Positions 1 to 64,000 of a DNA stretch of 64,000 nt are shown piece after piece; positions within the stretch are counted from its first letter, which is position 1, and the number at the start of each line of letters is the position of its first letter. A program made the position numbers and the translations under genes. The notes under the pieces were generated by a model. It had not been told where the DNA came from. It searched no databases and saw nothing but the letters and a program-made list of their open reading frames with translations. The DNA is from Bacilli bacterium (GTDB taxonomy: Bacteria > Bacillota_I > Bacilli_A > RF39 > UBA660): NCBI GenBank assembly GCA_017432825.1, contig JAFRIJ010000011.1, positions 172,279 to 236,278 on the forward strand, written 5' to 3'.

Positions 1-150
1 AAACTTTAAATATTTCTAATAATGATGATATTATTTTGTTTTCTATGATAAATAAATTAGGAAAACAGGAAGTATTAGAAAAATTTGATTATATTTTAGA
101 AAGTTAGAACACATTTTATGTAATTACATAAATTACTTAAGGTGGTTTAG

Positions 151-564
151 GTGATTATTACTAAAAATGGAGATTTATATATTATTTATATTTATAAATC
201 TCATGATATTGATATTTTTAATTATGATGATATTTCTTTTCTTTTAAAAAAAGTATTTAATAAGTTAAAAACTAAATATAATTTAAAGGGATTATGTAAT
301 GTTGATATTTATCTTAATGATGAATATGGAATGATTATGGAAATTAAAAATATTGATAGAGATTTAGAATATTTTGATATAAAAGTTTGTTTTCATTTAG
401 ATTCTTTATTTTTAAATGAAATTGCTTATACATATAATAATGATTATGATGAGATATATTATTATAATGATAAGTACTATACTATATATAATAAAAATAT
501 TGATAGTAATGTTATATATAAAGATGTTTTAACTATTATTAATAAGGGAATTAAGATTAAGTGA
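151..564 (+). CDS. Hypothetical protein, 137 aa, Tyr/Asn-rich, GTG start after a GGTGG Shine-Dalgarno; no recognisable motif
   Basis: ORF lies directly upstream of der and is translationally coupled to it; codon usage matches neighbours. No family recognised. Confidence 0.4.
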   Translation: MIITKNGDLYIIYIYKSHDIDIFNYDDISFLLKKVFNKLKTKYNLKGLCNVDIYLNDEYGMIMEIKNIDRDLEYFDIKVCFHLDSLFLNEIAYTYNNDYDEIYYYNDKYYTIYNKNIDSNVIYKDVLTIINKGIKIK

Positions 565-577
565 AGGTGGTGATATT

Positions 578-1891
578 ATGAAACTTCCTACTGTAGCATT
601 AGTTGGTAGACCTAATGTTGGAAAGAGTACTATTTTTAATAGATTAGTTGGAGAAAAAATTGCTATAATTGAAGATACTCCAGGTGTAACAAGAGATAGA
701 ATATATGGGGATGTTGTATATAAAGATTATAGATTTCATTTAATTGATACTGGTGGTATTGATGTTAGTAAGGAATTGTTTAATAACGAAATTAGAATAC
801 AAACTGAAATTGCTATTAATGAAGCTGATGTAGTGGTTTTTATTGTTGATGGTAATGATGAATTAAATCAAAATGATTTTGTTATTAGAGATATGTTAAA
901 AAAAGCTAATAAAGATGTTGTAGTAGCAGTTAATAAACTTGATAATAATAACAGAATGGATAATATTTATAATTATTATGAATTGGGTTTTGAAAATGTT
1001 GTTGCAGTTAGTGGAGAACATAATATTGGAATTCCTGATTTGCTTGACTTAATTACTGGTAGTTTTAAACCTGTTGAAGATGTTATTTATGATAAAGATA
1101 AAATTAAGTTTTGTATAATAGGTAGACCTAATGTTGGGAAGAGTAGTTTAGTTAATGCTATTTTAAATGAAGATAAGGTTATTGTTAGTGATATAGCTGG
1201 TACTACACGAGATGCTGTTGATACTGAATTTAAATATGATTCTAAGGATTATGTTGTTATTGATACAGCTGGTATGCGTAAAAAAGGTAAAGTATTTGAA
1301 TCTATTGAAAAATATAGTCTAATTAGAAGTATGAAAGCTATTGAAAGAAGCGATGTTTGTGTTATTGTTATTAATGCAGAAGAAGGTATTATTGAACATG
1401 ATAAACATATCGCAAGTTATGCTATGGAATCTGGAAAACCTATGGTTCTTGTGGTAAATAAATGGGATACTGTTAGTGATAAAAATAATATTAGAGAGTA
1501 TACTGATTTAATGAGAAATGAATTTCAATTTTTAAGTTATGTTCCTATTGTATTTTTATCTGCTTTAACAAAAAAAAGAATTCATACTTTAATGCCTGAA
1601 ATTGAAAAGGTATATAATAATTCTTTAAAAGAAATTAAAACTAGTTTACTTAATAGTGTTATTAGGGATGCTGTTATGTTAAATCAACCTCCTTCTTATA
1701 AGGGGAAAAGATTAAAAATATATTTTGTAAATCAAAGCGGAATTAAACCTCCTAAATTTACTTTTAGTGTTAATAGTAAAAACTTAATTCATTTTTCTTA
1801 TGAAAGGTATCTAGAAAATAAATTGAGAGAAAATTTTGATTTAGAAGGGACTCCAATAATTTTGCAATTTAAAAATAGAAGCGGAGAATAA
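578..1891 (+). CDS. der: Ribosome-associated GTPase Der (EngA), double GTPase
   Basis: Two G-domains, each with a Walker A GRPNVGKS(T/S) and DTAG/DTGG motifs, followed by a KH-like C-terminal domain. Length is 437 aa. Confidence 0.95.
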   Translation: MKLPTVALVGRPNVGKSTIFNRLVGEKIAIIEDTPGVTRDRIYGDVVYKDYRFHLIDTGGIDVSKELFNNEIRIQTEIAINEADVVVFIVDGNDELNQNDFVIRDMLKKANKDVVVAVNKLDNNNRMDNIYNYYELGFENVVAVSGEHNIGIPDLLDLITGSFKPVEDVIYDKDKIKFCIIGRPNVGKSSLVNAILNEDKVIVSDIAGTTRDAVDTEFKYDSKDYVVIDTAGMRKKGKVFESIEKYSLIRSMKAIERSDVCVIVINAEEGIIEHDKHIASYAMESGKPMVLVVNKWDTVSDKNNIREYTDLMRNEFQFLSYVPIVFLSALTKKRIHTLMPEIEKVYNNSLKEIKTSLLNSVIRDAVMLNQPPSYKGKRLKIYFVNQSGIKPPKFTFSVNSKNLIHFSYERYLENKLRENFDLEGTPIILQFKNRSGE

Positions 1892-1892
1892 T

Positions 1893-2411
1893 ATGTTAAA
1901 TAAATTTTTTATTTTTATTTATGATAATGGAATATATGATCAGGAAGTATATAAATATTTTTTTAATAATGCTATTCAGTTTGATTATTATGAAGAGGAC
2001 ATGCTAAGGAATAATATTGGATGTAATTTGGTTATTGATAAGAAAAATGATATTCTTATTGATGTTATTCCGTTTATTCCTAGAATGGTAGATGATATTA
2101 CTACTTTAATTAATATACATGAATATGTTCATACTTTGTGTTTATATAAAAATTTAAATAAGAAATACAAAGATTCTGTTATTTTAGAAGTTTTACCAAT
2201 GTATTATGAAAAATTGTTTGCTATGGAACATGATAGTGATATTTTAAGAAGCTATGAAGCTAAATTAGATGATATAACTTTAAATAGTAATGATAAAAAG
2301 TATTTGTCTGCATTAAAGATTTGTTATCAATTATTAGATGGTAATAAAAAGAATAATAGCTTTAAAAAGATTAATAGAATAGCAAAAAAGCTTTCTAAAA
2401 ATATTTATTAA
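1893..2411 (+). CDS. Hypothetical 172 aa protein with an HExxH (HEYVH) motif; possible small zinc metallopeptidase
   Basis: ORF is translationally coupled to der (ATG 1 nt after the der stop). An HEYVH pentapeptide is visible; no other family signature recognised. Confidence 0.45.
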   Translation: MLNKFFIFIYDNGIYDQEVYKYFFNNAIQFDYYEEDMLRNNIGCNLVIDKKNDILIDVIPFIPRMVDDITTLINIHEYVHTLCLYKNLNKKYKDSVILEVLPMYYEKLFAMEHDSDILRSYEAKLDDITLNSNDKKYLSALKICYQLLDGNKKNNSFKKINRIAKKLSKNIY

Positions 2412-2449
2412 ACTTTATATTATTCCTACATAAAATATTGTAGGAGGTT

Positions 2450-2707
2450 ATGATGGCTTTTTCTGATGGTTTTTTTAAGAAAGTAGAAAAAAAGACTAAT
2501 GTTAATAAAGAAACAATTTTATCTTTAGCAAAAAAATTGCAAGGTGGTAATATGAAAAATGAATCTACAATAAAAGAAGTTATTCATGATATTTCAAGAA
2601 TTACTGGTAGAGAGGTTACTAAGGAAAAAGAAGATAAAATTGTTAATGCTATATTAAATGATAATGTACCTAAAAATTTAGATAAGTATATAGATGATCA
2701 AAGTTAG
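2450..2707 (+). CDS. Small sporulation protein, SpoVIF/YjcC-like (85 aa)
   Basis: AGGAGG RBS present. The pattern FFKKVEKKT...KEKEDKIVNAI resembles the SpoVIF/YjcC family as recalled from memory; it lies in the spoIVA neighbourhood. Confidence 0.45.
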   Translation: MMAFSDGFFKKVEKKTNVNKETILSLAKKLQGGNMKNESTIKEVIHDISRITGREVTKEKEDKIVNAILNDNVPKNLDKYIDDQS

Positions 2708-2733
2708 AATTTTATTCTAATTTTGTTTTTTTT
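2704..2733 (+). terminator. Rho-independent terminator (7-bp stem TTAGAAT/ATTCTAA plus T-run)
   Basis: Hairpin followed by TTTTGTTTTTTTT directly after the 2450-2707 ORF. Confidence 0.35.
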
Positions 2734-2789
2734 ATAATAAATATAATTATTAGTCATAAAATTAATTGAATAAGAGAGTGAGGTATGTT

Positions 2790-4259
2790 ATGGAAAAATT
2801 AGATGTTATTAAAAACATTTCCGAAAGATGTGGTGGAGATATATATTTAGGAGTGGTTGGTGCTGTTAGAACTGGTAAAAGTACTTTTATAAAGAATTTT
2901 ATGGAAAATCTTATTATTCCAAATATAGAAGATGAATTTGAAAAGAAAAGAACTTTAGATGAATTACCCCAATCTGCTCAAGGTAAGACAATAATGACTA
3001 CAGAACCTAAATTTGTTCCTGCTACTGCTACTAAGATAAAAATAGACGATTTTGAAGCGTCAATTAGAATGGTTGATTGTGTTGGATATGTTATTGATGC
3101 TGCCAAGGGGTATGAAGATGAAAATGGCCCTAGAATGGTGATGACACCATGGTATTCTGATCCTATTCCGTTTGTAGAGGCTGCTGAAATCGGGACTGAA
3201 AAGGTTATTAAAGAACATTCAACAATTGGTATAGTTGTTACTACTGATGGTTCTATTGGTGATATTCCAAGAAATGAATACGTAGAGGCTGAAGAGCAGG
3301 TCATTAATGATTTAAAGGATATTGGTAAGCCATTTATTGTTATTTTAAATTCCGCACATCCTATGATGCCAGATACTGAAAAGTTAGCAGATAAATTAAG
3401 AGATAGTTATAATGTTCCTGTTATTCCTATTAGTGTTTTAAATATGCAGGAAAGGGATATGTATAATATTTTGAAGGAAGCTTTATATGAATTCCCAATT
3501 GATGAAGTTAAATTTAATATTCCAGAATGGATTGCTATATTAAATAATGATAATGACATAAAAAAAGAATATGTTAAAAGAATTAAGGATAGTGTAATTG
3601 AAATTGATAAATTAAGAGATGTTGATAAAATTACTTTAGGGTTTAAAGATTCTGAATATATAGAAAAATCATATATTTCTAATGTAGATACTGCAAAAGG
3701 AGAGGTAACTATTCAACTTGATGCTCCTGATAATCTTTATAATACTGTTTTAAATAATATAATTGGAACAGATATTTCTTCTAAAGCAAAATTATTATCT
3801 ATGTTTCAGGATTATAATATTGCCAAAAGGGAATATGATCAAATTAAGGGTGCTCTTAATATGGTGAAACAGACTGGATATGGTATTGCTGCTCCAACTT
3901 TAACAGATATGAAATTGGAAACACCTGAAATAATTAAACAAGGCTCTAGATATGGTGTTAAATTAAAAGCAAAAGCACCTTCTATTCATATGATTAAAGT
4001 AGAAGTCGAATCTACATTTGAACCTATTATTGGTAGTGAACTTCAAAGTAAAGAATTAATTAATTATTTAACTAAATCTGATAATGGTAATGATATTTGG
4101 AAGAGTGAAATATTTGGTAGAAGTTTAGATGTAATTGTACAGGAAGGAATACAAGCTAAATTATCTATGATGCCTGATAATATTAGATATAAACTTAGTC
4201 AAACTTTAACTAAAGTTATTAATAAAGGTTCTAATAATATGATTGCTATTGTTATATAA
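2790..4259 (+). CDS. spoIVA: Stage IV sporulation protein A (spore coat morphogenetic ATPase)
   Basis: Sequence MEKLDVIKNISERCGGDIYLGVVGAVRTGKSTFIKNF with a Walker A GAVRTGKST. About 490 aa. RBS GAGAGTGAGG sits 6 nt upstream of the ATG at 2790; the ORF-track start at 2766 is a TTG inside that RBS. Confidence 0.9.
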   Translation: MEKLDVIKNISERCGGDIYLGVVGAVRTGKSTFIKNFMENLIIPNIEDEFEKKRTLDELPQSAQGKTIMTTEPKFVPATATKIKIDDFEASIRMVDCVGYVIDAAKGYEDENGPRMVMTPWYSDPIPFVEAAEIGTEKVIKEHSTIGIVVTTDGSIGDIPRNEYVEAEEQVINDLKDIGKPFIVILNSAHPMMPDTEKLADKLRDSYNVPVIPISVLNMQERDMYNILKEALYEFPIDEVKFNIPEWIAILNNDNDIKKEYVKRIKDSVIEIDKLRDVDKITLGFKDSEYIEKSYISNVDTAKGEVTIQLDAPDNLYNTVLNNIIGTDISSKAKLLSMFQDYNIAKREYDQIKGALNMVKQTGYGIAAPTLTDMKLETPEIIKQGSRYGVKLKAKAPSIHMIKVEVESTFEPIIGSELQSKELINYLTKSDNGNDIWKSEIFGRSLDVIVQEGIQAKLSMMPDNIRYKLSQTLTKVINKGSNNMIAIVI

Positions 4260-4263
4260 AAAA

Positions 4264-4292
4264 AATAGATTTATTAAATAAATCTATTTTTT
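4264..4292 (+). terminator. Rho-independent terminator after spoIVA (9-bp stem AATAGATTT/AAATCTATT plus T4)
   Basis: Perfect 9-bp stem with a 7-nt loop followed by TTTTTTG. Confidence 0.5.
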
Positions 4293-4302
4293 GACATACA
4301 AA

Positions 4303-4342
4303 AACCAACTATTCCTGATAAAAGTAGTTGGTTCGAGTTTTT
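4303..4342 (+). terminator. Second hairpin plus T-run downstream of spoIVA (AACCAACTA...TAGTTGGTT)
   Basis: 9-bp GC-containing stem with a 13-nt loop, followed by CGAGTTTTT. Confidence 0.4.
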
Positions 4343-5066
4343 GGAAAAAATTGTACAGTTTTTTAATAATATGTATTATCTATTAGTACAAGACTAATAA
4401 ATAATACAATTATTAAGAACTTTAATAAACATTATCAGTGTTTATTACAATCTCTTATCATTGTGAAGTTTTTCTTTCTTCATAAACAATTGTTTTACTT
4501 AGTGGAGATAAGAATTATATTTCTATAATTTTTCTTTCCTACTGAAGATAGTAAATATAAATTATTATATAATTATTATAGGATAATATTATAATTAATT
4601 AAATAAATTAAGTAATTATATATTATTGAAATAATTATATATACAAAGGGTAATAATAGATTTTATTATTTTTAGTAATAATTTATTATGAGAAATAGAT
4701 TATTATTTATAAATAAATTATAAGTAATAAGGTATTAAATAATAAATTATTGAATAATAAATTATTGTTACCATATAATATTATTTAGATAATAAATTAA
4801 ATAAATAATATTAAGATTTTATATTTTGTATATCTTCTATCTAAGTGTCTTTATTATATCACTAGCATTATATCATGTCAATACTTTTTTAAAAAAAAAT
4901 GTAAAAATTTGTTTATTTTTTTTCCTTTAGAAAACTGTTAGTTAAATAGAGTAAAAAAAGTGCATATTTTATAATAAATGTATTGATTTTCATTTTTTTT
5001 CGTGATATCTTTATGTTGTAAGCATAGATTATAAGTTGCTTATTTATAGATTATGGAGGTATTAAT

Positions 5067-5339
5067 ATGACAAAAGCAGAATTAGTTGAATTCATTGCTG
5101 AAAATGCTGACTTAACAAAAGCTGATTCAACAAGAGCTCTAGAAGCTATGATTGAAGGAGTTACAGCAGGATTAAAGAAAAAAGGAAAGGTTACTTTAGT
5201 TGGTTTCGGTACTTTCAATGCAAAGAAAAGAGAAGCTCGTACTGGTCGTAATCCACAAACTGGTGAAAAAGTTAAAATTGCTGCTCGTACAGTTCCTACT
5301 TTCAAAGCTGGAAACAAATTAAAAGACGCATTAAATTAA
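5067..5339 (+). CDS. hup: DNA-binding protein HU (HBsu)
   Basis: Sequence MTKAELVEFIAENADLTKADSTRALEAMIEGV...GFGTFNAKKREARTGRNPQTGEKVKIAARTVPTFKAGNKLKDALN is a classic HU, with GGAGG RBS. Confidence 0.95.
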   Translation: MTKAELVEFIAENADLTKADSTRALEAMIEGVTAGLKKKGKVTLVGFGTFNAKKREARTGRNPQTGEKVKIAARTVPTFKAGNKLKDALN

Positions 5340-5342
5340 AAA

Positions 5343-5370
5343 AGAGACTTTAAAAAGTCTCTTTTATTTT
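5343..5370. terminator. Bidirectional terminator between the convergent hbs and S24-repressor genes (AGAGACTT/AAGTCTCT)
   Basis: Perfect 8-bp stem flanked by an A-run on one side and a T-run on the other. Confidence 0.55.
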
Positions 5371-6029
5371 ATCTCTCTATATATAGATACAACTTTCCCT
5401 AATATCATATCGTTTGAAATTACATTTACATTTATAGTAGGATATTTAGGATTTAATGCTTGTAATATTATTCCTTTAGGGTATCTATATAATCTTCTTA
5501 CTGATAATACGTTATTTTTGACTGCTATAATTATATCATCACCGTTTTTGTAGTCTTCTTGTTTTTGAAAATATAATTTATCATTTTTAAGATACACTGG
5601 CATCATAGAGTCATCTAGTGCTTTAATATATAATTCGCTTTTGTTTGTTTGAGGTTCATAGGCAGCATTTTTATATGTATTAATTATTTTTTCATTTTGA
5701 GGTGTTAAATTTTTTTCTTTTCTTAAATTTGTTACGTATTCTTTTATTATTTTTTTCTCTATTGTTTGTTGTTCTTCTTTTGATAAAGGAACTTCTTTAA
5801 AACTATCTGTATCAATATTAAAGATATTGCATATTTGTAATAGTATATCATATGGTATGTTTAATTTTCCTGTTTCATATTTATGTAATGTTTGTCTGTT
5901 TTTTTGATAGTTTAGTGCTTTGGCTAAATCCTCTAATGAATAATTGTATTTTTCTCTATTTTCTTTTATTATTCTACTTACTAATGGTTTTAATGAATCA
6001 CTTATTAGTTCTTGTTTTTTTGTCCTCAT
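5364..6029 (-). CDS. XRE-family HTH plus S24 peptidase (LexA/CI-like) autocleaving repressor
   Basis: N-terminal HTH_XRE (LEDLAKALNYQKNRQTLHKYETGK). C-terminal S24 with DDSMMP (Ser nucleophile) and a downstream Lys. RBS AGGAAG sits 8 nt before the ATG at 6029. Confidence 0.7.
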   Translation of the reverse strand: MRTKKQELISDSLKPLVSRIIKENREKYNYSLEDLAKALNYQKNRQTLHKYETGKLNIPYDILLQICNIFNIDTDSFKEVPLSKEEQQTIEKKIIKEYVTNLRKEKNLTPQNEKIINTYKNAAYEPQTNKSELYIKALDDSMMPVYLKNDKLYFQKQEDYKNGDDIIIAVKNNVLSVRRLYRYPKGIILQALNPKYPTINVNVISNDMILGKVVSIYREIK

Positions 6030-6042
6030 AACAATCACTTCC

Positions 6043-6705
6043 TTATTTTATTTTTGATCCTATATATATATTAATTGTTCCAATTATTGCTGCTATTAAA
6101 CTTATCATATACCTTAATACTGCTAATTGTAACATTTCTATTGGTTCTTTTAAAAAGGTATATGCTGCGATAGTAAATAATATAGATACTAAAAATTGGA
6201 TTATTATGCTTGAAAATATATTACTTACCCATATTTGATTCTTTACAGATTTTAGATATGAATACAATTTGCTATTTAGTAGTATTGAGTATAATAGTGT
6301 TACGTTATTGGCAAAATATAATCTTTCACTTCCAATAAATATATTATCAAATGATCTATTTATAAATAGATTAATATTGCTTGATTTTAATAGGCTTGTT
6401 AAGTATATTATTCCAAAGCTAATACATGATGATGCTACTAAAATAAGGGATAATTTTTTTATTTCTTCATTCCCCTGTTTTTGAATAATTATATTTGATG
6501 CTATAAATATTGTTGTTAGTGGAATAATACCTAAATTGATATCAAAATCTATTATAGGTATGATTTTTAAAGTCATTATATTTGATATTATAAATGCTAC
6601 TATTGTATAGGCATATAAGCCATTTATTTGACAATATTTATATAATAATAACATTGAAATTAAGCAAACAATTAATTCTATTACTAGTAAATATATATTT
6701 ATCAT
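6043..6705 (-). CDS. Polytopic integral membrane protein (220 aa)
   Basis: About 6 predicted hydrophobic helices. Immediately upstream of the S24 repressor, same strand, 4-nt overlap with the next gene. Confidence 0.55.
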   Translation of the reverse strand: MINIYLLVIELIVCLISMLLLYKYCQINGLYAYTIVAFIISNIMTLKIIPIIDFDINLGIIPLTTIFIASNIIIQKQGNEEIKKLSLILVASSCISFGIIYLTSLLKSSNINLFINRSFDNIFIGSERLYFANNVTLLYSILLNSKLYSYLKSVKNQIWVSNIFSSIIIQFLVSILFTIAAYTFLKEPIEMLQLAVLRYMISLIAAIIGTINIYIGSKIK

Positions 6706-7367
6706 TTGCTCACCTTCTTACTTTTTATTAATGTTATAGCAATAGCAAATGCTACTACTATTATTAATTCAACCATATATGTTGATAATAATATTTTTAT
6801 TATGTTTGGTAATGTTATTATATTATAATATGATATAAAGTAAGTAAGGATTAAAGCTATTAATCCTGAAGCCATATATGTAGAAACCATACTTATAAAT
6901 ATATAGTCATATAATTTTTTTACTTTTATATATATGTATATAAATACTTCATATGATATGTATGTTGCAATAGGATATGCTATTAATAGTTTTATGTTAT
7001 TTAATATTACATTAGACATATTTATTGCTACTGTATCATTTATAGATTGTGTATAGTAAGCCATTAGATATAATAATATTGATGTTATTATATTTAATAA
7101 TAAGTTTAATTTTATAACTTGTTTAGTATCTTTTATTATATTTTTTTCTAATAATAAGCATAAGCTAGTATATGATATACAGCAAGTTAGCATGCTCGCA
7201 TTTATGTGGAATGTTGATAGGGCAAGATATTTAAAAGATAAAATATATGATATTAAAGAAAAAATAATAAAGACTATTTTTAACCCAAATGTATCTAATA
7301 TTTTATTAAATATATAAATTGATGCTATTCCTATTAATAGGATACATATCATTATTAGCTCATTCAT
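6702..7367 (-). CDS. Polytopic integral membrane protein (221 aa), likely paralog of the adjacent 220-aa protein
   Basis: Similar size and hydropathy pattern to the 6043-6705 product; translationally coupled. Confidence 0.55.
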   Translation of the reverse strand: MNELIMICILLIGIASIYIFNKILDTFGLKIVFIIFSLISYILSFKYLALSTFHINASMLTCCISYTSLCLLLEKNIIKDTKQVIKLNLLLNIITSILLYLMAYYTQSINDTVAINMSNVILNNIKLLIAYPIATYISYEVFIYIYIKVKKLYDYIFISMVSTYMASGLIALILTYFISYYNIITLPNIIKILLSTYMVELIIVVAFAIAITLIKSKKVSK

Positions 7368-7461
7368 TCTTCCACCTTCTTATTCAATTTATATTATATC
7401 ATATTTTTTTAGGATACAAAATAGTTGTTTTTTATTTTCTTAAAAAAATAGAAGTATTTTG

Positions 7462-7905
7462 TTATTCTTCTATTTCTTCATCACTTAATATAGTTAAATC
7501 TGCTAATTCATCATCTGTATCATCATCTAGATAAGTCTCACTATTATCTAGATCATCTATGTCATTTTCTTCTTCGTCTGTATCATTTTCTTCTTCTTCT
7601 GTTTCTTCTGATTCAGTAGTGTTATCTTCGTATATTTCTTCCATTGATACTTTTACTTTGTGATTTGATTTTAAATCCCATTCTCCATTTTCTAATAATA
7701 TAAATTCTTTAGATGTACTTAATGATTGAAAGAAATCAGCTATATTATTTACGTAATCATCTTCTGATAATTCTAATAAATTACATACTTCCTTAAATAA
7801 TTCTGCTGTGTTTTTTGTGCTTTTATTTTCTTCTAGATATAGTTTTGCAATTTCTGTATATGGTAATAATTCTAATTCGTTTTTTGGTATTTTACTTAAT
7901 TTCAT
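7462..7905 (-). CDS. rpoE: DNA-directed RNA polymerase delta subunit
   Basis: N-terminal HARE-HTH-like domain (ELLPYTEIAKLYLEE...FILLENGEWDLKS) plus a long poly-acidic C-terminal tail (EETEEEENDTDEEENDIDDLD...), as in Bacillus RpoE. Confidence 0.8.
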   Translation of the reverse strand: MKLSKIPKNELELLPYTEIAKLYLEENKSTKNTAELFKEVCNLLELSEDDYVNNIADFFQSLSTSKEFILLENGEWDLKSNHKVKVSMEEIYEDNTTESEETEEEENDTDEEENDIDDLDNSETYLDDDTDDELADLTILSDEEIEE

Positions 7906-7917
7906 GATATGTCCTCC

Positions 7918-9162
7918 TTATATTTCATCAATAGGTATTAATCCTATTATATTTAAACTATTATTTATTACTATTTTTGAAGCATTAAACATATTTAATA
8001 TATTTATATTATTAAATGATTTTCTTTCAATAATTATATTTATTAAGCTAATTAGTTCTAATAAATAATCTATTATTATTTTTAAATCTTCTTTTTGATA
8101 TGATTTTATAATTATATCCTCAAAATCAGTTAATTTATTTATTATATTATAAATTATATTATTATTTGCATTATTATATACTTCTTTATTATTTTCTATT
8201 GATTTCATACATTTATTTATTTTGTTTATATATGTTGTTATTTTTATTAAATTTTTTTCTGACTCTTCATTAATTATACATTTATATCTAGTATAATTAA
8301 TATTTTCTTGAATTATATTTTTTCCCTCAATATTATTAATTTTTATTTTTTCTAGATCTAAGTTTAATAATTTAAGTGCCTCTTCGATACTTCTATCATT
8401 ATTATATATTACTATTTTTTCATAATTATTATATTTTTCATATATATGGGTTAAATATTTAGCAAAATCTGTATAATTTCCCATATTATCTATTAATTCT
8501 TTATTACATAATAATAGACTATTGTTATCTATATAACATATATTTTGATATCTTATTTTATTTAATAGATCTTCTATTTGATAACTATCTTCTATTTCTT
8601 TATTATCGGAGTACCTATCTATATATATTCTATATTTATCTAATAATATTTTTATTTCTTCTTTATCTATATTATTATTGTTTATATATATTTCTTTTTC
8701 TATATCGTAGCCGCAATAAGACAATATTCTAGAATAATTATCTATTGTTATTATAGTATTTAAGGATTTATTTATGTCTATTACTTCATCTATTATAGAT
8801 AATTCAATATTTATTTTTTTATTATTTCCTATATTGTTTTTTCCATAGTCTTTATCTTCTTTTAGTATTCTTTTTAGTCTTTCTATTAAGTATTCTTCTT
8901 TAATAGTTATTTTTATAGTATTATCTTCTAATAAATCTATATTTTTTATTATATTATTTCTTACTATTTTTTCTTTTATTCTATTAAATAATTCTTTACT
9001 ATTTATATAAACCATTTTATTTAATTCTTTAATTATATTTGTTAAATAGTATATTTCATTATTATCATTATAATACTTTAATTCTATTTCTTTATTAAAT
9101 TTGGTGGCTATTTCTTCTGATGTTTCTTTTAATAATTCTTTAAGAGTATTATTTATACTCAT
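7918..9162 (-). CDS. Hypothetical 414 aa Asn/Ile/Lys-rich low-complexity protein
   Basis: Long ORF ending 12 nt upstream of rpoE, suggesting an operon. No recognisable domain. Confidence 0.5.
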   Translation of the reverse strand: MSINNTLKELLKETSEEIATKFNKEIELKYYNDNNEIYYLTNIIKELNKMVYINSKELFNRIKEKIVRNNIIKNIDLLEDNTIKITIKEEYLIERLKRILKEDKDYGKNNIGNNKKINIELSIIDEVIDINKSLNTIITIDNYSRILSYCGYDIEKEIYINNNNIDKEEIKILLDKYRIYIDRYSDNKEIEDSYQIEDLLNKIRYQNICYIDNNSLLLCNKELIDNMGNYTDFAKYLTHIYEKYNNYEKIVIYNNDRSIEEALKLLNLDLEKIKINNIEGKNIIQENINYTRYKCIINEESEKNLIKITTYINKINKCMKSIENNKEVYNNANNNIIYNIINKLTDFEDIIIKSYQKEDLKIIIDYLLELISLINIIIERKSFNNINILNMFNASKIVINNSLNIIGLIPIDEI

Positions 9163-9660
9163 TAATAATCACTCATTTCTATGTAAAATTCGCATTCTTC
9201 ATTGCTATCTATTACTAAATAATTTATTTTAATATAGTTATTGTTTATCTCTATATTATTAGTTTTTATTTTAATTTTTAATATTAAATTACTATCTTTT
9301 AATAAGTAATTAGATAAATTAATATAATTTTTAGAAAAATATAATTTATGTTTTGTTTTTTCATTTTCTATTATTATTAATAATGGAGAATGATTTTTTT
9401 CTATCGTATATTTGTAATTTTCTATTTGAAATATTATTCTATTATCATTTTCTATTCCTATAGTATTAATGATATTAGAATTATTATTATTTTTTATATA
9501 TCCTGTTAATTTTTTCTTCGTAAAATCTCCTCCAATTTGTTTAATTCAGTAGACATTATATCATAAGTTTATGAAAAATAAAACTTATATTTATATTTTT
9601 TTTACTAATAATATAAATAGATAATTTTTTTGCTTATTTTATATAGAAAAGAGTGATTTT

Positions 9661-11622
9661 ATGAAAAGAAAAATAATTAATCTTATTATCATTTTATTAT
9701 CTAGTTTTTTTATATTTAATATTGGTTTGTATTTATATTGTTATATTACTCCTAAAGTTCCTCTTAAGAAAGTTAAATCTTATTATTTATATAATAATGA
9801 GGGTAATTTAATATTTAATGATAATAAGAATTGGATTGAGTTAGAAGATATAAGTAGATATTTAATAGACGCTACTATAGATATAGAAGATAAAAATTTT
9901 TATAATCATATGGGTTTTGATTATTTAAGAATATTAAAAGCTGCTATAAATAACATTAGAAATAAATCATTATCTGAAGGTGCTTCTACTATTTCTCAAC
10001 AATATGCTAGAAATTTATTTTTAAATTATGAAAAAACATGGTCTAGAAAGATAGATGAAGCATTAATGGCTGCTGAATTAGAAACTCATTATTCTAAGAA
10101 TGAAATATTAGAGGGATATTTAAATACTATAAATTATGGTGGAGTATATGGTATTGAAAATGCTAGTTGGTATTATTTTGGGCATAGTGCTAGTTCTTTA
10201 AATTTAGCCGAATCATCAATGTTAGCGGGTATTCCTCAATCTCCTTCTAATTATTCTCCTATTAGTAATCTTACCCTAGCTAAGAAAAGACAGGAAGTTG
10301 TATTAAAATCAATGTATAAAAATAATGATATTACATTAGATGAATTAAACACTTCTTTAAAAGAGAATCTTAGTTATATTGGAAAATTAAATCAAGGAAA
10401 TCTTAATAATGTTTTATATTTTAGAGATGCTGTTATTGAAGAATTAAATCATATTAATTCAATTCCTAAATCTGTAATAGATACGGGTGGATTAAAAATA
10501 TATACTACTTTAGATGAAAAAGCTCAAAAAAGTTTAGAAGATAGTGCTAATGATTATTTAGATATATCCTCTGATTTGGAATTTGCTGGTATGATGGTTA
10601 ATCCTGTTGATGGTGGAGTTCTTGCTATGATAGGTGGGAAGAATTATTCTATTAGTCAATACAATAGAGCAATTAAGGCTAAGAGACAAGTTGGATCTAT
10701 AATGAAACCATTATTATATTATTCTGCTTTAGAAAATGGATTTACTTCTGCTTCTACTTTTACGAGTGAAAAGACTACATTTAACTTTTCTAATAATAAA
10801 TCATATACTCCGAGTAACTATAATAATAAATATGCTAATGGTTCTATTACTATGGGAGCAGCTATTGCTTATTCTGATAATATTTATGCTGTTAAAACTA
10901 ATTTATTTATGGGAGAAAGCAATTTAATTAATATTGGTAAAAGATTAGGGATTAATAGTAAATTATCTCCTAATCCTTCTTTAGCGCTTGGTACTAGTGA
11001 AATATCTATGAAAGAGATGATTGATGCTTATAGTTCTTTTGCTAATGATGGATATAAGATTAATAGTCATTTTATTGATAAAATAGAAGATAGTAATGGT
11101 AATATTATTTATGAATATAATAAGATAAATATAGATAGTATTCTTAATCCTAATTTAACTTTTATTTTAAGTGAAATGTTGACTTATACATATGATACTT
11201 CATTCATTGATTATAATTATCCTACTCTTATTAGTTTATTACCTAAGATATCAAATAAGTATGCTTTAAAAAGTGGTACTACGGATACTGATAAATGGAT
11301 AATTGGATATAATAAGAATGCTGTTTTAGCATTATGGAATGGATATGATGACAATAAAAAAATTGATAGTTTAGAGGGAAACTATCAAAAAGATATTTGG
11401 ATTGATACAATGGAAAAATATTTAGATGATAAAGATAATTCCTGGTATGATATTCCTAAAAATGTTGTAGGGGTGTTATTAAATCCTATAAATGGTAATG
11501 TTGCTACTAAAGAAGATAAAAAATCTAAAATATTTTATTTTTTAAAAGGAACAGAACCTTCTATTAATAACAATGATTTTGAAGCTGTATTTAAGGAAGA
11601 AAATAATATTATTAAAGAATAA
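9661..11622 (+). CDS. Class A penicillin-binding protein (GT51 transglycosylase plus transpeptidase)
   Basis: N-terminal TM. GT51 motifs EDKNFYNHMG, GASTISQQ, RKIDE and KNEILEGYLN. Transpeptidase motifs S-I-M-K, SDN and KSGTT. Confidence 0.85.
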   Translation: MKRKIINLIIILLSSFFIFNIGLYLYCYITPKVPLKKVKSYYLYNNEGNLIFNDNKNWIELEDISRYLIDATIDIEDKNFYNHMGFDYLRILKAAINNIRNKSLSEGASTISQQYARNLFLNYEKTWSRKIDEALMAAELETHYSKNEILEGYLNTINYGGVYGIENASWYYFGHSASSLNLAESSMLAGIPQSPSNYSPISNLTLAKKRQEVVLKSMYKNNDITLDELNTSLKENLSYIGKLNQGNLNNVLYFRDAVIEELNHINSIPKSVIDTGGLKIYTTLDEKAQKSLEDSANDYLDISSDLEFAGMMVNPVDGGVLAMIGGKNYSISQYNRAIKAKRQVGSIMKPLLYYSALENGFTSASTFTSEKTTFNFSNNKSYTPSNYNNKYANGSITMGAAIAYSDNIYAVKTNLFMGESNLINIGKRLGINSKLSPNPSLALGTSEISMKEMIDAYSSFANDGYKINSHFIDKIEDSNGNIIYEYNKINIDSILNPNLTFILSEMLTYTYDTSFIDYNYPTLISLLPKISNKYALKSGTTDTDKWIIGYNKNAVLALWNGYDDNKKIDSLEGNYQKDIWIDTMEKYLDDKDNSWYDIPKNVVGVLLNPINGNVATKEDKKSKIFYFLKGTEPSINNNDFEAVFKEENNIIKE

Positions 11623-11623
11623 A

Positions 11624-11650
11624 AGAAGTAGAAATTATTTTTCTACTTCT
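11624..11650. terminator. Bidirectional terminator (11-bp perfect stem AGAAGTAGAAA/TTTCTACTTCT) shared by the convergent PBP and parB-like genes
   Basis: Perfect 11-bp inverted repeat with a 5-nt loop that contains the parB-like stop codon; A/T runs flank it. Confidence 0.6.
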
Positions 11651-12942
11651 ATATTTATTTTATAACTTGTGGCTTCTTCATTTTCTGTAACGTTAATTTT
11701 ATATCCTAATAATTCCATATTTGTAGTAATACTCTTTATCATATTAATAATTGGTGTTATATCTTTGCTTTCTGTATTATTTAAATTTGGAATACTATTT
11801 AAATCAAATTCTGGATTTAATGTTTCGTTAGTTGGTATTGGATTTTCTACATTTATATTTGGATTGATTGATGGTACTTCATTAGGTACTTCCATATTAT
11901 TTAGTCCTGACTCTATTGTTGTTTGTTCTTGATAATTATTTTGAAATGATAGCGGATTTGTCATTGATGGTACCTCATTATAATTACTTTGTTCTACTGA
12001 AGTAGATGATGTTTGATCTGTATTATTAAATGTTGGTATGTTTACTTCAGGACTTGGTGTTGGATCTACATTATTAAATGTTGGTATGTTTGCTTCAGGG
12101 CTTGGTATTGGATTTGCATTATTAAATGCTGGAATATTGGTTTCAGGTGTTGGTTCACTAAAATTTGGAATTGGAGCAGGTTCTACATTAATATTTGGTT
12201 GTATATTATTTAAATCTTGATTTGGTATTTGTTGATTAAGTCCATTCACTATGTTATTTGATTCTTCCATTGATGGAAAAAATCTTCCTCCAAATGCTGG
12301 CTCTGTATTCATTCCTTGTCCTAAATTTTGTTCTAATCCATTATTAATATTGTTATCCATACTTTGATTTTCATTCATTTCTATTCTTTCCCTTCTTATT
12401 TCATTTTTATCTAATTCTGATAAATTAATTATGTCATTATTTATCAAGTTATTATTTACTTCTGTTTCATTGTTTAATGAATTTTTTAATATTTGGTTGC
12501 TATTATTATTATGTTTCTTTATTAATTTTAGTTTTGAATAGATTCTGTCAATTGGAATACCAAGTGTTATACTTAATTTTTCAACATTAGTATTAGGGTA
12601 GGAGATAGCTTTATCATATAATGATGCTTCTTCTTTTCCTGTCAATTCTTTTCTCTGAACATTATTTGTTATAATCATATTTATTGCTTGTTCATCAGTT
12701 ATGTTTTCAACTATAACTGGTACTTTATCCATACCTATACTTTTAGCAGCGTTATACCTTCTATTTCCAATTATTATTTCATATTTATCATCTTTTTTTC
12801 TTACAATTAGTGGTTCTAATATTCCTAATTGTTTTATTGAATTTGCTAGATTATCAATGTTATCATTTTGAAATTCTAGATGAGCATGAAATTCACTGGG
12901 TATTAATTCTGCTATAGGTATATACGTAATTGTATTACCCAT
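11635..12942 (-). CDS. Divergent ParB/Noc-like protein: ParB N-terminal domain plus HTH plus a long Pro/Asn-rich repetitive tail
   Basis: ParB N-domain (ILEPLIVRKKDDKYEIIIGNRRYNAAKSIGMDKVPVIVE) carries GNRR in place of GERR. An HTH follows. About 200 aa of low-complexity repeats (NIPAFNNANPIPSPEANIPTFNNVDPTPSPEVNIPTFNN). Position next to rsmG is as in Clostridia. Confidence 0.7.
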   Translation of the reverse strand: MGNTITYIPIAELIPSEFHAHLEFQNDNIDNLANSIKQLGILEPLIVRKKDDKYEIIIGNRRYNAAKSIGMDKVPVIVENITDEQAINMIITNNVQRKELTGKEEASLYDKAISYPNTNVEKLSITLGIPIDRIYSKLKLIKKHNNNSNQILKNSLNNETEVNNNLINNDIINLSELDKNEIRRERIEMNENQSMDNNINNGLEQNLGQGMNTEPAFGGRFFPSMEESNNIVNGLNQQIPNQDLNNIQPNINVEPAPIPNFSEPTPETNIPAFNNANPIPSPEANIPTFNNVDPTPSPEVNIPTFNNTDQTSSTSVEQSNYNEVPSMTNPLSFQNNYQEQTTIESGLNNMEVPNEVPSINPNINVENPIPTNETLNPEFDLNSIPNLNNTESKDITPIINMIKSITTNMELLGYKINVTENEEATSYKINIEVEK

Positions 12943-13024
12943 AATATCCCTCTATCCTTCTACTATATATAGAATACACTAAAATTTCTATTTTTTCAAT
13001 AAAAAAAGAAAAAAATGTTTATAT

Positions 13025-13726
13025 TTACAAATTTTTCTTTTTTATTTCATTATATTTTCTTGGATATATTAAATTAGTAGGAGATGTTTTTTTATATTTT
13101 ATTAATGTTCTATAACTATTTTCAATGGGTAAATTAAATTCAATTCTATCTATTTCTTTAATATTTAATTTTTTTTCATAGTTATTAATTCCTATTAATT
13201 CTTCTTTTATATTACCTTTCATAGCAATATAATATCCATTAACTTTTACTAATGGTATAGAATACTCAAGTAGGTGTTTTAGTGGTGCTACTGCACGTGA
13301 TGTTACTATATCATATTTTTCTCTTACATTTTTACTGTATATTTCTGCTCTTTTATTAATAACTTCTATTTCTTTTAGTTTTAATTTTTCTATTACTATA
13401 TTTAAGAAATTGCATTTTTTTAGTGTTGAATCTATTAATGTGACTTTTAAATTAGGATACATTATTTTTAATACTATTCCTGGGAAACCTGCTCCTGTAC
13501 CTATATCACATAGTGCTTGATTATTCAATTTTATTATTTTTAATATAGTTAGAGAATCATAAAAATGTTTTAAGTATACATCTTCTTTATTAGTAATAGA
13601 GGTAAGATTATATTTTTTATTTTCTTCTATTAATAAATTATAATAATTTTCTAGTTGTTCTAATTGATAATCTGTTATATTAATATCTATTTTTTTTAAT
13701 TCTTCAATAAATAATTCTTTATTCAT
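13025..13726 (-). CDS. rsmG: 16S rRNA (guanine527-N7)-methyltransferase
   Basis: SAM motif DIGTGAGFPGIVLKI; about 233 aa; classic position downstream of mnmG. Confidence 0.9.
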   Translation of the reverse strand: MNKELFIEELKKIDINITDYQLEQLENYYNLLIEENKKYNLTSITNKEDVYLKHFYDSLTILKIIKLNNQALCDIGTGAGFPGIVLKIMYPNLKVTLIDSTLKKCNFLNIVIEKLKLKEIEVINKRAEIYSKNVREKYDIVTSRAVAPLKHLLEYSIPLVKVNGYYIAMKGNIKEELIGINNYEKKLNIKEIDRIEFNLPIENSYRTLIKYKKTSPTNLIYPRKYNEIKKKNL

Positions 13727-15602
13727 TATATTTCTTCCTTAAATATACCATTAGAATAGATATATCTGATGGATTAACTCCACTTATTCTCATAGCTTGA
13801 CCTATAGATGTAGGTCTTACTTCGTTTAACTTTTGCTTTGCTTCACTTGCAAGATTAGTTATTTTATTATAATCTATATCTTCTGGTATTTGTTTTTCTT
13901 CTTGTTTTAACATTTTTTCTGCTTCTCTTTCTACTTTTTTTATGTATCCTTCATATTTTATTTGTATTTCTACTTGTTTGTTTACATCGTCATTATATTT
14001 CTTAGTTATTAATTTTTCTTTAAATAGTGTATCTATAGTAATTTCAGATCTTTTTAATAAATCATATATTGTTATTCCATCTTTTAATATTGGAGAATTA
14101 TACTTACTTAGTATTTCATTATTCTCTCTAGTAGGGAATATCTTATTATTTTTAAGATAATCTTTAAAGTTATTTATATTATTTAGCTTTTCTTTAAATT
14201 TATTGTATCTTACTTCATCTATTAATCCTACTTTATATCCGTATTCTCTTAATCTAATATCAGCGTTATCACTTCTTAATAATAGTCTATATTCTGCTCT
14301 AGATGTTAGCATTCTATATGGTTCTATTGTCCCTTTAGTTACTAAATCATCTATTAATACTCCTGTATAAGCTTCATTTCTTTTTAAGATTAATGGTTTT
14401 TTATTTTCTAGTTTCATACAAGCATTTATTCCTGCTATTAATCCTTGACATGCTGCTTCTTCATAACCACTAGTTCCATTTATTTGTCCTGCAGTAAAAA
14501 GATTATTTAATATTTTTGTTTCTAAGGATGCTTTTATTTGAGTAGGGTAGATGGCATCATACTCTATAGCATAGGCATACTTTAGTATTTTAGCTTTCTC
14601 TAATCCTGGAAGAGAATGTACCATTTTTTCTTGTATATCTTCTGGCATGCTTGTTGAAAATCCTTGTACGTATATATCATCATAATATATGCTTTCTGGT
14701 TCTAAAAACAATTGATGTTTTTCTTTATCTTTAAATCTAGTTAGTTTATCTTCTATAGATGGACAATATCTAGGTCCTATACCTGTTATATCATCTAAAC
14801 CTCCATACATACTGGATTTATTTAAATTTTCTAATATTATTTTATGAGTTTCAGGTGTTGTATATATTAAATGACATGGTATTTGATTATTTACATCATA
14901 TAATGGTTTATCTAGGTCATGAGAGAAAGTATATGGTATATTATCTCCATCTTCTTTTTTTGTTTTGGAAAAATCTATTGATGATTTTTCTATTCTTGGT
15001 GGTGTTCCTGTTTTTAGTCTTAGTATATCAAAACCATAACTTTTTAATTTATCACTTAGATGCATAGATGTTTTTTCTCCGTTAGGTCCACTTCTTGTTC
15101 TAGTAGAGCCTCTTAATATATCTGCTTTTAAATATGTTCCAGTTGTTAAAATAACTATATTTGATGTTATTTTTTTATTATCTGATAAAATAATTCCTTT
15201 TACTATATTGCTTTCTACTATTAAGTCTTCTACCATTCCTTCTAATATGGTTAAATTCTTTTGATTCTTTAGAGTTCTTAGCATATTTTGTGGATATGTT
15301 ATTTTATCTGCTTGTGCTCTTAAAGAATGTACTGCTGGTCCTTTAGATGAGTTTAACATTTTCATTTGTAATAGTGATTTATCTGCATTTATTCCCATTT
15401 CTCCGCCTAAAGCATCTATTTCTCTTACTATTATACCTTTAGCAGATCCTCCTATAGATGGATTACATGGCATTGTTGCTATATTATTTATATTTCCTGT
15501 TATAAGTAAGGTTGAATGTCCTATTCGAGCTCCTGCTAAGGCTGCTTCACATCCTGCATGTCCTCCACCTACAACTATTATTTCATAATCCATAGTTATC
15601 AC
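13719..15602 (-). CDS. mnmG: tRNA uridine 5-carboxymethylaminomethyl modification enzyme MnmG (GidA)
   Basis: FAD-binding motif YEIIVVGGGHAGCEAA; 627 aa; conserved throughout. True start is probably the MDYEII Met. Confidence 0.95.
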   Translation of the reverse strand: MITMDYEIIVVGGGHAGCEAALAGARIGHSTLLITGNINNIATMPCNPSIGGSAKGIIVREIDALGGEMGINADKSLLQMKMLNSSKGPAVHSLRAQADKITYPQNMLRTLKNQKNLTILEGMVEDLIVESNIVKGIILSDNKKITSNIVILTTGTYLKADILRGSTRTRSGPNGEKTSMHLSDKLKSYGFDILRLKTGTPPRIEKSSIDFSKTKKEDGDNIPYTFSHDLDKPLYDVNNQIPCHLIYTTPETHKIILENLNKSSMYGGLDDITGIGPRYCPSIEDKLTRFKDKEKHQLFLEPESIYYDDIYVQGFSTSMPEDIQEKMVHSLPGLEKAKILKYAYAIEYDAIYPTQIKASLETKILNNLFTAGQINGTSGYEEAACQGLIAGINACMKLENKKPLILKRNEAYTGVLIDDLVTKGTIEPYRMLTSRAEYRLLLRSDNADIRLREYGYKVGLIDEVRYNKFKEKLNNINNFKDYLKNNKIFPTRENNEILSKYNSPILKDGITIYDLLKRSEITIDTLFKEKLITKKYNDDVNKQVEIQIKYEGYIKKVEREAEKMLKQEEKQIPEDIDYNKITNLASEAKQKLNEVRPTSIGQAMRISGVNPSDISILMVYLRKKYNE

Positions 15603-15619
15603 TTCTTTTCTAATCGTTA

Positions 15620-16972
15620 CTATTTTCCTAAACAGAATCTAGAGAATAAGTCGTCTAATAGTTCATCTGTATAGGTTTCTCCTATAATTTCTCCTAATAA
15701 TTCCCAGGCATTTTTAATATTTAATTCTACTATATCTATTGGTTCATTATTATTAATGGAATTAATACTTTCTTCTATTTTGAATAATGATTTTTTTAAT
15801 AAAGATATACTTCTAGCATCACTTAAGTAAGTTAAATCTTCTGTTTGTAATTCTCCTAAATTAAATAATTTAATTATTCTTTCTTTTAATTCATCTATTC
15901 CTTTATTGTTTACTATGCTTATTTTTATTATATCTTTTGGTAATTTAGAATAGTCTAGTTTGTTATCTAAATCTATTTTATTAGATATTATTATATGTTT
16001 TTTTTCTTTAATAATATTTATTAATTCTTTATCTTCTTTTGTAAGTTCTTCATTATTATTTAATATCATTATAATTAAATCAGAAGTATTAATTATTTCT
16101 TTGCTTTTTTCTACACCTAATTTTTCTACTATATTAGTTGTTTCTCTTATTCCTGCAGTATCTGTTATATTTAATAGTATTCCATTTAAATTAATTGTTC
16201 CTTCTACTATATCTCTTGTTGTTCCTTCTATATCTGTTACTATTGCTTTTTCTTCTTCTAATAAATTATTGAGTAGGCTACTTTTACCTACATTAGGTCT
16301 ACCTATTATTCCTACTTTTAATCCTTCTTTTATAACTTTAGAATCTTCTGATTTTTTTATAGTTTTATTTATTTTTTCTTTTATATTTAATAATTTTGGT
16401 AATAATTTTTCATTTGTTACTATTTCTATATCATCATATTCTGGATAATCTATATTTACTTCTATATTGGATATTATTTCTACTATATCTTTTCTTAAAT
16501 CTTTAATTAAATTAGATACTTTGCCACTTATTTGATTTATAGATAGTTTTCTTGCTTTATCTGATTTAGAAGATATTATGTTCATAATTCCATCTGCTTC
16601 TATTAAATCTATTCTTCCATTTAGGAATGCTCTTTTTGTAAATTCTCCAGGCTCTGCTAATCTTGCTCCATTTAATAGTAATAATTCTAGTATTTTATTA
16701 GTAGGCGCTATACCTCCATGACTATTTATTTCTACTATATCTTCTCTTGTAAATGTTTTAGGACTTTTCATTACAGATACTAATACTTCATCTATTATTT
16801 CTTCATTATTAATGATATATCCATAATGTATTGTGTGAGTATCTACTTTGGATAGATCTTTTCCTTTAAATATTTTATTTACTATATTTATACTATCATT
16901 TCCACTTACTCTTATTATAGATATTGCTCCAACTCCTTGAGCAGTAGATATTGCTGCTATAGTATCATCCAT
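15620..16972 (-). CDS. mnmE: tRNA modification GTPase MnmE (TrmE)
   Basis: N-terminal MDDTIAAISTAQGVGAISIIRVSG. G-domain GRPNVGKSSLLN...DTAG. C-terminal CLGK. AAGGAGG RBS sits 8 nt before the ATG at 16972; the ORF track extends upstream through the RBS. Confidence 0.95.
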   Translation of the reverse strand: MDDTIAAISTAQGVGAISIIRVSGNDSINIVNKIFKGKDLSKVDTHTIHYGYIINNEEIIDEVLVSVMKSPKTFTREDIVEINSHGGIAPTNKILELLLLNGARLAEPGEFTKRAFLNGRIDLIEADGIMNIISSKSDKARKLSINQISGKVSNLIKDLRKDIVEIISNIEVNIDYPEYDDIEIVTNEKLLPKLLNIKEKINKTIKKSEDSKVIKEGLKVGIIGRPNVGKSSLLNNLLEEEKAIVTDIEGTTRDIVEGTINLNGILLNITDTAGIRETTNIVEKLGVEKSKEIINTSDLIIMILNNNEELTKEDKELINIIKEKKHIIISNKIDLDNKLDYSKLPKDIIKISIVNNKGIDELKERIIKLFNLGELQTEDLTYLSDARSISLLKKSLFKIEESINSINNNEPIDIVELNIKNAWELLGEIIGETYTDELLDDLFSRFCLGK

Positions 16973-17060
16973 AATATTACCTCCTTTTTCTTCAATTATT
17001 TTAACATACATTTATTTATAATAAAAGTATTTGTTAACAAAAAAAGAACTATTGAGTTCT

Positions 17061-17654
17061 TTAATCGTTTAATTTGTTTTCTACTTCTTCCCAAGTCTTA
17101 CCAATATATTCTAATGTATAATATTCTTTTCCGTCTATATTTAATTTAATTTTTTTTGAATCTATTTCACTTATATCTAATTTTATTATATATGTTGCAT
17201 CGTCTTTTTCTTCCATACAAACATCTCCATTACTTTCGTGACATCCTTTACTAAATACTGTTAGTTCATATATATTATTAGAATTATATTTTATATTATT
17301 TATTTCACCATATATTCCTCCATCAGTTTGATATCTACCATAACTAAATCCTTTATTACCTATACTAGACATATATTTACTATTATTATTAGTATGATAC
17401 CATATTCCTGTTACCATATTTAATAATTCTTGATCAGTATATATTTTAGTTTGTTCTTCTATTTTTTCTTCTGTTTTATTTATAATATCTTCTGTTTTTT
17501 CAATTATTTCTTTAGTTTTTCCTTCTACTTCTTTTTCTTTTTTATTAAATGATATTGTTTTTGTTTCAAACAAAGCAATAAATACTAGTAGCATTACTAT
17601 AATACCTATTAATAAACCAATTATAACTCCATTATTATTATTTTTATTTTCCAT
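17061..17654 (-). CDS. Hypothetical membrane-anchored protein (197 aa), inserted between jag and mnmE
   Basis: Good RBS (AGGAGAA). N-terminal TM (GVIIGLLIGIIVMLLVFIALF), followed by a Lys/Glu-rich linker and a globular C-domain. No family recognised. Confidence 0.6.
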   Translation of the reverse strand: MENKNNNNGVIIGLLIGIIVMLLVFIALFETKTISFNKKEKEVEGKTKEIIEKTEDIINKTEEKIEEQTKIYTDQELLNMVTGIWYHTNNNSKYMSSIGNKGFSYGRYQTDGGIYGEINNIKYNSNNIYELTVFSKGCHESNGDVCMEEKDDATYIIKLDISEIDSKKIKLNIDGKEYYTLEYIGKTWEEVENKLND

Positions 17655-17710
17655 ATCGATTCTCCTTTATTTTATTATACAAAAAAGAATAAAAAAAAGC
17701 AACTTGTAAG

Positions 17711-18331
17711 TTACTCTTCTTTATTATCTTCTTTTGGTTTAATTACTACGCATCTATTTGGTTCTTCACCAACAGATTCAGTATAAACATATTTATTATT
17801 GGATAGAATGTTATGAATAGCTCTTCTTTCATATGAATTCATTGGTTCTAATTTAGCTTCTACTTTAGTCATTTTTACTTCTCTTGCTACTTGTTTAGCC
17901 ATTCTTTCTAGGTTATTTATTTTTCTATCTTTATAGTTTTCAATATCTAATACTATTTTATAAATATTATTCACTTCTTGTGGTACTATTTGTCTTATTA
18001 TATTTTGAAATGCTTCTAGGTTTTTACCATTTTTTCCTATTAAAATAGAATTCTTATCTGAATATATTTCTATTATTATATTTTTTTCTCTTCTTTTTAT
18101 TTCTAGGTTGCATTCTATATTCATTAATCCTGTTATTTCTTTTACACTATCTTTTAAATATGTAATTACATCATTTAAATTAATTACGTTTATTTTAACT
18201 TCTTTTTTTAGTAAACCTTGTTTTTCTGATACTACTTTTACTATTATGTCTTCTTCAGTAGTTTTTAATTCTGTTAATGCTTTTTCTATTGCTTCTTCTT
18301 TTGTTTTTCCTGTAAAAATGTTTTCTTTCAT
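17711..18331 (-). CDS. jag: RNA-binding protein Jag/KhpB (KH plus R3H domains)
   Basis: Domain architecture and its position downstream of yidC. Confidence 0.85.
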   Translation of the reverse strand: MKENIFTGKTKEEAIEKALTELKTTEEDIIVKVVSEKQGLLKKEVKINVINLNDVITYLKDSVKEITGLMNIECNLEIKRREKNIIIEIYSDKNSILIGKNGKNLEAFQNIIRQIVPQEVNNIYKIVLDIENYKDRKINNLERMAKQVAREVKMTKVEAKLEPMNSYERRAIHNILSNNKYVYTESVGEEPNRCVVIKPKEDNKEE

Positions 18332-19251
18332 TAGTCTGCCTTCTTTCTTTCTACTAATTTATTTTGGAATATTGTGAATACACTTGATGTTATCCAATAT
18401 ATTCCTATGGCTGCTGGTAGAGAGAATGATGCTACTACTATCATTGCCATCATAAAATATAGTGTATATTTCATTTGTCCTGCTTGAGGTCCTGATTGAT
18501 CTTTCATTGTTTTTCTAAAAGAGAAAAATGATGTTAGGAAAATTAATATTAACAATAATATATACCAATAATTCTTATTTGTTAATATTCCTACCCATGG
18601 TGTTGTACCCATTTGAAATACTAAAAAATTATTTTCAAATATTGCTGGTGTTCTATTTATTGCTTCTAAAAATGCTAATAAAAGTGGTAATTGAATAAAT
18701 GCAAGTAAACATCCAGACATTGGATTTATTTTATATTTTTGATAAATAGCCATCATTTCTTGGGCTTTTCTTGTTTGATCTTCTTGACTATCTTTTCCTT
18801 TATATTTCTTTTCTAATTTTTCTAATTCTGGTTGAGCTTTTTTTATTAATTCTGATTGAACTACTGTTTTCTTCGTTACTGGCATAAGTAAAAGTCTTAT
18901 TAATAAACAAGTAATTATTATTGATAAACCATAACTTTTTAGTAGTATTCCTATTTTTATTATTAGCCATGCTAAAGGTTTTACAAATAAACTTGTCCAT
19001 AATCCTTCATAATTAGAAAATGGAGTAAAGTTTTTACATTCTGGTATTTTATCTAATTTTACTTTGTTATCTTCATATATTTTTATTACTTCTTTATTTG
19101 TAGGTTTACAAATAATGTTAGAAGTTATTGATTGTCCAGTTTTTTCATTAATTATTGTTTTTTTGTTATCGTCTTTTAGATATTTTGTACATCCTGTTAG
19201 TAGTAGTACGCAAGATAATATTATAAATACTTTTAGTGTTTTATTTTTCAT
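18331..19251 (-). CDS. yidC: Membrane protein insertase YidC/OxaA (lipoprotein type)
   Basis: Lipobox LLTGC. Conserved YidC core. Follows rnpA as in all Firmicutes. Confidence 0.9.
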   Translation of the reverse strand: MKNKTLKVFIILSCVLLLTGCTKYLKDDNKKTIINEKTGQSITSNIICKPTNKEVIKIYEDNKVKLDKIPECKNFTPFSNYEGLWTSLFVKPLAWLIIKIGILLKSYGLSIIITCLLIRLLLMPVTKKTVVQSELIKKAQPELEKLEKKYKGKDSQEDQTRKAQEMMAIYQKYKINPMSGCLLAFIQLPLLLAFLEAINRTPAIFENNFLVFQMGTTPWVGILTNKNYWYILLLILIFLTSFFSFRKTMKDQSGPQAGQMKYTLYFMMAMIVVASFSLPAAIGIYWITSSVFTIFQNKLVERKKAD

Positions 19252-19579
19252 TTTTTTCTCCTATCTTTTTTACTAATTCAATAAAATGTTTTTCCATTTC
19301 TTGATAATTTAGTTCTAGTAATCTCTTTCTACTTATTATAACATAATCATATGTTTTTGGTATAATAAATTTATTTATATCTATAATATTTTTTATTCTT
19401 CTTTTAATTTTATTTCTTATTACTGCTTTTCCGGTTTTAGTTGGTATAGATACTCCATATCTATTATCTTTATTATTTTTTCTATAATAAATTGTATAAT
19501 AATCGTTTTTTTTATAGTTACAATTATTTATTATGTCTGTAAATTCATTTTTGCTTTTTATTATATTTATTTTTTTCAT
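19241..19579 (-). CDS. rnpA: Ribonuclease P protein component
   Basis: 112 aa basic protein immediately downstream of rpmH; basic motifs NRYGVSIPTKTGKAVIRNKIKRRIK. Confidence 0.85.
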   Translation of the reverse strand: MKKINIIKSKNEFTDIINNCNYKKNDYYTIYYRKNNKDNRYGVSIPTKTGKAVIRNKIKRRIKNIIDINKFIIPKTYDYVIISRKRLLELNYQEMEKHFIELVKKIGEKNEK

Positions 19580-19641
19580 ATAACCTCCTTATATATAATA
19601 TAGGAAAGATTTTTTTATTAAAAAAAAAGCACATGGTATTA

Positions 19642-19764
19642 TTATGCGCATAATTTTTTTCTTTTTTTTGCTCTTCTTTTATTTAAAACGTTACCTTTTA
19701 TACGTGCAAAAAAGCCGTGTTTTTTTGCTCTTTTAGCTTTATTTGGTTGATAAGTTCTTTTCAT
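19642..19764 (-). CDS. rpmH: 50S ribosomal protein L34
   Basis: Manual translation of the minus strand gives MKRTYQPNKAKRAKKHGFFARIKGNVLNKRRAKKRKKLCA, 40 aa. Not in the ORF track because it is under 60 aa. Confidence 0.9.
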   Translation of the reverse strand: MKRTYQPNKAKRAKKHGFFARIKGNVLNKRRAKKRKKLCA

Positions 19765-19910
19765 AATATACACCTCCAACTTAAATGCTATTTTATTATA
19801 TATGTTTATTTTATATATGTCAACAATAATATTTTTAATTAATTATATTTTTTTATTTCTTTATTATTTAATTTGTGATACAATTATGATAAGAATGAGG
19901 AGGAGTTTTT

Positions 19911-21665
19911 ATGTTTAAGGAAATAACTGCTATAAGTAAAAATTATGCTATGGTTAGGATAGATGGTACTGTTAGTGATGACTTACTTAATATGAATGTT
20001 ATATTTGAAGATGGTACTAAAAAGATTCTAGGTGAAGTTGAAGAAGTTGATAAAGATCAACTAAAAATTAGTTTTTTGGGTGAATTTATTAATGGTAAAT
20101 TTTTAGGTGGTATTATTAGAAAACCTAGTTTAACTTCTAAAATTAGAATGATTAATCAAGAAGAATTAGGTGAGTTAGTTGGAGATAATGATGATAAGAG
20201 TATGGTTTTAGGTTTATCTCCTTTATATAATAACTATCCTATTAAAATAAATATTGATGAGATGTGGAGTAATCATAGTGCTATATTTGGTAATACTGGT
20301 AGTGGTAAAACATACGGTGTATCTAGATATGTACAAAATTTATTTACTATACCTGATAAAATTCCTTTTAACAGTAACATATTTATATTTAATAATACTG
20401 ATGAATATGATAATGCTTTTAAGAGTATAAATAATTATAATATTAATTTTAATTATAAGATGTATTCAATTAATGGAGATGATAATAGTTGTATTAGACT
20501 TCCATTATGGTTATTATCAGTAGATGATTATGCTAATTTATTGGATGTTACTGAATATTCTCAACTTGCTATAATTGAAAAGATGTTGAGTTTAGTATCT
20601 GCTTTTGCTAAGAAAGATGAAGAATCTAAAAGGTATCAAAATCATTTAATTGCTAGTGCTATTACTTCTGTTTTATATACTAATCAAACTCCTGGTAGAA
20701 TTAGAGATCAGATTTTTCAAATATTGGAAAGCTGTCATACTGAAGAATTAAATTTAGATGTTGAAGTCCCTGGGGTTGGATATACTAGACAATTTAGAAA
20801 ATGCTTTGAAATTGATAGTAAAGGTGAATTTGCAGAAAGAGTTTTAATAGCTGAATATATTCAGAAATTTGTTGATAACAATACTATTTGGAATGAAGAT
20901 TATGTTCCTATATATTTTACTTTATCTGATTTGGAAGTTGCTTTAAACTTTACTTTAATATCTGAGGGATTACTTCTTAATGAAAAGTCTTATTCAGAAG
21001 CTATGGCTCTTAAAGTAAGACTTCATACTTTAAATAATAGTAGTTATAAGAAAATATTTGATTATCCTAGATTTGTTAATATGAATGAATTTATTACTGA
21101 TATTATAATGGTTGGTCAAAATAAAAGAGCGCAAATTATTAATTTTGTTTTAGAAGATATTGACGATAGATTTGCTAAGGCTATTGTTAAGGTATACTGT
21201 AGAATTGTATTTAAATTTAGTAAATCTCTTAAAGAAAGAGGAGCAATGCCTATTCATTTAATGTTAGAAGAAGCTCATAGATATGTACAAAGAGATAATG
21301 ATGTTAATATTTTGGGATATAATATGTTTGAACGAATTGCTAAGGAAGGTAGAAAATTTGGCTTAGTATTAGATTTAATTACTCAAAGACCCACTGAACT
21401 ATCTGAAGCTGTTATATCACAGTGTAGTAACTTTTTAATATTTAAGATTACCCATCCTACTGATTTGGAATATATTAGAAAGATGGTACCTAATATTAGT
21501 GCTGATGTTATTGAAAAGCAAAAAGCTCTTCAATCTGGTACTTGTGTTGCTTTTGGTAGAATGATGAAAATTCCTATGATTGTTAAGATGGAATTACCTA
21601 ATCCTGAGCCTAGAAGTTCTAATGCATCTATCTATAATAAGTGGATGATTGATTGGAAGAAATAA
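19911..21665 (+). CDS. HerA/FtsK-superfamily (DUF87-like) P-loop ATPase, 584 aa, located between rpmH and oriC-dnaA
   Basis: Strong RBS GAGGAGGAG. N-terminal beta-rich domain. Walker A GNTGSGKTYG and Walker B IHLMLEEAHRY. C-terminal LITQRPTELSEAVISQCSNFLIFKITHPTDLEYI is typical of HerA-like ATPases. Confidence 0.8.
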   Translation: MFKEITAISKNYAMVRIDGTVSDDLLNMNVIFEDGTKKILGEVEEVDKDQLKISFLGEFINGKFLGGIIRKPSLTSKIRMINQEELGELVGDNDDKSMVLGLSPLYNNYPIKINIDEMWSNHSAIFGNTGSGKTYGVSRYVQNLFTIPDKIPFNSNIFIFNNTDEYDNAFKSINNYNINFNYKMYSINGDDNSCIRLPLWLLSVDDYANLLDVTEYSQLAIIEKMLSLVSAFAKKDEESKRYQNHLIASAITSVLYTNQTPGRIRDQIFQILESCHTEELNLDVEVPGVGYTRQFRKCFEIDSKGEFAERVLIAEYIQKFVDNNTIWNEDYVPIYFTLSDLEVALNFTLISEGLLLNEKSYSEAMALKVRLHTLNNSSYKKIFDYPRFVNMNEFITDIIMVGQNKRAQIINFVLEDIDDRFAKAIVKVYCRIVFKFSKSLKERGAMPIHLMLEEAHRYVQRDNDVNILGYNMFERIAKEGRKFGLVLDLITQRPTELSEAVISQCSNFLIFKITHPTDLEYIRKMVPNISADVIEKQKALQSGTCVAFGRMMKIPMIVKMELPNPEPRSSNASIYNKWMIDWKK

Positions 21666-21996
21666 ACAGTTTATTGTGGAAAAAAATATTTAATAAAGCT
21701 ATGTTTTTTAAGGCATAGCTTTTTTTTTAACTTATTTGCACATATTTCAACATGTTAAAAAATAGTTTTCCACAGGTACTGTTGTTCGTTAACTGTGGAT
21801 ATTTGTGGATAAGTCCTTTTTTCTTTTATTTTATAAGTCTTTTATTGTTGATAATTAAGTGGAAATACATATATTATTTTTGTTTATTGTTATTTATTTT
21901 CCACATTGAAAAAAATTTGTTACTTTCTAATGAAATATATACACAATTATTTTTTTTATGTTAAAATAACTTTATAAATGTTTTGGAGGTGATGAT
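21666..21996. promoter_or_regulatory. oriC part 1: DnaA-box cluster upstream of dnaA (at least 5 boxes) plus the dnaA promoter region
   Basis: TGTGGAAAA at 21678-21686. TTTTCCACA at 21766-21774 and 21897-21905. TGTGGATAT at 21794-21802. Perfect TGTGGATAA at 21804-21812. Confidence 0.7.
21696..21729 (+). terminator. Rho-independent terminator after the HerA-like gene (AAGCTATG/CATAGCTT plus T8)
   Basis: 8-bp stem followed by TTTTTTTTT. Confidence 0.5.
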
Positions 21997-23385
21997 GTGG
22001 ATATTAATTCTTTATGGAATAATTTTTTAGATAAAATTAAAGAGAATATCTCTTCACTTTCATACGAAACATGGTTTAAGGATACTAAACTAGTTAATCT
22101 TAATGATAATACTGCTACTGTTATTGTTCCTATGCCTTTTCATAAAAAGCATTTGGTAGAAAATTATAAAAATATTATTGAAGATACTTTTTGTAATATT
22201 ACTGGAACTAAATTTAATTTTAATTTTTTATTAGAAGAGGAATGGAATTTAGAGAAGGATTCTATTGAAGAAATTATTTCTTCTTCTAGTTTAAGTAATA
22301 ATAATGATTTAGGCGGTGTGGTTAATCAATCTTATGAAGATGCTAATTTAAATCCTGATTATTCTTTTACTAACTTTATTGTAGGAAACTCTAATAGATT
22401 TGCATATACTGCTTCTATGGCTGTAGCAGAAAAACCTGGTAAAGCTTATAATCCATTGTTTTTATATGGGAAAAGTGGTTTAGGTAAAACTCATCTTATG
22501 CATTCTATTGGTAATTATATTATAGAGAATAGTAATTTAAGAGTTTTATATATTTCAAGTGATAAGTTTGTTAATGATTTTATTAATGCTGTTAGAAGTA
22601 ATGATAAAGATAATTTTGATAAAATTGATTCATTTAAAAATAAATATCGTAATATCGATGTGTTAATGATTGATGATATTCAATTTTTAGGTAATGCTAC
22701 TAAGGGTCAAGAGGAATTTTTTCATACTTTTAATGAATTATATAATTGTAATAAACAGATTGTTATTGCATCTGATAGATCTGTTGATGATTTAAAGATG
22801 TTGGAAAATAGGCTTCTTACTAGGTTTAATTGGGGACTTACTGCTAATATTACTCCTCCTGATTTTGAGCTAAGAATGAATATTATAAGAAAAAAGATAG
22901 CCCATCAAGAGTCTGCTAAAGATGTTCCAGATGAGGTTATAGAATATATTGCTAATAACTTTGCTTCTGATGTTCGTAAGCTGGAGGGTGCTATTACTAG
23001 AGTATTTGCTTACGCTCTTATGATGAATAAGGGTATTGTTGATTTAGATACTGCAGTAGATGCTTTAAAAGATCAGTTAACCGACAGAAGTGTTTATAAA
23101 AACGATATAAATAGAATTCAGACTGTTGTTTGTGATTATTTTAAAATTGATTTAGATGACATGAAGGGTAAAAAAAGGAGTCAAAATATTAATTATCCTA
23201 GACAAGTTGCTATATATTTATGTAGAACTATGGCTAATGAGTCATTTCCTAAGATTGGTACACACTTTGGTGGTAGAGATCATTCTACCATTATGAGTTC
23301 ATATAATAAAATAGAAAGAGATTTAAAAAATAATGAACAATTAAAAGTTGTAATTAATGATTTAAAAAAGATGTTATCAACATAG
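21997..23385 (+). CDS. dnaA: Chromosomal replication initiator protein DnaA
   Basis: AAA+ motifs GKSGLGKTHL and IDDIQFLG; C-terminal DNA-binding domain. GTG start 7 nt after a GGAGG RBS. Confidence 0.97.
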   Translation: MDINSLWNNFLDKIKENISSLSYETWFKDTKLVNLNDNTATVIVPMPFHKKHLVENYKNIIEDTFCNITGTKFNFNFLLEEEWNLEKDSIEEIISSSSLSNNNDLGGVVNQSYEDANLNPDYSFTNFIVGNSNRFAYTASMAVAEKPGKAYNPLFLYGKSGLGKTHLMHSIGNYIIENSNLRVLYISSDKFVNDFINAVRSNDKDNFDKIDSFKNKYRNIDVLMIDDIQFLGNATKGQEEFFHTFNELYNCNKQIVIASDRSVDDLKMLENRLLTRFNWGLTANITPPDFELRMNIIRKKIAHQESAKDVPDEVIEYIANNFASDVRKLEGAITRVFAYALMMNKGIVDLDTAVDALKDQLTDRSVYKNDINRIQTVVCDYFKIDLDDMKGKKRSQNINYPRQVAIYLCRTMANESFPKIGTHFGGRDHSTIMSSYNKIERDLKNNEQLKVVINDLKKMLST

Positions 23386-23521
23386 TGTGTTGAAATTGAT
23401 ACTTGTTATCAACAAGCTTGTGGAAAATAAATCCTTATAATATAAGAGTATAATTAACTTTTCCACAGTTTCCACTCTATAATAATAAATAATTAATATT
23501 AATAAAGAAAGAAGGATTATT
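23386..23521. promoter_or_regulatory. oriC part 2: DnaA boxes plus an AT-rich unwinding element between dnaA and dnaN
   Basis: TTATCAACA at 23406-23414. TGTGGAAAA at 23419-23427. TTTTCCACA at 23459-23467. These are followed by the AT tract TATAATAATAAATAATTAATATTAATAAAG. Confidence 0.65.
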
Positions 23522-24637
23522 ATGAAATTTGTTATTAAACAAGAAATATTATTAGAAAGTTTAAATCATACTTCTAGAGCTATTTCACCTAGAAATTTAA
23601 TTCCTATTTTAACAGGTATTAAATTTGATTTAAAAGAAGAAGGATTATTTTTATCTGCAAGTGATACAGATATTTCTATTAGATGTCTTATTCCTAATGA
23701 TAAAATTGAAGAAATAAGTGAGTTGGGTAGTGTTGTTATTGGTGGAAAATATATTGTTGAAATAATTAAAAAACTTCCTAATGTAGATATTACAATAGAG
23801 GTTATAGATGGATATAAGATGATTGTTAGTACTACTAATACTGAATTTAGTTTAAATGGGATTAATCCTAATGAATTTCCTAATTTAGATTTAGATACAA
23901 CTAAAGAACCTATAATTATAAATACTAACTTGTTTAAAAAAGTTATTAATCAGACTTTTTTCGCTACTTCTCAAAATGAGTCTAGGCCTCTTTTAACTGG
24001 TATTAATTTCAGAATTGAAGATAATAAAATGGAAGTTATGGCTACAGATTCATATAGATTATCTAGAAAGATTGTTGAATTAGATAAACATTTTGATAAT
24101 CCTATTAATATTGTTATTCCGGGTAAGAATTTATTAGAATTATCTAAAATAATGGATGATGATAAAGATAATTTAGAATTACATTTATTTGATAATAAAA
24201 TTTTATTTAAATATAAGAATATTTTATTTTTATCAAGATTGTTATCTGGTACATATCCTGCTACTTCTTCTATTATTCCTGATAATTTCAGTGTTTCTGT
24301 TGAATGTAGTTGTATTTCTTTGTTTGAAATGATTGATAGGGCATCTTTACTAACATCTGATAGGGATAAAAATACTATTAAATTACAACTTTCTAAAAAG
24401 GAATTGGTAATTTCATCTAATTCTCCTGAGATTGGTAAGGTTGAGGAAAAGATGAAAGTTAAGAGTAGTGATGAGATATCTATTTCTTTTAGTTCTAAAT
24501 ATATGTTGGATGCTGTTAGAAGTTTTGAGACTGAAAATATTACTTTATATATGAATAGTGATAGTAGTCCTATTATTATTAAATCTTCTAAAGATGATAG
24601 TTTAATTCAATTGGTTTTACCTATTAAAACATATTAA
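23522..24637 (+). CDS. dnaN: DNA polymerase III beta sliding clamp
   Basis: 371 aa, three-domain clamp; conserved position after dnaA. Confidence 0.95.
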   Translation: MKFVIKQEILLESLNHTSRAISPRNLIPILTGIKFDLKEEGLFLSASDTDISIRCLIPNDKIEEISELGSVVIGGKYIVEIIKKLPNVDITIEVIDGYKMIVSTTNTEFSLNGINPNEFPNLDLDTTKEPIIINTNLFKKVINQTFFATSQNESRPLLTGINFRIEDNKMEVMATDSYRLSRKIVELDKHFDNPINIVIPGKNLLELSKIMDDDKDNLELHLFDNKILFKYKNILFLSRLLSGTYPATSSIIPDNFSVSVECSCISLFEMIDRASLLTSDRDKNTIKLQLSKKELVISSNSPEIGKVEEKMKVKSSDEISISFSSKYMLDAVRSFETENITLYMNSDSSPIIIKSSKDDSLIQLVLPIKTY

Positions 24638-24666
24638 AATTAACTAATTTAGTTAATTTTTTTCTT
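24638..24666 (+). terminator. Terminator after dnaN (AATTAACTA/TAGTTAATT plus T-run)
   Basis: 9-bp perfect stem, 3-nt loop, T-rich tail. Confidence 0.45.
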
Positions 24667-24749
24667 TTTATGACATAATTCTACTTTTTTTGACATTTAT
24701 TTATGTTTTAATTATTTTGTCACGTTATTTTATGTGATAAGGGGGATTT

Positions 24750-25226
24750 ATGAAAGAAAAGGTAGATTATGTTATTAATTATGAAACTTTACTTATTATG
24801 CCTTATGAAAATGACAAAAGTAAGGTATATGAATATGATGAAATTTTTATAGTTAATATGAATGTAATGGATATTATTAAGAATAGTTGTTTATTTTTTG
24901 GAAGTTCTTTAGATGGTAGGAAAGAGGGAACTAAGCATTTGATTAGTTGCGAGATGAAGGTACCAATTATTGTTGAGGATAGTGGATTACTTATATTCTT
25001 TCCTACTGGATCTTATAGAAATAAATCTAATATATGGATTTCTTATAATAATATACTTAATTATTCTAAAATAGATAGTAATCATACTATGATATTTTTT
25101 AAAGAAAATAATAATATTTCTATTAATGTTAAGTATAATATTTTAGATAATCAGATTATTAGATGTATTAAATTAGATGCTGTTTTTAATAAAAGAAGAT
25201 TATGTTCAAATTTGAGTGAAAAATAG
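24750..25226 (+). CDS. ComK-family protein (competence transcription factor-like), 158 aa
   Basis: Strong match to recalled B. subtilis ComK. SCLFFGSSLDGRKEGT compares with SCRFFGSSYAGRKAGT. KVPIIVEDSGLLIFFPTGS compares with KPPIMVDPSNQIFLFPTLS. WIS and NQIIRCIKL compare with NQVYRTAWL. RBS is AAGGGGGA. Confidence 0.75.
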   Translation: MKEKVDYVINYETLLIMPYENDKSKVYEYDEIFIVNMNVMDIIKNSCLFFGSSLDGRKEGTKHLISCEMKVPIIVEDSGLLIFFPTGSYRNKSNIWISYNNILNYSKIDSNHTMIFFKENNNISINVKYNILDNQIIRCIKLDAVFNKRRLCSNLSEK

Positions 25227-25247
25227 TGAATATTTTTCACTTTTTTC
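25225..25247 (+). terminator. Weak terminator after the comK-like gene
   Basis: 6-bp stem GTGAAA/TTTCAC followed by T6. Confidence 0.3.
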
Positions 25248-25331
25248 TTTATAAAATAAGGAATTTATGATATAATTATTATACTTAATATGGAATTAGG
25301 TTTGGTGATTTAATGGGTAGTTTATATTTTT

Positions 25332-26462
25332 ATGATTATTAACAATTTAAAGTTAAGAAATTTCAGAAATTATAGTTATTTAGATATTGAATTATCTAAA
25401 AAATTAAATATTTTTATTGGAAATAATGCTCAAGGTAAATCTAATTTATTAGAGTCTATAGTTGTTTTAGCTCTTACTAAATCTTATTTAAATGTTAAGG
25501 ATGAAAATTTAATTAAGGATGGAGAAAATGTATCTATATTAGAAGCGAATGTTAATTCTTTAAATACTAATAAGAAATTATTTGTTAGTTTTTCTAATAG
25601 TGTTAAGAAACTTAAAATTAATGATGTTGAAATTAAAAAGTATATTGATTATGTTTCTAATATTAAATTTGTTTTATTTAGTCCTATGGATATTACTTTA
25701 ATTAAGGATAGTCCTGCTGTTAGAAGGAAGTATTTTAATATAGAGATTAGTCAAATATCTAATAATTATATTAAATTACTTCAAAAATATAATGTTTTAT
25801 TAAAGAAAAGAAATCAATTTCTTAAAAGTATTAATGATATTAGTTTTGATAATGATTATTTTATTAATATTTTAGATGATAATTTTTCAACACTTGCTTT
25901 GGATATTACATTTGAAAGAAAAAAGTTTATTGATGATATAAATAATTATATTGGTAAGATATATTATGAATTAACTGGTGATAATGGATTAATGTTAGTT
26001 TATAATAATTCTATTCCTTTTGATGAAGATAAAGAATTGATGAAAAATAATTTTATTGATAAGTTAAAAGATAATTATATGAGAGATAAGTTATATGGTA
26101 TGACTTTGAATGGTCCTCATAGAGATGATTATTCTATTTATTTAGATGGAAAGGATTTATCTTTATATGGTTCTCAAGGGCAAAATAGATCTGCAATATT
26201 GGCTTTAAAATTGTCTTTATTAGATATTTTTAAAGATATTACAAATGATTATCCAATTTTGCTTTTAGATGACATTTTTAGTGAATTAGATCTTGATAAA
26301 AGGAATAGATTAATTAAATATATTATGAATGATATTCAAACTATTATTACTACTACTGATTTAGATATGATTGATGAGTCTTTAGTAAATAATGCTAAGG
26401 TATTTATTGTTGATAATGGTAATGTTAATGTTTTAGAGAAGGAAGGTAATAAACATGAATAA
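25332..26462 (+). CDS. recF: DNA replication and repair protein RecF
   Basis: Walker [10 protein letters not shown]; SMC-like ends; overlaps the gyrB start by 8 nt. Confidence 0.95.
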
Positions 26463-28368
26463 TGAACATTATGAAGCTTCTGATATACAAGTTTTAGAGG
26501 GTTTGGAAGCTGTTAGAAAAAGACCAGGTATGTATATTGGTACTACTAGTTCTAGAGGTTTGCATCATTTAGTATGGGAAATTGTGGATAATGCTATTGA
26601 TGAAGCTTTGGCTGGATATTGTGATGATATTGAAATAATTATTAATAAGGATGGTTCTGTTACTGTTAAGGATGATGGTAGAGGTATACCTGTTGAAGTT
26701 CATCCTAAGACTGGTTTATCTACTGTAGAAACTGTTTATACAGTACTTCATGCAGGTGGTAAATTTGGTGGTGGAGGATATAAAGTATCTGGTGGATTAC
26801 ATGGAGTTGGTGCTTCTGTTGTTAATGCTTTATCTAAATGGGTTGAGGTAACAGTTTATAAGCATGGAAAGGTACATAATATTAAATTTGCTAATGGTGG
26901 TAAGACTACTCAACCATTAACAGTTGTTGGTGAATGTAGTGAAGATAGAACTGGAACTACTGTTAGTTTTATGCCAGATCCTGAAATTTTTACGGAAACT
27001 ACTGAATTTGATTATGATACTTTAAAGACTAGAGCAAGAGAGTTAGCTTTTTTGAATAAGGGATTAAGAATAATATTAATGGATGATAGAGATGGACAAT
27101 CTGATACTTTTGTTTATGAAGGTGGTATTAGAGAATTTGTATCATATGTTAATAGAAATAAAACTCCTATTCATGAGGATATAATTTATGTTGAGGGTGT
27201 GGAAAACGATATTTCTATTGAAGTTGCTATGCAATACAATGATGGTTATAATCCTACTATATATTCTTTTGTTAATAATATTATTACTCCTGAAGGTGGT
27301 ACTCATGAGGATGGTGTAAAAAATAGTTTAACTAGAATTATTAATAATTATGCTAAACAGAATAAGTTGGTTAAGGATAATGATGAACCTTTATCTGGTG
27401 AAGATGTTAGAGAGGGATTATCCATGATTATCTCTGCTAAAGTTCCAGAACCTCAATTTGAAGGACAGACTAAGACTAAACTTGGTAATAGTGAAGTTAG
27501 AAAAGTTGCTGCTAGTGTATTTGCTAGCGGATTTGAGAGATTTTTATTAGAGCATCCTAATGATGCTAAGATTATAATTGATAAAGCTAATACTGCTGCT
27601 AGAGCTAGAGTTGCAGCAAAAAGAGCTAGAGAGCTTACTAGAAGAAAAGGTGGTTTAGAAGTAAGTAATTTTTGGGGAAAATTAACTGATTGTTCATCTA
27701 ATGACGCTACTATATCTGAGATGTTTATAGTAGAGGGTGATTCTGCTGCTGGTTCTGCTGTTAGTGGAAGAGATCCTATTACTCAAGCAATACTTCCTAT
27801 TAGGGGTAAGATTCTTAATGTTGAAAAAGCTAGGTTAGATAGAGTTTTAGCTAATGAAGAAATTAGGACTATGATTACTGCTTTAGGTACTGGGATTGGT
27901 GAAGAATTTGATATTGATAAGTTAAGATATTATAAGATAATTATTATGACTGATGCTGATGTTGATGGAGCTCATATTAGAACATTGCTTTTAACGCTAT
28001 TTTATAGGTATTTTAGGCCTCTTATAGATGGTGGGCATATATATGCTGCACAGCCTCCTCTTTATTCAATTAAGCATGGAAAAAATATTAAATATGTTCT
28101 TGATGAATCAGAACGAGATAAATATTTACAAACTTTACCTCCAAATACAAAATATGAAATTGGTAGAATGAAGGGACTTGGTGAAATGGATCCAGAGGAA
28201 TTAAGAGAAACTACTATGGGTATTAATAATAGAGTTTTAAAACAAATTACTATGGATGATGCGATGGCTGCTGATGAGACTTTTCAGCTTCTTATGGGTG
28301 AAGATGTTGAACCTAGAAGAAAATTTATTGAAGATAACGCTTTGAATGTGTTAAATCTTGATATTTAG
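26455..28368 (+). CDS. gyrB: DNA gyrase subunit B
   Basis: GHKL ATPase, TOPRIM (EGDSAAG), PLRGKILN; 637 aa. Confidence 0.97.
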
Positions 28369-28379
28369 GGAGGTATTTT

Positions 28380-30848
28380 ATGCAAGAAGAATTAAATGAT
28401 AAGAAAATAAGTGTAGATATTGTAGGAGAGATGAAGACATCTTTTCTAGATTATTCTATGAGTGTTATTGTAGCTAGAGCTATTCCTGATGTTAGAGATG
28501 GTTTAAAGCCAGTTCATAGAAGGGTTTTATATACTTTATATGAAGAAGGCATGACTCCTGATAAAAAATATCAAAAGAGTGCTAATGCTGTAGGTGCTGT
28601 TATGGGGCATTACCACCCTCATGGAGATTCTGCAATTTATGATACTATGGTTCGTATGGCACAAGATTTTACATATAGACATTGTTTAGTTGATGGTCAT
28701 GGTAATTTTGGTTCAATTGATGGTTTTGGAGCAGCTGCTTCTCGTTATACAGAAGCAAGACTTGCAAAAATATCTATGGAACTATTAAGAGATTTGCAAA
28801 AAGAAACTGTGGATTTTGACGATAACTATGATGGACAAAGAAAAGAACCGGTTGTTTTACCTAGTAGATTTCCTAATATTTTAGTTAATGGTAATATGGG
28901 AATTGCTGTTGGTATGGCTACTAATATTCCTCCTCATAATTTGGGAGAAGTTATAGATGCATGTGTTGCATATATTGATAATAATGAAATATCTGTTAAT
29001 GAATTAATGCAATTTGTTAAAGGCCCTGATTTTCCAACTGCGGGTATAATTCTTGGAAATAGTGGTATTAGAAGAGCATATGAAACAGGTAGAGGTGCTA
29101 TTACTATTCGTGGTAGAGCTGAAATTGAAGATCATCATGGAAAAGATAGAATAATTATTACAGAGCTTCCTTATCAAATTAATAAAAAAGCCTTAATTAC
29201 TAGAATTGGCGAGCTTGTTAGAGATAAGGTATTAGATGGTATTTCTAATTTAAGTGATGAGTCTGCTTTAGAAGGTATAAAGATTGTTATTGATGTTAAA
29301 AAAGAAGCTAATGCTAATGTTGTTTTAAATAATTTATATAAGCATACTCAGTTACAAACTTCTTATGGTATTAATTTCTTAATGTTAGTTGATGGAAAAC
29401 CTAGAACTCTTGGTTTGAAAGAAATAATTGAAAAGTATATTGAACATCAACGAAATGTTATTTATCGTAGATGTCAATTTGATTTAAGAAAATATAAAGA
29501 TAGATTACATATTTTAGAGGGATTAAAAATTGCTTTAGATAATATTGATAAAGTTATTAAAATTATTAGAGAATCTGAAACTGATGAAATTGCTCAAAAT
29601 GGTCTAATGAATGAATTTGGTTTATCTCAAGCACAAGCACAAGCAATCCTTGAAATGAGATTAAAGAGATTAACAGGATTAGAAAAATCTAAAATTGAAG
29701 ATGAAATTAACGAGTTGTTGCAATTAGTTTCTGAACTTGAAGATATTTTAGCTCATGAGGATAAGATTTTTGAAGTTATAAAGAAGGAAATGTTAGAAAT
29801 AAAAGAAAAATATGCTGATGAGAGAAGAACTTATATTGATATGTCTGCAATAGATTTTATAGATGATGAATCTTTAATTCCTGTGGAAAACTCAGTTTTA
29901 ACTATGACAAAGAATGGCTATATTAAGAGAATGGCTGTTGATACATATAGAACTCAAAATCGTGGTGGCGTAGGTGTTAAAGGTATGTCTACTAATGAAG
30001 AAGACTTTGTGGAAACTATAATTAATACAAGTTCTCATGATGATGTTATGTTCTTTACTAGTAAGGGTAGAGTATTTAGATTAAAAGGTTATGAGGTTCC
30101 TGAATATAGTAGACAATCTAAGGGAATTCCATTAGTTAATTTACTTAATTTAGATAAAGATGAACGTGTTACATCTATTTTAAAATTAAATAGGGAAGAA
30201 GATATTAAAGATTTAGTGTTTGCTACTAAATTTGGTTTAATTAAACGTACTCCTATTGAAGAATTTGATAAAATTAGAACTAATGGCAAAAAAGCTATTA
30301 CTTTAAAAGATAATGATGAGTTAATTGCAGTAAGAAAAACTAATGGTAATAATGAAATATTAATGGCATCAACTAATGGTAGAATGGTTAGATTTAATGA
30401 AGATTGTGTACGTGTTATGGGACGTTCTGCTAGTGGAGTTAAAGGAATTGACCTTAATGGTGGAATTCTTGTAAATATGGATGTTGTTAAGGATAATTGT
30501 GATGTATTTGTTATTACTAAGAATGGTTATGGTAAGAAAACACCAATTGAAGAATATCGTATTACTAATCGTGGTGGAAAAGGTGTTAAGACGTTAAATA
30601 TAACTGAGAAAAATGGAGATATAGTTTCGTTTAATGTTGTATCTGGTGATAATAAAGATTTAATGATTGTTACTGATGAAGGTGTAGTTATTCGAATTGA
30701 TATGTCACAGATATCTACTTTAAGTAGAGTTACTCAAGGTGTTAGACTTATTAATTTAAGAGATGGTCAATTTGTAAGTACTGTTGCAATTATCGATCGA
30801 GATGATTCTATATCTAGTGAGTCTAATGATAATATTGAAAATGTTTAA
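28380..30848 (+). CDS. gyrA: DNA gyrase subunit A
   Basis: Active-site region AMRYTEARL-like (AASRYTEARL); QRDR region HPHGDSAIYD; 822 aa. Confidence 0.97.
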   Translation: MQEELNDKKISVDIVGEMKTSFLDYSMSVIVARAIPDVRDGLKPVHRRVLYTLYEEGMTPDKKYQKSANAVGAVMGHYHPHGDSAIYDTMVRMAQDFTYRHCLVDGHGNFGSIDGFGAAASRYTEARLAKISMELLRDLQKETVDFDDNYDGQRKEPVVLPSRFPNILVNGNMGIAVGMATNIPPHNLGEVIDACVAYIDNNEISVNELMQFVKGPDFPTAGIILGNSGIRRAYETGRGAITIRGRAEIEDHHGKDRIIITELPYQINKKALITRIGELVRDKVLDGISNLSDESALEGIKIVIDVKKEANANVVLNNLYKHTQLQTSYGINFLMLVDGKPRTLGLKEIIEKYIEHQRNVIYRRCQFDLRKYKDRLHILEGLKIALDNIDKVIKIIRESETDEIAQNGLMNEFGLSQAQAQAILEMRLKRLTGLEKSKIEDEINELLQLVSELEDILAHEDKIFEVIKKEMLEIKEKYADERRTYIDMSAIDFIDDESLIPVENSVLTMTKNGYIKRMAVDTYRTQNRGGVGVKGMSTNEEDFVETIINTSSHDDVMFFTSKGRVFRLKGYEVPEYSRQSKGIPLVNLLNLDKDERVTSILKLNREEDIKDLVFATKFGLIKRTPIEEFDKIRTNGKKAITLKDNDELIAVRKTNGNNEILMASTNGRMVRFNEDCVRVMGRSASGVKGIDLNGGILVNMDVVKDNCDVFVITKNGYGKKTPIEEYRITNRGGKGVKTLNITEKNGDIVSFNVVSGDNKDLMIVTDEGVVIRIDMSQISTLSRVTQGVRLINLRDGQFVSTVAIIDRDDSISSESNDNIENV

Positions 30849-30856
30849 TATTTTTA

Positions 30857-30886
30857 AAAGAACTTTTATAGTTCTTTTTATTTTTG
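30857..30886 (+). terminator. Terminator after gyrA (AAAGAACT/AGTTCTTT plus T-run)
   Basis: 8-bp stem, 5-nt loop, TTTTATTTTT tail. Confidence 0.55.
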
Positions 30887-30893
30887 CCTTTGT

Positions 30894-31012
30894 TGTGGAA
30901 AACTCCTTTTTTGTTCTATAATCTGTTTTAAAAATTAAATTTTGCTTATATTTTATTACAAAATTTAATTTTTGAAATTTTATTTTAGTTTTTGCTTGTT
31001 ACTGTGGATAAT
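30894..31012. promoter_or_regulatory. Two additional DnaA boxes downstream of gyrA
   Basis: TGTGGAAAA at 30894-30902. Perfect TGTGGATAA at 31004-31012. Confidence 0.4.
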
Positions 31013-31039
31013 TTATTTTTATATATTATTATATTTCTT

Positions 31040-31625
31040 ATAAATAATATAATGTTTCACGTGGAACATTATATTTTTTTTATACTTTTATTTTTATATA
31101 TAAAATATGTAATATTAATATTTAATATATATTATGCAATTCATTATGTTTCACGTGAAACTATATTTTAATTAAATTCTAAAATATTCTTTTTATAATT
31201 AATAATTTTAATTAACTCTTTACTTTTTATATTTATTATTTTAATTTGATATATTTTCTGTATAATGTTTCACGTGAAACATTAAAATTTTTTATTTAAT
31301 TTTTTTATACTTTTTATTTTTATATAAAATATGTAATATTAATATTTAATATATATATTATGCGATTCATTATGTTTTACGTGGAACTATATTTTAATTC
31401 AATTCTAAAATATTCTTTTTATAATTAATAATTTGTAATTAACTCTTTACTTTTTATGTTTATTATTTTAATTTGATATATTTTCTGTATAATGTTTCAC
31501 GTGGAACATTAAAATTTTTTTATACTTTTTATTTTTATATAAAATATGTAATATTAATATTTAATATATATTATGCGATTCATTATGTTTCACGTGAAAC
31601 TATAAAATTATATTACTATTTTAAT
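31040..31625. repeat. Tandem direct repeat, about 213-227 bp unit with about 2.7 copies. Each unit carries two long palindromes built on CACGTG. X-type is TAATGTTTCACGTGRAACATTA (perfect 22-bp copy at 31263-31284). Y-type is ATGTTTCACGTGAAAC.
   Basis: X cores at 31052-31069, 31265-31282 and 31492-31509. Y cores at 31146-31161, 31372-31387 and 31585-31600. Units align with under 10% divergence. A TATAAT hexamer directly abuts each X palindrome. Confidence 0.8.
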
Positions 31626-31714
31626 ATTTATTGTGTATTTTTAAAAAATACAATAATTAATTTTTGGTAAGAATATATATGTAAAAAAATGAAAGTTGTA
31701 TTTTAGAAAATAGG

Positions 31715-31743
31715 TTGATTATTTATAATTTTAATGATATAAT
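31715..31743 (+). promoter_or_regulatory. Sigma-A promoter for the SRP RNA gene (TTGATT, 17-nt spacer, TATAAT)
   Basis: TTGATT at 31715-31720; 17-nt spacer; TATAAT at 31738-31743. Predicted TSS at about 31750. Confidence 0.55.
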
Positions 31744-31749
31744 TTGTTT

Positions 31750-31826
31750 GATGCAACAATAATGCTGTGGAACCAAGTCAGGATTGGAAGATAGCAGCTT
31801 TAACATAGTTTATTGTGTGCATCTTT
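31750..31826 (+). ncRNA. ffs: Signal recognition particle RNA (small 4.5S-type, about 77 nt)
   Basis: Conserved domain IV AAGUCAGGAUUGGAAGAUAGCAGC compares with E. coli AGGUCAGGUCCGGAAGGAAGCAGC. 5' GAUGCAACAAUAA pairs with 3' UUAUUGUGUGCAUC. A U-run terminator follows. Position upstream of dnaX is as in Bacillus. Confidence 0.7.
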
Positions 31827-31938
31827 TTTTTATATTATTAACCGAACGAACGTTTATTTATTTAGAGAAATATATTTTTATTGTTTATTTGTTTGCTTTT
31901 TTATGATATAATATTTTTAGTTTTAGGTAGGTGGTTTT

Positions 31939-33576
31939 ATGAGTTATTTAGCATTATATAGAAAATATAGACCGAGTTCTTTTGATGATCTTGTTGGGCA
32001 GCATGAAATTGCTACTATTATTAAAAATGAAATTTTAAATGATAGAATATCTCATGCTTATTTGTTTTCTGGTCCTCGTGGTACTGGTAAAACTTCTACT
32101 GCTAAGATTATTGCTAAAATGATTAATTGTCATAATTTGGGTATTGATGGTATTCCATGCGGTAAGTGTGAATCTTGTTTAAATGTTAATAATAATGATG
32201 TTGTTGAGATTGATGCTGCTTCTAATAATGGTGTTGATGAAATCAGGGAATTAAGAGATAAAGTTAATTTGGTACCTACTTATGGTAAATATAAGGTTTA
32301 TATTATAGATGAAGTTCATATGCTTACTACGCAAGCTTTTAATGCTTTATTAAAGACTTTAGAAGAACCTCCTAAACATGCGGTTTTTATTTTAGCAACT
32401 ACTGAATTTTATAAAATTCCTGCTACTGTAGTATCTAGATGCCAAAAATTTCAATTTTTAAAGTTTAATATTGATGATATTGTTGATAGATTAAAAAAAA
32501 TATGTAAGTTAGAGAAAATTAAAGTTAATGATGATATTTTGTATGAAATAGCTAGATTATCTGATGGTGGATTAAGAGATGCGATAAATATGCTAGATCA
32601 ACTTTCTTCATTTAAAGATGGTAAATTTGAATTAAATGATGTTTATAAATTAAATGGTGTTGTTTCTTTTGAAGATATTTCTAAATTAATTATATATATT
32701 CTAAATAATGATATTAAAAATATTGTTTTATTTGTGGATAATTTAAATAGATTAGGTATTAATTTAGATAAGTTTTTATATGATGTTGTAGATTATTTAA
32801 AAGATATTCTTATATATAAATCTATTTTGAATGATTCTTCTTATGGTGGTGTTAAACTTGAAAGTATTAAAAATATTTATAATTTGATTGATTATGAATT
32901 TTTATATAAATGTATTAATTCTTTTAATGACATATTAAATAAGGTTAGAAATTCTGGGTTCCCTATTATTGTTTTGACTACTAATTTAATTTGTTTATCT
33001 AATTCTTTTAAAAAAAGTGATTTTATTGTTAAAAATGATGAACTAGTTGTTGAAAAAGAAAAAAATTCTACTAATGATACTGTTATTGATAATGTTTCTA
33101 ATAATAAATTATTTATTGATAAAAAGGTTAGGATTAATAATACTTTTGCTACAGCGTCTAAGATTAATAAAGAAAATGTTGTTTCTAAATGGACTTTATT
33201 AAAAGAGAGTATTATTAATGATTCTAAATATAATTCTTTGATTGGAATTTTTGATGATATAGATGTTATGGCTGTTGGAGATAATAATATAATTTTGTCT
33301 GTTAAATATGATTCTTTATTAGATAGGATATATAATTATTTGTATGATTTTGAAGAATGTATTACTAATTTTTTTAGTAATAATTATAAAGTTGTTTTTC
33401 TTGCTAATGATGAATGGGAATTTGAAAAGAAGATGTATATTGATAATATTAAAAATGGGAAAAAATATACTTATATTGAAGAAGTTGTTGAAAAAAATGA
33501 TGATAATGTTTATACTAATAGTGATGTTGATAAACTTATTTCTATTGTTGGAAATGATGTTATTACATATAAATAA
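31939..33576 (+). CDS. dnaX: DNA polymerase III subunit tau/gamma
   Basis: AAA+ motif GPRGTGKTS; zinc module CGKCESC; RBS GGTAGGTGG; 545 aa. Confidence 0.95.
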   Translation: MSYLALYRKYRPSSFDDLVGQHEIATIIKNEILNDRISHAYLFSGPRGTGKTSTAKIIAKMINCHNLGIDGIPCGKCESCLNVNNNDVVEIDAASNNGVDEIRELRDKVNLVPTYGKYKVYIIDEVHMLTTQAFNALLKTLEEPPKHAVFILATTEFYKIPATVVSRCQKFQFLKFNIDDIVDRLKKICKLEKIKVNDDILYEIARLSDGGLRDAINMLDQLSSFKDGKFELNDVYKLNGVVSFEDISKLIIYILNNDIKNIVLFVDNLNRLGINLDKFLYDVVDYLKDILIYKSILNDSSYGGVKLESIKNIYNLIDYEFLYKCINSFNDILNKVRNSGFPIIVLTTNLICLSNSFKKSDFIVKNDELVVEKEKNSTNDTVIDNVSNNKLFIDKKVRINNTFATASKINKENVVSKWTLLKESIINDSKYNSLIGIFDDIDVMAVGDNNIILSVKYDSLLDRIYNYLYDFEECITNFFSNNYKVVFLANDEWEFEKKMYIDNIKNGKKYTYIEEVVEKNDDNVYTNSDVDKLISIVGNDVITYK

Positions 33577-33591
33577 GAGAGGATGATTAAT

Positions 33592-33888
33592 ATGAATATT
33601 CAAGCTTTGATGAGAGAAGCACAAAAAATGCAGAAAGATTTGCAAAAAACACAGGAGGAATTAGAAAATACTTTATATGAAGGAAATTCTTCTATTGTTA
33701 AAATTACTTTGAATGGTGCTATGGAAATGAAATCTATTTCTATTGATAAAAGTGATTTTGATAATGATGATTTAGAAATGTTAGAGGATATGATTTTAGT
33801 TGCATATAATGATGCTTTAAAGAAAGTTAATGATGATAAAAATAAGAAATTAAGTAAATATGGTAATGGTATACCTGGGTTGATGTAG
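33592..33888 (+). CDS. ybaB: Nucleoid-associated protein YbaB/EbfC
   Basis: Sequence MNIQALMREAQKMQKDLQKTQEELEN is the typical YbaB N-terminus. RBS GAGAGGA sits 8 nt before this ATG. Confidence 0.9.
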   Translation: MNIQALMREAQKMQKDLQKTQEELENTLYEGNSSIVKITLNGAMEMKSISIDKSDFDNDDLEMLEDMILVAYNDALKKVNDDKNKKLSKYGNGIPGLM

Positions 33889-33889
33889 T

Positions 33890-34486
33890 ATGTATCCTGA
33901 ATCTTTAAAAATATTAATTGATAATTTAAAAAATTTACCTGGTATTGGTTCTAAGACTGCTGAAAGACTTGCTTTTTGTATGATTGATTTTGATAAGGAT
34001 AAGCTTACTGATTTTTCTAATGCTATATCTAATGTTAGAGATAATATTAATAAGTGTGAAATATGTGGTAGTATAACTGATAATAAGGTATGTAATGTTT
34101 GTTTATCTAATAGCAGAGAAAAGAATATTATTTTAGTTGTTGAAAAAGCTAAAGATATTTATTTATTTGAAAAGTTGGGGATATTTAATGGTGTATATCA
34201 TGTTTTAAATGGTTTAATATCTCCTCTTGATGGAATTGGTCCTCAGGATATTACTATTTCTAAGTTATTAGATCGAATTAATAATGATAATATTACTGAA
34301 GTAATTCTTGCGTTAAAGCCTAGTATTGAGGGAGAAACAACTATGCAATATATTTCTCAGTTATTAAAAAGTAGTAATGTTATTGTTACTAAGATTGCTA
34401 CTGGTGTTCCAATGGGTACTGATATGGAGTATATTGATTCTTTAACTTTAGAAATGGCTATAGACGAGAGAAAAAATATGAACTAA
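33890..34486 (+). CDS. recR: Recombination protein RecR
   Basis: HhH, C4 zinc finger (CEICGSITDNKVCNVC) and Toprim domains; 198 aa. Confidence 0.95.
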   Translation: MYPESLKILIDNLKNLPGIGSKTAERLAFCMIDFDKDKLTDFSNAISNVRDNINKCEICGSITDNKVCNVCLSNSREKNIILVVEKAKDIYLFEKLGIFNGVYHVLNGLISPLDGIGPQDITISKLLDRINNDNITEVILALKPSIEGETTMQYISQLLKSSNVIVTKIATGVPMGTDMEYIDSLTLEMAIDERKNMN

Positions 34487-34522
34487 TTAATTTTACTAAT
34501 CATAATATTTATTGGTGATGTT

Positions 34523-34705
34523 ATGATTAATAAATTTTTTTTAGTTATAAGAAAAATTATTATTTCTGCTTTATTTATATATGGTTATGATTCTTTGATG
34601 TTATTTACTAATCATACTATTTCTATTAATAGTATTAATTTGCTATTTATAAGTTATTTTGGTATTATTGGTATGTTTTATTTAATTATTTTTTCTTTTA
34701 TATAG
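34523..34705 (+). CDS. Possible small two-TM membrane protein (60 aa); BofA-like by position only
   Basis: Hydrophobic ORF between recR and holB, where Bacillus encodes the small membrane protein BofA. No sequence signature confirmed. Confidence 0.3.
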   Translation: MINKFFLVIRKIIISALFIYGYDSLMLFTNHTISINSINLLFISYFGIIGMFYLIIFSFI

Positions 34706-34737
34706 TTTTGGTGGTGGTTATTGTGTTAGATGATTAT

Positions 34738-35688
34738 ATGGAAAGTCAAGATATTCCTTATACTTTACTTAAGAATTCTGTTGTTAATAATAAGCTTTCT
34801 CATGCTTATTTAATAGATGGTAGTAATTATGAAAAGGCTTTTGATTTTGTTATGGCTTTTGTTAAATTAATTGTTTGTAATAATCATTATTCTAATAATA
34901 ATTTGTGTTCTCAATGTAATATTTGTAAGAGAATTGATGATGGTAATTATACGGATGTAAAGATTATTGAATCTGATTCTTTAGTTATTAAAAAGGAACA
35001 ATTAATGGATTTACAAAATTCTTTTAGTTTAACTTCTCTTGAAGGAAATAAAAGAGTATATGTAATTAAAGATTGTGAAAAGATGAATAAGCAGGCGTCT
35101 AATAGTTTACTTAAATTTTTAGAGGAGCCTTGTGATAATATAATTGCTATATTATTTACTAATAATGTTAGTTCTTTATTATCTACTATTATTTCTAGGT
35201 GTCAGGTTATAAAACTAAATAATAATAAGGTATTTAATAATAAAGCTGTTTATAATTTTGCTTCTATTTTTTGTAGCAAGAAAGAAGATATTGATTTTTT
35301 TGTTAATGATGAATCTAAAAGTAAGATGATTGATGATGTTATTTCTTTTATTAAATATTATGAGGAAAATGGATTAGATAGTTTAATATATGTTAAAAAA
35401 TTATGTTATAATATTTTTTCATCAAGGGAGGATTCTCTTATGGGAATTAGTTTAGTTCTTAATTTTTATAATGATGTGTTAAGATATAAATTTGGTCTAG
35501 GTAATTATTTTTATCAAGAATATATATATTTAATAGAAGATATTTCTAATAGAAATTCTTTAAATAAAATTCTTAATAAAATAGAATTATGTTATAATAA
35601 ATATAGTGATTTGAAATATAATTTAAATGTTAATTTACTTATAGATGATTTAATTATTAGGATGGGTGAATGTGATGAATGTAGTTGA
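34738..35688 (+). CDS. holB: DNA polymerase III delta-prime subunit
   Basis: AAA+-like clamp-loader fold (LSHAYLIDGSNY...SRCQVIKL); zinc motif CSQCNICKR. The ATG at 34738 is preferred; the ORF-track TTG at 34708 is also possible. Confidence 0.8.
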   Translation: MESQDIPYTLLKNSVVNNKLSHAYLIDGSNYEKAFDFVMAFVKLIVCNNHYSNNNLCSQCNICKRIDDGNYTDVKIIESDSLVIKKEQLMDLQNSFSLTSLEGNKRVYVIKDCEKMNKQASNSLLKFLEEPCDNIIAILFTNNVSSLLSTIISRCQVIKLNNNKVFNNKAVYNFASIFCSKKEDIDFFVNDESKSKMIDDVISFIKYYEENGLDSLIYVKKLCYNIFSSREDSLMGISLVLNFYNDVLRYKFGLGNYFYQEYIYLIEDISNRNSLNKILNKIELCYNKYSDLKYNLNVNLLIDDLIIRMGECDECS

Positions 35689-36457
35689 GGTTAAATTTGA
35701 TGATACTAAAGATACTTCTTTTTTTAAAAACAATAAATTTGATTTAAAGGTTAATCTTACTGTAATTGTTAATAGTGATAGAGGATTTTTATTTGGGAAA
35801 GTTGTTAATATTATTAATGATATTGATAGATTTAAAAATGTTGAATTATATGACGTTGTAAGGATTTCTAATAAAAGGGATTATTTACAACATAAGAGTA
35901 ATATTGAAGATATGCCTAACGTACTTAAAAAGTGTCGTGAGCTGGTGAGTACGAGTGGTTTATCTATGAATATTTTGGATGGTAGTTATAATTTGGATAG
36001 AAGTCAATTGTTATTTAGATTTGTTGCTGATGAAAGAGTGGATTTTAGACAACTCGCTAAGGATTTAGGTTCTTTATTTAAGACTAGGATTGAATTAAGG
36101 CAAGTTGGGATAAGAGATAAAGCTAAAGAGATTGGTGGTATTGGTCCTTGTGGTAGGAAGTTATGTTGTAGTAGTTTTTTAAATTCTTTTGATAGTATTA
36201 CTATTAATATGGCTAAAACACAAGGGGTATCATTAAATCCTTCTAAGATTAATGGTGTTTGTGGAAGGCTTTTGTGTTGTTTAAAATATGAAAATGAAAA
36301 TTATAAGGAATTAAGAAAAGATTTACCTATTGTTGGTAAAAGAATTATGTATAATGGAGATAGTGTTAAGGTTATTTCTGTTGATGCTTTAAAAAGAAAA
36401 TATCGTATTGAGTTAGCAGATAAATCAATAATTGAAGTTGATGCTGATGAAGGTTAA
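35666..36457 (+). CDS. ricT: PSP1-domain protein RicT (YaaT)
   Basis: PSP1 C-terminal domain with Cys-rich motifs (GPCGRKLCCSSFL, GVCGRLLCCLKYE); conserved after holB. Confidence 0.85.
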   Translation: MNVMNVVEVKFDDTKDTSFFKNNKFDLKVNLTVIVNSDRGFLFGKVVNIINDIDRFKNVELYDVVRISNKRDYLQHKSNIEDMPNVLKKCRELVSTSGLSMNILDGSYNLDRSQLLFRFVADERVDFRQLAKDLGSLFKTRIELRQVGIRDKAKEIGGIGPCGRKLCCSSFLNSFDSITINMAKTQGVSLNPSKINGVCGRLLCCLKYENENYKELRKDLPIVGKRIMYNGDSVKVISVDALKRKYRIELADKSIIEVDADEG

Positions 36458-37163
36458 AAATAGATTATTAAATTATAAAATGATTATTTATCAGGATGAT
36501 GATTGGTTTAAATTTTCATTAGATTCTGTATTACTTGCTAATTTTGTTACGATTAATTTAAAGTGTAAGAAAATAATTGATTTGGCTTGTGGTAACGCTC
36601 CTATTCCGATGTTACTTAGTAATAGGACTAATGCACATATAGATGGGATTGAGTTACAAGAAAGTATTTATGATTTGGGTATGCAATCAGTTTTAGAAAA
36701 TGATTTGTCTAGTCAAATTTCTTTGGTTTGTGGAGATATTAAAAATATATCTAATTATTTTTCTAGTGATAGTTATGATGTAGTTACATGTAATCCTCCT
36801 TATTTTAAAATTAATGATAATGGTTACGTTAATGATAATTCTGTTAAATCTATAGCGCGTCATGAGATTAAACTTAGTTTGGATGATGTTCTAGTTAGTG
36901 CTAGATATTTACTTAAAAATGGTGGCTATTTTGCTATGGTTCATAGAACTGATAGATTTATTGAGATATTAGAATGCTTGAAAAAATATAATTTAGAACC
37001 TAAGAGAGTACAATTTATTTATCCTAAAGATGGAAAAAATAGTGATTTATTTTTAATTGAGGCTACTAAGAATGGTAATAGTGGTTTTAAGATACTACCT
37101 AATTTAGTTATTCATAATAATGATGGTAGTTATAAAGAATATATTAGAAAATATTTTGAATGA
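36432..37163 (+). CDS. SAM-dependent methyltransferase (YabB/TrmN6-like tRNA m6A methyltransferase family)
   Basis: SAM motif IIDLACGNAPIPMLL; NPPY motif TCNPPYFK. Start uncertain (36432 to about 36480). Confidence 0.75.
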   Translation: MKLMLMKVKNRLLNYKMIIYQDDDWFKFSLDSVLLANFVTINLKCKKIIDLACGNAPIPMLLSNRTNAHIDGIELQESIYDLGMQSVLENDLSSQISLVCGDIKNISNYFSSDSYDVVTCNPPYFKINDNGYVNDNSVKSIARHEIKLSLDDVLVSARYLLKNGGYFAMVHRTDRFIEILECLKKYNLEPKRVQFIYPKDGKNSDLFLIEATKNGNSGFKILPNLVIHNNDGSYKEYIRKYFE

Positions 37164-37171
37164 GGTGTTTT

Positions 37172-38017
37172 ATGTGGCAAAATAGTTATGATAATAGTCC
37201 TACTTTGTATTTAATTCCTACTCCTATTGGAAATATGGAGGATATTACTTATAGAGCTATTAATGTTTTAAAAAGTGTTGATATTATTTTTTCTGAAGAT
37301 ACTAGAGTGACTAGTATTTTATTAAAGTATTATAATATAAATAAAAAGCTTGTTTCTTTACATGATCATAATGAAGATGTTGTAAAAAATAAGGTATTAG
37401 ATTGTTTAAAAGAGGGATTAAATGTTGGTTTAGTTACTGATAGAGGGACTCCTATTATAAGTGATCCAGGATATAAAACTGTAAAGTATGTTAGTTCTAA
37501 TGGTTTTAATGTTGTAGCACTTCCTGGCCCTTGCGCTTTTGTTCCTGCTTTAATTACTTCTGGAATTAATCCTATGCCTTTTATTTTTTATGGTTTTTTG
37601 GATAGTAAAGAATCAAAATGTAGAAATGAATTAGAGAATTTAAAGTATAATGTTAATACTATTATTTTTTATGAAGCACCTCATAGAATATATAAAACTT
37701 TAAAATTAATTTTAGATATTTTTGGAGATAGAGAAATTAGCTTATCTAGAGAAATATCTAAAAAGTTCGAAAGTATTTATAGAGGTTCTATTAGTAATAT
37801 AATAGATGATTTGGATGGTATTAAAGGGGAATTTGTTATTGTTGTTTCTGGTTATGTATCAGTAAATAATAATATTGAAATGTCTATTTACGATAATGTT
37901 AATTTATTAATTAATAATGGTTTTGATAAAATGAATGCTATAAAGATGGTAGCTAAAGAAAGAGGTATTAGTAAGGGTGAGGTATATTCTCTTTATCATA
38001 AGGAGGGATTGAAATGA
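37172..38017 (+). CDS. rsmI: 16S rRNA (cytidine1402-2'-O)-methyltransferase RsmI
   Basis: Tetrapyrrole-methylase fold (LYLIPTPIGNMEDITYRA...FSEDTR). RBS GAGGTG precedes the ATG at 37172. Confidence 0.9.
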   Translation: MWQNSYDNSPTLYLIPTPIGNMEDITYRAINVLKSVDIIFSEDTRVTSILLKYYNINKKLVSLHDHNEDVVKNKVLDCLKEGLNVGLVTDRGTPIISDPGYKTVKYVSSNGFNVVALPGPCAFVPALITSGINPMPFIFYGFLDSKESKCRNELENLKYNVNTIIFYEAPHRIYKTLKLILDIFGDREISLSREISKKFESIYRGSISNIIDDLDGIKGEFVIVVSGYVSVNNNIEMSIYDNVNLLINNGFDKMNAIKMVAKERGISKGEVYSLYHKEGLK

Positions 38018-38574
38018 AGATAATTTTTGGATTAGGAAATCCTGGGAAAGAATATATTAATACGAGACATAATATTGGGTTTCAATTATTAGATTTTATT
38101 TGTAATAAAAAGAATATTTCTTTTTTAAGAAACAAATTTAATGCAGAAGTTGCTGAATATATAGTTGATAATGATAAAGTGTTATTAGTGAAACCTTTAT
38201 CTTATATGAATTTATCTGGTAGTGTTATTTCAAAGTTTGTATCTTTTTATAAGGTTGATTTAGACGATATCTTAGTTATTCATGATGATTTAGATTTAGA
38301 ATTTGGCAAAGTTAAATTTGTTTACAATAGTAGTAGTGGTGGACATAACGGTATTAAGGATATTGAAAGATGCTTGGGGACTAGAGATTATTTAAGATTA
38401 AAGATTGGTATTTCTAATAATAAGGATATTGAAACAAAAGATTATGTTTTAGGTAAGTTTACAGAGGATGAGTTAAATGTTTTACTTTCAGTCGACAAAA
38501 ATCTTGTAAATGTTATTGATGATTTTTGTACAATGGATAGGAATATGCTTATGAATAAATATAATAGAAAATAA
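38014..38574 (+). CDS. pth: Peptidyl-tRNA hydrolase
   Basis: Motifs GLGNPGKEYINTRHNIGF and HNGIKD. Confidence 0.95.
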   Translation: MKIIFGLGNPGKEYINTRHNIGFQLLDFICNKKNISFLRNKFNAEVAEYIVDNDKVLLVKPLSYMNLSGSVISKFVSFYKVDLDDILVIHDDLDLEFGKVKFVYNSSSGGHNGIKDIERCLGTRDYLRLKIGISNNKDIETKDYVLGKFTEDELNVLLSVDKNLVNVIDDFCTMDRNMLMNKYNRK

Positions 38575-38590
38575 TTATCTGGAGGTGTAT

Positions 38591-41500
38591 ATGGACTTTT
38601 TTAATAATATTTTTAATATTAGTGATGATGATTATTATGGTGTAAGTGGATTAAATACTGAGTTATCTTGTATTTATGTTTATAATACCTTTTTGAAATA
38701 TAATAAAGGTATGGTTGTTGTTACTAATTCTTTATTTGAAGCTAATATAATATATACAAAACTTTGTAATTATACTGAAAAAGTTTTGTTTTTTCCTATG
38801 GATGATTTTATTACTAGCGAAGCTATTGCTATTAGTCCTGAATTTAAAAGCGAAAGAATTCATACTTTAAATTGTTTAGTTAGAGATAATAAATATATTG
38901 TTGTTACTAATTTAATGGGTATATTACGTTATTTGCCTAAAAAAGAGATATGGCTTAATAATATTATTAATATAAAACAAGGTGAATCTATTGATAGAGA
39001 TTTTTTATTATCTCGATTAATTGATATTGGATATGAAAGAGAGTCTATAGTTACTGAAACTGGTAAATTGGGTGTTAGAGGATATGTTGTCGATTTGTTT
39101 CCTATTGGTATGGATAATCCTGTTCGTATTGAATTTTGGGGAGATGTAGTTGATACTATTAAATATTTTGATGTAGAGACTCAACTTACTATTAAAGAAA
39201 TTAACGAGGTATCTATATGTCCATATACTGAATTTTTGTTGGATAGTTATGATGATAATACTATTAGAAAACAAAAATATTTAAAGTATTTTGGAAAAGA
39301 TATTGGTTCTTTATGGGATTATACTGATAATTTTAAATGTTTTTATTACGATTATAATCAAATTATGGAAGGTTATAATTTATTAAGTGAAACTATTGCT
39401 GAATATGATAGGGATAATGTTTCGTCTATAAAAACTCAATATATGTATGAGTTTAATGATATTAAGTTTAATAATTATGTTTTTATGATGAATTTCGATA
39501 ATATTTTAGCAAATATTAAATTGAATTATGAAGATAAATATGTTAGTAATAATGCTTTAAATTATAATAATAATATTTCTCTTATTAAAAATGATTTAGA
39601 AAAGTTTATTAAGAATAAGAAAACTGTTGTTATTTGTTTAGATAATAAACAAAGTGTTTTACGTATTATAAAATATTTAGATGAATTTGATTTGGTTAAG
39701 ACTACTTCTGATAATATTATTAAGGGGAAGATTAATGTTATAGTTAAACAAATTGATAGCGGATTTATTTTTGATGATTATGTTGTTTTGGCTTCTTCAA
39801 ATTTATTTGATGTTGGTGAGGTAAAGAAAAAATATAAGAATAAATTTAAGATTGGTACTAAAATTAATAATGTTAATAATATATCTAAAGGAGATTATAT
39901 TGTTCATGAGTCTCATGGTATTGGAATATATGATGAATTATGTACTATCGTAAAAAATGGTTTTAAGAAAGATTATATTAGATTGATATATGCAGGTGGA
40001 GATGTTTTGTATATTCCTGTTGAGAAAATTGATAGGATTAGTAAATATTCTTCAAAAGAAGGTGTTTCTGTTAAACTTGATAGTTTAAGTAATGATAATT
40101 GGGAAAAGAGAAAGGCAAGAGTTCGTAGTAGGTTAGAGAATATTGCTCAGGATTTAATAAAGGTTTCTGCTATGAGGGAAGCTTCTAAAGGTTTTGCTTT
40201 TTCTCCTGATGATGAAAATCAAGTTTTATTTGATAGTGAATTTGAATATGAAGAAACAGATGATCAAATTAAAGCTACTAATGCTATAAAATATGAAATG
40301 GAACAACCTAAGCCTATGGATATGCTTTTGTGTGGTGATGTTGGTTATGGAAAAACTGAGGTAGCTTTTAGAGCTATGTTTAAGGCTGTTAATGATGGTA
40401 AGCAAGTAGCATATTTATGTCCTACAACTATTTTATCCAATCAGCAGTATAAAAACGCTATTAATAGATTTAGTACATTTCCTATTAATATTGCTTTATT
40501 AAATAGATTTGTTGAGAAGAAAAAGCAAAATCAAATATTAGATGATTTGAAAAATGGTAAGATTGATATATTATTTGGTACACATCGTATTTTGAGCGAT
40601 GATGTTAAATTTAAGGATTTGGGATTATTAGTTATAGATGAAGAACAAAGATTTGGGGTTACTCATAAAGAGAAAATAAAAAAATATAAATCTAGTATAG
40701 ATGTGTTAACTTTATCAGCAACACCTATTCCTAGAACTCTTCAAATGTCTATGACTGGTATTAGAAGTCTTTCTTTGATTGAGACTCCTCCTTCAGAGAG
40801 GCTTCCTATTCAAACTTATGTTTTAGGGTTTAATACTAATGTTATTAAAGATGCTATATATAAGGAATTATCTAGGAAGGGACAAGTGTTTATATTATAT
40901 AATTATGTTGATAATATTGAATCTAAGATGAATGAGATTCATAGGTTAGTTCCAGAAGCTTCAATGGATTTTGCTCATGGTAGAATGACTAAAACAGAGT
41001 TGGAAGATAAAATGCAGGATTTTATAGATCATAAGTTTGATGTCTTAGTCTGTACTACAATTATAGAAACTGGTATTGATATTCCTAATGTTAATACTTT
41101 GATTATAATAGATGCTGATAGGTTTGGTTTGTCTCAGTTATATCAAATTAGAGGTAGAATTGGTAGAAGTGATAAGATTGGATATGCTTATTTAATGTAT
41201 AATAATCATAAAGAATTAAATGATATTGCTGTTAAAAGATTAAATACTATTAAGGAATTTACTGAACTTGGTAGCGGCTTTAAAATTGCTATGAGAGATT
41301 TATCTATTCGTGGTGCTGGTGATATTCTAGGTAGTGAACAGTCTGGTTTTATTGATTCTATTGGTATTGAATTATATTTAAAAATGTTAAAAGATGCTGT
41401 TGATAAAATAAAGGGTAATTATGTTGAAGATAAAGATGAAAATAATAATTTAGATAATAATTCTTTAATTGATGTTGATACTCATATTAGTGAAGAATAC

Positions 41501-41914
41501 ATTAATGAAGAAGATTTAAAAATAGAAATTCATAAGATGATTAATGAGGTTAATTCTATTGAAAAATTTAATGAAATTAAATCTTTATTAGAAGATAGAT
41601 TTGGTAGAATTACTAATGAAATGGAAATATATATGTATGAGGAATGGTTTGAAAAACTTGCTAATAAATTGGAAATAAAAACTGTTAAACAAACTAAGAC
41701 ATTAATTGATTTAGAATTATCTTCTAATATTAGTAATAAAATAAACGGTGAAGATTTATTCATTATGGCTTATGAGGTATGTGATAGATTTAAATTAAGT
41801 TATAAAGAAAATAAGATACATATAATATTAGAGATAGTTAATTTAAATAAGCATTTTTTAGTATATATAATTGATTTATTAACTAGATTAATTAATAAAA
41901 TTGATTTTAAATAA
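38591..41914 (+). CDS. mfd: Transcription-repair coupling factor Mfd
   Basis: UvrB-homology N-terminus; RecG-like helicase motifs (GDVGYGKTEVA, DEEQRFGV, LSATPIPRTL); TRG and C-terminal domain. About 1107 aa. Confidence 0.95.
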   Translation: MDFFNNIFNISDDDYYGVSGLNTELSCIYVYNTFLKYNKGMVVVTNSLFEANIIYTKLCNYTEKVLFFPMDDFITSEAIAISPEFKSERIHTLNCLVRDNKYIVVTNLMGILRYLPKKEIWLNNIINIKQGESIDRDFLLSRLIDIGYERESIVTETGKLGVRGYVVDLFPIGMDNPVRIEFWGDVVDTIKYFDVETQLTIKEINEVSICPYTEFLLDSYDDNTIRKQKYLKYFGKDIGSLWDYTDNFKCFYYDYNQIMEGYNLLSETIAEYDRDNVSSIKTQYMYEFNDIKFNNYVFMMNFDNILANIKLNYEDKYVSNNALNYNNNISLIKNDLEKFIKNKKTVVICLDNKQSVLRIIKYLDEFDLVKTTSDNIIKGKINVIVKQIDSGFIFDDYVVLASSNLFDVGEVKKKYKNKFKIGTKINNVNNISKGDYIVHESHGIGIYDELCTIVKNGFKKDYIRLIYAGGDVLYIPVEKIDRISKYSSKEGVSVKLDSLSNDNWEKRKARVRSRLENIAQDLIKVSAMREASKGFAFSPDDENQVLFDSEFEYEETDDQIKATNAIKYEMEQPKPMDMLLCGDVGYGKTEVAFRAMFKAVNDGKQVAYLCPTTILSNQQYKNAINRFSTFPINIALLNRFVEKKKQNQILDDLKNGKIDILFGTHRILSDDVKFKDLGLLVIDEEQRFGVTHKEKIKKYKSSIDVLTLSATPIPRTLQMSMTGIRSLSLIETPPSERLPIQTYVLGFNTNVIKDAIYKELSRKGQVFILYNYVDNIESKMNEIHRLVPEASMDFAHGRMTKTELEDKMQDFIDHKFDVLVCTTIIETGIDIPNVNTLIIIDADRFGLSQLYQIRGRIGRSDKIGYAYLMYNNHKELNDIAVKRLNTIKEFTELGSGFKIAMRDLSIRGAGDILGSEQSGFIDSIGIELYLKMLKDAVDKIKGNYVEDKDENNNLDNNSLIDVDTHISEEYINEEDLKIEIHKMINEVNSIEKFNEIKSLLEDRFGRITNEMEIYMYEEWFEKLANKLEIKTVKQTKTLIDLELSSNISNKINGEDLFIMAYEVCDRFKLSYKENKIHIILEIVNLNKHFLVYIIDLLTRLINKIDFK

Positions 41915-41969
41915 AAAAATATATAATATTTTGTTAATTTGTGATATACTTATTTTAAGAAAGAGAGGT

Positions 41970-42527
41970 ATGATTATGACTTTTTTAATTGTTTTACTTG
42001 TAATTTTATTATTAGTCGGTTCTTTTGTTGTTTCAAATTATAATTCTTTAGTTGTTTTAAGGAATAAAGTAAGAGATCAATTTAGTCAAATTGATGTTCA
42101 ATTAAAGATGAGAGCTGATATGATTCCTAATTTAGTTGAAATAGTAAAAGGATATGAAAAACATGAAAAGGGTACTTTGGAAGCTGTTATTAAAGCTAGA
42201 AATACTTATTTATCTGCAGGATCACCTGATGAAAAAATGAAATCAAGTGGAGAATTAACACAAGCTATTAATAAGTTATTTGCTTTAGCAGAAAACTATC
42301 CTGATTTAAAGGCTAATGAAAATTTCTTAAAATTACAGGCTTCATTAGAAGAAGTAGAAGATAAAATTCGTCATGCTAGACAGTTTTATAATGATGCTGT
42401 TTTGATGTATAATAATAAAATTGAAGTTTTTCCTAGTAATTTTATTGCTTCTATTTTTCACTTTACTAAAGAAAGTTTCTTTGAAGCTACTGAAGATGAA
42501 AAAAAGAACGTTGAAATTAAATTTTAG
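41970..42527 (+). CDS. LemA family membrane protein
   Basis: N-terminal TM followed by the LemA core (NSLVVLRNKV...QFYNDAV). RBS AGAGAGG precedes the MIMTF start. Confidence 0.85.
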   Translation: MIMTFLIVLLVILLLVGSFVVSNYNSLVVLRNKVRDQFSQIDVQLKMRADMIPNLVEIVKGYEKHEKGTLEAVIKARNTYLSAGSPDEKMKSSGELTQAINKLFALAENYPDLKANENFLKLQASLEEVEDKIRHARQFYNDAVLMYNNKIEVFPSNFIASIFHFTKESFFEATEDEKKNVEIKF

Positions 42528-42551
42528 TGGGATTTATTAATCCCATTTTTT
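42528..42551 (+). terminator. Terminator after lemA (TGGGATT/AATCCCA plus T6)
   Basis: 7-bp GC-containing stem, 4-nt loop, TTTTTT. Confidence 0.5.
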
Positions 42552-42566
42552 AATAGGAGTGTTATT

Positions 42567-44273
42567 ATGAAGAAATTATTGTTTACAATTATATTGTTTT
42601 TTAATTCTGTTCTTATGGTTAATGCTACTAGTATATCTAATATAGATATGGATATTTATGTAGATAATAATGGCGTTGCTACTATAAAAGAAACATGGAA
42701 TGCTTCTGTTAGTGAAGGTACTGAAGGATGGCATCCATATTATAATATAGGTTCATCTGAAATATATGATGTTAAAGCATCTATGGATGGTAAATCATTT
42801 GATACTATCGATGATTGGATAGAAAGTGCTAGTTTTTCGGATAAAGCTTATAAAGCTGGTATATACTATCCTCAATCTAATGAGGTTGATATTGTATTTG
42901 GTGTTAGTGAATATGGTAGTCATGTATATTCTATAGAATATAAGATAAGTAATTTTGTCTCTACAACAAGTGATGCAGATATAATATATTGGAATTTATT
43001 TCCATATGATTTTAGTGCTGAACCTGAAAATGTTTCTATAAAGATTTATAGTGATTTTAGATATGAAGATAATTTACCTGTATGGGGATATGGAAAGTAT
43101 GGGGCACCTTGTTATGTATATGATGGTAGAATAGAGATGACATCTGATGGTATTATTAATAGTTCAGAATATTTAACTATATTAGTTAAATTTCCTAAGG
43201 GAACTTTTAATACTTCTAGTGTTTTAGATAATGATTTTGAACATTATCATGATATGGCTGAGGATGGCGCTACTAACTATAATGATAAAAAGAATTTTTG
43301 GGATAAATTAATTGATTTTATTATTCCTTTTATTTCTATTTTCTTTAATGTTATTGTATGGGGAATAATATTTGTTGTTGCTATGTTTTCTACAAAAAAG
43401 AAAAATAATCTTAAATTTGGTAGTGCTGGTAATAAAGTTAAAAAAGATGTTCTTCCTTTTAGAGAGATTCCTTGTAATAAAGATATATATCGTGCTTATT
43501 GGGTTGCTGATAGTTATAATTTAAACAAGAAGAAAGAAGATTTTTTAGGTAGTGTATTACTTAGATGGTTACAAAATGGTAATGTTAGAATTGAAAAGGT
43601 GACTAGTAAAGGGTTATTTAAGGAAAAAATAAATGATAATGTTATATTTGAAAAAAGACCTGATGATTCTATTGAATTAGAATGTAGATTATATGACTAC
43701 ATGTTTCAAGCTAGTGGTGATGGCAAGTTAGAATCTGGTGAATTTAAGAAATGGTGTAGTAGTCACTATTCTAAGATATTGAAGTGGTTTGATGATGTAT
43801 TAGATTTTGAAGTAAAAATGCTAGTTAATGAGAATAAAGCGACAGAAGAAGTATCTGGCAAATTGTTTAAAACTACTTATTATAAAATAGATGATATTAT
43901 GATGAATGATGCTGAAGAGATGGCTGGATTAAAGAAATTCCTCAAAGAATTTACTTTAATAAAAGAAAGAGAACCAATTGAAGTAAAATTATGGAATGAG
44001 TACTTGATGTATGCATCTATATTTGGAATTGCTGATGAGGTTGCTAGTCAATTTAGAAAGCTATATCCTGAAGTTATTACTGAAATGGATAATAGAGGGT
44101 ATAACTATAATGATATTGTTTTTATTCATTCAATTACTAGTGATGGTATTAAAAGTGCTAATACTGCTAAATCTAGAGCTGAATCGTATAGTTCTGGTGG
44201 TGGCGGATTTTCTTCTGGCGGCGGAGGCGGCGGTTCCTTCGGCGGAGGCGGCGGAGGCGGCGGTTTCCGTTAA
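42567..44273 (+). CDS. DUF2207-family membrane protein with a C-terminal poly-Gly tail (568 aa)
   Basis: Signal peptide; extracellular N-domain; a TM segment at about residue 250 (FIIPFISIFFNVIVWGIIFVVAMF); cytoplasmic domain. C-terminus is SGGGGFSSGGGGGGSFGGGGGGGGFR. Classic partner of LemA. Confidence 0.7.
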   Translation: MKKLLFTIILFFNSVLMVNATSISNIDMDIYVDNNGVATIKETWNASVSEGTEGWHPYYNIGSSEIYDVKASMDGKSFDTIDDWIESASFSDKAYKAGIYYPQSNEVDIVFGVSEYGSHVYSIEYKISNFVSTTSDADIIYWNLFPYDFSAEPENVSIKIYSDFRYEDNLPVWGYGKYGAPCYVYDGRIEMTSDGIINSSEYLTILVKFPKGTFNTSSVLDNDFEHYHDMAEDGATNYNDKKNFWDKLIDFIIPFISIFFNVIVWGIIFVVAMFSTKKKNNLKFGSAGNKVKKDVLPFREIPCNKDIYRAYWVADSYNLNKKKEDFLGSVLLRWLQNGNVRIEKVTSKGLFKEKINDNVIFEKRPDDSIELECRLYDYMFQASGDGKLESGEFKKWCSSHYSKILKWFDDVLDFEVKMLVNENKATEEVSGKLFKTTYYKIDDIMMNDAEEMAGLKKFLKEFTLIKEREPIEVKLWNEYLMYASIFGIADEVASQFRKLYPEVITEMDNRGYNYNDIVFIHSITSDGIKSANTAKSRAESYSSGGGGFSSGGGGGGSFGGGGGGGGFR

Positions 44274-44282
44274 AAAAAATGA

Positions 44283-44308
44283 AAAACTATTTTATATAGT
44301 TTTTTTAT
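44283..44308 (+). terminator. Terminator after the DUF2207 gene
   Basis: AAAACTAT/ATAGTTTT stem followed by T7. Confidence 0.4.
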
Positions 44309-44363
44309 TTTTGGTATATAATACTAAATAATTGGAAGAATATAGTTAGAATGGAGTGAAATA

Positions 44364-44897
44364 ATGAAAACAACAGGTATTATTAGAAGAATTGATGATT
44401 TGGGAAGAATTGTTATTCCTAAAGAGTTAAGAAGAAATCTACATATAAAGAATGGGGATACTATTGAAATATTTGTTGATATGGATAATATTATTTTAAA
44501 AAAATATTCTCCAATGGAAAGTATAGAAGATGCTGCTATAAAATATGTTGAGAGTTTTAATCAAGTTTTAAAACATAATGTTATTGTTACAGATAAAGAT
44601 AAGGTTATAGCAGTTAGTGGTAGTTTAAAGAAAAATTATTTAGGAAAGAATATTAGTGAATTTACTGATAGAAGTATTGAGAGAAGAGATAGTTTTGTGG
44701 AAAGACAAAAAAAGAATTTTTCTTTTGTAGAGGGAGTTGAAGATTTTGGATATTATTCTTTTAGTTCTATTGTTAATAATGGTGATACATTAGGATCTGT
44801 TATTATTGTTTCTTTAGATAAACCTATTTTAGAATTTGAAGAAAAAATGGCAATTATATTATCTAAGCTTCTTTCTAATAAATTTATTACAGATTAA
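44364..44897 (+). CDS. spoVT: Stage V sporulation protein T (AbrB-family regulator with GAF domain)
   Basis: Sequence MKTTGIIRRIDDLGRIVIPKELRRNLHIKNGDTIEIFVD (AbrB-N swapped hairpin) plus a C-terminal GAF domain; follows mfd as in Bacillus. Confidence 0.85.
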   Translation: MKTTGIIRRIDDLGRIVIPKELRRNLHIKNGDTIEIFVDMDNIILKKYSPMESIEDAAIKYVESFNQVLKHNVIVTDKDKVIAVSGSLKKNYLGKNISEFTDRSIERRDSFVERQKKNFSFVEGVEDFGYYSFSSIVNNGDTLGSVIIVSLDKPILEFEEKMAIILSKLLSNKFITD

Positions 44898-44899
44898 AT

Positions 44900-44924
44900 G
44901 AAGAATATTGTTCTTCTTTTTTTA
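44900..44924 (+). terminator. Terminator after spoVT
   Basis: GAAGAAT/GTTCTTC stem followed by T7. Confidence 0.45.
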
Positions 44925-44980
44925 TGGTATTTTAATAATATTTTTGTTATAATAGATATGATTTTGAAAGGAGTCATATT

Positions 44981-45475
44981 ATGAATAGATTTTTTGAAAA
45001 AATTAGTTATAAACAGTTTTGTAATGATATCTCTTTGGATAAAGATGTTTATGATAATTATATTTTGCCTAAAAGATGTAGTAAATATAGTGCTGGATAT
45101 GATTTTTTTGCTATTCATGATATGATTATTAAACCTGGTGAAATATTAAAGATTCCTACTGGATATAAAGCTATTATGAATAATGATGAGTTTTTGATGA
45201 TAGTTGTTCGTAGTAGTATGGGATTTAAGTATAATGTACGGATGTGTAATCAAGTTGGAATTATTGATAGTGATTATTACAATAATTGTGATAATGAAGG
45301 TCATATATGGATTTCGTTGCAAAATGAAGGAGATAAAGATTACATAATAAAAAAGGATACTTCTTATGCTCAAGGAATTTTTTTAAAATATTTAACATGT
45401 AACGATTCTGTTAATGATAAAAGAATTGGTGGTATAGGAAGTAGTGATAGAAAGAGTGATGTTAATGAAAAATAA
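44981..45475 (+). CDS. dut: dUTP diphosphatase (trimeric dUTPase family)
   Basis: Motifs PKRCSKYSAGYDFFA and GIIDSDY; 164 aa. Confidence 0.8.
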   Translation: MNRFFEKISYKQFCNDISLDKDVYDNYILPKRCSKYSAGYDFFAIHDMIIKPGEILKIPTGYKAIMNNDEFLMIVVRSSMGFKYNVRMCNQVGIIDSDYYNNCDNEGHIWISLQNEGDKDYIIKKDTSYAQGIFLKYLTCNDSVNDKRIGGIGSSDRKSDVNEK

Positions 45476-46997
45476 TAAATTTTATATAAGTACTGCAATT
45501 GCTTATACTAGTGCGAAACCTCATATAGGTAATACTTATGAAGTTGTATTAGCAGATGTTATTGCTAGATATAAAAGGTTGCAGGGATACGATGTTTATT
45601 TTCAAACTGGTACTGATGAACATGGCGAGAAAATTGAATTGAAGGCCAAGGAAGCAAATAAAACCCCACAGGAATATGTTGATGGTATTGCTTCTTCTAT
45701 AAGAGATATTTGGAATGTTGTTAATACTAGTTATGATAAATTTGTTAGAACTACTGATAAAGAACATGAAAAGGTTGTTCAACATTTATTTAAAAAGTTT
45801 TATGATCAAGGTGATATATATAAAGGTGAATATAAAGGATTATATTGTACCCCTTGTGAATCTTTTTGGACTGAGAGTCAGTTAGTTGATGGTAAATGTC
45901 CTGATTGTGGTAGAGAGGTCAAAGAGGCCTGTGAAGAGGCTTATTTTTTTAAGATGAGTAAGTATAGCAAATGGTTAGAAGAATATATTGAAGAACATCC
46001 TAACTTTATTGAGCCTGAAGCCAGAAAAAATGAAATAATAAATACTTTTATTAAGCCTGGTCTCCAAGATTTATGTGTGTCTAGAACTAGTTTTAAATGG
46101 GGAATTCCTGTTAGTTTTGATGATAATCATGTTGTATATGTTTGGATAGATGCATTATCTAATTATATTACTTTTTTAGGATATGATGTAGATAGTGTTA
46201 GTGATAATTTTAAAAAGTATTGGCCATGTGATATTCATTTAATTGGTAAGGATATATTAAGATTTCATGCTATATATTGGCCAATTATGTTACATTGTTT
46301 AGGGTTAGAACTTCCACATAAAATATTTGGACATCCTTGGCTTTTATTTGGTAGTGATAAGATGAGTAAAAGTAGGGGAAATATAGTGTATGCTGACGAC
46401 TTGGTTAACGAATTTGGCGTAGATGCTGTTAGATATTATTTAATCCATGAAATGCCTTTTGCAAGTGATGGAACTTTTACTAGAGAATTATTAATTGAGA
46501 GCATTAATACAAATTTAGCAAATGTTTTAGGTAATTTAGTTAATAGAACTATTGGTATGATAAATAAATACTTTAATGGTAAAGTTATTAATTCTAACTG
46601 TTCTGAAGAAATAGATAATGAACTTATTGATATGGCTTTGAATATTAAAAATGTAATAGAAAATGATATGAATAATTTAAGAATTGCTGATAGTTTAGAT
46701 CATTTATTTGATTTATTTAGAAGATGTAATAAGTATATTGATGAGACAATGCCTTGGGTTTTAGCTAAAGATGATAGTAAGACTGACAGATTAAATACAG
46801 TTTTGTATAATTTAATAGAATCTATTAGAATTGGTACTGTTTTATTGCAAGCATATTTGCCCGATACTAGTAAAAAGATATTTGAACAGATTAATACAAG
46901 TTATACTTCTTATGATACACTTGATAGATTTGGATATTATGATAGTGATAATGTTGGAGTTTCTTCAGTATTATTTCAACGAATTGATAATAAATAA
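45465..46997 (+). CDS. metG: Methionine--tRNA ligase (short form, no C-terminal tRNA-binding domain)
   Basis: HIGH motif (KPHIGNTYE); zinc knuckles CTPCESF...CPDCG; KMSKS (DKMSKSRGN). Start at MKNNKFYIST overlaps the dut 3' end by 11 nt. Confidence 0.95.
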   Translation: MKNNKFYISTAIAYTSAKPHIGNTYEVVLADVIARYKRLQGYDVYFQTGTDEHGEKIELKAKEANKTPQEYVDGIASSIRDIWNVVNTSYDKFVRTTDKEHEKVVQHLFKKFYDQGDIYKGEYKGLYCTPCESFWTESQLVDGKCPDCGREVKEACEEAYFFKMSKYSKWLEEYIEEHPNFIEPEARKNEIINTFIKPGLQDLCVSRTSFKWGIPVSFDDNHVVYVWIDALSNYITFLGYDVDSVSDNFKKYWPCDIHLIGKDILRFHAIYWPIMLHCLGLELPHKIFGHPWLLFGSDKMSKSRGNIVYADDLVNEFGVDAVRYYLIHEMPFASDGTFTRELLIESINTNLANVLGNLVNRTIGMINKYFNGKVINSNCSEEIDNELIDMALNIKNVIENDMNNLRIADSLDHLFDLFRRCNKYIDETMPWVLAKDDSKTDRLNTVLYNLIESIRIGTVLLQAYLPDTSKKIFEQINTSYTSYDTLDRFGYYDSDNVGVSSVLFQRIDNK

Positions 46998-47024
46998 AAA
47001 GAAATGTATTATTTCTTTTTTTTC
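46998..47024 (+). terminator. Terminator after metG (AAAGAAAT/ATTTCTTT plus T8)
   Basis: 8-bp stem, 5-nt loop, T-run. Confidence 0.55.
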
Positions 47025-47159
47025 GACATATTTTTGTATTATTTAATGATATTATTTTTTTACAATTTATTTATGTAAAATTATGTAAAATTATTTCTAT
47101 TTATTTACATAATATTTGATATTTGTTATTATAATTTTGTAGTATTGCAGTAAGAAAGG

Positions 47160-47339
47160 ATGAATGCAATGCTTAATAAAGCTACAAATAATGAAAAGAA
47201 AATAACAATGGTTTTAGTAGGAATAATTGGTATATTTTTTATTTATTTGATTATGGATAAAAGTATTATTGATATAGTATATCTTTTTGTTGGAATATAT
47301 TATTTTTTAAAATTTTTGTTTATTAAAAATAGGAGGTAG
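47160..47339 (+). CDS. Possible 59-aa small membrane protein upstream of tatD
   Basis: Manual translation gives MNAMLNKATNNEKKITMVLVGIIGIFFIYLIMDKSIIDIVYLFVGIYYFLKFLFIKNRR. RBS AAGGA present. Its last codons form the tatD RBS AGGAGG. Not in the ORF track because it is under 60 aa. Confidence 0.3.
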   Translation: MNAMLNKATNNEKKITMVLVGIIGIFFIYLIMDKSIIDIVYLFVGIYYFLKFLFIKNRR

Positions 47340-47344
47340 TATTT

Positions 47345-48103
47345 ATGGTTGATACTCATTGTCATATTTTTTCTTCTGATTATAATAATATCGATGATGT
47401 TATAAAAAGAGCTATTGATAATGGAGTAAGAATGATTATTGTTAATGGTTGTGATGCTAAGACTAATAATGAGGTTTTAGAATTAGTAAAGAAATATGAT
47501 ATTGTTTATGGTGCTTTAGGAATTCATCCTGAAGAAGTTGATAATTATAAGGATGAAGATATTGATTTTATAATTAAGCATATTGATGATGATAAAATTG
47601 TTGCAGTAGGAGAGATAGGGTTAGATTATCATTATGATTATGATAAGAAAAAACAAATTATGTTATTTAAGAGACAATTAGAAATAGCTAAGTCTTTTAA
47701 TAAACCTGTAATAATTCATAGTAGAGATTCTATTCAAGATACATATAATATTTTAAAAGAATATAATGTAAAGGGAATTATGCATTGTTTTAGTGGAAGT
47801 TTAGAAATGGCAAGTGAATTTATTAAATTAGGATTTTTATTGGGAATTGGAGGAATTGTTACTTTTAAAAATTCCAAGAAGATATTAGATGTGCTAAAAG
47901 AAATATCTATAGAATATATTGTATTGGAGACTGATTCTCCATATTTAGCACCTGAACCTAATAGGGGAAAGCAAAATGAGCCAGCTTATATTGGCTTAAT
48001 TGCTAAGAAAATTGCTGATATTAAAGGTATTACTTATGAAGAAGTAAATAGTATTACTACTTCTAATGTCAGTCGCTTATTTGACAAACAGTTAATGATA
48101 TGA
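47345..48103 (+). CDS. tatD: TatD-family metal-dependent DNase/hydrolase
   Basis: DTHCHI metal-binding start; conserved His and Asp residues; follows metG as in Bacillus (yabD). Confidence 0.9.
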   Translation: MVDTHCHIFSSDYNNIDDVIKRAIDNGVRMIIVNGCDAKTNNEVLELVKKYDIVYGALGIHPEEVDNYKDEDIDFIIKHIDDDKIVAVGEIGLDYHYDYDKKKQIMLFKRQLEIAKSFNKPVIIHSRDSIQDTYNILKEYNVKGIMHCFSGSLEMASEFIKLGFLLGIGGIVTFKNSKKILDVLKEISIEYIVLETDSPYLAPEPNRGKQNEPAYIGLIAKKIADIKGITYEEVNSITTSNVSRLFDKQLMI

Positions 48104-48146
48104 TAGAATTATATGTACCTAAGAAAAAATTTTAAGAGGTGATATA

Positions 48147-48839
48147 ATGAAAAAAATAGCATCTAATGTATTAATTGTTTCTACGCAATTGATTGTTGGT
48201 GGACTATTTTTGTTTATGTTATTTTCAGATGAAGAAGTTAGTCAAAATGTAATTGTTAGAAATAATAATTTGAATAGAATGGCTGATACTGTTTCTGAAT
48301 TATTTGTTGCAGATAAGTTAGAAAAAAAGATTGTTGATGAAAAAAAGGAAATAGAATTATTAAATGAGCAAGAAGCTCAAAAGAAAAGAGAAGAGGAAGC
48401 TTTACAAAAAGCTAAAGAAGAAGCGGAAAGAAAAGCTAAAGAGGAAGAAGAAAGAAAAGCTAAGGAAGAAGCTGAACGTAAGGCTCAAGAAGAGGAAGCA
48501 GCTAGAAGAGCAAGGGCATCTGCTAGTCAAAGTGTTGCTGATTTGCAAGATTATGCTCATGATTTAGTTATAAATACATATGGTTGGTCTGAGGGCGATT
48601 TTACAGCGCTTGTTAATTTGTGGAATAGAGAATCTGAATGGAATGTTAATTGTTATAATTCTTATTCTGGCGCTTATGGTATTCCTCAATCTTTACCTGG
48701 TAATAAGATGGCTTCTGAGGGCGATGATTGGGAAACTAATGGTCAAACTCAAATTAGATGGGGACTTAAATATATTCAAGGAAGATATGGTTCTCCATCA
48801 GGTGCATGGGCTCATTTCTTAGAAAGAAATTGGTATTAA
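48147..48839 (+). CDS. Secreted or membrane-anchored protein with an E/K-rich coiled coil and a C-terminal lytic-transglycosylase-like (IsaA/SceD-type) domain
   Basis: N-terminal TM or signal. Coiled coil with repeats EEALQKAKEEAERKAKEEEERKAKEEAERKAQEEE. C-terminal WNRESEWNVNCYNSYSGAYGIPQSLPGNKMAS resembles the SLT-like domain of staphylococcal IsaA/SceD. Confidence 0.65.
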   Translation: MKKIASNVLIVSTQLIVGGLFLFMLFSDEEVSQNVIVRNNNLNRMADTVSELFVADKLEKKIVDEKKEIELLNEQEAQKKREEEALQKAKEEAERKAKEEEERKAKEEAERKAQEEEAARRARASASQSVADLQDYAHDLVINTYGWSEGDFTALVNLWNRESEWNVNCYNSYSGAYGIPQSLPGNKMASEGDDWETNGQTQIRWGLKYIQGRYGSPSGAWAHFLERNWY

Positions 48840-48841
48840 AA

Positions 48842-48869
48842 ATAGAAAGTATTCTTTCTATTTTTTTTG
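48842..48869 (+). terminator. Terminator (ATAGAAAG/CTTTCTAT plus T8)
   Basis: 8-bp perfect stem, 4-nt loop, TTTTTTTT. Confidence 0.5.
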
Positions 48870-48898
48870 TTATTTGATATAATTATTTTGGTGGTTAT

Positions 48899-49708
48899 AT
48901 GGAAAACAGTTTTCATTTTAAAAAATCATTTGGTCAAAATTTTTTAAAAGATCATAATGTTATAGATAATATTATTAAAAGTGCTGATATTGATAAAGAT
49001 ACTTTGGTTATTGAAATTGGTCCTGGAGGCGGGGCTTTAACAAAAGAGCTTGTTCCATTATGTGGTAGGGCATTATTATATGAAATTGATGATAGATTAG
49101 AAGAAAATTTAAGAAATTTATTAAAGGAATATGATAACTTTGATTTAAAAATATGTAATTTTTTAGATACCGATATATCTAAAGATTTATGTGAATATAA
49201 ATATCCTAAATTATATTTAGTTGCTAATTTACCCTATTATATAACTACTCCTATTATTACTAAATTTATTGATGATAACGTTTTACCAGATAAAATAGTT
49301 ATTATGATTCAAAAAGAAGTTGCATCTAGATTTTCTGCAAAAATAAATACTAAGGATTACGGATCTTTAACAGTGTTTTTAAATTATTACTACGATGTTG
49401 TTAAGTTATTTGATGTAAGTAGAAATTGTTTTGTTCCTAGACCTAATGTTGATAGTGCAGTAGTAGAAATGAAATTAAAATCCAAAAGAAAAAATGTTAA
49501 AGATATTGATTTATTTAAAAAGGTTGTTAAAGATAGTTTTAGATATAAGAGAAAGAATATTAAAAATAATTTAAAAGATTATGATTTAAATATTATAGAG
49601 AGAGTTCTTGGTAAATATGACTTTGATTTGAATTGTAGAGCAGAGAATCTTTCTTTAGATGTATTTATTGATATAGTTAATGAAATGAAAACTTATTCTA
49701 ATGAATAA
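48899..49708 (+). CDS. rsmA: 16S rRNA (adenine1518/1519-N6)-dimethyltransferase RsmA/KsgA
   Basis: Sequence KSFGQNFL...EIGPGGGALT (SAM motif); NLPY motif. Confidence 0.9.
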   Translation: MENSFHFKKSFGQNFLKDHNVIDNIIKSADIDKDTLVIEIGPGGGALTKELVPLCGRALLYEIDDRLEENLRNLLKEYDNFDLKICNFLDTDISKDLCEYKYPKLYLVANLPYYITTPIITKFIDDNVLPDKIVIMIQKEVASRFSAKINTKDYGSLTVFLNYYYDVVKLFDVSRNCFVPRPNVDSAVVEMKLKSKRKNVKDIDLFKKVVKDSFRYKRKNIKNNLKDYDLNIIERVLGKYDFDLNCRAENLSLDVFIDIVNEMKTYSNE

Positions 49709-49750
49709 GTTTTTGTTCTATTCTATTTTGTATTTCATAAATTTTTATAG

Positions 49751-50524
49751 GTGATATTATTGATAAATATTGGTGATTATGTTACTAGGAAATCTTATAA
49801 TAATGATATAGTTTTTAAAGTTGTTGATATAAAGGATGATATTTATTATTTGTATGGTGTTTGTGTAAGATTATCTGCTGATAGTCCTTTATCTGATTTA
49901 GTTAAATATAATGATATTATTAATGATGATTTTAATGTAAAAATAGATGAGTATGTTAATTTAGATAGAAATGATTTTTTTTATATTCCTGGTACTGTTT
50001 TACATATTGATGGTGATAAAAATTTTTTAGGTAAGAGTATGAATTTTTATAAGAGTAATAAAATTAAGGCATATGGTGTGTATTCTCCTGAAGATGAATT
50101 AGAGGATAATGTTTATAAATATTTGGAAAAATATAATCCGGATATTCTTGTTATTACTGGTCATGATGCTTTATTTCGTAAGGAAAGAGCAAATGGTAAG
50201 TACAAGAATACTAATAATTTTGTAAAAGCTGTTAGGGTAGCAAGAAAATATGAAAAATCTCAAGATAAATTAATTATTATAGCAGGAGCTTGTCAATCTA
50301 ATTATGAAGAATTAATTAAAGCTGGAGCAAATTTTGCTTCTAGTCCTAAACGTATTAATATACATGCATTAGATCCTGCTGTTATTGCTACTTCATTATC
50401 TTTTTCTGACAAAAATAAAAATATTGATTTAATTAATATTTTAGAAAAAACTAAATATGGTTCTGATGGTATAGGTGGTATTATTACTAATGGAACTATG
50501 TACGTTGGATATCCTAGAAAATAG
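49751..50524 (+). CDS. yabG: Sporulation-specific protease YabG
   Basis: About 257 aa, in the conserved ksgA-yabG-veg position; matches the YabG peptidase (U57) family by recalled pattern (ILVITGHDA...). Start may be GTG at 49751 or TTG at 49760. Confidence 0.7.
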   Translation: MILLINIGDYVTRKSYNNDIVFKVVDIKDDIYYLYGVCVRLSADSPLSDLVKYNDIINDDFNVKIDEYVNLDRNDFFYIPGTVLHIDGDKNFLGKSMNFYKSNKIKAYGVYSPEDELEDNVYKYLEKYNPDILVITGHDALFRKERANGKYKNTNNFVKAVRVARKYEKSQDKLIIIAGACQSNYEELIKAGANFASSPKRINIHALDPAVIATSLSFSDKNKNIDLINILEKTKYGSDGIGGIITNGTMYVGYPRK

Positions 50525-50525
50525 T

Positions 50526-50747
50526 ATGTCAATTGAAAAGATAAGAAATACTGTTGTTGATAATATAGGTAATGATGTAAAAATTATTTATAATGAGGGT
50601 AGAAATAAAATATATGTTTATAGGGGAAAAGTAGTTGAGGTTTATAATAATATTTTTATTATTTTTGATGTAAAATATGATTGTAAGAGAAGTTTTAGTT
50701 ATTATGATATTCTTACTAATACGGTAAAAATGTCTTTTATGTTATAA
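50526..50747 (+). CDS. veg: Veg (biofilm/sporulation-associated small protein)
   Basis: Sequence MSIEKIRNTVVDNIGNDVKIIYNEGRNKIYVYRGKVVEVYNNIFII...SFSYYDILTNTVKMSF matches the Veg family. The ORF-track start at 50475 overlaps yabG and is unlikely. Confidence 0.85.
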   Translation: MSIEKIRNTVVDNIGNDVKIIYNEGRNKIYVYRGKVVEVYNNIFIIFDVKYDCKRSFSYYDILTNTVKMSFML

Positions 50748-50781
50748 AAATAAGGAAATTATAGTAAATATATTGACTTTT

Positions 50782-50811
50782 TTTGTTAAAATATATAAAA
50801 TGTATTTAGAA
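50782..50811 (+). promoter_or_regulatory. Candidate sigma-A promoter upstream of spoVG (TTGACT, 17-nt spacer, TAAAAT)
   Basis: TTGACT at 50783-50788 and TAAAAT 17 nt downstream. An AGGAAAT element upstream may be a sigma-H-type -35. Confidence 0.35.
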
Positions 50812-50845
50812 AATTAATTTTTCTAGAAGGAGAGTTGATACAGAC

Positions 50846-51103
50846 ATGAAGATTACTTCAGTTAATGTACACAAAATTGAAAAAGAAAATTCTCGTATGA
50901 AAGGAATCGCAGTTGTTACTCTTGATGATTGTTTTGTTGTTAAGGGTATTAGAATTATAGATGGCGATAATGGGTTATTTATTGCTATGCCTAGTAAGAC
51001 TACTGCTACCGGAGAACATAGTGATATAGCTCATCCAATTAATAAAGAAACACGTCAAATGTTTGAAGAAGCTATTATTAATGCTTATAATGAAGCAGAA
51101 TAA
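50846..51103 (+). CDS. spoVG: Septation protein SpoVG
   Basis: Sequence MKITSVNVHKIEKENSRMKGIAVVTLDDCFVVKGIRIIDGDNGLFIAMPSKTTATGEHSDIAHPINKETR is a near-canonical SpoVG. Confidence 0.95.
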   Translation: MKITSVNVHKIEKENSRMKGIAVVTLDDCFVVKGIRIIDGDNGLFIAMPSKTTATGEHSDIAHPINKETRQMFEEAIINAYNEAE

Positions 51104-51129
51104 AAGAACTATTTAGTTCTTTTTTTTAT
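51103..51129 (+). terminator. Terminator after spoVG (AGAACTA/TAGTTCT plus T8)
   Basis: 7-bp stem followed by TTTTTTTT. Confidence 0.55.
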
Positions 51130-51160
51130 AGTTGTTCATATTATTTATTGGGAGGATATT

Positions 51161-51454
51161 ATGGACAAGGTAAAGGAATTAGAAAGTAATTTTAATCATG
51201 GTATTTCTATAGCAGAAAGGAAAAATATTATTGTTACTGGTGTAAAGAAGATAGAGAGTTTTGATAGTGATGAATTTTTAATGGATACTACGTTAGGTTA
51301 TTTATCTATTAAGGGTAGTGAATTAGAAATAGTTAAATTAGATACGTATCAAGGAAATGTATCTATAAAAGGTCTAGTTGATAGTGTAAATTATTTGGAT
51401 GACTTTTCTAAGAAAAATAAGGATAATTCTTTTATTGGTAAATTATTTAAATAA
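51161..51454 (+). CDS. yabP: Sporulation protein YabP
   Basis: 97 aa; YabP-like beta-rich pattern (IVTGVKKIESFDSDEFLMDTTLGYLSIKGSELEIVKLD); conserved yabP-yabQ-divIC order. Confidence 0.8.
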   Translation: MDKVKELESNFNHGISIAERKNIIVTGVKKIESFDSDEFLMDTTLGYLSIKGSELEIVKLDTYQGNVSIKGLVDSVNYLDDFSKKNKDNSFIGKLFK

Positions 51455-51726
51455 TGATATTAAAGATACAAATTTATTCTTTTATAGTTTCTTTTATTTA
51501 TGGAATTATTTTTTATTTACTATTAGAAATTAATTCTAAATTTATATATTCTTCTTATTTGTTTATTAAAATAATATATTCTTTTCTTTTTATTATTTTT
51601 AATTGTTTGTTTTATTTTATTATTTTAATGTATATTAATAATGGGTATATACATATTTATTTTTTTATTTGTATATTATTAGGATATTTATTGTGTAAAG
51701 TTGTATATAAACGAATTGTAAAATAA
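51454..51726 (+). CDS. yabQ: Spore cortex biosynthesis membrane protein YabQ
   Basis: 90 aa polytopic membrane protein overlapping the yabP stop; assignment by position. Confidence 0.5.
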   Translation: MILKIQIYSFIVSFIYGIIFYLLLEINSKFIYSSYLFIKIIYSFLFIIFNCLFYFIILMYINNGYIHIYFFICILLGYLLCKVVYKRIVK

Positions 51727-51769
51727 ATTATATAATGATATAATTATTTAATAATAAAGAGGTGATAAA

Positions 51770-52075
51770 ATGGTTAGAAAAAAAAGAAAATATACAGTTA
51801 AAACTAAGAGTAGAACTTTTATTATTTCTTTATTGTTTTCAATTATTATTATTACTTTAATTTATACTTTGTTTAATGATTTACAAAAAATTACGATTTT
51901 AAATGTTGAGAAGCGAGAATTATTAGAAAAATGTGATAAATTAAAAGATGAACAGGCTTCTTTAGAATCTGATATTGATAGGTTGTCTGATGATGTATAT
52001 GTTGCTAGATATGCAAGAGAGAAGTATTTTTATTCTAAAGAGGGAGAATTAATATTAAAAATTGATGAAAAATAA
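51770..52075 (+). CDS. divIC: Septum formation initiator DivIC/FtsB family
   Basis: N-terminal TM plus coiled coil (LLEKCDKLKDEQASLESDIDRLSDD) and YVARYAREKYFY motif. Confidence 0.75.
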   Translation: MVRKKRKYTVKTKSRTFIISLLFSIIIITLIYTLFNDLQKITILNVEKRELLEKCDKLKDEQASLESDIDRLSDDVYVARYAREKYFYSKEGELILKIDEK

Positions 52076-52084
52076 AAAGAAGAG

Positions 52085-53968
52085 TTATTTCTCTTCTTTT
52101 TCTTCTTCTTTTTCTTTAGGAAGATGTCCTGTCTTTACTAATGAATCTATTTGTTCTTTAGTAATTGTTTCTTCTTCTAATAGTGTTTTTGCGATAAGGT
52201 CTAATAATTTTTTATTATCTTTAATTATTTTTTTTGTTTTTGTATAGCAATCATTTATTATGCTTCTCATTTCTTCATCTATTTCATGAGCAACTATATC
52301 TGAAACGTTTCTGTTTTTTGTATAATCTCTTCCTAAAAATGTATTTTCTGATGGTTCTTCTAACATCATTGGTCCTAATTTACTCATACCATATTCTGTT
52401 ACCATACTTCTTGCTATTTTTGTTGCTTTTTTGAAGTCATCATGAGCACCTGTTGTTATTTCATTAAATTCTACTTCTTCAGCAACACGTCCACCTAATA
52501 ATCCACATATTGATTCTAATAATTCATCTTTTGTATAATTGAATGTTTCTTCTTTTGGTGTCATCATTGTATATCCACCGGCTTGACCTCTTGGGATTAT
52601 TGTTATTTTTTGAACGTCGTTTGCTCCTTCTAGTTTTAAGCCTACTACTGCGTGACCTGCTTCGTGGTACGCTACTAGTTTTTTCTCTTTATCTGTGTAT
52701 TTTTTTGTAACTTTTGCTGGCCCCATAATTACTCTATCTGTTGCTTCATCTATTTCACTCATTGTTATTGCTTTTTTATTTCTTCTTACTGTTAATAATG
52801 CGGCTTCGTTTAATAAATTTTCTAGATCTGCACCACTAAATCCAGGTGTTCTTTTAGCTAGGTTTTCTAATGTTATATTTTCATCAAATTTTTTGTTTTT
52901 AGCATGTACTTTTAATATTTCTAGTCTTGCATTTTTATCTGGCATACCTACTGTAACTTGTCTATCAAATCTTCCTGGTCTTAGTAAGGCAGGATCTAAT
53001 ACGTCAGGTCTGTTGGTTGCTGCTATTACAATTATTCCTTCGTTTGGACCAAACCCATCCATTTCAGTTAGTAATTGATTTAGTGTTTGCTCTCTTTCAT
53101 CGTGACCACCACCTAAACCTGTTCCTCTTTGTCTACCTACGGCATCAATTTCATCTATAAATATTAAACATGGTGCATTTAGTTTTGCTTGTTTAAACAT
53201 ATCTCTTACACGAGATGCTCCAATTCCGACAAATAATTCTACAAAGTCTGAACCACTTATATAATAAAATGGTACTTTTGCTTCTCCTGCTACTGCTCTT
53301 GCTAATAATGTTTTACCTGTTCCAGGAGGACCTACTAAAAGTATTCCTTTTGGTATTCTAGCTCCCATAGCTTGAAATTTTTTTGGATTTTTTAAGAAAT
53401 CAATTAATTCTTTGACCTCTTCTTTTTCTTCTGTTAATCCAGCTACATCTTTAAAGTTTGTTTTAGTTCCTTCTTCTAATAATCTTGCTCTTGATTTTCC
53501 AAAATCCATTGATTTATTGTTTCCACCAATTTGTCTTGTAAATAACCAGAATAGTGCAATACTCAATATTGCTAGTGGAACTATATCTACTAATAAGGCT
53601 AACCATTCTGATGCCTCAGGATCTTTCTCAACTGTTAATTTAATTTCTTGGTTATCTTCGGCTGCTGTGATTTTTGATAAGAATTCATCTGACATTGGTA
53701 GATAAAGTATAAACGATTCATTATCTTTATATTCTTTTAATTTACCTGTTATTTCGTATGTATTAGTTCTTGTTTTTGGTATGATTTTAATTTCTGTAAT
53801 TTTCTGGTTGCTTAAATTCTCAGTAAATTCATCATAGGTTAGTTCATTTACTTTTTTATTATAAGTATTAAATACTAATAAACATATTATTATAAATGTT
53901 AATAAAAATACGTAAGGTAATAGTCCTTTTTTCACTGTTTTATTATTCATTATTTTCCTCCTTTTCAC
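52085..53968 (-). CDS. ftsH: ATP-dependent zinc metalloprotease FtsH
   Basis: Walker [19 protein letters not shown]; SRH; zinc motif HEAGHA; two N-terminal TMs. 627 aa. Confidence 0.95.
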
Positions 53969-55274
53969 AGTACTTAAGTATTATATCACATAATTCATTT
54001 TTTTTAGTATTAAATTTAGATTTTTTTATATTTGGTATCCATAGTATATTATTATCGCTATCTTTTAAAATTGGATAATTATCTCTTTTGTTTTTGGGAA
54101 TTTTATTATTGATAAAAATATCTTTAATTTTTTGTTTGCCATTTAATCCTAATACTTCGATATAATCTCCATCTTCTCTATTTGTAATATATAGTGGTAA
54201 TGATATTTTTTTAGAATTTAATCTACATATATTATTACCGTTTTCTTCTGTATTATCTATTTTCTTTATTATATATTCATTTGTTTCTATAATATTATTA
54301 AATTCAATTTTGTATTTGTTTTTATTACATACATTTGTTTTAAAATATAATTTGTTATATTCTTTTATACATATAATATTTTTAGGTAAGTTAATAAATA
54401 TATTCGGTTTGGTACTATTAATTATATTTATAATATCAATAATATTTTTTTCTTTTATTATGTCTGTTTCGTTGTTATATATTTTAGTCAATAATTTGTA
54501 TATTACATTTTTAATTAAAAAATTATCTAATTTTTTAATTTTATCTATATCTAAATTATTATTTTTATAGTTTCTTTTAATTATTTTTTCTGTTTCTTTA
54601 TTTATATAGTTATTATATTCTTGTAGTGTGTTAGAATACTTTAAAAACATTTTATGTATATCTGTATTTTCTTCTTTTAATAATGGTAAAATGTTTTTTC
54701 TAATTCTATTTCTTGTATATTCTATATTATTATTTGTTGTATCAATATAGTATTTTATATTGTTTTGTTTATTATAATTTATTAAATCTTCTTTGGTATA
54801 TTTTAATAATGGCCTTATGATGTAATAATTATCTGGATGTGATATTTCTTTTATTCCAGCATATCCTTCTAAATTTGATCCTCTTATTATTTTCATTAAG
54901 ATTGTTTCTATTAAATCATCTCCATGATGTGCTAAAAAAAGATATTTTGAATTATATTTTCTTAATATTTTTTTATAAAATGCATATCTTTTTTTTCTTG
55001 CTTCGTTTTCAAAGTTATTTTCTTTATACTTTTCTATTAACATACTTTCAAATATAATATTATTGTTATTGCAATATTCTTTTAGATATAATTCTTCTTC
55101 TTTACTTTCTTTTCTTACGTTATGATTAATATGGGCACATACTATATTATTTGTTGTATTGTTTTTTAAATAATGTAATAGTGCCATTGAATCTGGTCCT
55201 GCAGAACAACCTACTATTAGGTAATCTTTAGGTTTAATGTCTAATTTTAAATCATTTAAAATATTCTTTAACAT
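53943..55274 (-). CDS. tilS: tRNA(Ile)-lysidine synthetase TilS
   Basis: PP-loop VGCSAGPDSMALL; 443 aa; overlaps the ftsH start by 26 nt. Confidence 0.9.
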   Translation of the reverse strand: MLKNILNDLKLDIKPKDYLIVGCSAGPDSMALLHYLKNNTTNNIVCAHINHNVRKESKEEELYLKEYCNNNNIIFESMLIEKYKENNFENEARKKRYAFYKKILRKYNSKYLFLAHHGDDLIETILMKIIRGSNLEGYAGIKEISHPDNYYIIRPLLKYTKEDLINYNKQNNIKYYIDTTNNNIEYTRNRIRKNILPLLKEENTDIHKMFLKYSNTLQEYNNYINKETEKIIKRNYKNNNLDIDKIKKLDNFLIKNVIYKLLTKIYNNETDIIKEKNIIDIINIINSTKPNIFINLPKNIICIKEYNKLYFKTNVCNKNKYKIEFNNIIETNEYIIKKIDNTEENGNNICRLNSKKISLPLYITNREDGDYIEVLGLNGKQKIKDIFINNKIPKNKRDNYPILKDSDNNILWIPNIKKSKFNTKKNELCDIILKYCEKEENNE

Positions 55275-55408
55275 AGTAATGCCTCCTTTTTGGATAATAT
55301 TATAACAAAATATTTATTTAATAGCAAAACAAATATTTATTTCTTTTTACTTTATTTTTCCTTTAAAATTTGATACAATGTATCTTGTAGGAGATAAAGG
55401 TGAGTTTG

Positions 55409-56224
55409 ATGGGAAAAATAATTGCAATAGTAAACCAAAAAGGTGGAGTAGGTAAAACTACCACTAGTATTAATTTAGCAGCATCTTTGGGTATTTTAAA
55501 GAAGAAAGTATTACTAGTTGATTTAGATCCTCAAGGAAATGCTACTACAGGTATTGGTATTGATAAGGGAAGTTTAAATAGTAGTGTTTATGAAGTTATG
55601 ATTATGAAAACTAGTATTGAAGATGCAATTATTAAGACCAAAAGTAAAAATGTTAGTATTTTACCAGCTTATTTAAATTTAGCTGGTGTGGATATGGAAT
55701 TAATTGAATTAGAAAAGCAATATCATGCTGAAGGTAAGAGATTAAATAGGGTTTTAAGACTTAAAGAGGAGTTATCTAAGGTAAAAGATAGGTATGATTT
55801 TATTTTAATTGATTGTCCTCCTTCTTTGGGAATTTTAACTACAAATGCATTAGGTGCTAGTGATAGTGTACTTATACCTGTTCAATGTGAATATTTTGCA
55901 TTAGAGGGAATAATGCAATTAATTAATACAATTATGTTGGCTCAAAAGAAAGTTAATCCTAATTTGGAAATTGAAGGAGTTTTACTTACTATGCTTACTA
56001 CTAATACAAATTTGGGTTTAGAAGTTGTTGAAAGTATAAAAGGATTTTTTAAAGAAAGAGTTTATGATACTATAATTCCTAGACTTATTAGATTGGCGGA
56101 GGCACCATCTCATGGTAAACCTATATTAGAGTATGAACCTAGAAGTAGAGGGACTTTGGCATATTTAAATTTAGCTAAGGAGGTAATAGAAAAGAATGGA
56201 ACAAAAAAAGAAAGCATTGGGTAA
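55409..56224 (+). CDS. soj: ParA-family chromosome partitioning ATPase Soj
   Basis: Sequence [19 protein letters not shown] with the deviant Walker A; 272 aa. RBS GGAG precedes it. Confidence 0.9.
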
Positions 56225-57077
56225 GGGGTTAGAACAATTATTTAGTAGTGAGGTTTTGGATTTTGATTCTTTTGAAGATAGAATAATGGAGAATGCTAAG
56301 GAATCTGATATTTTTGAAATTCCTGTTAATGAAGTTAGGCCTAATCCTTTTCAGCCTAGAAAAAAATTTGATAATGAGTCTTTAGAAGAATTAGCTACTT
56401 CAATTAAAAATTATGGTGTGTTTCAACCAATAATTGTTAAGAAAAGTATTAAAGGATATGATTTGGTAGCGGGAGAAAGAAGACTAAGGGCATCTAAAAT
56501 GGCTGGATTATCAAATATTCCTGCTATAATTAAAGATTTTAACGATGAAGAAATGAGAGAAATTGCATTGTTAGAAAATCTTCAAAGAGAGGATTTGTCT
56601 GCAGTTGAGTTAGCGTGGGCTTATAAGGGTATTATTGATAGTTTGCATATCACGCAAGATGACCTTGCTTCTAGATTGGGAAAAAGCAGGAGTAGCGTTA
56701 CAAATATTTTAGGTTTATTAAGACTTCCTTCAGAAGTTCAGAATATGGTTATTGATAATAAAATTTCTATGGGACATGCTAGAGTTTTGTCTAAAATAGA
56801 AGATGTTAATAAAATAAAAGAATTATCTAAGAAGGTTATTAATGATAATTTGAGTGTTAGGGATTTAGAGGATTTGTCTAATTCTTCAGAAATAAAGAAA
56901 AAAGTTCCTATTAAAAGAACTGTTAAAAATAATTCTGATTATTTATATATTGAGAATAGAATGAAAGAGATATTAGGAACAAAAGTTAAGATTGATAGTA
57001 AGAAGATAGAAATTCATTATAGTTCTTCTGACGATTTAACTAGAATCTTAGATATGTTAAATATAAAAGTTGATTAA
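56196..57077 (+). CDS. spo0J: ParB-family chromosome partitioning protein Spo0J
   Basis: ParB box with canonical [15 protein letters not shown] (GERRxRA) and an HTH; translationally coupled to soj with a 29-nt overlap. Confidence 0.9.
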
Positions 57078-57185
57078 TTAATCAGCTTTTTTTGTCGCTT
57101 TTTAGGGATTTGTATTTATTGATTTTAATATAATAGATATATTAAAATAATATTGTAAGTAATTACTAGAATGCGAGGTTAAAAT

Positions 57186-57410
57186 ATGAAAGGTAAAGTA
57201 AAGTGGTTTAATAATGAAAAAGGGTATGGTTTTATTGATCATGATTCTGGAGAGGATATATTCGTTCATTATAGTCAAATAAAAAAAGATGGATATAAAA
57301 CTTTATCTGAAGGTGAATTAGTTACTTTTGATCTTATTGATACTGCTAAGGGATTGCAGGCTATAAATGTTGAATCAATGGCTACTATTGGTATGGAAAT
57401 AAAGTCATAA
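57186..57410 (+). CDS. csp: Cold-shock protein (CspA family)
   Basis: Sequence [32 protein letters not shown] carries the RNP1/RNP2 motifs. Confidence 0.9.
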
Positions 57411-57478
57411 TAATTGACTTTATTTTTTTATATGTTTTATGTTATAATTATAATTAGTTTATGGAAGAAGGGATAATT

Positions 57479-58771
57479 ATGTTAGATATTAAGTTTGTAA
57501 GAGAAAATCCTAATATAGTTAAAGAAAATATTAAGAAAAAATTTCAAGATAAAAAAATACCTTTGGTAGATGAAGTAATTTCTTTAGATAAGGAAATTAG
57601 AGATTTAAAATTAAAAGGTGATCTTTTAAGACAAGAAAGAAATGAAACTAGTTCTTTAATTGGTAGTTTGATGCGTGATGGTAAAAAAGATGAAGCTATG
57701 AGTAAAAAAGAACGTGTTGTTGATATTAATAAAGAATTAGTTGATATTGAAAAAAGTGAAGAAGAAAAAAGTGTTTCTTTAAAAGAAAAGATGATGCTAA
57801 TACCTAATATTATTGCTGATGATGTTCCTATTGGAGAGGATGATTCTAAGAATGTAGAAGAATCTTCTTTTGGAGAAACAATTGTTCCTAAATATGAAAT
57901 ACCATATCATTCTGATATTATGGCTAGTTTTAATGGGTTGGATAAAGAAGCTGCTGGACGTGTTAGCGGTAATGGATTCTATTATTTAATGGGGGATATT
58001 GCTAGACTTCATTCAGCTGTTTTAGCATATGCTAGAGATTTTATGATTGATAAGGGATTTACTTATTGTATTCCTCCTTATATGATTCATGGTGATGCTG
58101 TGAATGGGGTAATGTCTTTTGAAGAAAAAGAGAATATGATGTATAAAATTGAAGGAGAAGATTTGTATTTAATTGGTACAAGTGAGCATTCTATGATTGC
58201 TAGATACAAAGATCAAATTTTAAATGAATCTGATTTGCCTATTACTATGACTTCTTATTCTCCTTGTTTTAGAAAAGAAGTAGGTGCTCATGGTATTGAA
58301 GAAAGAGGGATATATAGAATTCATCAATTTGAAAAACAAGAGATGGTTGTGATATGTAAGCCAGAAGATAGTGACGCTTGGTATGATAAGATGTGGAATT
58401 ATTCTGTTGAATTATTTAGAAGTCTGGATATTCCTGTTAGAAAATTAGTTTGTTGTTCTGGAGATTTAGCTGATTTAAAATATCGTTCATGTGATATTGA
58501 GGCTTGGAGTCCAAGACAAAAGAAATATTTTGAGGTTTGTTCTTGTTCTAATTTAACCGATGCTCAAGCTAGAAGGCTTGCTATTAGATATAGAAAAGAA
58601 GATGGAGAAAAGGAATTTACTCATACTTTAAATAATACCGTAGTTGCACCACCTAGGATGTTAATTGCGTTTTTAGAGAATAATTATCAAGAGGACGGAA
58701 GTGTTTTAATACCTAAAGTATTACAACCTTATATGGGTGGAAAGGATAGATTAGTTCCTAATAATAAATAA
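57479..58771 (+). CDS. serS: Serine--tRNA ligase
   Basis: N-terminal coiled-coil arm (MLDIKFVREN...) plus class II core motifs; 430 aa. RBS GAAGAAGGGA. Confidence 0.95.
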   Translation: MLDIKFVRENPNIVKENIKKKFQDKKIPLVDEVISLDKEIRDLKLKGDLLRQERNETSSLIGSLMRDGKKDEAMSKKERVVDINKELVDIEKSEEEKSVSLKEKMMLIPNIIADDVPIGEDDSKNVEESSFGETIVPKYEIPYHSDIMASFNGLDKEAAGRVSGNGFYYLMGDIARLHSAVLAYARDFMIDKGFTYCIPPYMIHGDAVNGVMSFEEKENMMYKIEGEDLYLIGTSEHSMIARYKDQILNESDLPITMTSYSPCFRKEVGAHGIEERGIYRIHQFEKQEMVVICKPEDSDAWYDKMWNYSVELFRSLDIPVRKLVCCSGDLADLKYRSCDIEAWSPRQKKYFEVCSCSNLTDAQARRLAIRYRKEDGEKEFTHTLNNTVVAPPRMLIAFLENNYQEDGSVLIPKVLQPYMGGKDRLVPNNK

Positions 58772-58773
58772 TT

Positions 58774-58803
58774 GATTTAAGAAGTATCTTAAATCTCTTT
58801 TTG
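58774..58803 (+). terminator. Terminator after serS (GATTTAAGA/TCTTAAATC plus T-run)
   Basis: 9-bp perfect stem, 4-nt loop, TCTTTTTG. Confidence 0.45.
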
Positions 58804-58818
58804 TATGAAGGTGATATA

Positions 58819-59565
58819 ATGGAAACAAATATAGGAATATTTGATTCGGGTATTGGTGGTGTTACAGTATTAAAAGAATGTTTAAATAATAATAAAAATT
58901 TTAATTACTATTATTATAGTGATTCTATACATAATCCTTATGGTGAAAAAAGTGAAGAAGAAGTTATTAATTATTGTGATGAAATAGTTAAATATTTTGT
59001 TGATAGAGATTGCCATATAATTATTATTGCGTGTAATACTGCTAGTGCTATGGCATCTTTATACTTAAGAAATAAGTATAAAAATTTACATATTATTGCT
59101 ATAGAGCCTGCTATTAAATTAGCGTATGATAATAGTATTCTAAGTACTTTAGTTATGGCTACTAAAGGTACTTTTGATAGTGAAAAATTTAAAGAATTAT
59201 TTGATAAATATCATCATAAGAATTTTTATCTATATTCTTGTGTAGGCTTAGCTAATTTAATAGAAAATAATGATATTAATAAAATAAGTAAATACTTAGA
59301 GGATAATATTATTAAATATAATGGAATAGTTTCTAATGTTGTTTTAGGTTGTACACATTATCCTTTAATAAAAAAATATATTAGAAATGTATTAGGTGAT
59401 GTTAAGTTTTATGATGGTAGTATTGGTGTATCTAATAGATTAAGTAGTATTATTAAAGAGAATAATTATATTGGATATGGTAGTAATATTTATTTTTATG
59501 ATTCTTCTTTAAATAAAAATAAAGAAGAAAGATTTTATAAGATATTGGAGGATGATTATGAGTAA
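58819..59565 (+). CDS. murI: Glutamate racemase
   Basis: Motifs IGIFDSGIGGVTV, IIACNTAS and GCTHYP. RBS AAGGTGA sits 5 nt upstream. Confidence 0.9.
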   Translation: METNIGIFDSGIGGVTVLKECLNNNKNFNYYYYSDSIHNPYGEKSEEEVINYCDEIVKYFVDRDCHIIIIACNTASAMASLYLRNKYKNLHIIAIEPAIKLAYDNSILSTLVMATKGTFDSEKFKELFDKYHHKNFYLYSCVGLANLIENNDINKISKYLEDNIIKYNGIVSNVVLGCTHYPLIKKYIRNVLGDVKFYDGSIGVSNRLSSIIKENNYIGYGSNIYFYDSSLNKNKEERFYKILEDDYE

Positions 59566-60235
59566 TATTATAAAAACAAAAGAAAGGGGTAATTTAATCG
59601 TTATAAGTGGACCTTCTGGAGCAGGAAAAGATTCAATAGTAGAGAAATTGAAAGAATATAATAATAATTTTTGGGTATCTATTTCTATGACTAGTAGAGA
59701 GCCTAGAAGTAATGATATTCCTAATGAAACTTATTATTTTGTTAGTAGAGAAGAATTTGAGAGGAGAATAAATGATGGAATTTTTCTTGAATATGCTATA
59801 TATAATGATAATTATTATGGTACTCCTAGAGATATTATTAGTGAAAAATTAGATAAAGGGCTTGATGTTATATTAGTAATTGAGATACAAGGAGCTTTAA
59901 AAGTAAAAGAACTAATACCAGAAGCTATTTTTATATTTATAATGCCTCCAAGTATGAATGAATTAAGAAGAAGATTAATTAATAGAGGAACTGATAGTAA
60001 AGATAAGATATTTAATAGATTTAAGACTGCTTATAAAGAAATAAATGAGGTAACTAAGTATAATTATGTTGTTGTAAATGATGAGATAGACGTTGCTACT
60101 AAGAAGGTTAATGCTATATTACTTAGTGAAAGATGTAGAGTAGATAGAATAGAAGATATATATCTTAATAACATGGAAGAGGAATTACATGAATTATTAA
60201 TTGATAAAGATTTAGATAATGATATAAAGATATAG
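59558..60235 (+). CDS. gmk: Guanylate kinase
   Basis: P-loop GPSGAGK; sequence MSNIIKTKERGNLIVISGPSGAGKDS; overlaps the murI end. Confidence 0.95.
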   Translation: MSNIIKTKERGNLIVISGPSGAGKDSIVEKLKEYNNNFWVSISMTSREPRSNDIPNETYYFVSREEFERRINDGIFLEYAIYNDNYYGTPRDIISEKLDKGLDVILVIEIQGALKVKELIPEAIFIFIMPPSMNELRRRLINRGTDSKDKIFNRFKTAYKEINEVTKYNYVVVNDEIDVATKKVNAILLSERCRVDRIEDIYLNNMEEELHELLIDKDLDNDIKI

Positions 60236-60246
60236 TAAATTAATTT

Positions 60247-60277
60247 AAGACTTTTATTGTAAAAAGTCTTTTTTTAA
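60247..60277 (+). terminator. Terminator after gmk (AAGACTTTT/AAAAGTCTT plus T7)
   Basis: 9-bp perfect stem, 5-nt loop, T-run. Confidence 0.55.
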
Positions 60278-60311
60278 TATATAATTATTGTTGTGAGAAA
60301 GAGGGATTGTT

Positions 60312-63300
60312 ATGATAAAATATAAAACTATGGATGCTAATGAAGCTGTTAGTGATGTGGCTTATAAATTCAGTGAAGTATGTGGTATTTATCCTATTAC
60401 GCCAGCTTCTCCTATGGCAGAAAATGTTGATAGACTTAGTGCTTTAGGAGAATTAAATTATTTTGGTAATAGGGTTAATGTTGTTGAGATGCAGTCTGAA
60501 GCTGGTGCTATTGCTTTGGTACATGGTGCTTTACAGAATGGAGTTTTATCTACTACTTTTACTGCTAGTCAAGGATTATTATTAATGATTCCCAATTTAT
60601 ATAAATTAGCTGGTGAAATGTTACCTGGTGTTATACATGTTGCTGCTCGTAGTTTATCTACTCACTCTTTAAGTATTTTTGGAGATCATCAAGATGTTTA
60701 TGCTGCTCGCAGTACTGGTGTTTGTATGTTATGTTCTAGTAGTGTACAAGAAGCTCATTATATGGCAGCTATAGCGCATTTATCTGCTATTAAATCTAGT
60801 CTTCCTTTTATTAATTTCTTTGATGGATTCAGAACTAGTCATGAAATTGATAAAATTAGATTGATGGATTTAGATAAGGTTGAGAAATTAATTGATAAAA
60901 ATGCGTTATCTAGTTTTAGAAAACGTGCTATGAATAATTCTAATCCTACTACTAGAGGAACCGCTGAAAATGAAGATATATATTTTCAACATATGGAAGT
61001 AAGAAACAGTGACTATAATAATTGTGTAAATTATGTTTCAAAATATATGGATAAAATAAATAAAATGTATGATACTGATATTAAACCATTTAATTATTAT
61101 GGAGATAAAAATGCAAAAAATATTATAGTTGCTATGGGTAGTGTATGTGATACTATTAGAGAAACTATTGATTATTTAAATGGTAATGGTAAAAAGTATG
61201 GAATGGTTGTAGTGCATTTATTTAGGCCTTTTAGTTGTGAGTATTTATTATCTGTTGTTCCAAAAAGTGTATCTTCTATTGCTGTATTAGATAGAAGTAA
61301 AGAGGTTACTGATTGTGGTGAAGCATTATATTTAGATGTTGTAAATGCTTTTAAAGGAACTAATGTTAATGTTTATGGTGGTAGATATGGACTTTCTTCT
61401 AAAAATACTGATTCTATAGATATTAAGTCTTTATTTGATTTTATTATGAGTAAAGATGTACATAATAACTTTACACTTGGTATTGATGATGATGTTACTA
61501 ATTTAAGTATTAATAGAGATGAATCTTTTTCTATTCCTCATAAGATGCAGGAACTTCTAATATATGGTTATGGATCTGATGGAATGATTTCTACTTCTAA
61601 AGATTTAATTAAAATTATTGGTGATAATACTAAGAAATATGTTCAAGGATATTTTCAATATGATAGTAAAAAGAGTAGTGGTGTTACTAGAAGTCATATT
61701 AGGATTAATGATGATATTATTAGAAGACCATATTATATTAAAAATCCTTATTTTGTTGTAATTAGTAAAGATAATTATATTTATAAATATGATATAGTTG
61801 ATAATATGCAAGATGGTGGTATTCTTCTTCTTAATACTAATTTAGATAATGATAAATTAGTATTGAGTTTGCCTAATAAAGTTAAATATATGCTTGCTAA
61901 GAAGAATATTAAATTGTATGTTATTGATGCTTATAAAATAGCACTTTCTAATGGACTTGGTAATAAGATAAGTACTTGTATGGAAAAATGTATTTTTCAT
62001 TTATTAAATGTTATTAATGATAAGAAAGTTATTTCTATTATGAAGAAGACAAATGAGATGAGATTTTCTAAGAAAGGTAAGAATGTTGTAGATGCTAATA
62101 ATAATGTTGTTGATAAGTCTTTATCTTGTCTTAGAAAGATAAAAATATCTAAAGATTGGATTAATTTAGTTTATTATGACGATAATGTTTCTAATTTTTC
62201 AGATATGATTAATGATTTAAAAGGTGATGATTTACCTGTTAGTGCCTTTTTAGATAAGAAAAGTGGTATATTTAGTGGTGGTAATACAAAATATGAGAAA
62301 AGGGAGATTGCTTCACAAGTTCCTTGTTGGATTTCAGAGAATTGTATAGAGTGTAATCAATGTAGTTTTGTTTGTCCACATGGTGTTATTAGACCATTTT
62401 TAACTAGTAGTAAGGATAATAATGTAAAGTCTATTCCTTCTATTATGCCAAAGGATGTTAATTATTCTATTGGAATATCTTATAAGGATTGTACAGGATG
62501 TGGTTTATGTTTTAGTACTTGTCCTGGTAAAGGCGGTAAGAAAGCTATTGAGATGGTTTCTTACGATAAGAGTAAATATTCCCAAGAAGAATTTGATTAT
62601 TTGTTAGAACATAATATAAATGGTAGCTATAAACCCAAAATAATGAATGTTAAAAATGAAGGATTTATAATGCCTAAATTTGAATTTAGTGGTAGTTGTG
62701 CTGGATGTGGGGAAGCATATTATTTAAAAAATTTAACTCAAGTATTTAATGATAATTTGTTTATTGCTAATGCTACGGGATGTTCTTCAATATATGGTGG
62801 TAGTGTTCCTAGTTTGCCTTATAGTGTTCCTTGGGCTAGTAGTTTATTTGAAGATAATTCTGAATTTGGTTTGGGTATTTTAATGGGTATTAATATAAAA
62901 CGTAATACTATAGAAAAATATATGAGGGATAATTTATCTAAAGATAAAAAAATATTTAAAGAGTGGATTGATAATAAAGATAATTATGATATATGTTTAG
63001 AAATAAGTAAAAAAATTGATTATGATAAGCATAAATTTTTAAAGGAATATAAAGATTATATTACTCCAAAGTCTGTATGGATTGTAGGTGGTGATGGATT
63101 TGCTTATGATATTGGTTATGGCGGATTAGATCATGTTATTTCTAGAAATGACAATATAAACATTTTAGTTTTAGATACGGAAGTTTATTCTAATACAGGA
63201 GGTCAAGCTTCTAAATCATCAAATATAGGTTCAGTTTCTTCTTTTGCGATATTAGGCAAACAAAATTACAAGAAAGATTTAGCTAGAATTGCTATGTGTT

Positions 63301-63707
63301 ATCCAAATGTATACGTTGCATGTTGTAATATTGGTTATAATAAGGAACAATATTTAAAGGCTTTGAAGGAAGCAAATGAACATAATGGGCCTTCTTTAAT
63401 TCTTGTATATTCTCCTTGTATTGAACATGGTATTAAGAGTGGTATGGGAGAGTCTCTTATAGAGAGTAATTTAGCAACAAAGTGTGGATATTATCCTATA
63501 TTTAGATATAATCCTTTAAATAATAAGTTTACTCTTGACAGTAAGAATGTTGATTTTTCTCTATATGATGAATTTTTAAGTCATGAAAATAGATATACTA
63601 ATTTAAAAAAGAACAATCCTAAAGATGCTAGTTTGCTATTAAATGAGCAAAAAGAATGGGCTATGAAAAGATTTGAATATTATAATAAATTAGACTCCAA
63701 TAAGTAA
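60312..63707 (+). CDS. nifJ: Pyruvate:ferredoxin (flavodoxin) oxidoreductase, single-chain (1131 aa)
   Basis: Two 4Fe-4S ferredoxin motifs (CIECNQCSFVCP, CTGCGLCFSTCP); TPP-binding GGDGFAYDIGYGG; conserved N-terminal PFOR domains. Confidence 0.95.
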   Translation: MIKYKTMDANEAVSDVAYKFSEVCGIYPITPASPMAENVDRLSALGELNYFGNRVNVVEMQSEAGAIALVHGALQNGVLSTTFTASQGLLLMIPNLYKLAGEMLPGVIHVAARSLSTHSLSIFGDHQDVYAARSTGVCMLCSSSVQEAHYMAAIAHLSAIKSSLPFINFFDGFRTSHEIDKIRLMDLDKVEKLIDKNALSSFRKRAMNNSNPTTRGTAENEDIYFQHMEVRNSDYNNCVNYVSKYMDKINKMYDTDIKPFNYYGDKNAKNIIVAMGSVCDTIRETIDYLNGNGKKYGMVVVHLFRPFSCEYLLSVVPKSVSSIAVLDRSKEVTDCGEALYLDVVNAFKGTNVNVYGGRYGLSSKNTDSIDIKSLFDFIMSKDVHNNFTLGIDDDVTNLSINRDESFSIPHKMQELLIYGYGSDGMISTSKDLIKIIGDNTKKYVQGYFQYDSKKSSGVTRSHIRINDDIIRRPYYIKNPYFVVISKDNYIYKYDIVDNMQDGGILLLNTNLDNDKLVLSLPNKVKYMLAKKNIKLYVIDAYKIALSNGLGNKISTCMEKCIFHLLNVINDKKVISIMKKTNEMRFSKKGKNVVDANNNVVDKSLSCLRKIKISKDWINLVYYDDNVSNFSDMINDLKGDDLPVSAFLDKKSGIFSGGNTKYEKREIASQVPCWISENCIECNQCSFVCPHGVIRPFLTSSKDNNVKSIPSIMPKDVNYSIGISYKDCTGCGLCFSTCPGKGGKKAIEMVSYDKSKYSQEEFDYLLEHNINGSYKPKIMNVKNEGFIMPKFEFSGSCAGCGEAYYLKNLTQVFNDNLFIANATGCSSIYGGSVPSLPYSVPWASSLFEDNSEFGLGILMGINIKRNTIEKYMRDNLSKDKKIFKEWIDNKDNYDICLEISKKIDYDKHKFLKEYKDYITPKSVWIVGGDGFAYDIGYGGLDHVISRNDNINILVLDTEVYSNTGGQASKSSNIGSVSSFAILGKQNYKKDLARIAMCYPNVYVACCNIGYNKEQYLKALKEANEHNGPSLILVYSPCIEHGIKSGMGESLIESNLATKCGYYPIFRYNPLNNKFTLDSKNVDFSLYDEFLSHENRYTNLKKNNPKDASLLLNEQKEWAMKRFEYYNKLDSNK

Positions 63708-63721
63708 TGGAGTCTTTTTTT
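63693..63721 (+). terminator. Terminator after nifJ (GACTCCA/TGGAGTC plus T7); the stop codon lies in the loop
   Basis: 7-bp GC-rich stem followed by TTTTTTT. Confidence 0.55.
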
Positions 63722-63798
63722 GTAAAGTAATAATATTTATTTTTTATATTTTTGTTTTTTATGTTATAATGGTTTTATAGAATATTTGGAGTGATATT

Positions 63799-64000
63799 AT
63801 GAATGAAAAAAAGAATAAAAAGTTTAATATAAATAAAAATGTTGTTAATAAAACGGATTCTGAGCTAGAAAGAGAAGCTATTCAGGAAGAAAATATATCT
63901 ATTTTTATGATTTTTCTTATAATTGGGATATGTTCTTTAGTGGGAATTAGTTTAGGGTACTTTTTATTTAAAATTGCTATTAATAGTAGTAATGCTATGA
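63799..64000 (+). CDS. 5' end of a hypothetical membrane protein (truncated by the window edge)
   Basis: Sequence MNEKKNKKFNINKN... followed by a TM segment (IFMIFLIIGICSLVGISLGYFLF). Confidence 0.4.
   Translation, partial: MNEKKNKKFNINKNVVNKTDSELEREAIQEENISIFMIFLIIGICSLVGISLGYFLFKIAINSSNAM

Follow-up and report, generated by a model that had tools for sequence, protein, structure and literature searches.

When a ParB-family gene lies directly 3' of rsmG, and its product carries an altered CTP motif and a long low-complexity region, the question arises of which parts of the protein have been kept and what they might do. We address it for one such gene in a 64-kb stretch of DNA (the window, meaning throughout the whole of that stretch). 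The earlier note on this DNA, which read a degenerate ParB/Noc-like protein here, had the outline right: the open reading frame (ORF) has exactly the coordinates given, on the minus strand, and encodes 435 amino acids (Table 1), and the altered CTP motif, the long disordered repeat-bearing region and the structured end module are all present. The protein consists of a ParB N-terminal domain bearing GNRR, a helix-turn-helix, about 240 disordered, acidic, Asn/Pro-rich residues and a small alpha-beta-beta end module. An identical 435-aa protein is encoded on at least 14 contigs, and the four that were fetched come from four different samples, which rules out the assembly artefact raised in the earlier note. 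The explanation towards which we lean, with moderate confidence, is that the gene is a noc orthologue combining a relaxed N-terminal clamp with a conserved, internally started C-terminal module that acts as a scaffold.

Table 1. Features of the rsmG-adjacent gene, with two context entries (parA/parB and parS) that lie outside the gene; coordinates are those of the window
Feature	Position	Strand	Remarks
Full-length ORF, 435 aa	11635–12942	-	Noc-position ParB-family gene directly 3' of rsmG
Shine-Dalgarno-like GAGGGA	12947–12952	-	4 nt 5' of annotated ATG; read from sequence
ParB N-terminal (CTPase-fold) domain, residues 4–96	12655–12933	-	Pfam PF02195, E 9.9e-24
Box I, PSEFHAHLEF; Gln and Arg of canonical NPYQPR both His (H19, H21)	12871–12900	-	Alignment to 6SDK, 7NFU and family
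Box II, GNRR (G59 N60 R61 R62) replacing GERR	12757–12768	-	In 49 family representatives
Box III, NNVQR replacing ENLQR; Glu to Asn, Asn and Arg retained	12652–12666	-	Alignment
Helix-turn-helix, residues 120–147	12502–12585	-	AlphaFold2 helices 120–127, 131–147
Conserved peptide DIINLSEL, residues 170–177	12412–12435	-	Last conserved element of N-part
Internal Shine-Dalgarno-like string AGA AGG GAA (R183–E185)	12388–12396	-	AGG at -15 to -13 from internal ATG
Conserved internal ATG, Met189	12376–12378	-	Proposed start of C-terminal product; at least 90% conserved
Nested C-terminal ORF (C-module), Met189 to stop, 247 aa	11635–12378	-	
Disordered acidic Asn/Pro/Gln-rich linker, residues 149–390	11773–12498	-	AlphaFold2 pLDDT mostly <50
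Conserved motif PAFGGRFFPSMEES, residues 215–228	12259–12300	-	Family consensus P[AT]FGGRFFPSLEDEPTNMN
Tandem 48-nt (16-aa) repeat, about three copies	11995–12154	-	Each copy with NIP[AT]FNN
Noc-type C-terminal domain, residues 393–435	11638–11766	-	Helix-strand-strand; presumed dimerisation module
Bidirectional intrinsic terminator hairpin	11624–11650		Common to the gene and convergent PBP1 gene
Canonical parA (55400–56224) and parB (56196–57077)	55400–57077	+	N-terminal LGKGL, GERR, ENLQRE, full DNA-binding and C-terminal domains
Six parS sites, TGTTNCACGTGAAACA with 0–2 mismatches	31053–31601		Best strand; between gyrA and SRP RNA

Sequence and setting together identify the gene as the noc orthologue of an uncultured, 24%-GC clade of gut Bacilli, noc being the nucleoid occlusion gene derived from parB. 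This assignment is drawn from conserved gene order, best family and structure matches to Noc, an end-to-end alignment of the C-terminal domain and the score of a canonical orthologue. Like Noc of B. subtilis and Geobacillus (TIGR04285; PDB 7NFU, 7OL9), it lies in the origin region with rsmG (gidB) as its immediate upstream neighbour (rsmG at 13025–13726, dnaA at 21997), and the order yidC-jag-mnmE-mnmG-rsmG-gene, convergent with the PBP1 gene, is kept in 17 related loci as far as the contigs reach. Its best NCBIfam model is nucleoid_noc and its best solved structure Geobacillus Noc. Over its whole length the C-terminal domain can be aligned with that of Bacillus Noc (hhalign, E 3.8e-5 over 44 columns) and matches TIGR04285 positions 210–255; with an HMM of the family's own C-terminal domain, real Noc scored above all 2000 shuffles and the window's ParB was not matched. 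The full protein scores 122 bits on TIGR04285, far below the curated cut-off of 315, and the canonical orthologue (L013) reaches 283 bits on the same model, also under the cut-off. BLASTP did not decide the affinity of the N-part: the query scored 89 bits against Noc and 92 against Spo0J, and L013 scored 184 and 179. The assignment to Noc rests on synteny and the C-terminal domain. The gene also differs from Noc. Its product starts MGNTITYIPI and runs straight into the ParB domain, lacking the N-terminal amphipathic targeting sequence of about 10 aa (MKHxFSRFFGL), while a similar motif follows the DNA-binding domain; it carries changed hydrolysis positions, a DNA-binding domain truncated past the recognition helix, an insert of about 240 disordered residues before the C-terminal domain and an apparent internal start.

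The N-terminal domain, recognised as ParB-like in the earlier note, scores 83.7 bits on the ParB_N model against a gathering cut-off of 26.3, placing it in the ParB/Srx superfamily. In the AlphaFold2 prediction residues 1–147 are folded, with pLDDT mostly 80–94 over the ParB_N region, and Foldseek returned Noc and ParB structures at E 1e-10 to 1e-12, the best being Noc 7NFU (E 2.4e-12). All three CTP boxes are altered. The replacement of GERR by GNRR in box II, reported previously, holds at residues 59–62, where B. subtilis ParB and Noc both have GERR (the sequence here is GNRRYNA in place of GERRxRA), and boxes I (SEFHAH) and III (NNVQR) are changed as well, which had gone unremarked. Orthologues with intact GERR do exist (L013, L014), as the earlier note had allowed, and GNRR is nevertheless not the simple point variant which that would have implied, since it is fixed across a whole subclade.

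Each of the three ParB positions at which a mutation abolishes CTP hydrolysis is changed, Gln to H19 and the two Glu residues to N60 and N93. The CTP-binding residues R61, R62, N94, R97, G40 and P44 are retained, and the alignment shows the equivalents of Noc R89 and N121, both required for CTP binding (PMC8429893), to be kept. Six of the seven class I CTP-binding positions of C. crescentus ParB are conserved; the seventh, R60, required there for CTP binding (PMC8367383), is His here (H21), which may mean that the ability to bind CTP has gone. The positions altered naturally in this gene are those altered in hydrolysis-dead laboratory mutants: the B. subtilis ParB variants E78Q and E111Q no longer hydrolyse CTP and retain CTP binding and clamp closure (PMC8494293), and in C. 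crescentus ParB, Q58A, E135A and the 'clamp-locked' E102A do not hydrolyse, with binding and closure as in the B. subtilis mutants (PMC8367383). Most CTP-binding residues are retained here too, but the mutants are point changes in a complete ParB, whereas the changes here are fixed across a subclade and come with the box I Arg to His change and a truncated DNA-binding domain. PadC of M. xanthus (PDB 6RYK), a structural match to the domain, offers another comparison, as its ParB/Srx fold binds CTP without noticeable hydrolysis and acts as an adaptor rather than a partition protein (PMC8367383); it differs in architecture, genomic context and partners, and has neither a Noc C-terminal domain nor a disordered linker.

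The helix-turn-helix, likewise recognised earlier, is predicted by AlphaFold2 as two well-folded helices, beyond which, by comparison with L013, ISERHARxLL and the later helices of the ParB/Noc DNA-binding domain are missing. Pfam HTH_ParB (PF17762) found no match in the protein, in which low-complexity sequence follows the recognition helix at the point where canonical orthologues have ISERHARSLL. In the DIINLSEL peptide, D170 and L177 do not vary among 41 sequences, and I171, I172 and L174 are conserved to 90% or more. Within the GNRR subgroup the N-part is 50–60% identical, a level of conservation which indicates that it is not junk in this genome; GNRR and the helix-turn-helix vary little or not at all in that subgroup. 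From these features we infer that the N-part (residues 1–188) is a relaxed ParB/Noc CTP-clamp that has lost its hydrolysis residues and the second half of its DNA-binding domain. Provided that CTP is still bound, one would expect a clamp that does not hydrolyse it, recycles poorly and recognises DNA in an altered or weaker way.

The low-complexity region described in the earlier note is real, although it is longer than the approximately 200 aa proposed, pLDDT being below 50 for most of residues 149–390 (about 240 aa). It is also not a tail: the structured end module, correctly noticed and predicted as helix-strand-strand (pLDDT 75–85), is the Noc C-terminal domain, which makes the region an expanded linker joining the DNA-binding domain to the C-terminal one. 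Residues 233–392 contain 22% Asn and 16% Pro, residues 213–392 include one basic and 22 acidic residues, and across 112 family members the linker has a median of 0.6% K+R and 10.7% D+E. Direct DNA repeats placed at about 12000–12300 were found over a shorter interval, with a 48-nt period, 2.6–2.9 copies and 84–88% matches, encoding three NIP[AT]FNN..P.PSPE units. This tandem repeat is a local amplification of a short motif, [ILVM]P.[FY][DEN], that is enriched family-wide (79 observed against 5.5 +/- 2.3 in shuffles). The predicted hypervariability between lineages was borne out, with DNA identity to the sister locus L023 of about 90% in the flanks and 47–65% in the central part of the disordered region.

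An in-frame ATG, preceded by a conserved ribosome-binding-site-like string, is embedded in the reading frame at Met189. The string, AGG-GA or AAG-GA, is kept at fixed spacing, 12 nt 5' of Met189, in all 17 orthologous genes analysed. Where it encodes Arg the codon is AGG in 15 of 15 orthologues, against 11% of Arg codons across the genes of the window, and the two Lys-bearing orthologues use the rarer AAG codon, which keeps RGGA. The energy of the duplex with the anti-Shine-Dalgarno sequence is -5.6 kcal/mol, near the values of true starts and ranking 11th among 262 internal Met codons. Gene callers place separate ORF starts at this site in five relatives (L023, L026, L027, L028, L030). A promoter scan of 11500–13200 gave no more matches than shuffled sequence and was uninformative on an internal promoter. 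In the outgroup protein P0060 the KFFNFLEDE motif is present with no Met or clear start upstream, so the internal start seems specific to the clade of the window. We conclude that the C-module is probably also translated on its own.

Comparison of the relatives shows that selection has kept the C-module while the ParB part decays. Box II degenerates in steps across the 112 members, and the orthologues form a series from canonical GERR through GNRR and GNKR to proteins with no ParB part. We count six relatives in which the N-part is disrupted or lost: three carry nonsense codons (L023, L027, L030), one is split with an ATGA stop-start overlap (L026), one is frameshifted (L032), and in one the N-part is replaced by non-coding DNA and the Shine-Dalgarno-like string and ATG are retained (L028). 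A further protein, P0222, lacks the ParB_N core through an in-frame deletion. The C-terminal ORF is intact in all seven, at 249–354 codons, and because the string and this ORF are kept where the N-part is stopped, frameshifted or missing, the C-module is the conserved unit. The order of decay runs from GERR to GNRR, to GNKR or G..K, then to loss of the helix-turn-helix, nonsense or frameshift mutation and finally deletion. Two further loci (L029, L031) were not counted as independent losses, the sequence 5' of the C-terminal ORF being GC-rich, unrelated and probably from chimeric contigs. An alternative genetic code (TGA = Trp) for the L023 stop was rejected, as long housekeeping ORFs are intact under table 11 with no in-frame TGA. 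The internal start and the clade-wide N-terminal decay are both features that the earlier note had missed.

The same observations might be explained by a single product without internal initiation, the AGG-GA string and ATG being kept by constraint on the protein (E-R-[DE]..M) or as a Shine-Dalgarno-like pause, and the split genes being errors or pseudogenes. The peptide DIINLSEL..ERED..MNN is indeed conserved as amino acids, the spacing from string to ATG (10–12 nt) is at the long end of the range for real starts in the window, and every disrupted variant is represented by a single metagenomic contig, so that some could be assembly errors or dead alleles. Protein constraint would not, however, account for the fixed use of a rare Arg codon or for the Lys cases that keep RGGA, nor for the string and ATG that persist in L028 beside non-coding DNA; and the C-terminal ORF has stayed open in a 24%-GC genome through six disruptions of different kinds, with nonsense codons in three relatives, a frameshift or split in two and the N-part missing entirely in one. 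We regard the single product as unlikely, if still to be reckoned with.

The function of the C-module we infer from its parts. From N to C terminus (Met189–Lys435) it contains an F..RFF-acidic motif, LIDLTD, an acidic disordered spacer bearing variable numbers of [ILVM]P.[FY][DEN] motifs, and the Noc-type domain, which presumably dimerises. In motif 215–228, P215, F217, G218 and P223 are invariant; LIDLT is conserved in 105 of 112 members, and the FGGRFFPSLEDE motif and C-terminal domain are strongly conserved. The F..RFF motif resembles FSRFFGLGEKE of Noc, weakly by alignment to the N-terminal SRFFGLGEKE (hhalign P = 0.008, probability 5%), with a hydrophobic moment of 0.49–0.50 against 0.43 for the Noc sequence; it is flanked by Pro, contains Gly-Gly and has no helix in the AlphaFold2 prediction, and its acidic context would disfavour binding to anionic lipid. 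None of F5, F8 and F9 in the Noc targeting sequence is dispensable (PMC4331003). The F..RFF motif may also resemble the membrane-targeting sequences of SepF and MinD, and the IP.F peptides (NIPTFNN and NIPAFNN here) may resemble the FtsZ C-terminal peptide DIP.FLR or beta-clamp-binding motifs. NCBIfam holds no match to the complete 247-aa module, its last 46 residues weakly matching the end of the Noc model, and a profile search among 1.84 billion representatives returned only 128 proteins, so the family is small and clade-restricted. On the explanation we favour, the C-module would dimerise and serve, at the membrane or divisome, as a multivalent scaffold for which DNA binding is not needed, and the full-length form encoded here may still couple its activity to DNA.

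A stronger version holds that the gene has become an autonomous, DNA-independent regulator of division or the envelope, derived from Noc and equipped with a nested start, a relocated targeting motif, IP.F arrays and a vestigial clamp. We think this quite unlikely. Were it true, the arrays might compete for FtsZ anchors, and the ParB clamp would be a vestige in the course of being discarded. In a related scenario two tandem noc copies would have fused to give the gene, the internal Shine-Dalgarno-like string and ATG being the start of the second copy.

The earlier note had supposed that the gene stands alone and that its tail is a disordered, possibly phase-separating or surface-interacting extension on a nucleoid-binding protein. 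On this model the product would be a nucleoid-binding ParB paralogue in place of soj-spo0J, with a tail that brings about phase separation or surface contacts at the chromosome. A well-folded ParB N-domain and helix-turn-helix and the long disordered region would agree with this. The gene does not stand alone: the same window holds a canonical parA-parB pair with GERR and a six-site parS array, for which a scan gave 13 strand-hits against 0.83 expected. The two proteins share ancestry, ParB_N and a helix-turn-helix, but the ParA-stimulating LG[KR]GL peptide and adjacency to parA, both present at the window's ParB, are absent from the gene, whose C-terminal domain is of the Noc type. A role in condensing DNA is unlikely as the acidic linker is nearly without basic residues. 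The DNA-binding domain is truncated, and several relatives without the DNA-binding part keep the disordered region and C-terminal domain. We therefore find the nucleoid-binding paralogue very unlikely. As for the DNA that the N-part itself might recognise, Noc-binding sites (ATTTCCCGGGAAAT-like) had no match at up to three mismatches in the 64 kb, where 2.2 are expected by chance; given the small size of the window and a recognition helix unlike that of Noc, the protein may use another DNA site. A scan of the window for recurrent GC-containing palindromes returned parS alone and no candidate site for the N-part. That the gene is a functionless relic, a noc decaying in this clade with a linker of neutral slippage-prone sequence, is scarcely credible: the ParB part does degenerate stepwise and the disordered region is hypervariable with slippage-type repeats, but more than 100 representative clusters carry the ORF intact, the C-terminal domain, FGGRFFPSLEDE, LIDLT and [ILVM]P.[FY][DEN] are conserved or enriched, and GNRR and the helix-turn-helix are held constant in their subgroup.

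As these organisms are uncultured, tests of the gene and its proposed internally started scaffold are confined to a heterologous host. The current label, 'ParB/RepB/Spo0J family partition protein', is misleading for at least those members without the helix-turn-helix or without the ParB domain. The GNRR subgroup amounts to a natural experiment, having fixed the same substitutions as engineered 'clamp-locked' ParB, and so offers a test of what use a hydrolysis-dead CTP switch may be. The clade has lost the CTPase, then the DNA-binding domain and finally the clamp, and has kept the C-terminal domain, the F..RFF motif and the acidic scaffold. This suggests that Noc is active in its own right outside the clamp, and it bears on what Noc does to block division besides tethering DNA to the membrane.

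The gene adjoining rsmG occupies the position that noc has in Bacillus, and its product has a Noc-type C-terminal domain. ParB_N is the sole Pfam domain (residues 4–96, E 9.9e-24), nucleoid_noc is the top NCBIfam model (122 bits against a cut-off of 315, in two matching stretches), and among solved structures Geobacillus Noc (7NG0/7NFU) ranks first and B. subtilis Spo0J (6SDK) next. In an AlphaFold2 model built with a 41-sequence family alignment, whose top Foldseek match is Geobacillus Noc 7NFU (E 2.4e-12, 34–35% identity), residues 1–147 fold confidently (pLDDT mostly 80–94), most of residues 149–390 score below 50, excepting a weak helix at 177–187, and residues 396–434 form a helix-strand-strand module (pLDDT 75–85). 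The last 46 residues match positions 210–255 of the 255-position model TIGR04285, and the family consensus of this domain is ...KDIxPVxNMIKxL....LGYKxNIxE....SYKIxIEVEK. The corresponding family HMM aligns to real Noc exactly at its C-terminus (10–12 bits compared to a maximum of 7.7 in 2000 shuffles) and finds no match in the ParB of the window, and hhalign pairs the domain with that of Noc end to end (44 columns, E 3.8e-5). The real Noc proteins were retrieved with a B. subtilis Noc query, which matched the B. subtilis entry at 99% identity. By sequence comparison, then, the end module is a Noc C-terminal domain.

Residue-by-residue alignment with ParB and Noc bears out the earlier note's observation of GNRR in place of GERR (CTP box II, residues 59–62); box I is SEFHAH compared to NPYQPR and box III is NNVQR (93–97) compared to ENLQR. 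All three hydrolysis positions are substituted (H19, N60, N93), and six of the seven CTP-binding positions of the C. crescentus class are retained by alignment, the box I Arg having become His. CTP binding in C. crescentus ParB requires R60, R103, R104, R139, N136, G79 and S74; its Q58A and E135A mutants bind CTP without hydrolysing it, and E102A is the "clamp-locked" mutant (PMC8367383). The B. subtilis ParB mutants E78Q (the GERR Glu) and E111Q (box III) each lose CTP hydrolysis and keep CTP binding, N-gate closure and DNA loading (PMC8494293). Noc requires R89 and N121 for CTP binding and can close its clamp and bind the membrane without hydrolysing CTP (PMC8429893). The residues replaced in our protein occupy the Q58/E102/E135-type positions mutated in laboratory hydrolysis-dead ParB, and its ParB_N domain may still bind CTP, with hydrolysis predicted to be impossible. 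Besides losing the hydrolysis residues, the protein has a DNA-binding domain cut down to the first helix-turn-helix.

A protein search recovered 78 relatives, every one from metagenomes or MAGs labelled Bacilli, the bacteria being uncultured, and a scan of species-representative genomes gave 18 loci, 17 of them belonging to this family. Related loci share the order dnaA, yidC, jag, mnmE, mnmG, rsmG, the noc-position gene, a convergent PBP1 gene and a DALR-domain ORF, as checked by tblastn with the window's neighbours as far as each contig reaches. MnmG is 78–89% identical across related genomes compared to 28–50% for the noc-position protein, which evolves far faster than its neighbours. The DALR ORF is syntenic clade-wide at 25–49% identity and thus also fast-evolving.

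Orthologues form a graded series. Two loci, L013 and L014, are canonical (box I IPNRLQPR, box II GERR, box III ENIQR, full DNA-binding domain, ISERHARSLL...); the group including our protein has [QH].H, GNRR, [ND]N[IV]QR and only the first helix-turn-helix; and many orthologues lack boxes I and III and the helix-turn-helix, with GNKR or G.[DE]K at box II. For the 112 members that combine the C-terminal domain with the RFF motif (described below), the box II counts are GNRR 49, GNKR 25, GKKR 6, other G..K or G..R forms 14 and GERR 1; 13 are without a GxRR-like motif, and 5 consist of the C-module only (Met189–Lys435 of our protein, 247 aa), without the N-part (residues 1–188). The length upstream of the conserved internal Met forms a continuum of 0 to 211 residues across the 112 members, compared to ~257 in L013. 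The earlier note held that orthologues with an intact GERR would imply a simple point variant; such orthologues exist, but the GNRR count and the graded box II series argue against a point variant, and the alignments show GNRR fixed throughout a subclade, as one stage of a progressive loss. Since an rsmG-adjacent ParB paralogue with GNRR for GERR and a Noc-like C-terminus also occurs in Clostridia (L022, an Acutalibacteraceae MAG, 4217–5209), Noc-position paralogues may have lost the GERR Glu more widely than in this clade.

The gene had been described as standing alone, which proved wrong: canonical parA, parB and six parS sites lie in the same window (see table), and since dnaA, dnaN, gyrB and gyrA are located between these features the window spans oriC. 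The parA-parB (soj-spo0J) operon is on the opposite side of the origin from the noc-position gene, ~33 kb beyond dnaA as seen from rsmG-noc; in Bacillus and Clostridia it directly follows noc, as it follows the noc-position gene in L022. The parS sites (consensus TGTTNCACGTGAAACA, 0–2 mismatches on the best strand) occupy ~550 bp of intergenic sequence between gyrA and the SRP RNA gene, embedded in ~215–227-bp direct repeats with two sites each, an unusual density for a centromere.

Coordinates and properties of features in the window
Feature	Positions	Strand	Remarks
PGK RNA motif	4425-4519	-	Rfam RF03040, 75.5 bits
LexA-like repressor gene	5364-6038	-	HTH_3 + Peptidase_S24; near PGK RNA motif
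DALR ORF	7918-9162		414 aa; sole match a weak C-terminal DALR anticodon-binding domain; resembles arginyl-tRNA synthetase remnant
Noc-position gene	11635-12942	-	435 aa; directly downstream of rsmG, mnmG, mnmE
DNA repeat	11995-12154		period 48 nt, 2.6–2.9 copies, matches 84–88%
rsmG	13025-13726		upstream neighbour of noc-position gene
mnmE ORF as listed	15620-17011		start probably 13 codons too early; ribosome-binding site of codon-14 Met (-13.1 kcal/mol) far stronger than any other in the window; 450 aa per gene callers
HerA/DUF87 (FtsK-like) ATPase gene	19911-21665		584 aa; at origin, between rpmH-rnpA-yidC cluster and dnaA; called at same position in same-species contig L001
parS x6	31053-31601		13 strand-hits vs 0.83 expected
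parA-parB operon	55400-57077		
parA	55400-56224		KGGVGKTT; six-frame motif scan, as for parB
parB, canonical	56196-57077		LGKGL N-terminal peptide, GERR, ENLQRE, full DNA-binding and C-terminal domains

The "tail" of the earlier note is disordered as claimed and is not terminal: fold prediction and composition (22 acidic residues and one basic, the Arg of the conserved GRFF, in residues 213–392) make it a ~240-aa disordered acidic linker from the truncated DNA-binding domain to the structured end module. Its direct DNA repeats are real, encoding NIP[AT]FNN..P.PSPE three times, and are not an assembly artefact, as the identical 435-aa protein occurs on at least 14 contigs, the four fetched being from four different samples. 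Hypervariability marks the middle of the disordered region, where DNA identity to the sister lineage L023 is 47–65% (residues 266–360) compared to ~90% in the flanks and C-terminal domain. Conserved short motifs punctuate the linker: the islands DIINLSEL..E.ERED..MNN (residues 170–191), P[AT]FGGRFFPSLEDEPTNMN (215–231) and LIDLTD, with LIDLT in 105 of the 112 disordered regions. In these regions [ILVM]P.[FY][DEN] occurs 79 times where shuffled sequences give 5.5 ± 2.3, and control patterns made by reversing or shifting it are depleted; basic residues are scarce (median K+R 0.6%, D+E 10.7%). Our protein carries the motif four times, as IPNFSE, IPAFNN and two IPTFNN, and three of these copies make up the tandem repeat.

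All family members examined carry F-G-G-R-F-F-P-S-L-E-D-E after the DNA-binding domain, and none, canonical GERR orthologues included, has an N-terminal Noc-like targeting sequence. The retrieved Noc proteins begin MKHxFSRFFGLGEKE; F5, F8 and F9 are each essential to membrane binding, and the targeting peptide can be transplanted onto another protein (PMC4331003). Hhalign weakly pairs GRFFPSMEES with Noc SRFFGIGEKE (P = 0.008), and the hydrophobic moment is 0.49–0.50 for the RFF motif compared to 0.43 for the Noc sequence. This likeness is a lead towards a membrane-targeting role, to be read with caution given the Gly-Gly, the flanking Pro and the lack of a predicted helix; the Noc sequence is N-terminal, whereas the RFF motif follows the DNA-binding domain.

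Met189 is at least 90% conserved. The Arg four codons before it is encoded by AGG, followed by GA, in 15/15 Arg-bearing orthologues, AGG accounting for 11% (53/467) of Arg codons in window genes; the two canonical orthologues carry Lys instead, with AAG as its codon and GA again next, so that RGGA at a fixed distance from the ATG outlasts the amino-acid change. At Met189 the predicted anti-SD duplex (-5.6 kcal/mol) ranks 11th of the 262 Met codons that are internal and in frame; the mean for true starts in the window is -6.0 kcal/mol. The ribosome-binding site of the gene itself reads GAGGGA. An SD-like string and ATG are thus conserved at the nucleotide level.

Run against 1.84 billion representatives, the C-module profile matched only 128 proteins, and several of these begin at exactly the internal Met. 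The N-part is interrupted by AGA to TGA at codon 186 (L023), a TAA replacing GAA five codons short of the ATG (L027), a stop ~40 codons upstream (L030) or a frameshift separating it from the C-module (L032), and its ParB_N core is deleted in frame in the family protein P0222. In L026 the ParB_N part is a separate gene (174 aa), and the TGA that ends it shares bases with the ATG that opens a 312-aa C-gene; in L028 rsmG is followed by 345 bp interrupted by stop codons in every frame, then GAAAGGGA, an ATG and a 293-aa C-gene. In all of these the C-ORF is open for 249–354 codons, which in a 24%-GC genome is unlikely by chance without selection. The N-part has been lost repeatedly and independently, and the C-module retained.

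TGA as a sense codon was excluded. The window's 24 long ORFs have no TGA as stop (TAA 21, TAG 3) or in frame, and their Arg codons are almost solely AGA. Two short metagenomic contigs were left out of the count as probable chimeric assemblies, unrelated GC-rich sequence (L029 1–190, L031 1–135) being joined to the gene immediately upstream of the internal SD-like string in L029 and ~40 nt farther upstream in L031, roughly the same region. P0284 (750 aa, from the C-module profile search), which must be a fusion or else a chimera, keeps the RFF motif and LIDLTG behind a degenerate N-part, and an unrelated ~470-aa domain takes the place of the disordered linker and the Noc-type C-terminal domain.

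This gene is a real finding and more than a degenerate paralogue, while still a variant within a known family. Inferring mechanism from sequence, we propose that the N-part in the window's genome would be a non-hydrolysing, weakened clamp, and that the C-module would be translated on its own, starting at Met189, dimerise via its Noc-type C-terminal domain and act at the membrane or divisome through RFF and other motifs.

Follow-up and report, generated by a model that had tools for sequence, protein, structure and literature searches.

A solitary HerA-family ATPase gene conserved beside dnaA in an uncultured group of gut Bacilli

What is a HerA-family ATPase doing between rpmH and dnaA on a bacterial chromosome? 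To our knowledge, the rpmH-dnaA slot is usually empty in Firmicutes, and bacterial HerAs are understood almost entirely as defence platforms that activate effectors (SIR2, DUF4297) or as partners of NurA. In the 64-kb stretch of DNA from a Bacilli bacterium that we analysed as a whole (the window), this slot holds an open reading frame that a preliminary description had read as an orphan ATPase gene with its own ribosome-binding site and terminator, flanked by rpmH on one side and a DnaA-box cluster on the other. This layout was borne out: rpmH lies 131 nt upstream of herA, the signals are present on both sides of the gene and seven DnaA boxes separate it from dnaA. The features of the locus are as follows.

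19642..19779, minus strand: rpmH (ribosomal protein L34), divergent neighbour upstream of herA (ORF; PF00468 Ribosomal_L34 matched on the identical gene in L014)
19795..19823, minus strand: candidate rpmH promoter, perfect TTGACA-17-TATAAT (consensus scan, 12/12 matches)
19874..19884, plus strand: candidate extended -10 promoter element of herA, TGTGATACAAT, as read from the sequence
19897..19905, plus strand: herA ribosome-binding site GAGGAGGAG, 5 nt ahead of the ATG
19911..21665, plus strand: herA-like coding sequence for a solitary HerA-family P-loop ATPase (ORF of 584 aa, ATG start; Pfam, PADLOC, PDB and AlphaFold2 matches)
21675..22004, no strand: seven DnaA boxes clustered upstream of dnaA (box scan, at most 1 mismatch)
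21695..21722, plus strand: herA intrinsic terminator (12-bp stem, 4-nt loop, T-run)
21997..23385, plus strand: dnaA, conserved downstream neighbour of herA (ORF, domain match, synteny)
23374..23467, no strand: four further DnaA boxes, forming a second cluster between dnaA and dnaN (box scan, at most 1 mismatch)

The candidate extended -10 element of herA was missed by the promoter scanner because its -35 region is weak. No DnaA box (at most 1 mismatch) was found in the rpmH-herA spacer. A 70-codon ORF in the herA-dnaA spacer (21752-21964) was considered as a small partner gene and rejected, because stop codons interrupt it in the related loci L001, L002 and L006 and because its apparent similarity follows nothing but the DnaA boxes.

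The family assignment of the 19911-21665 protein was supported by several searches. The Pfam model PF01935 (DUF87/HerA central domain) matched at E = 9.1e-18 (65.6 bits versus a cutoff of 23.2), and the PADLOC HerA model PDLC04102 matched at 7.5e-100, covering residues 50-580. An AlphaFold2 model (pLDDT 88.3, pTM 0.86) displayed, besides the RecA-like core, an N-terminal β-barrel and a helical insertion, and a Foldseek search of the PDB with this model returned HerA chains as all best matches, with full-length TM scores of 0.6-0.76 and 8YHX at the top (TM 0.76). The protein has the three-part HerA fold, in which the barrel is present but short (~80 aa). At the sequence level the best PDB match was 9C1M (1.5e-44), and the top-ranking PDB entries were the HerA chains of DUF4297-HerA and SIR2-HerA, the HerAs of the archaea S. 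solfataricus and T. kodakarensis and, with a weak match, TdpA. The HerA-like architecture, Walker A, Walker B and THPTD motifs named in the preliminary description were all found in place within the 584-aa protein:

19911..20156, plus strand: N-terminal HAS-type β-barrel, aa 1-82 (AlphaFold2 strands E2-8 through E77-80)
20289..20312, plus strand: Walker A/P-loop GNTGSGKT, aa 127-134 (G127, G130, G132 and K133 invariant in a 48-sequence alignment)
20520..21110, plus strand: helical-bundle insertion, aa 204-400 (AlphaFold2 secondary structure)
21255..21278, plus strand: Walker B HLMLEEAH, aa 449-456 (A455 invariant; E453, E454 and H456 nearly invariant, 48 sequences)
21345..21392, plus strand: EGRK (aa 479-482) and QRP (aa 492-494) motifs (48-sequence alignment)
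21450..21464, plus strand: THPTD motif, aa 514-518 (D518 invariant, 48 sequences)
21594..21662, plus strand: C-terminal tail LPNPEPRSSNASIYNKWMIDWKK, aa 562-584 (alignable with the C-terminal end of the 9C1M HerA; W578 invariant)

Walker A, Walker B, EGRK and QRP were invariant or at least 90% conserved among the 48 aligned sequences; within the latter two motifs G480 and K482 are invariant, while E479, R481, Q492, R493 and P494 are conserved in at least 90%. We take the EGRK/QRP segment to be the site of candidate arginine-finger and sensor residues, the arginine finger being assigned from what is known of the HerA family. Inside the helical insertion, a G290-Y291-T-R293 β-hairpin is conserved across the clade described below (clade alignment A2) and, if R284 and K287 of 8XAU are a guide, may contact DNA. 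These two residues themselves could not be placed on the window HerA, because the helical insertion fails to align at the sequence level. In HerA hexamers a hook at the C-terminus inserts into the neighbouring subunit (PMC11291478), and the C-terminal tail of the window HerA is the equivalent of this hook.

To place herA in its evolutionary setting, we compared the locus with 16 related species-level loci, 10 from close GTDB species (74-92% identity) and six from metagenomes (71-76% identity). In all 16 (71-92% identity) herA was immediately upstream of the boxes and of dnaA: dnaA was downstream of herA in 10/10 GTDB loci, and the order herA-DnaA boxes-dnaA-dnaN was kept in 6/6 metagenome loci. 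On the other side of the gene, rpmH was upstream of herA in all seven GTDB loci with enough upstream sequence, and rpmH with its neighbours was missing in all three metagenome loci for which enough upstream sequence was available. DnaA identity was 70-88% for 15 loci of this set and fell as low as 58%, and the herA-dnaA spacer contained 5-8 DnaA boxes in 17/17 loci (the window and its 16 relatives). The dN/dS of herA (0.07-0.15) was the lowest among nine genes of the locus, with DnaA at 0.10-0.19, DnaN at 0.14-0.23 and RecF at 0.29-0.50, revealing very strong purifying selection on herA. Since there are thousands of homologs in addition to this low dN/dS, herA is a real gene beyond doubt. A local shift in GC content or codon usage, which the preliminary description had proposed to look for, was not seen: herA has a GC of 0.267 and a GC3 of 0.133 versus 0.266 and 0.147 for dnaA, and codon usage is likewise equal. 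These data show that within this uncultured group of gut Bacilli herA has been inherited vertically next to dnaA and is conserved with the tightness of DnaA. The preliminary description had also reckoned with orthologs at this very position under a known housekeeping annotation; the position recurred in every related genome found, but the annotation did not, the orthologs bearing just the database name 'DUF87 domain-containing protein'.

A Pfam scan of essentially all window ORFs of at least 110 aa detected no NurA, Sir2 or DUF4297 domain in the 64 kb and found core genes only. The presumed orphan status was therefore upheld, a nuclease or NADase partner being neither adjacent to herA nor encoded elsewhere among these ORFs, and no DUF4297 (Cap4-like PD-(D/E)xK nuclease) gene was present in the window or in the sampled loci of the clade to which the protein is assigned. 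In a neighbour-joining tree the window HerA grouped with relatives that have a short N-terminus, and those with readable surroundings all lacked an effector; in the sister group of this tree the sole member with readable context, P0133, is SIR2-linked. SIR2 was immediately upstream in 7/7 sampled members of this next clade (six metagenome loci at ≤31% identity and P0133 at 34%) versus 0 of ~70 loci at ≥37% identity. The window HerA is a member of a monophyletic, previously undescribed effector-less clade with a shortened N-terminal barrel, a clade that the tree shows as sister to SIR2-linked HerAs. Full-text literature searches turned up nothing published about a clade of bacterial HerAs without effectors, nor about a HerA linked with sepF, divIVA or dnaA. 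The shortening is apparent from the start of Walker A, at residue 127-134 in the effector-less clade versus 148-190 in defence HerAs; for comparison, the HerA barrel of the Paenibacillus SIR2-HerA spans aa 1-132 (PMC11472057). Effectors dock on the N-terminal barrel face of HerA (PMC11291478, PMC11472057), and the short barrel is consistent with a lost docking platform for NurA, SIR2 or DUF4297 effectors.

Clade members at 37-59% identity were not beside dnaA and resided in SRP, sepF-divIVA, suf or other loci. More distant members occupied the SRP operon in at least 17 loci, in the order ftsY-(2-TM ORF)-ylxM-herA-ffh. The order herA-sepF-divIVA recurred in 7-9 loci (Pfam SepF 1.4e-26, DivIVA 1.3e-14), herA-sufCDS in six and yqeG-yqeH-herA in three, and in three contigs of one sub-lineage RmuC, a nuclease-domain protein, was encoded directly upstream of herA. 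Overall the ~70 clade loci are core operons with no defence-island genes. The clade is fixed in the core genome of an uncultured, very AT-rich lineage of gut Bacilli, and as neighbourhoods vary by sub-lineage (dnaA, SRP, sepF-divIVA, suf) a single pathway is not indicated. Relatives of 829-943 aa owe their extra length to low-complexity S/N/T/P-rich tails, in which no enzymatic fusion domain was found. The clade alignment further revealed degenerate Walker B or QRP motifs in some distant members, and ATP hydrolysis is therefore not universally required in the clade.

The preliminary description had entertained a mobile insertion at the origin and a stand-alone defence gene as origins of the orphan, and neither idea fared well. 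A mobile element or defence island that inserted by the origin and left this gene as its remnant would account for a gene in a slot that, as far as we know, is otherwise mostly vacant, and relatives at ≤30% identity do occur on mobilisable plasmids, as SIR2+DUF87 pairs adjoining a recombinase and IS6. This explanation is nevertheless largely refuted and strikes us as highly improbable: the composition and codon usage of herA match those of dnaA, no meaningful flanking repeats, tRNA or integrase were found, the reading frame is unbroken and strongly constrained by purifying selection, synteny holds even where DnaA identity falls to its minimum, and no clade member was detected in 50,697 phage records, in 72,556 plasmids or in the viral contigs of IMG/VR. 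None of the hallmarks of mobile genes or defence islands (patchy spread, odd composition, mobile neighbours, fast evolution) applies to the window herA. That the protein still is an anti-phage HerA, working with an unlinked effector or acting alone as an abortive-infection ATPase by ATP depletion or as an intrinsic nickase, is more probable in our view, yet still unlikely. Among characterised proteins, the HerAs of SIR2-HerA and DUF4297-HerA are nearest to it in both sequence and fold, its sister clade is SIR2-linked and our inspection covered 64 kb of the genome. Moreover, the HerA of type III SIR2-HerA can nick DNA by itself (PMC13434337), so that a toxic or defensive activity independent of any effector is imaginable. 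Against this weigh a dN/dS below that of DnaA, a position fixed in 16/16 related loci, the residence of the clade in core operons, never in defence islands, its absence from plasmids, phages and IMG/VR, the shortened docking barrel and scores far below the NCBIfam cutoffs for the anti-phage HerA models of SIR2-HerA and DUF4297-HerA (NF042943, 155.2 bits versus 850; NF042944, 147.8 versus 800).

A different question is whether the neighbours of herA reveal its substrate or site of action. If HerA were an origin-specific translocase or remodeller working at oriC or with DnaA (in unwinding, origin segregation or initiation control), its gene would be kept beside the DnaA boxes because the protein acts there, and both the herA-boxes-dnaA order, maintained in 16/16 loci even without the upstream rpmH cluster, and a conservation as tight as that of DnaA agree with this. 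However, herA is closed off by a terminator of its own and falls outside the box cluster, no boxes are found upstream of it and the clade members at 37-59% identity are located away from dnaA. In addition, the strand bias at four-fold sites did not switch across the 64-kb window or within the 10 kb to its left, and the box cluster between herA and dnaA may therefore not be an active oriC. (A cumulative GC-skew minimum at ~19 kb was discarded as support for an origin once four-fold sites had been analysed, being a gene-orientation, purine-loading effect.) Of the origin-associated translocase sketched in the preliminary description, the adjacency to dnaA thus stood while the specificity for the origin was weakened, and its oriC label found no support in the strand bias. 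The place of herA beside dnaA is a conserved lineage-specific location rather than evidence of action at oriC, and we regard an origin-specific role as quite unlikely. Even less probable in our estimation is a motor for substrates other than DNA, a protein or RNA translocase or chaperone tied to SRP targeting or secretion in the manner of EssC or VirB4/VirD4. The commonest position in the sister sub-lineage, between ylxM and ffh in the SRP operon, would suit it, and several of the SRP-operon HerAs bear long disordered tails with repeated short motifs; but all significant similarity is to DNA-translocating HerAs, FtsK_SpoIIIE stays under its cutoff, membrane segments and secretion-system neighbours are absent and the window copy sits beside dnaA, not beside SRP genes.

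Given that no partner gene was found in the 64 kb, that descent is vertical and that conservation resembles that of DnaA, herA probably encodes a housekeeping DNA motor and is not a mobile insert. We therefore favour, with moderate confidence, a vertically inherited housekeeping hexameric DNA-dependent ATPase/translocase of the effector-less clade, a cellular role that we infer from conservation and gene neighbourhood. Such a protein would form a hexameric ring like other HerAs, held together by the conserved C-terminal hook, would hydrolyse ATP at subunit interfaces through K133, E453/E454 and R481/R493 and would thread or translocate double-stranded DNA through the central pore, serving constitutively in chromosome maintenance, be it in segregation, coupling to division, replication or repair, rather than as a defence switch set off by phage. 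As a tentative scenario for its history, which we think possible rather than probable, a defence HerA may have lost its SIR2 effector and part of the docking barrel and become domesticated as a near-essential cell-cycle DNA motor that may replace or supplement an FtsK/SftA- or SMC-type job in segregation or division coupling, and that would now keep company with dnaA, with sepF-divIVA or with the SRP operon. Alternatively, the polarity may run the other way, the SIR2-HerA defence ATPases having been recruited from such a housekeeping motor. If correct, an effector-less clade inside replication, protein-targeting and division operons would clearly exemplify how immune and housekeeping systems exchange machinery, and would be an unrecognised core component of the cell cycle in widespread uncultured gut Bacilli. 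It would also provide a natural "effector-free" HerA in which the motor's own activity can be studied. The lack of a strand-bias switch at dnaA would, if whole genomes confirm it, bear on where these Bacilli start replication.

Among known systems, SIR2-HerA (Nezha; PDB 8WIV/8WLD, 8YHO/8YHX, 8J4U, 8SUB) comes closest. Its HerA shares with the window HerA the order of barrel, RecA core and helical insertion as well as the EEAH, EGRK and QRP motifs, is the nearest neighbour in the tree and includes the best structural match (TM 0.76 to 8YHX). Identity is nonetheless at most ~34%, and the window HerA has an N-terminal region 20-60 residues shorter and lacks the C-terminal arm domain (120 aa) that the Paenibacillus protein carries. 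SIR2, overlapping or adjacent upstream in 7/7 sampled members of the next clade, is missing from the 64 kb around the window herA, which is chromosomal, core and slowly evolving in contrast to the mobile SIR2-HerA. With DUF4297-HerA (PDB 9C1M, 8XAU, 8ZIQ) the C-terminal ELPNPEPRS...W..W hook aligns residue for residue, whereas the window HerA differs in its lack of a DUF4297/Cap4-like gene, its shorter barrel, an unalignable helical insertion and its core-genome setting. The HerA of archaeal and Deinococcus-Thermus HerA-NurA end resection (PDB 4D2I, 9X1L) belongs to the same family of HerA-fold hexameric DNA translocases, and its housekeeping role in DNA repair is a precedent for a HerA function outside defence (PMC12977600). 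By contrast, no genes for NurA, Mre11 or Rad50 are linked to the window herA, the sequence is farther away than that of the defence HerAs and the repair models score below their NCBIfam cutoffs (NF040937, 115.7 bits versus 800; NF040819, 90.4 versus 970). FtsK, SpoIIIE and SftA share the ASCE superfamily with the window HerA, but it is not one of them: Pfam FtsK_SpoIIIE (PF01580) scores 19.1 bits versus a cutoff of 24 and covers only residues 93-146 in the P-loop region, the γ domain, membrane anchor and hydrophobic N-terminus are lacking and the N-terminal barrel differs. The dnaA and sepF-divIVA neighbourhoods suggest, as a functional analogy, a soluble hexameric DNA pump linked to segregation and division.

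The 584-aa open reading frame proposed in the preliminary description was found exactly as claimed, with its own ribosome-binding site and terminator, and its product carries all three of the motifs ascribed to it.

Features of herA and its product
19911-21665, + strand: herA coding sequence (ORF call, ATG start, 584 aa)
5 nt 5' of the ATG, + strand: ribosome-binding site GAGGAGGAG, read from the sequence
21695-21722, + strand: intrinsic terminator after herA, 12-bp stem
aa 127-134: Walker A motif, GNTGSGKT
aa 449-456: Walker B motif, HLMLEEAH
aa 514-518: THPTD motif

Profile, motifs and fold each place the window protein in the HerA family. It matches the Pfam DUF87/HerA central domain (9.1e-18) and 14 PADLOC HerA models (11 at E < 1e-10; best 7.5e-100, over residues 50-580), and falls far below every curated cutoff of the NCBIfam HerA equivalogs, anti-phage and repair alike. 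The closest solved structures by sequence are HerA subunits of DUF4297-HerA (9C1M, 1.5e-44; 8XAU) and SIR2-HerA (8WIV, 8YHO, 8J4U), together with archaeal HerA (4D2I, 9X1L). A confident AlphaFold2 model built from a 48-sequence alignment (pLDDT 88.3, pTM 0.86) shows a RecA-like core, a helical insertion (aa 204-400) and the anticipated N-terminal barrel, which has seven strands (aa 2-80), and its top Foldseek matches in the PDB are all HerA chains (8YHX at TM 0.76). Across the family, Walker A, Walker B, EGRK, QRP, D518 and the C-terminal W578 vary little or not at all, and the C-terminal 23 residues align with the hook that locks adjacent subunits of the DUF4297-HerA hexamer (PMC11291478). 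On the basis of these near-invariant motifs and the aligned hook, the window protein is an intact ATPase that can very probably form a ring.

The window holds a typical spore-former Firmicutes origin-region gene set, with der, spoIVA, rsmG, mnmG, mnmE, jag, yidC, rnpA and rpmH left of herA, and dnaA, dnaN, comK, recF, gyrB, gyrA, dnaX, recR, holB, mfd, spoVT, metS, ftsH, tilS, soj, spo0J and others following it. rpmH lies on the opposite strand, 131 nt upstream of herA, and is preceded by a perfect consensus promoter. Scanning at up to one mismatch revealed seven DnaA boxes in the stretch from the herA stop codon to dnaA, four in the dnaA-dnaN spacer, and none between rpmH and herA. A 70-codon ORF in the herA-dnaA spacer (21752-21964, + strand) was rejected as a gene: stop codons interrupt the relatives' copies, and its apparent conservation coincides with DnaA boxes. 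Pfam scans of ORFs ≥110 aa detected no NurA, Sir2 or DUF4297 domain within the 64-kb window, in agreement with the earlier statement that no partner gene is adjacent.

Several other genes of the region deserve mention. A ComK-family gene (24750-25226, + strand; Pfam ComK 5.3e-40) keeps its position between dnaN and recF in all related loci and evolves faster than any other gene there (45-71% identity, dN/dS 0.26-0.89). A 435-aa protein with ParB_N as its only domain is encoded beside rsmG (11635-12942, - strand) without an adjacent ParA; the canonical soj-spo0J pair (55400-57077, + strand) lies about 35 kb right of dnaA and not beside rsmG and mnmG, which are on the other side of dnaA. Between mnmE and jag (17061-17654, - strand), a 197-aa hypothetical protein, which has a hydrophobic segment at its N-terminus and contains a stretch rich in Lys and Glu, is barely conserved, with a 43-residue match in one related contig (L001) and none in other species, while the flanking genes are syntenic.

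Among species-representative genomes, dnaA-dnaN-comK-recF-gyrB lies downstream of herA in all ten close relatives (74-92% identity), and rpmH-rnpA-yidC-jag-mnmE lies upstream in all seven with enough upstream sequence. Six further metagenome loci (71-76% identity) have dnaA-dnaN directly downstream; where the upstream sequence is long enough (three of the six), rpmH and its neighbours are absent. Because herA, the DnaA boxes and dnaA are kept together even where the rpmH cluster is absent, they constitute the conserved unit. The herA-dnaA spacer contains 5-8 DnaA boxes in 17/17 loci (the window and 16 related ones), and no box occurs upstream of herA in the 14 of 17 spacers that were readable. 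Three of the related contigs (L001, L005 and L007) belong to GTDB representatives labelled 'Muribaculaceae' and 'Oribacterium sp.', yet they have a Bacilli-type origin region and 84-92% protein identity; mis-binning or mislabelling is probable.

When the locus was compared pairwise with that of five species, HerA dN/dS (0.07-0.15) was the lowest of nine genes at the locus, DnaA (0.10-0.19), DnaN (0.14-0.23), RecF (0.29-0.50) and ComK included. The empty rpmH-dnaA site envisaged for relatives was not encountered, as herA precedes dnaA in all 16 related loci, nor was a local compositional shift, as GC, GC3 and codon usage of herA are indistinguishable from those of dnaA. herA is neither an insertion nor a relic of defence but a conserved core gene; the preliminary description was therefore correct in its observation of a real orphan HerA and only partly so in its interpretation.

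Exhaustive, profile-free searching of 1.84 billion representatives yielded roughly a dozen clusters at 50% identity that align with the window protein from residue 1 to the end and form one clade with it in a neighbour-joining tree. The sister group includes a protein (P0133) encoded in a SIR2-HerA operon within a defence island. Walker A starts at residue 127-134 in the clade versus 148-190 in defence HerAs, the sister group included, and the N-terminal barrel region is therefore shortened; it is on the barrel face of HerA that NurA, SIR2 and DUF4297 dock (PMC11291478, PMC11472057). Among about 95 loci sampled for gene neighbourhood, SIR2 was immediately upstream in 6/6 metagenome loci at ≤31% identity and in none of about 70 at ≥37%. 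Clade members sit in core operons.

Gene neighbourhoods of herA in the clade
herA beside dnaA: 71-100% identity
ftsY-(small 2-TM ORF)-ylxM-herA-ffh: at least 17 loci, 39-54% identity
herA-sepF-divIVA: 7-9 loci, 38-42% identity, SepF and DivIVA confirmed by Pfam
herA-sufC-sufD-sufS: 6 loci
yqeG-yqeH-herA: 3 loci
herA adjoining HIT: 5 loci
herA behind RmuC: one sub-lineage, 3 contigs

RmuC, a DNA-recombination protein with a nuclease-type domain, is encoded 44 nt upstream of herA in L018, L019 and L020 (P0126, 41% identity), three contigs that differ further upstream; it is the only recurrent nuclease-like neighbour among the sampled clade loci. The ORF between ftsY and ylxM (84-94 aa, two predicted TM segments; cluster C4, L041-L051, e.g. 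L048 4332-4601) is conserved in seven SRP-operon herA loci and has no Pfam match. Several SRP-operon members (P0122, P0123 and P0128; loci L026, L027) end in disordered, S/N/T/P-rich stretches 250-360 residues long. These tails lack any enzymatic domain and contain short motifs in repeat: EHNPALDFG three times in P0122, and [ST]LV[ST]F repeats with a terminal FI[ED]NM in P0123 and P0128, which may be linear interaction motifs. In a few distant members (P0132, P0139 and P0121; clade alignment A2) Walker B reads LEKAD or IESAE and QKV or HQP stands in place of QRP, which suggests pseudo-ATPase derivatives within the clade; neither motif is degenerate in the window protein.

If a bidirectional origin lay at the DnaA boxes, the strand bias would be expected to switch there. 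Every window gene, however oriented and wherever placed, has an excess of T on the + strand at its four-fold degenerate sites (AT skew -0.2 to -0.76), usually accompanied by G>C. Minus-strand genes left of dnaA resemble ftsH and tilS, on the minus strand to its right, and plus-strand genes at 0.1-4.3 kb and 9.7-11.6 kb resemble those right of dnaA. The same bias runs on for 10 kb further left (L030, 1-14155), so that no switch is visible at rpmH/herA/dnaA across the window and these 10 kb, and it is present on both sides of herA in 5/7 related species (L001-L013 flanks; weak in L004, mixed in L008). Since the bias is uniform, gene orientation (purine loading) accounts for the minimum of cumulative GC skew near 19 kb. 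The active replication origin may thus not lie at the dnaA-flanking boxes in this organism. This removes independent support for labelling the site an active origin and weakens the suggested origin-associated translocase, and leaves the identity of herA unchanged.

Together, these data show that the window protein is an intact HerA ATPase and that its clade is inherited vertically, lacks effectors and is under very strong purifying selection. From conservation and neighbourhoods we infer, for these uncultured hosts, a constitutive role in chromosome maintenance (segregation, division coupling, replication or repair) rather than phage-triggered defence, a reading that we hold with modest confidence. 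By analogy with the family, the protein would assemble into a hexameric ring, hydrolyse ATP at subunit interfaces and thread DNA through the pore. A defence ATPase with an unlinked effector or none would fit the SIR2-HerA operon in the sister group, and is rather improbable given the core operons across the clade and the lowest dN/dS of the locus. A factor specific to the origin or DnaA would suit the conserved herA-dnaA unit, and is weakened by the missing bias switch to the point of being unlikely. A motor for a non-DNA substrate, linked to SRP or secretion, to which the ftsY-ylxM-herA-ffh loci could point, is more doubtful still; other members adjoin dnaA or sepF-divIVA. Least credible is the mobile remnant initially considered: besides the synteny with dnaA, herA is flanked by no repeats, tRNA or integrase, and no clade member occurs among 50,697 phage records, 72,556 plasmids or IMG/VR. 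Plasmid relatives reach at most 30% identity and align only from residue ~50, and the one inspected is a SIR2+DUF87 pair between a recombinase and an IS6 transposase.

The window protein does not belong to SIR2-HerA, DUF4297-HerA or HerA-NurA: it scores below the curated cutoffs, and the window lacks the partner gene (SIR2, DUF4297 or NurA) that defines each system. It was initially assigned to a joint HerA/FtsK family, of which the HerA half stands; it is not an FtsK/SpoIIIE protein, since that match is below threshold and limited to the P-loop. Every source names it and its relatives DUF87 protein or hypothetical protein, and we found no description of such an effector-less HerA clade in the searchable literature. 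It represents an unexpected effector-less branch, conserved to the grade of DnaA, of a family whose other known roles are in immunity and end resection.

Follow-up and report, generated by a model that had tools for sequence, protein, structure and literature searches.

The interval between dnaN and recF in the window, which is the 64,000-nucleotide stretch of DNA that we analysed, encodes a 158-residue protein that is best explained, judging from its sequence, as a functional DNA-binding transcription factor of the ComK family, in a short form. A sequence-only reading had proposed a ComK-like protein here, and its reading frame proved exact, running on the forward strand from an ATG start to a TAG stop with both of the quoted peptides (SCLFFGSSLDGRKEGT and IIVEDSGLLIFFPTGS) present in the product. 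The placement between dnaN and recF was likewise borne out, and the gene lies about 1.3 kb from oriC as measured from two clusters of DnaA boxes:

21675..21905, no strand assigned: DnaA-box cluster upstream of dnaA, the first part of oriC (TTATCCACA matches with at most 1 mismatch)
23374-23467, no strand assigned: second DnaA-box cluster, between dnaA and dnaN (TTATCCACA matches with at most 1 mismatch)
23522..24637, + strand: dnaN, DNA polymerase III beta clamp, the upstream neighbour (open reading frame; the identical gene in locus L001 is Pfam DNA_pol3_beta 1/2/3)
24750..25226, + strand: comK-like gene for the short-form ComK-family protein of 158 residues (Pfam ComK, BLASTP, 175 homologues, AlphaFold2)
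25332..26462, + strand: recF, the downstream neighbour (open reading frame; Pfam SMC_N in locus L001)

Membership in the ComK family is confirmed far beyond chance. The Pfam search that had been named as the check matches ComK (PF06338) with 137.1 bits (E 5.3e-40) over profile positions 3–150 of 152, where the gathering cut-off is 22.3 bits, and no other family is reported at E≤1, the yaaA-type S4 domain that had been named as the alternative being absent. BLASTP aligns the protein to residues 1–157 of B. subtilis ComK (COMK_BACSU, confirmed by exact look-up) with 33% identity over the whole core and E 1e-28, and the two share the motifs SC-FFGSS--GR--GT, K-P--V and FP. All 175 homologues from the family search carry PF06338. 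An NCBIfam scan of the protein gave no match, and cohesin matches in a PDB sequence search (E 1.5) were dismissed as chance. The interval itself (24638–25331) holds no other open reading frame of at least 40 residues on either strand. We rejected horizontal transfer and a decaying relic because the gene has a GC content (~22%) similar to that of the adjoining genes and because its reading frame is intact and conserved, with invariant residues, across all of ~76 non-redundant loci.

The protein is shorter than B. subtilis ComK, the 192-residue master regulator of competence and the K-state. It stops about 9 residues past the aligned core, and the C-terminal ~30 residues that hold the MecA/ClpCP degron of the B. 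subtilis protein (FMLYPK...; PMC8138137) are absent. Short and long forms fall apart in the family tree, and a motif of two hydrophobic residues followed by LYP was seen in a single one of 29 long representatives, the 113 short ones all lacking it; the tail motif thus characterises the B. subtilis group and is not required for membership in the family. Susanna et al. (2006) reportedly found the C-terminal region of B. subtilis ComK to be needed for transcription activation and tetramerisation, and we count the missing tail against reading the short protein as a ComK-type activator. An AlphaFold2 model of the protein (pLDDT 93.5) has as its best PDB fold matches the LytTR DNA-binding domains of AgrA and ComE; the similarity is weak, and the resemblance between ComK and LytTR has also been pointed out in a 2026 preprint (PMC13232269).

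The order dnaN – comK-like – recF is a lineage trait, fixed in a deep clade of gut and rumen Bacilli that are uncultured and very rich in AT. It is found in the ~76 non-redundant loci, with dnaN upstream and recF downstream wherever there is enough flank, and it persists where DnaN identity is as low as 41–55%. The sole locus in a different context, L094, carries a canonical long Bacillus-type comK, and B. subtilis comK, unlike the gene at the origin described here, is presumably distant from the origin, in unrelated surroundings. The position had been called unusual, which holds against model organisms and fails within this clade, where the slot is fixed. Its usual occupant in B. subtilis and many Bacillota is YaaA (RlbA), an S4-domain protein of about 70 residues; though YaaA too comes from a small gene in the same slot, it has no sequence or domain relationship to the ComK-like protein. 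Downstream, recF and gyrB share 8 nt, and there is no remB/yaaB gene. Our literature search pairing comK with dnaN/recF or with Erysipelotrichia yielded no relevant paper.

Around the gene lies a series of signals whose predicted order is a dnaN terminator, a promoter of the gene's own, a 5′ stem-loop, a strong Shine-Dalgarno sequence, the reading frame, its own terminator and a separate recF promoter:

24636..24669, + strand: dnaN terminator, an AT-rich hairpin AAAATTAACTAATTTAGTTAATTTT (24636-24660) followed by a T-run (fold dG -6.6 kcal/mol)
24669..24675, + strand: 0A-like box 1, TATGACA, consensus TTCGACA (pattern match; aligns with clade box 1)
24679..24685, + strand: 0A-like box 2, TTCTACT (same pattern match, 10-bp period)
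24689..24695, + strand: 0A-like box 3, TTTGACA, ending 11 bp upstream of the -10 hexamer (same pattern match, clade conservation)
24704..24712, + strand: extended -10, TG-T-TTTAAT (columns ATGnTnTAnT invariant in alignment A1)
24715..24742, + strand: 5′-leader stem-loop with core GTCAC / GTGAT, ending at the Shine-Dalgarno sequence (dG -8.0 to -9.5 kcal/mol)
24739..24746, + strand: Shine-Dalgarno sequence AAGGGGGA, its GGGGG core ending 4 nt 5′ of the ATG (read from the sequence)
25214..25249, + strand: terminator of the comK-like gene, hairpin GAGTGAAAAATA-GTGAA-TATTTTTCACTT (25214-25242) followed by a T-run (dG -11.1 to -11.6 kcal/mol)
25268..25276, + strand: recF promoter, extended -10 TG-A-TATAAT (promoter scan, 10/12 matches with TG)

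Each relative in alignment A1 has a hairpin and T-run in the dnaN terminator slot, though with differing stem sequences, and a similar arrangement follows the comK-like gene in 57 of the 76 non-redundant loci; in the window the hairpin encloses the TAG stop. Such AT-rich terminators were missed by the terminator scan because it requires GC-rich stems, and they were folded directly instead. The TGnTATAAT of the recF promoter is invariant in nine of nine diverged loci (alignment A2). Since terminator hairpins stand on both sides and a conserved promoter precedes the comK-like gene as well as recF, the comK-like gene looks like a transcription unit of its own, probably insulated from dnaN and recF. 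The gene had been described as embedded in the replication operon; it does lie physically inside the dnaA-dnaN-recF-gyrBA cluster, but the flanking hairpins and separate promoters do not have the look of an operon. The leader stem-loop folds with a z of about -5 against shuffles, and per-sequence folding z-scores place a hairpin (z<-1.5) in 35 of 51 related leaders, with stems that vary between lineages. MAFFT and RNAalifold gave no consensus structure for the leaders because the hairpins are out of register in the alignment. A GGGGG or GGAGG Shine-Dalgarno sequence is kept in nearly all loci. At gathering scores Rfam finds only PGK RNA and SRP RNA in the whole window; a sub-threshold match to cow-rumen-4 (24600–25400, 26.5 against 48.5 bits) was treated as chance because 18 related loci gave nothing.

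The promoter carries further conserved sites. Its clade consensus is TTTTTCGACAtAATTCGACAAaTTTCGACA followed by TGnTTTAAT, that is, TTCGACA three times in the same orientation, 3 bp apart, immediately before the extended -10, with no -35 hexamer at 16–18 bp spacing. Read on the opposite strand, TTCGACA is TGTCGAA, the Spo0A box, and the clade consensus agrees with the 0A core in seven of seven positions, keeping the CpG in genomes of about 25% GC together with the documented 3-bp spacing. Spo0A of B. subtilis and that of C. difficile share recognition of the TGTCGAA core (PMC3485338), and functional Spo0A sites are boxes 3 bp apart, up to four consecutively (PMC2731898). A triple-box score of at least 17/21 is reached by 50 of 76 upstream regions compared to 1 of 5427 background windows, and 76 of 100 perfect TTCGACA/TGTCGAA 7-mers in 449 kb fall within 150 nt upstream of a comK-like gene. 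Box 3 is the best conserved over 56 loci (G 96%, A 96%, C 96%, A 98%). The -10 hexamer is mostly TTTAAT across loci, and loci L014 and L017 have TG-C-TATAGT at the extended -10. Eight of 23 other perfect boxes lie upstream of dnaA, some of them adjoining DnaA-box-like sequences, and one lies upstream of dnaN, which parallels Spo0A binding at B. subtilis oriC (PMC2731898).

The window itself is a poor representative of this pattern. Its boxes score 16/21, the most degenerate of its subclade, with box 2 the weakest, and each is altered at a base that Spo0A specifically contacts, which we count against our best explanation. TTCGACA occurs once in the window and the two-box pattern is no more frequent there than expected by chance, so that the box signal comes only from cross-species conservation; the longer pattern YGACA-N5-YKAC-N6-YGACA has its single match in the window at the three boxes, and none in 100 shuffles. 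Also counted against us is a subgroup of loci without triple boxes, where a perfect DnaA box lies over the -10 instead.

Spo0A-controlled tandem promoters (spoIIG and abrB of B. subtilis, A2c and the origins of phi29) have the same 7-bp TGTCGAA/TTCGACA core, the same 3-bp separation and 10-bp period, and several boxes over the -35 region (PMC2731898, PMC3485338), though the predicted boxes described here, unlike those known ones, front a ComK-family gene in uncultured Bacilli. A similar picture emerges for the B. subtilis comK promoter, where Spo0A~P binds directly to several 0A boxes, five sites in all, with activation followed by repression (PMC3297582). Compared to that promoter the one here is compact: the dnaN–comK gap is about 110 nt, with three near-consensus tandem 0A boxes, no K-boxes and no space for an upstream region of the Rok/CodY/AbrB type. 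The near-perfect Spo0A boxes are the only conserved upstream regulatory sites found, which suggests a minimal link between Spo0A and ComK.

That the host is a spore former, as had been supposed, agrees with the sporulation genes in the window:

2766-4259, strand not given: SpoIVA, a spore-former marker
44364-44897, strand not given: SpoVT, a spore-former marker
49751-50524, strand not given: YabG, a spore-former marker
51161-51726, strand not given: YabP/YabQ, a spore-former marker

The statement that no other competence genes are visible also held for window open reading frames of at least 90 residues, a threshold above pilin size, barring a few that were unscanned or identified by synteny only. 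Neither comG, comE, comF and dprA nor spo0A is visible in the 64 kb, and both absences count against our explanation. ComK sites are known to have the form A4-N5-T4 (PMC7470987). Perfect dyads of these K-boxes (AAAA-N5-TTTT) at N8 or N18 spacing are absent from the window, those with 2 mismatches at N8 spacing number 4 compared to 3.9 expected, and none stands at the promoter of the comK-like gene. Positive autoregulation in the B. subtilis style is therefore not evident, and a count at chance gives no lead on the targets of the protein.

Taken jointly, these observations make it on balance probable that a short ComK-family factor fixed near oriC is expressed from its own unit under the gate of Spo0A~P and drives a ComK-type programme. 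The three head-to-tail boxes would occupy the place of a -35 before the extended -10, as in documented tandem sites for Spo0A~P, whose binding would tie expression to the signal of stationary phase and sporulation initiation. Activation seems the more likely outcome, as at spoIIG or pho-box promoters, with repression possible at high Spo0A~P. Once made, the protein would attach to A/T-rich sites and turn on DNA uptake and recombination, and, lacking the C-terminal tail of its B. subtilis relative, would also lack the MecA/ClpCP degron.

The sign of this regulation could be the reverse. The extended -10 might drive the gene during growth, with Spo0A~P on the three boxes (-50 to -25) shutting it off at the start of sporulation, which would make the ComK programme and sporulation mutually exclusive. 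Extended -10 promoters do without a -35, so that this one could be constitutive, and box 3 lies in the spacer region, roughly at -31 to -25 relative to a presumed start near 24719 and 11 bp from the -10, where bound Spo0A~P could repress instead of activating. Spo0A does repress the early promoters of phi29 and Nf through tandem boxes overlapping the core promoter (PMC2731898), and the repressing site R1 overlaps the -35 at B. subtilis PcomK (PMC3297582). However, the prevailing TTTAAT hexamer lacks the key A at position 2 and is thus probably weak unaided. In the classical design of activated promoters, such as pho-box and spoIIG promoters, activator repeats moreover take the place of the -35 and stop about 10 bp short of the -10, and we consider the reversed sign distinctly unlikely. 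Quite improbable, in our view, is that the repeats belong to another regulator of 10-bp-phased direct repeats, such as a response regulator of the OmpR/PhoB type or the ComK-like protein itself, or are degenerate -35 or UP-like elements. Two of the window boxes can indeed be read as TTGACA-like -35 hexamers (TTGACA-17-TATTTT in the promoter scan), the 64-kb window has no spo0A gene, and the LytTR domains that the ComK fold weakly resembles are binders of direct repeats. Against this, a plain -35 would not be retained as TCGACA, nor as three copies wrongly spaced from the -10, and the A4-N5-T4 sites of ComK are unlike CGACA (PMC7470987). The full match to the 0A core, the retained CpG and the exact 3-bp spacing (PMC3485338, PMC2731898) also argue for Spo0A, as do the perfect copies upstream of dnaA at oriC, some beside DnaA-box-like sequences.

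A further alternative concerns the targets. The sequence-only reading had suggested that the protein may govern something other than DNA uptake, and it might regulate replication, repair or sporulation-linked genes, its neighbours for instance, or act as an anti-repressor or repressor, a role proposed because the activating C-terminal tail is missing. The linkage to dnaN and recF, fixed over deep divergence, favours such a role, as do the absent extension, the lack of com genes in the window and the unenriched K-boxes. Yet every characterised member of the family (in B. subtilis, S. aureus and B. cereus) acts, to our knowledge, on late competence genes, recF is served by a conserved, constitutive-looking promoter of its own with no shared motif, and the absence of com genes from 64 kb is uninformative about the remaining genome; we regard a role outside uptake as rather unlikely.

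ComK is a textbook bistable master regulator that is understood almost solely in Bacillus subtilis. The loci described here, ~76 non-redundant ones with a fixed position at the origin, add short ComK proteins in large number and diversity from uncultured spore formers of the gut and rumen, and the tandem Spo0A-type boxes in the promoter of a dnaN–recF-linked comK-like gene are new. If the Spo0A-gated reading is confirmed, the timing of entry into competence or the K-state in the gut would become predictable for these bacteria, ComK induction would offer a genetic handle on uncultured or hard-to-transform Erysipelotrichales-like species, and the locus would provide a natural test of chromosomal position in competence regulation outside streptococci.

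We know of no description of competence in gut Erysipelotrichales-like bacteria. A possible but doubtful extension of the Spo0A-gated reading is a switch with three inputs, in which a ComK without degron is anchored next to oriC, so that its dosage would rise under replication stress, the three Spo0A boxes would report starvation and the sporulation phosphorelay, and in some lineages without them the DnaA box over the -10 would report the status of the replication initiator; transformation or a K-state-like persistence would then be widespread and sporulation-linked in these bacteria. A precedent for the dosage effect, which for the comK-like gene we offer as a hypothesis by analogy, is found in Streptococcus pneumoniae, where the early competence regulators comCDE and comAB lie next to oriC and replication stress raises their dosage (PMC5034851). 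The comK-like gene shares this oriC-proximal placement, though the streptococcal regulators come from unrelated families, ComE being a LytTR response regulator and ComX a sigma factor.

The protein at 24750-25226 (+), read from sequence alone as a ComK-family member in place of the usual YaaA-type protein, is encoded by an ORF of 158 codons (ATG start, TAG stop) that contains both quoted peptides. Both parts of that reading hold: the Pfam ComK profile (PF06338) matches with 137.1 bits (cut-off 22.3; E 5.3e-40) over profile positions 3-150 of 152, and neither S4 nor any other Pfam family is found at E<=1. BLASTP aligns the protein with B. subtilis ComK, whose reference sequence was confirmed as COMK_BACSU by exact look-up, at 33% identity across ComK residues 1-157 (E 1e-28). 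NCBIfam gave no match, and a PDB sequence search found no related chain. Its immediate surroundings are as follows, with no further ORF of at least 40 aa on either strand of the dnaN-recF interval:

23522-24637 (+), dnaN, the upstream neighbour
24739-24746 (+), strong Shine-Dalgarno AAGGGGGA before the ATG of the comK-like gene
25332-26462 (+), recF, the downstream neighbour, with an 8-nt overlap with gyrB

The protein ends ~9 residues past the aligned core and therefore lacks the last ~30 aa of its B. subtilis counterpart; these include FMLYPK..., the MecA/ClpCP degron (PMC8138137, citing Prepiak and Dubnau 2007). A profile search run exhaustively gave 1878 family representatives at 50% clustering, falling into a short (~145-160 aa) and a long (~185-215 aa) class that largely separate on a neighbour-joining tree, where the window protein lies within a pure short-form clade of 78. 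Since the LYP degron motif is restricted to the B. subtilis cluster of this tree, its absence sets the protein apart from B. subtilis ComK without placing it outside the family. An AlphaFold2 model (26 homologues) is confident, with pLDDT 93.5 and pTM 0.87, and folds into a core rich in beta strands with a long helix at the C-terminus. Compared with PDB folds, it comes closest to LytTR DNA-binding domains (B. cereus 3d6w, AgrA and ComE), each a weak match (E 0.025-0.3, target-normalised TM-score ~0.5), and no solved ComK structure was among the PDB structures searched. A 2026 preprint independently finds that ComK resembles AgrA-LytTR and SwrD (PMC13232269). Family, model and predicted fold together fit a DNA-binding transcription factor.

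The window covers the replication origin of an endospore-forming bacterium with very AT-rich DNA, in the order rnpA and rpmH, a DUF87 (HerA-like) ATPase gene, a DnaA-box cluster (21675-21905), dnaA, another DnaA-box cluster (23374-23467), dnaN, the comK-like gene, recF, gyrB and gyrA. Two earlier observations are borne out here: sporulation is represented by SpoIVA, SpoVT, YabG and YabP/YabQ, and no competence genes were identified by Pfam and origin-region synteny among window ORFs of at least 90 aa, a few of them unscanned. The GC content of the comK-like gene (~22%) is similar to that of neighbouring genes, and thus gives no hint of recent acquisition.

The position of the gene is a lineage trait. 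The order DUF87-dnaA-dnaN-comK-recF-gyrB-gyrA is found in seven genome loci (uncultured Bacilli MAGs, an Erysipelotrichaceae MAG and Clostridium sp. CAG:914), across which ComK identity falls from 71% to 39% while that of DnaN holds at 85-66%. Three remoter homologues (42-50% identity), one of them present in 308 assembly-collection blocks (many contigs), are likewise arranged dnaN-comK-recF. A metagenome scan returned 80 loci, and wherever the flank suffices dnaN immediately precedes the gene and recF follows it, including loci whose DnaN shares only 41-55% identity with the window's; L070 and L091 just have no detectable recF match within ~1.2 kb. The sole metagenome homologue outside this slot, L094 (3408-4076), is a long ComK of canonical type (PF06338, 180 bits). 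Its neighbours, of a Bacillus-like kind, are genes for an M48 peptidase, DedA/VTT, a signal peptidase and a short-chain dehydrogenase, and it has no triple Spo0A boxes (12/21). The location described as unusual is thus real, but conserved within the clade. Our literature search on the arrangement found nothing. In one metagenome contig (L016:6689-8614) gyrB is split between two predicted ORFs (365 and 273 aa), probably through a frameshift or assembly error.

The anatomy of the transcription unit was derived from aligned dnaN-comK spacers of nine diverged loci (alignment A1) and inspection of 78 distinct upstream sequences; a second alignment (A2) covers the region upstream of recF. In the window the elements are:

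24636-24669 (+), predicted dnaN terminator, a hairpin and T-run (A1)
24669-75, 24679-85 and 24689-95 (+), three Spo0A-like boxes (A1, upstream sequences)
24704-24712 (+), extended -10 (A1)
24715-24742 (+), leader stem-loop (folding)
25214-25242 (+), hairpin enclosing the comK-like stop codon, then a T-run (dG ~-11)
25268-25276 (+), recF promoter, an invariant extended -10 TGnTATAAT (A2, promoter scan)

Across the loci, a hairpin and T-run whose stem varies by lineage lies 3' of dnaN, followed by three TTCGACA direct repeats with an exact 10-bp period and, eleven bp past them, an extended -10 of the form TGnT(T/A)TA(A/G)T, with no -35 at 16-18 bp from it. A stem-loop abuts the Shine-Dalgarno (GGGGG) at its end in most lineages, and the stop-codon hairpin and T-run have a counterpart in 57 of 76 loci. 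From the flanking hairpins and the separate recF promoter we infer that the gene, although physically inside the replication cluster, appears transcriptionally insulated, as a unit of its own rather than part of a replication operon. A sub-threshold Rfam match to cow-rumen-4 (RF02948; 25216-25270 (+), 26.5 vs 48.5 bits, E 0.05) spans the comK terminator and recF promoter, and is probably chance, as 18 related loci gave no Rfam match at gathering score.

Read on the opposite strand, TTCGACA is TGTCGAA, the core of the Spo0A box (PMC3485338, PMC2731898). The best three-box score reaches 17/21 or more in 50 of 76 non-redundant upstream regions; of 5427 background stretches of 150 nt taken from these loci, one attains 17 and none goes higher, and shuffled upstream regions score at most 15. 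Among 100 perfect 7-mers on either strand of 449 kb, 76 fall in the 150 nt that precede the comK-like gene, all oriented alike. The position frequency matrix of 56 loci reads ttTTTTTCGACAtAATTCGACAAaTTTCGACA-N9-TGnTTTAAt, with C (64-75%) or T (23-25%) at box position 3. Functional tandem sites of Spo0A are described with the same 3-bp spacing, and at phi29 origins four boxes stand in a row (PMC2731898). The copies in the window itself are degenerate (TATGACA, TTCTACT, TTTGACA; total 16/21), each altered at one of the bases G2, C4 and G5 of TGTCGAA that Spo0A contacts specifically (PMC3485338); in the window alone the pattern is at chance level, save for a relaxed three-box pattern that occurs once only. 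Elsewhere in the loci there are 23 perfect boxes, eight of them upstream of dnaA, some beside DnaA-box-like sequences, and one upstream of dnaN:

Upstream of dnaA: L012:2952, L044:415, L058:631, L059:475, L076:610, L082:424, L095:511, L100:513
Upstream of dnaN: L013:4619

These parallel the binding of Spo0A to the B. subtilis origin (PMC2731898), which supports the 7-mer as a probable real Spo0A site in these organisms. The spo0A gene itself was not seen within the 64-kb window.

A promoter with no -35 and a weak-type -10 is typical where an activator replaces the -35, as at spoIIG and pho boxes. As the -10 is mostly TTTAAT and the -35 is absent, we favour activation of the putative promoter by Spo0A~P, with repression a serious rival. 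At B. subtilis PcomK, Spo0A~P acts at five sites, activating at low and repressing at high levels (PMC3297582), which is a direct precedent for a Spo0A-to-ComK link.

Other lineages differ. L046, L058, L063, L068 and L081 (DnaN 51-54% identical to the window's) are without triple boxes; over the -10 they carry a perfect DnaA box instead, TGTGGATAA, between -29 and -37 relative to the start codon. The L029 leader hairpin is made of two perfect DnaA boxes, one inverted relative to the other. These variants suggest DnaA control of the comK-like gene in some lineages. Near-perfect Spo0A-like boxes with a short leader and no hairpin are found in L041, L042, L044, L050, L051, L053, L055, L064, L067 and L084. 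Leader folds reach z<-1.5 in 35 of 51 loci (mean -2.4), with stems such as GTCAC/GTGAT, AACACA/TGTGTT, GTACAG/CTGTAC and TGAAAAC/GTTTTCA according to lineage; sequence-based alignment did not bring them into register, and no Rfam family matches. That pairing is kept while sequence varies argues for an RNA structure, which may be a 5'-terminal mRNA stabiliser before the strong Shine-Dalgarno.

What is new is a ComK of the short form, anchored at the origin, whose minimal promoter bears three predicted Spo0A boxes. Most likely it would be a ComK-family DNA-binding regulator, its synthesis tied to Spo0A~P, without the tail that bears the degron in B. subtilis. To our knowledge every characterised family member acts on late competence genes, and by analogy the targets here are most likely genes of late competence and of recombination; K-boxes (the ComK binding dyad AAAA-N5-TTTT) are not enriched in the window. 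In work by Susanna et al. from 2006 (cited in PMC13232269), the C-terminal region of B. subtilis ComK was reportedly needed for activation and tetramerisation, and without it the window protein may act in another way. The gene's conserved place ~1.3 kb from oriC prompts a hypothesis like the origin-linked gene-dosage one for pneumococcal comCDE (PMC5034851), such a dosage effect being pure conjecture here.

The 584-aa DUF87 (HerA/FtsK-like) ATPase gene (19911-21665 (+)), between rpmH/rnpA and dnaA, with the DnaA-box cluster of 21675-21905 immediately following it, is also present in L007-L013 and L019 (67-92% identity across closer relatives); the distant comK-bearing lineages L014-L018 are without it, and there rpmH abuts dnaA. 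The spoIVA-HU gene gap holds an Rfam PGK RNA motif (RF03040; 4425-4519 (-), 75.5 bits vs gathering score 50.8). Beside rsmG, in a Noc-like position, a protein of 435 aa is encoded whose sole domain is ParB_N (11635-12942 (-)), and a canonical ParA/ParB (Soj/Spo0J) pair lies ~30 kb away on the other side of oriC (55400-57077 (+)).

Follow-up and report, generated by a model that had tools for sequence, protein, structure and literature searches.

Organization of the origin region

The 64-kb stretch of DNA analyzed here, referred to below as the window, contains a replication origin together with its surrounding genes. On the minus strand it encodes rsmG, mnmG, mnmE, jag and yidC, on the plus strand dnaA, dnaN, comK, recF, gyrB and gyrA. 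DnaA boxes, scored at up to one mismatch, cluster on both sides of dnaA (Table 1), which is the usual bipartite oriC of Firmicutes, and the GC skew switches at about 19-20 kb. The gap between gyrA (28380-30848) and the SRP RNA gene ffs (31745-31831; Rfam, 53 bits) holds a tandem array, exactly where an earlier sequence-only reading of this DNA had placed it; ffs is followed by dnaX, ybaB and recR. With a distance of 7.6-9.4 kb to the right of the dnaA-flanking oriC, the array is origin-proximal. Two DnaA boxes were found at its left edge, compared to 0.12 expected, and it is uncertain whether they are part of the element. We also considered the gyrA-ffs gap as a part of oriC and rejected this, as the DnaA boxes cluster around dnaA and just two adjoin the array.

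Two further genes of this region stand out. A HerA/DUF87-type ATPase of 584 aa (19911-21665, plus strand) is located between the yidC side and the DnaA-box cluster upstream of dnaA; the protein has weak similarity to anti-phage-associated HerA models and is an unusual neighbor of oriC. A comK homologue (24750-25226, plus strand; Pfam ComK, 5e-40) occupies the place between dnaN and recF that yaaA/rlbA takes in B. subtilis, and the same homologue is present in two independent assemblies (L001 and L002).

Table 1. Candidate parS sites of the array and associated features of the origin region (positions refer to the window).
Feature	Position	Strand	Remarks
Second ParB-family paralogue, 435 aa	11635-12942	-	ParB_N; after mnmG-rsmG, Noc position
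oriC part 1	21675-22004		7 DnaA boxes upstream of dnaA
oriC part 2	23374-23467		4 DnaA boxes between dnaA and dnaN
gyrA terminator-like hairpin and T-run	30856-30878	+	-7.6 kcal/mol, z -4.75
Two DnaA boxes	30894-31011	-	TGTGGAAAA at 30894 and perfect TGTGGATAA at 31003; left array edge
Tandem array, ~226-bp unit x 2.6	31048-31604		Tandem Repeats Finder; X-type and Y-type parS per full unit
parS X1 TGTTTCACGTGGAACA	31053-31068		0 mismatches to TGTTNCACGTGAAACA on the minus strand
parS Y1 TGTTTCACGTGAAACT	31147-31162		1 mismatch, outer position 16
parS X2 TGTTTCACGTGAAACA	31266-31281		perfect palindrome, 0 mismatches
parS Y2 TGTTTTACGTGGAACT	31373-31388		2 mismatches
parS X3 TGTTTCACGTGGAACA	31493-31508		0 mismatches
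parS Y3 TGTTTCACGTGAAACT	31586-31601		1 mismatch
ffs promoter TTGATT-17-TATAAT	31715-31743	+	upstream TG, near-consensus; promoter scan
parA/soj-type ATPase, 274 aa	55400-56224	+	Pfam AAA_31 (5.9e-68) and CbiA; overlaps start of parB
Canonical parB, 293 aa	56196-57077	+	Pfam ParB_N and HTH_ParB; putative reader of the array

Structure of the array and support from independent assemblies

Tandem Repeats Finder assigned the array a period of 226 bp with 87 % matches and 7 % indels (Table 1), and the units are 92-96 % identical over the aligned columns of our own alignment. This is in agreement with the tandem repeat of about 220 bp and less than 10 % divergence that had been described from the sequence alone. 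A perfect 22-bp inverted repeat, TAATGTTTCACGTGAAACATTA, is present at 31263-31284 as reported there. Two other details had to be adjusted: six palindromes do exist, but the fourth (Y2, TGTTTTACGTGGAACT, at 31373) is centered on TACGTG and not on CACGTG, and while a TATAAT hexamer abuts all three X copies, the longer string TGTATAATG occurs in only two of them and reads AATATAATG at X1. A blastn search with the 226-bp unit revealed no second copy elsewhere in the window.

An identical gyrA was found in three independent metagenome assemblies of the same uncultured organism. One of them (L001) contains the same array sequence with a 100-N gap (9189-9288) inside unit 3, and the other two (L002 and L003) terminate within the array. 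Because the assemblies gap or end at this place, 2.6 units represent a minimum copy number, and the copy number could vary between samples. Such arrays are spots where short-read assemblies break; with the exception of the copy number, an assembly artefact as the origin of the array is ruled out by the presence of diverged units in independent assemblies.

The palindromes match the chromosomal centromere site parS

Comparison with the parS consensus TGTTNCACGTGAAACA resulted in at most two mismatches for each of the six 16-mers (Table 1). Counting the motif across the window, as the sequence-only reading had suggested, gave six sites at this threshold, all of them within the array (0.02 expected by chance), and no further site anywhere else in the 64 kb. 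At three mismatches one extra match appears in the window, which is located inside mnmG and lacks the CACGTG core. The consensus and its variant with A or T at the outer base are documented as functional parS (PMC7022226), and these exact 16-mers have been used as parS across many papers. The outer-base variant of the Y type corresponds to the functional consensus of S. pneumoniae, AGTTTCACGTGAAACT (PMC7022226). Within the array, Y2 is probably the weakest site; having two mismatches including one in the core, it may be weak or dead.

Judged from this sequence match together with the origin-proximal position, the encoded ParA-ParB pair and the conservation in relatives (see below), the six palindromes very probably (roughly 93 %) form a cluster of chromosomal parS centromere sites and hence a candidate loading site for ParB instead of a new operator. 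The sequence-only reading had not recognized the motif as parS, the site of ParB/Spo0J, which is absent from the list of operators used for that comparison (CodY, cre, Rex and others). One of the alternatives named at the time, a binding-site array for a dimeric chromosome-organizing protein, is very probably the correct one.

A closely related possibility is the Noc binding site NBS (ATTTCCCGGGAAAT), a 16-bp palindrome used by a ParB-family paralogue, and a paralogue in the Noc position is indeed encoded in the window. Two bases per half-site separate parS from NBS (Jalal et al., 10.1101/724823). While NBS half-sites have A and C at these positions, the parS-type G2 and A7 are kept in 12 of 12 half-sites of the window and in 62 of 62 when the relatives described below are included. 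Furthermore, no NBS was found at up to two mismatches in the 64-kb window. The G2/A7 half-sites and the absence of NBS from the window rule out a Noc/NBS reading of the palindromes.

A canonical ParA-ParB pair is encoded in the window

The putative reader of the array is encoded together with parA in an operon whose neighbors are tilS/ftsH (52085-55274, minus strand) on one side and serS (57461-58771) on the other, about 33 kb to the right of oriC. The best PDB match of this ParB is Spo0J of B. subtilis (6SDK, 5e-61), and its score stays below the NCBIfam cut-off for Noc (239 vs 315 bits). The protein aligns column-for-column with Spo0J through the CTP-motif block, LLRLP and SMGHAR, and it has an intact CTP motif GERRxRA, an N-terminal LGKGLEQLF motif and a Spo0J-like C-terminus. 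R173 and G201 (Caulobacter numbering) are both present, a pair that is absolutely conserved in parS-specific ParBs (Jalal et al., 10.1101/724823), and the protein thereby shows the RxxG specificity pattern defined in that study. Several ParA/partition-type models of NCBIfam match the ParA protein (best E-values 1.6e-33 to 9.4e-31), with scores under each of the curated cut-offs (e.g. 115 vs 180 bits for ParA_partition). The parB gene is 24.6 kb away from the array and does not adjoin it; the window scan found no parS within parB, and no smc gene is located in the 64-kb window.

Following established ParABS biology (PMC7022226; PMC8494293; PMC8357415), dimers of the canonical ParB would load at each palindrome, turn into closed, CTP-bound clamps and slide from there into the flanking DNA, which would lead to one partition complex beside oriC. 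This complex would be expected to stimulate ParA, resulting in the separation of sister origins, and to load SMC condensin, by which the chromosome arms would be zipped up. Having several parS within about 0.55 kb would increase the loading rate of ParB and provide redundancy, yet keep a single SMC entry point. Clustering of parS has been argued to help avoid collisions of SMC (Anchimiuk et al., PMC8357415), and the compact array is in line with the idea that ParB is loaded robustly, from one SMC entry point, when its sites are tightly clustered.

Promoter, hairpin and mobile-repeat readings of the array

The reading that had originally been put first regarded each X palindrome as the operator of a dedicated dimeric repressor, which acts on a TATAAT -10 element and controls short transcripts or ffs-dnaX. 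It takes its appeal from the TATAAT next to all three X copies; as these copies are duplicates of one another, they amount to one observation. In a promoter scan, none of the X-abutting hexamers had an acceptable -35 partner at 16-18 bp. Promoter-like sites were not enriched (21 vs 15.7 +/- 3.5 expected), and neither was TATAAT itself in the gap with its 13.5 % GC (8 vs 5.05 +/- 2.14). The Y sites lack an abutting TATAAT, and in the relatives the hexamer abuts 3 of 50 half-sites, which is about the compositional expectation, so that this geometry is not conserved. In addition, ffs has its own promoter (Table 1) and does not need the hexamers of the array. ParB bound to intergenic parS can repress neighboring genes in P. 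aeruginosa (PMC7022226), which makes a transcriptional side effect on ffs/dnaX conceivable. A dedicated repressor is very improbable for a motif that is identical to parS and whose putative reader is encoded in the same window.

The palindromes could also act at the level of RNA or DNA hairpins, serving in the gyrA-ffs gap as an array of intrinsic terminators or as structural elements. RNA folding of the X copies does result in hairpins (-8 to -11.9 kcal/mol, z -2.7 to -6.5), and a T-run directly follows X1, but the Y copies fold no better than shuffled sequences (z -0.5 and +1.25), a terminator scan found none in the array and no Rfam family matches it. Since gyrA has its own terminator-like hairpin (Table 1), termination of gyrA does not require the array. 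Across 31 sites of the window and its relatives, the sequence is invariant and lacks compensatory changes, as is characteristic of a site bound by a protein, and this leaves the hairpin explanation extremely improbable.

Hardly any probability at all is left for a MITE-like or other mobile dispersed repeat that happens to hold the palindrome, another alternative of the sequence-only reading. The array does resemble such elements in being a tandem, AT-rich, palindrome-bearing non-coding repeat. Nevertheless, the blastn search with the unit had matched nothing in the 64 kb outside the array, and in the relatives nothing beyond the parS core is shared; the position is conserved there and the flanks are not. 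No phage match was obtained, and the plasmid matches were limited to two short, AT-rich and non-significant ones of about 78 %. Identification of the palindromes as a bacterial centromere means that no new regulator has to be proposed, and its value lies mainly in the correct annotation, with a centromere taking the place of a presumed operator.

Conservation of parS sites downstream of gyrA

For the comparison with related genomes we used a GyrA-based scan with one genome per species, which yielded 57 loci. The nine closest loci (GyrA 61-91 % identical) come from uncultured Bacilli of low GC content. Among them, L005 stops directly behind gyrA and gives no information. In 8 of 8 informative relatives, two to four parS are located directly downstream of gyrA; in two of these relatives they lie just 3' of ffs, in the others within the gyrA-ffs gap. 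The remaining 48 loci, i.e. L005 and 47 more distant genomes, have no parS within 5 kb of gyrA.

In a profile of the 31 sites (62 half-sites), the information content is high over the 16-mer and one flanking A (57 of 62) and is at background at all positions beyond. Spacing of the sites ranges from 35 to 791 bp in the relatives. Two of them have tandem units of their own, 35 bp x 3.5 in L007 and 68 bp x 2.3 in L014, two more (L006 and L008) have pairs of sites 36-37 bp apart, and no tandem structure is detectable in four relatives. Conservation thus does not extend to the spacing, the flanks, the tandem structure or the TATAAT next to the sites. Of the array that the sequence-only reading had proposed to look for in related strains, the parS sites and their position are kept, whereas the 226-bp tandem repeat is not. 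As the clusters persist with and without tandem repeats, selection acts on the palindrome, its position and its multiplicity rather than on the 226-bp unit. A recent, lineage-specific duplication of a two-site unit gave rise to the 226-bp tandem structure, which is not itself the functional unit, and the copy number of the array appears to turn over by tandem duplication.

In L007, a perfect direct repeat of 20 bp x 2 (7464-7503) just upstream of the 35-bp parS array makes an extra isolated half-site, TGTTCCAC. This repeat looks like a footprint of the slippage that builds these arrays.

Comparison with known partition systems

The Spo0J-Soj system of B. subtilis has the identical consensus, and the minus strand of X1 and X3, TGTTCCACGTGAAACA, is of the B. 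subtilis type. Likewise, B. subtilis is a spore-former with origin-proximal parS, and the ParB of the window is most similar to Spo0J with the same CTP and HTH motifs. The arrangement is different: the 10 parS of B. subtilis are distributed over much of the chromosome, mostly intragenic, with eight in the origin domain (PMC7022226; PMC8357415), whereas the six sites of the window are found in one intergenic tandem array of 0.55 kb and none of them inside parB. Moreover, parAB adjoins rsmG/noc in B. subtilis, in contrast to its distant position in the window. With regard to sporulation, the window contains spoIVA (2766-4259), spoVT (44364-44897) and yabG (49751-50524), which point to a spore-former although some relatives carry 'Mollicutes'-like labels. 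Downstream of spoIVA, an Rfam PGK RNA motif (75.5 bits) is located at 4425-4519 on the minus strand.

S. pneumoniae, also a low-GC Firmicute, has four origin-proximal sites with the outer A/T found in the Y sites of the window, but it lacks the ParA that the window encodes. Redundant sites near oriC that serve as one partition and SMC-loading region are also present in P. aeruginosa (parS1-4), C. glutamicum (10), M. xanthus (22) and C. crescentus (5). Unlike these clustered sets, the array of the window is far more compact and was built by tandem duplication. Most bacteria cluster their parS within 5-40 kb (Anchimiuk et al., PMC8357415; PMC7022226), and scattered parS are peculiar to a few lineages, Bacilli among them (Anchimiuk et al., PMC8357415).

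Head-to-tail repeats that each carry a palindrome for a ParB-family protein are known from tandem centromeres of plasmids, such as sopC of plasmid F. The sopC centromere consists of 12 tandem repeats of 43 bp. The short units of L007 and L014 look especially iteron-like. In contrast to plasmid centromeres, the window combines chromosomal parS with an origin context and has no plasmid or phage similarity.

How common such dense arrangements are became evident from a metagenome scan for two perfect parS 15-45 bp apart, which matched at least 120 contigs with a GC content of 27-71 %. Among the matches listed, at least 44 contigs have three or more parS in 1 kb and at least four have six or more, the densest containing 15 and 10. 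The 15 sites are found in 1 kb just upstream of dnaA-dnaN on an unrelated contig with 35 % GC (L085, 1044-2027), the 10 sites in 0.9 kb just upstream of parA-parB on another unrelated contig with 55 % GC (L094, 280-1146). Because dense parS arrays are common elsewhere, the array of the window is a compact example of a common architecture and an ordinary, well-understood kind of feature, mildly notable only because it is found in a Bacilli-class lineage. The comparative point is a modest one: a lineage of this class packs its origin-proximal parS into a single intergenic array that spans less than a kilobase and whose position is conserved.

DnaA boxes beside parS and a second ParB paralogue

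In addition to its role as a parS cluster, and without excluding it, the locus could be a module of parS and DnaA boxes that couples ParA/ParB to DnaA titration or initiation control, or the array could be shared with a second ParB paralogue. An excess of DnaA boxes next to the parS cluster is seen in the window (see above), in L044 (7 vs 0.5 expected) and in L009 (3 vs 0.23; 7432-7888), and one box lies beside the parS cluster of L004. In L044, the seven boxes are found in the 1.7-kb gyrA-ffs gap (7540-9082), several of them directly abutting parS, and TTTTCCACA is located 6-10 bp after each of the three parS sites. The five other relatives with parS clusters, however, have no DnaA box there. 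The adjacent DnaA boxes mentioned in the sequence-only reading are thus present in the window, at 30894 and 31003, but do not accompany parS in these five genomes. A systematic parS-DnaA-box module was rejected, as the association holds only in the closest subclade of the window; the boxes may be a secondary cluster coupled to the centromere.

The possible partner on the protein side is a conserved, catalytically altered ParB paralogue encoded beside rsmG (Table 1). Its family has at least 57 long members (375-527 aa; P0001-P0057) in uncultured Bacilli, and the position after mnmG-rsmG is kept in a member of 38 % identity (L181, 10001-11242). An invariant GNRR replaces GERR in this family, and D or N is found at the position of B. 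subtilis E111. In B. subtilis ParB, the exchanges E78Q and E111Q abolish CTP hydrolysis (PMC8494293), which makes impaired CTP hydrolysis a reasonable inference for the paralogue family. The paralogue has Noc-like K179 and K184. About 240 of its residues form a predicted disordered, N/P/Q-rich linker in which a PxFGGRFFP motif is conserved, and its C-terminal domain is small and conserved; the mean pLDDT of the model is 58.8. At the parS-reading position 173 it has I and not R, and it lacks the GHAR helix, which makes binding to parS doubtful. Together with the Noc-like K179/K184, this renders the 435-aa protein an unlikely reader of the array. Overall, we consider a coupled module or a shared array unlikely as an addition to the parS cluster. 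The paralogue itself, with its missing catalytic glutamate and its long disordered linker, is more unusual than the array.

A broader scenario would make the gyrA-ffs gap the single fixed centromere of the clade, fast-evolving and repeatedly rebuilt by independent tandem amplification (35-, 37-, 68- and 226-bp units), with DnaA-box coupling in a subclade and possible sharing with the hydrolysis-impaired ParB paralogue in the Noc position. Taken as a whole, this scenario is speculative and quite unlikely.

Two of the relatives, L004 and L014 (GyrA 91 % and 64 % identical, 25-27 % GC), have been deposited as 'uncultured Muribaculaceae bacterium'. Both have the same dnaA-gyrA-ffs synteny as the window, and the label is probably a taxonomic mislabel of these MAGs.
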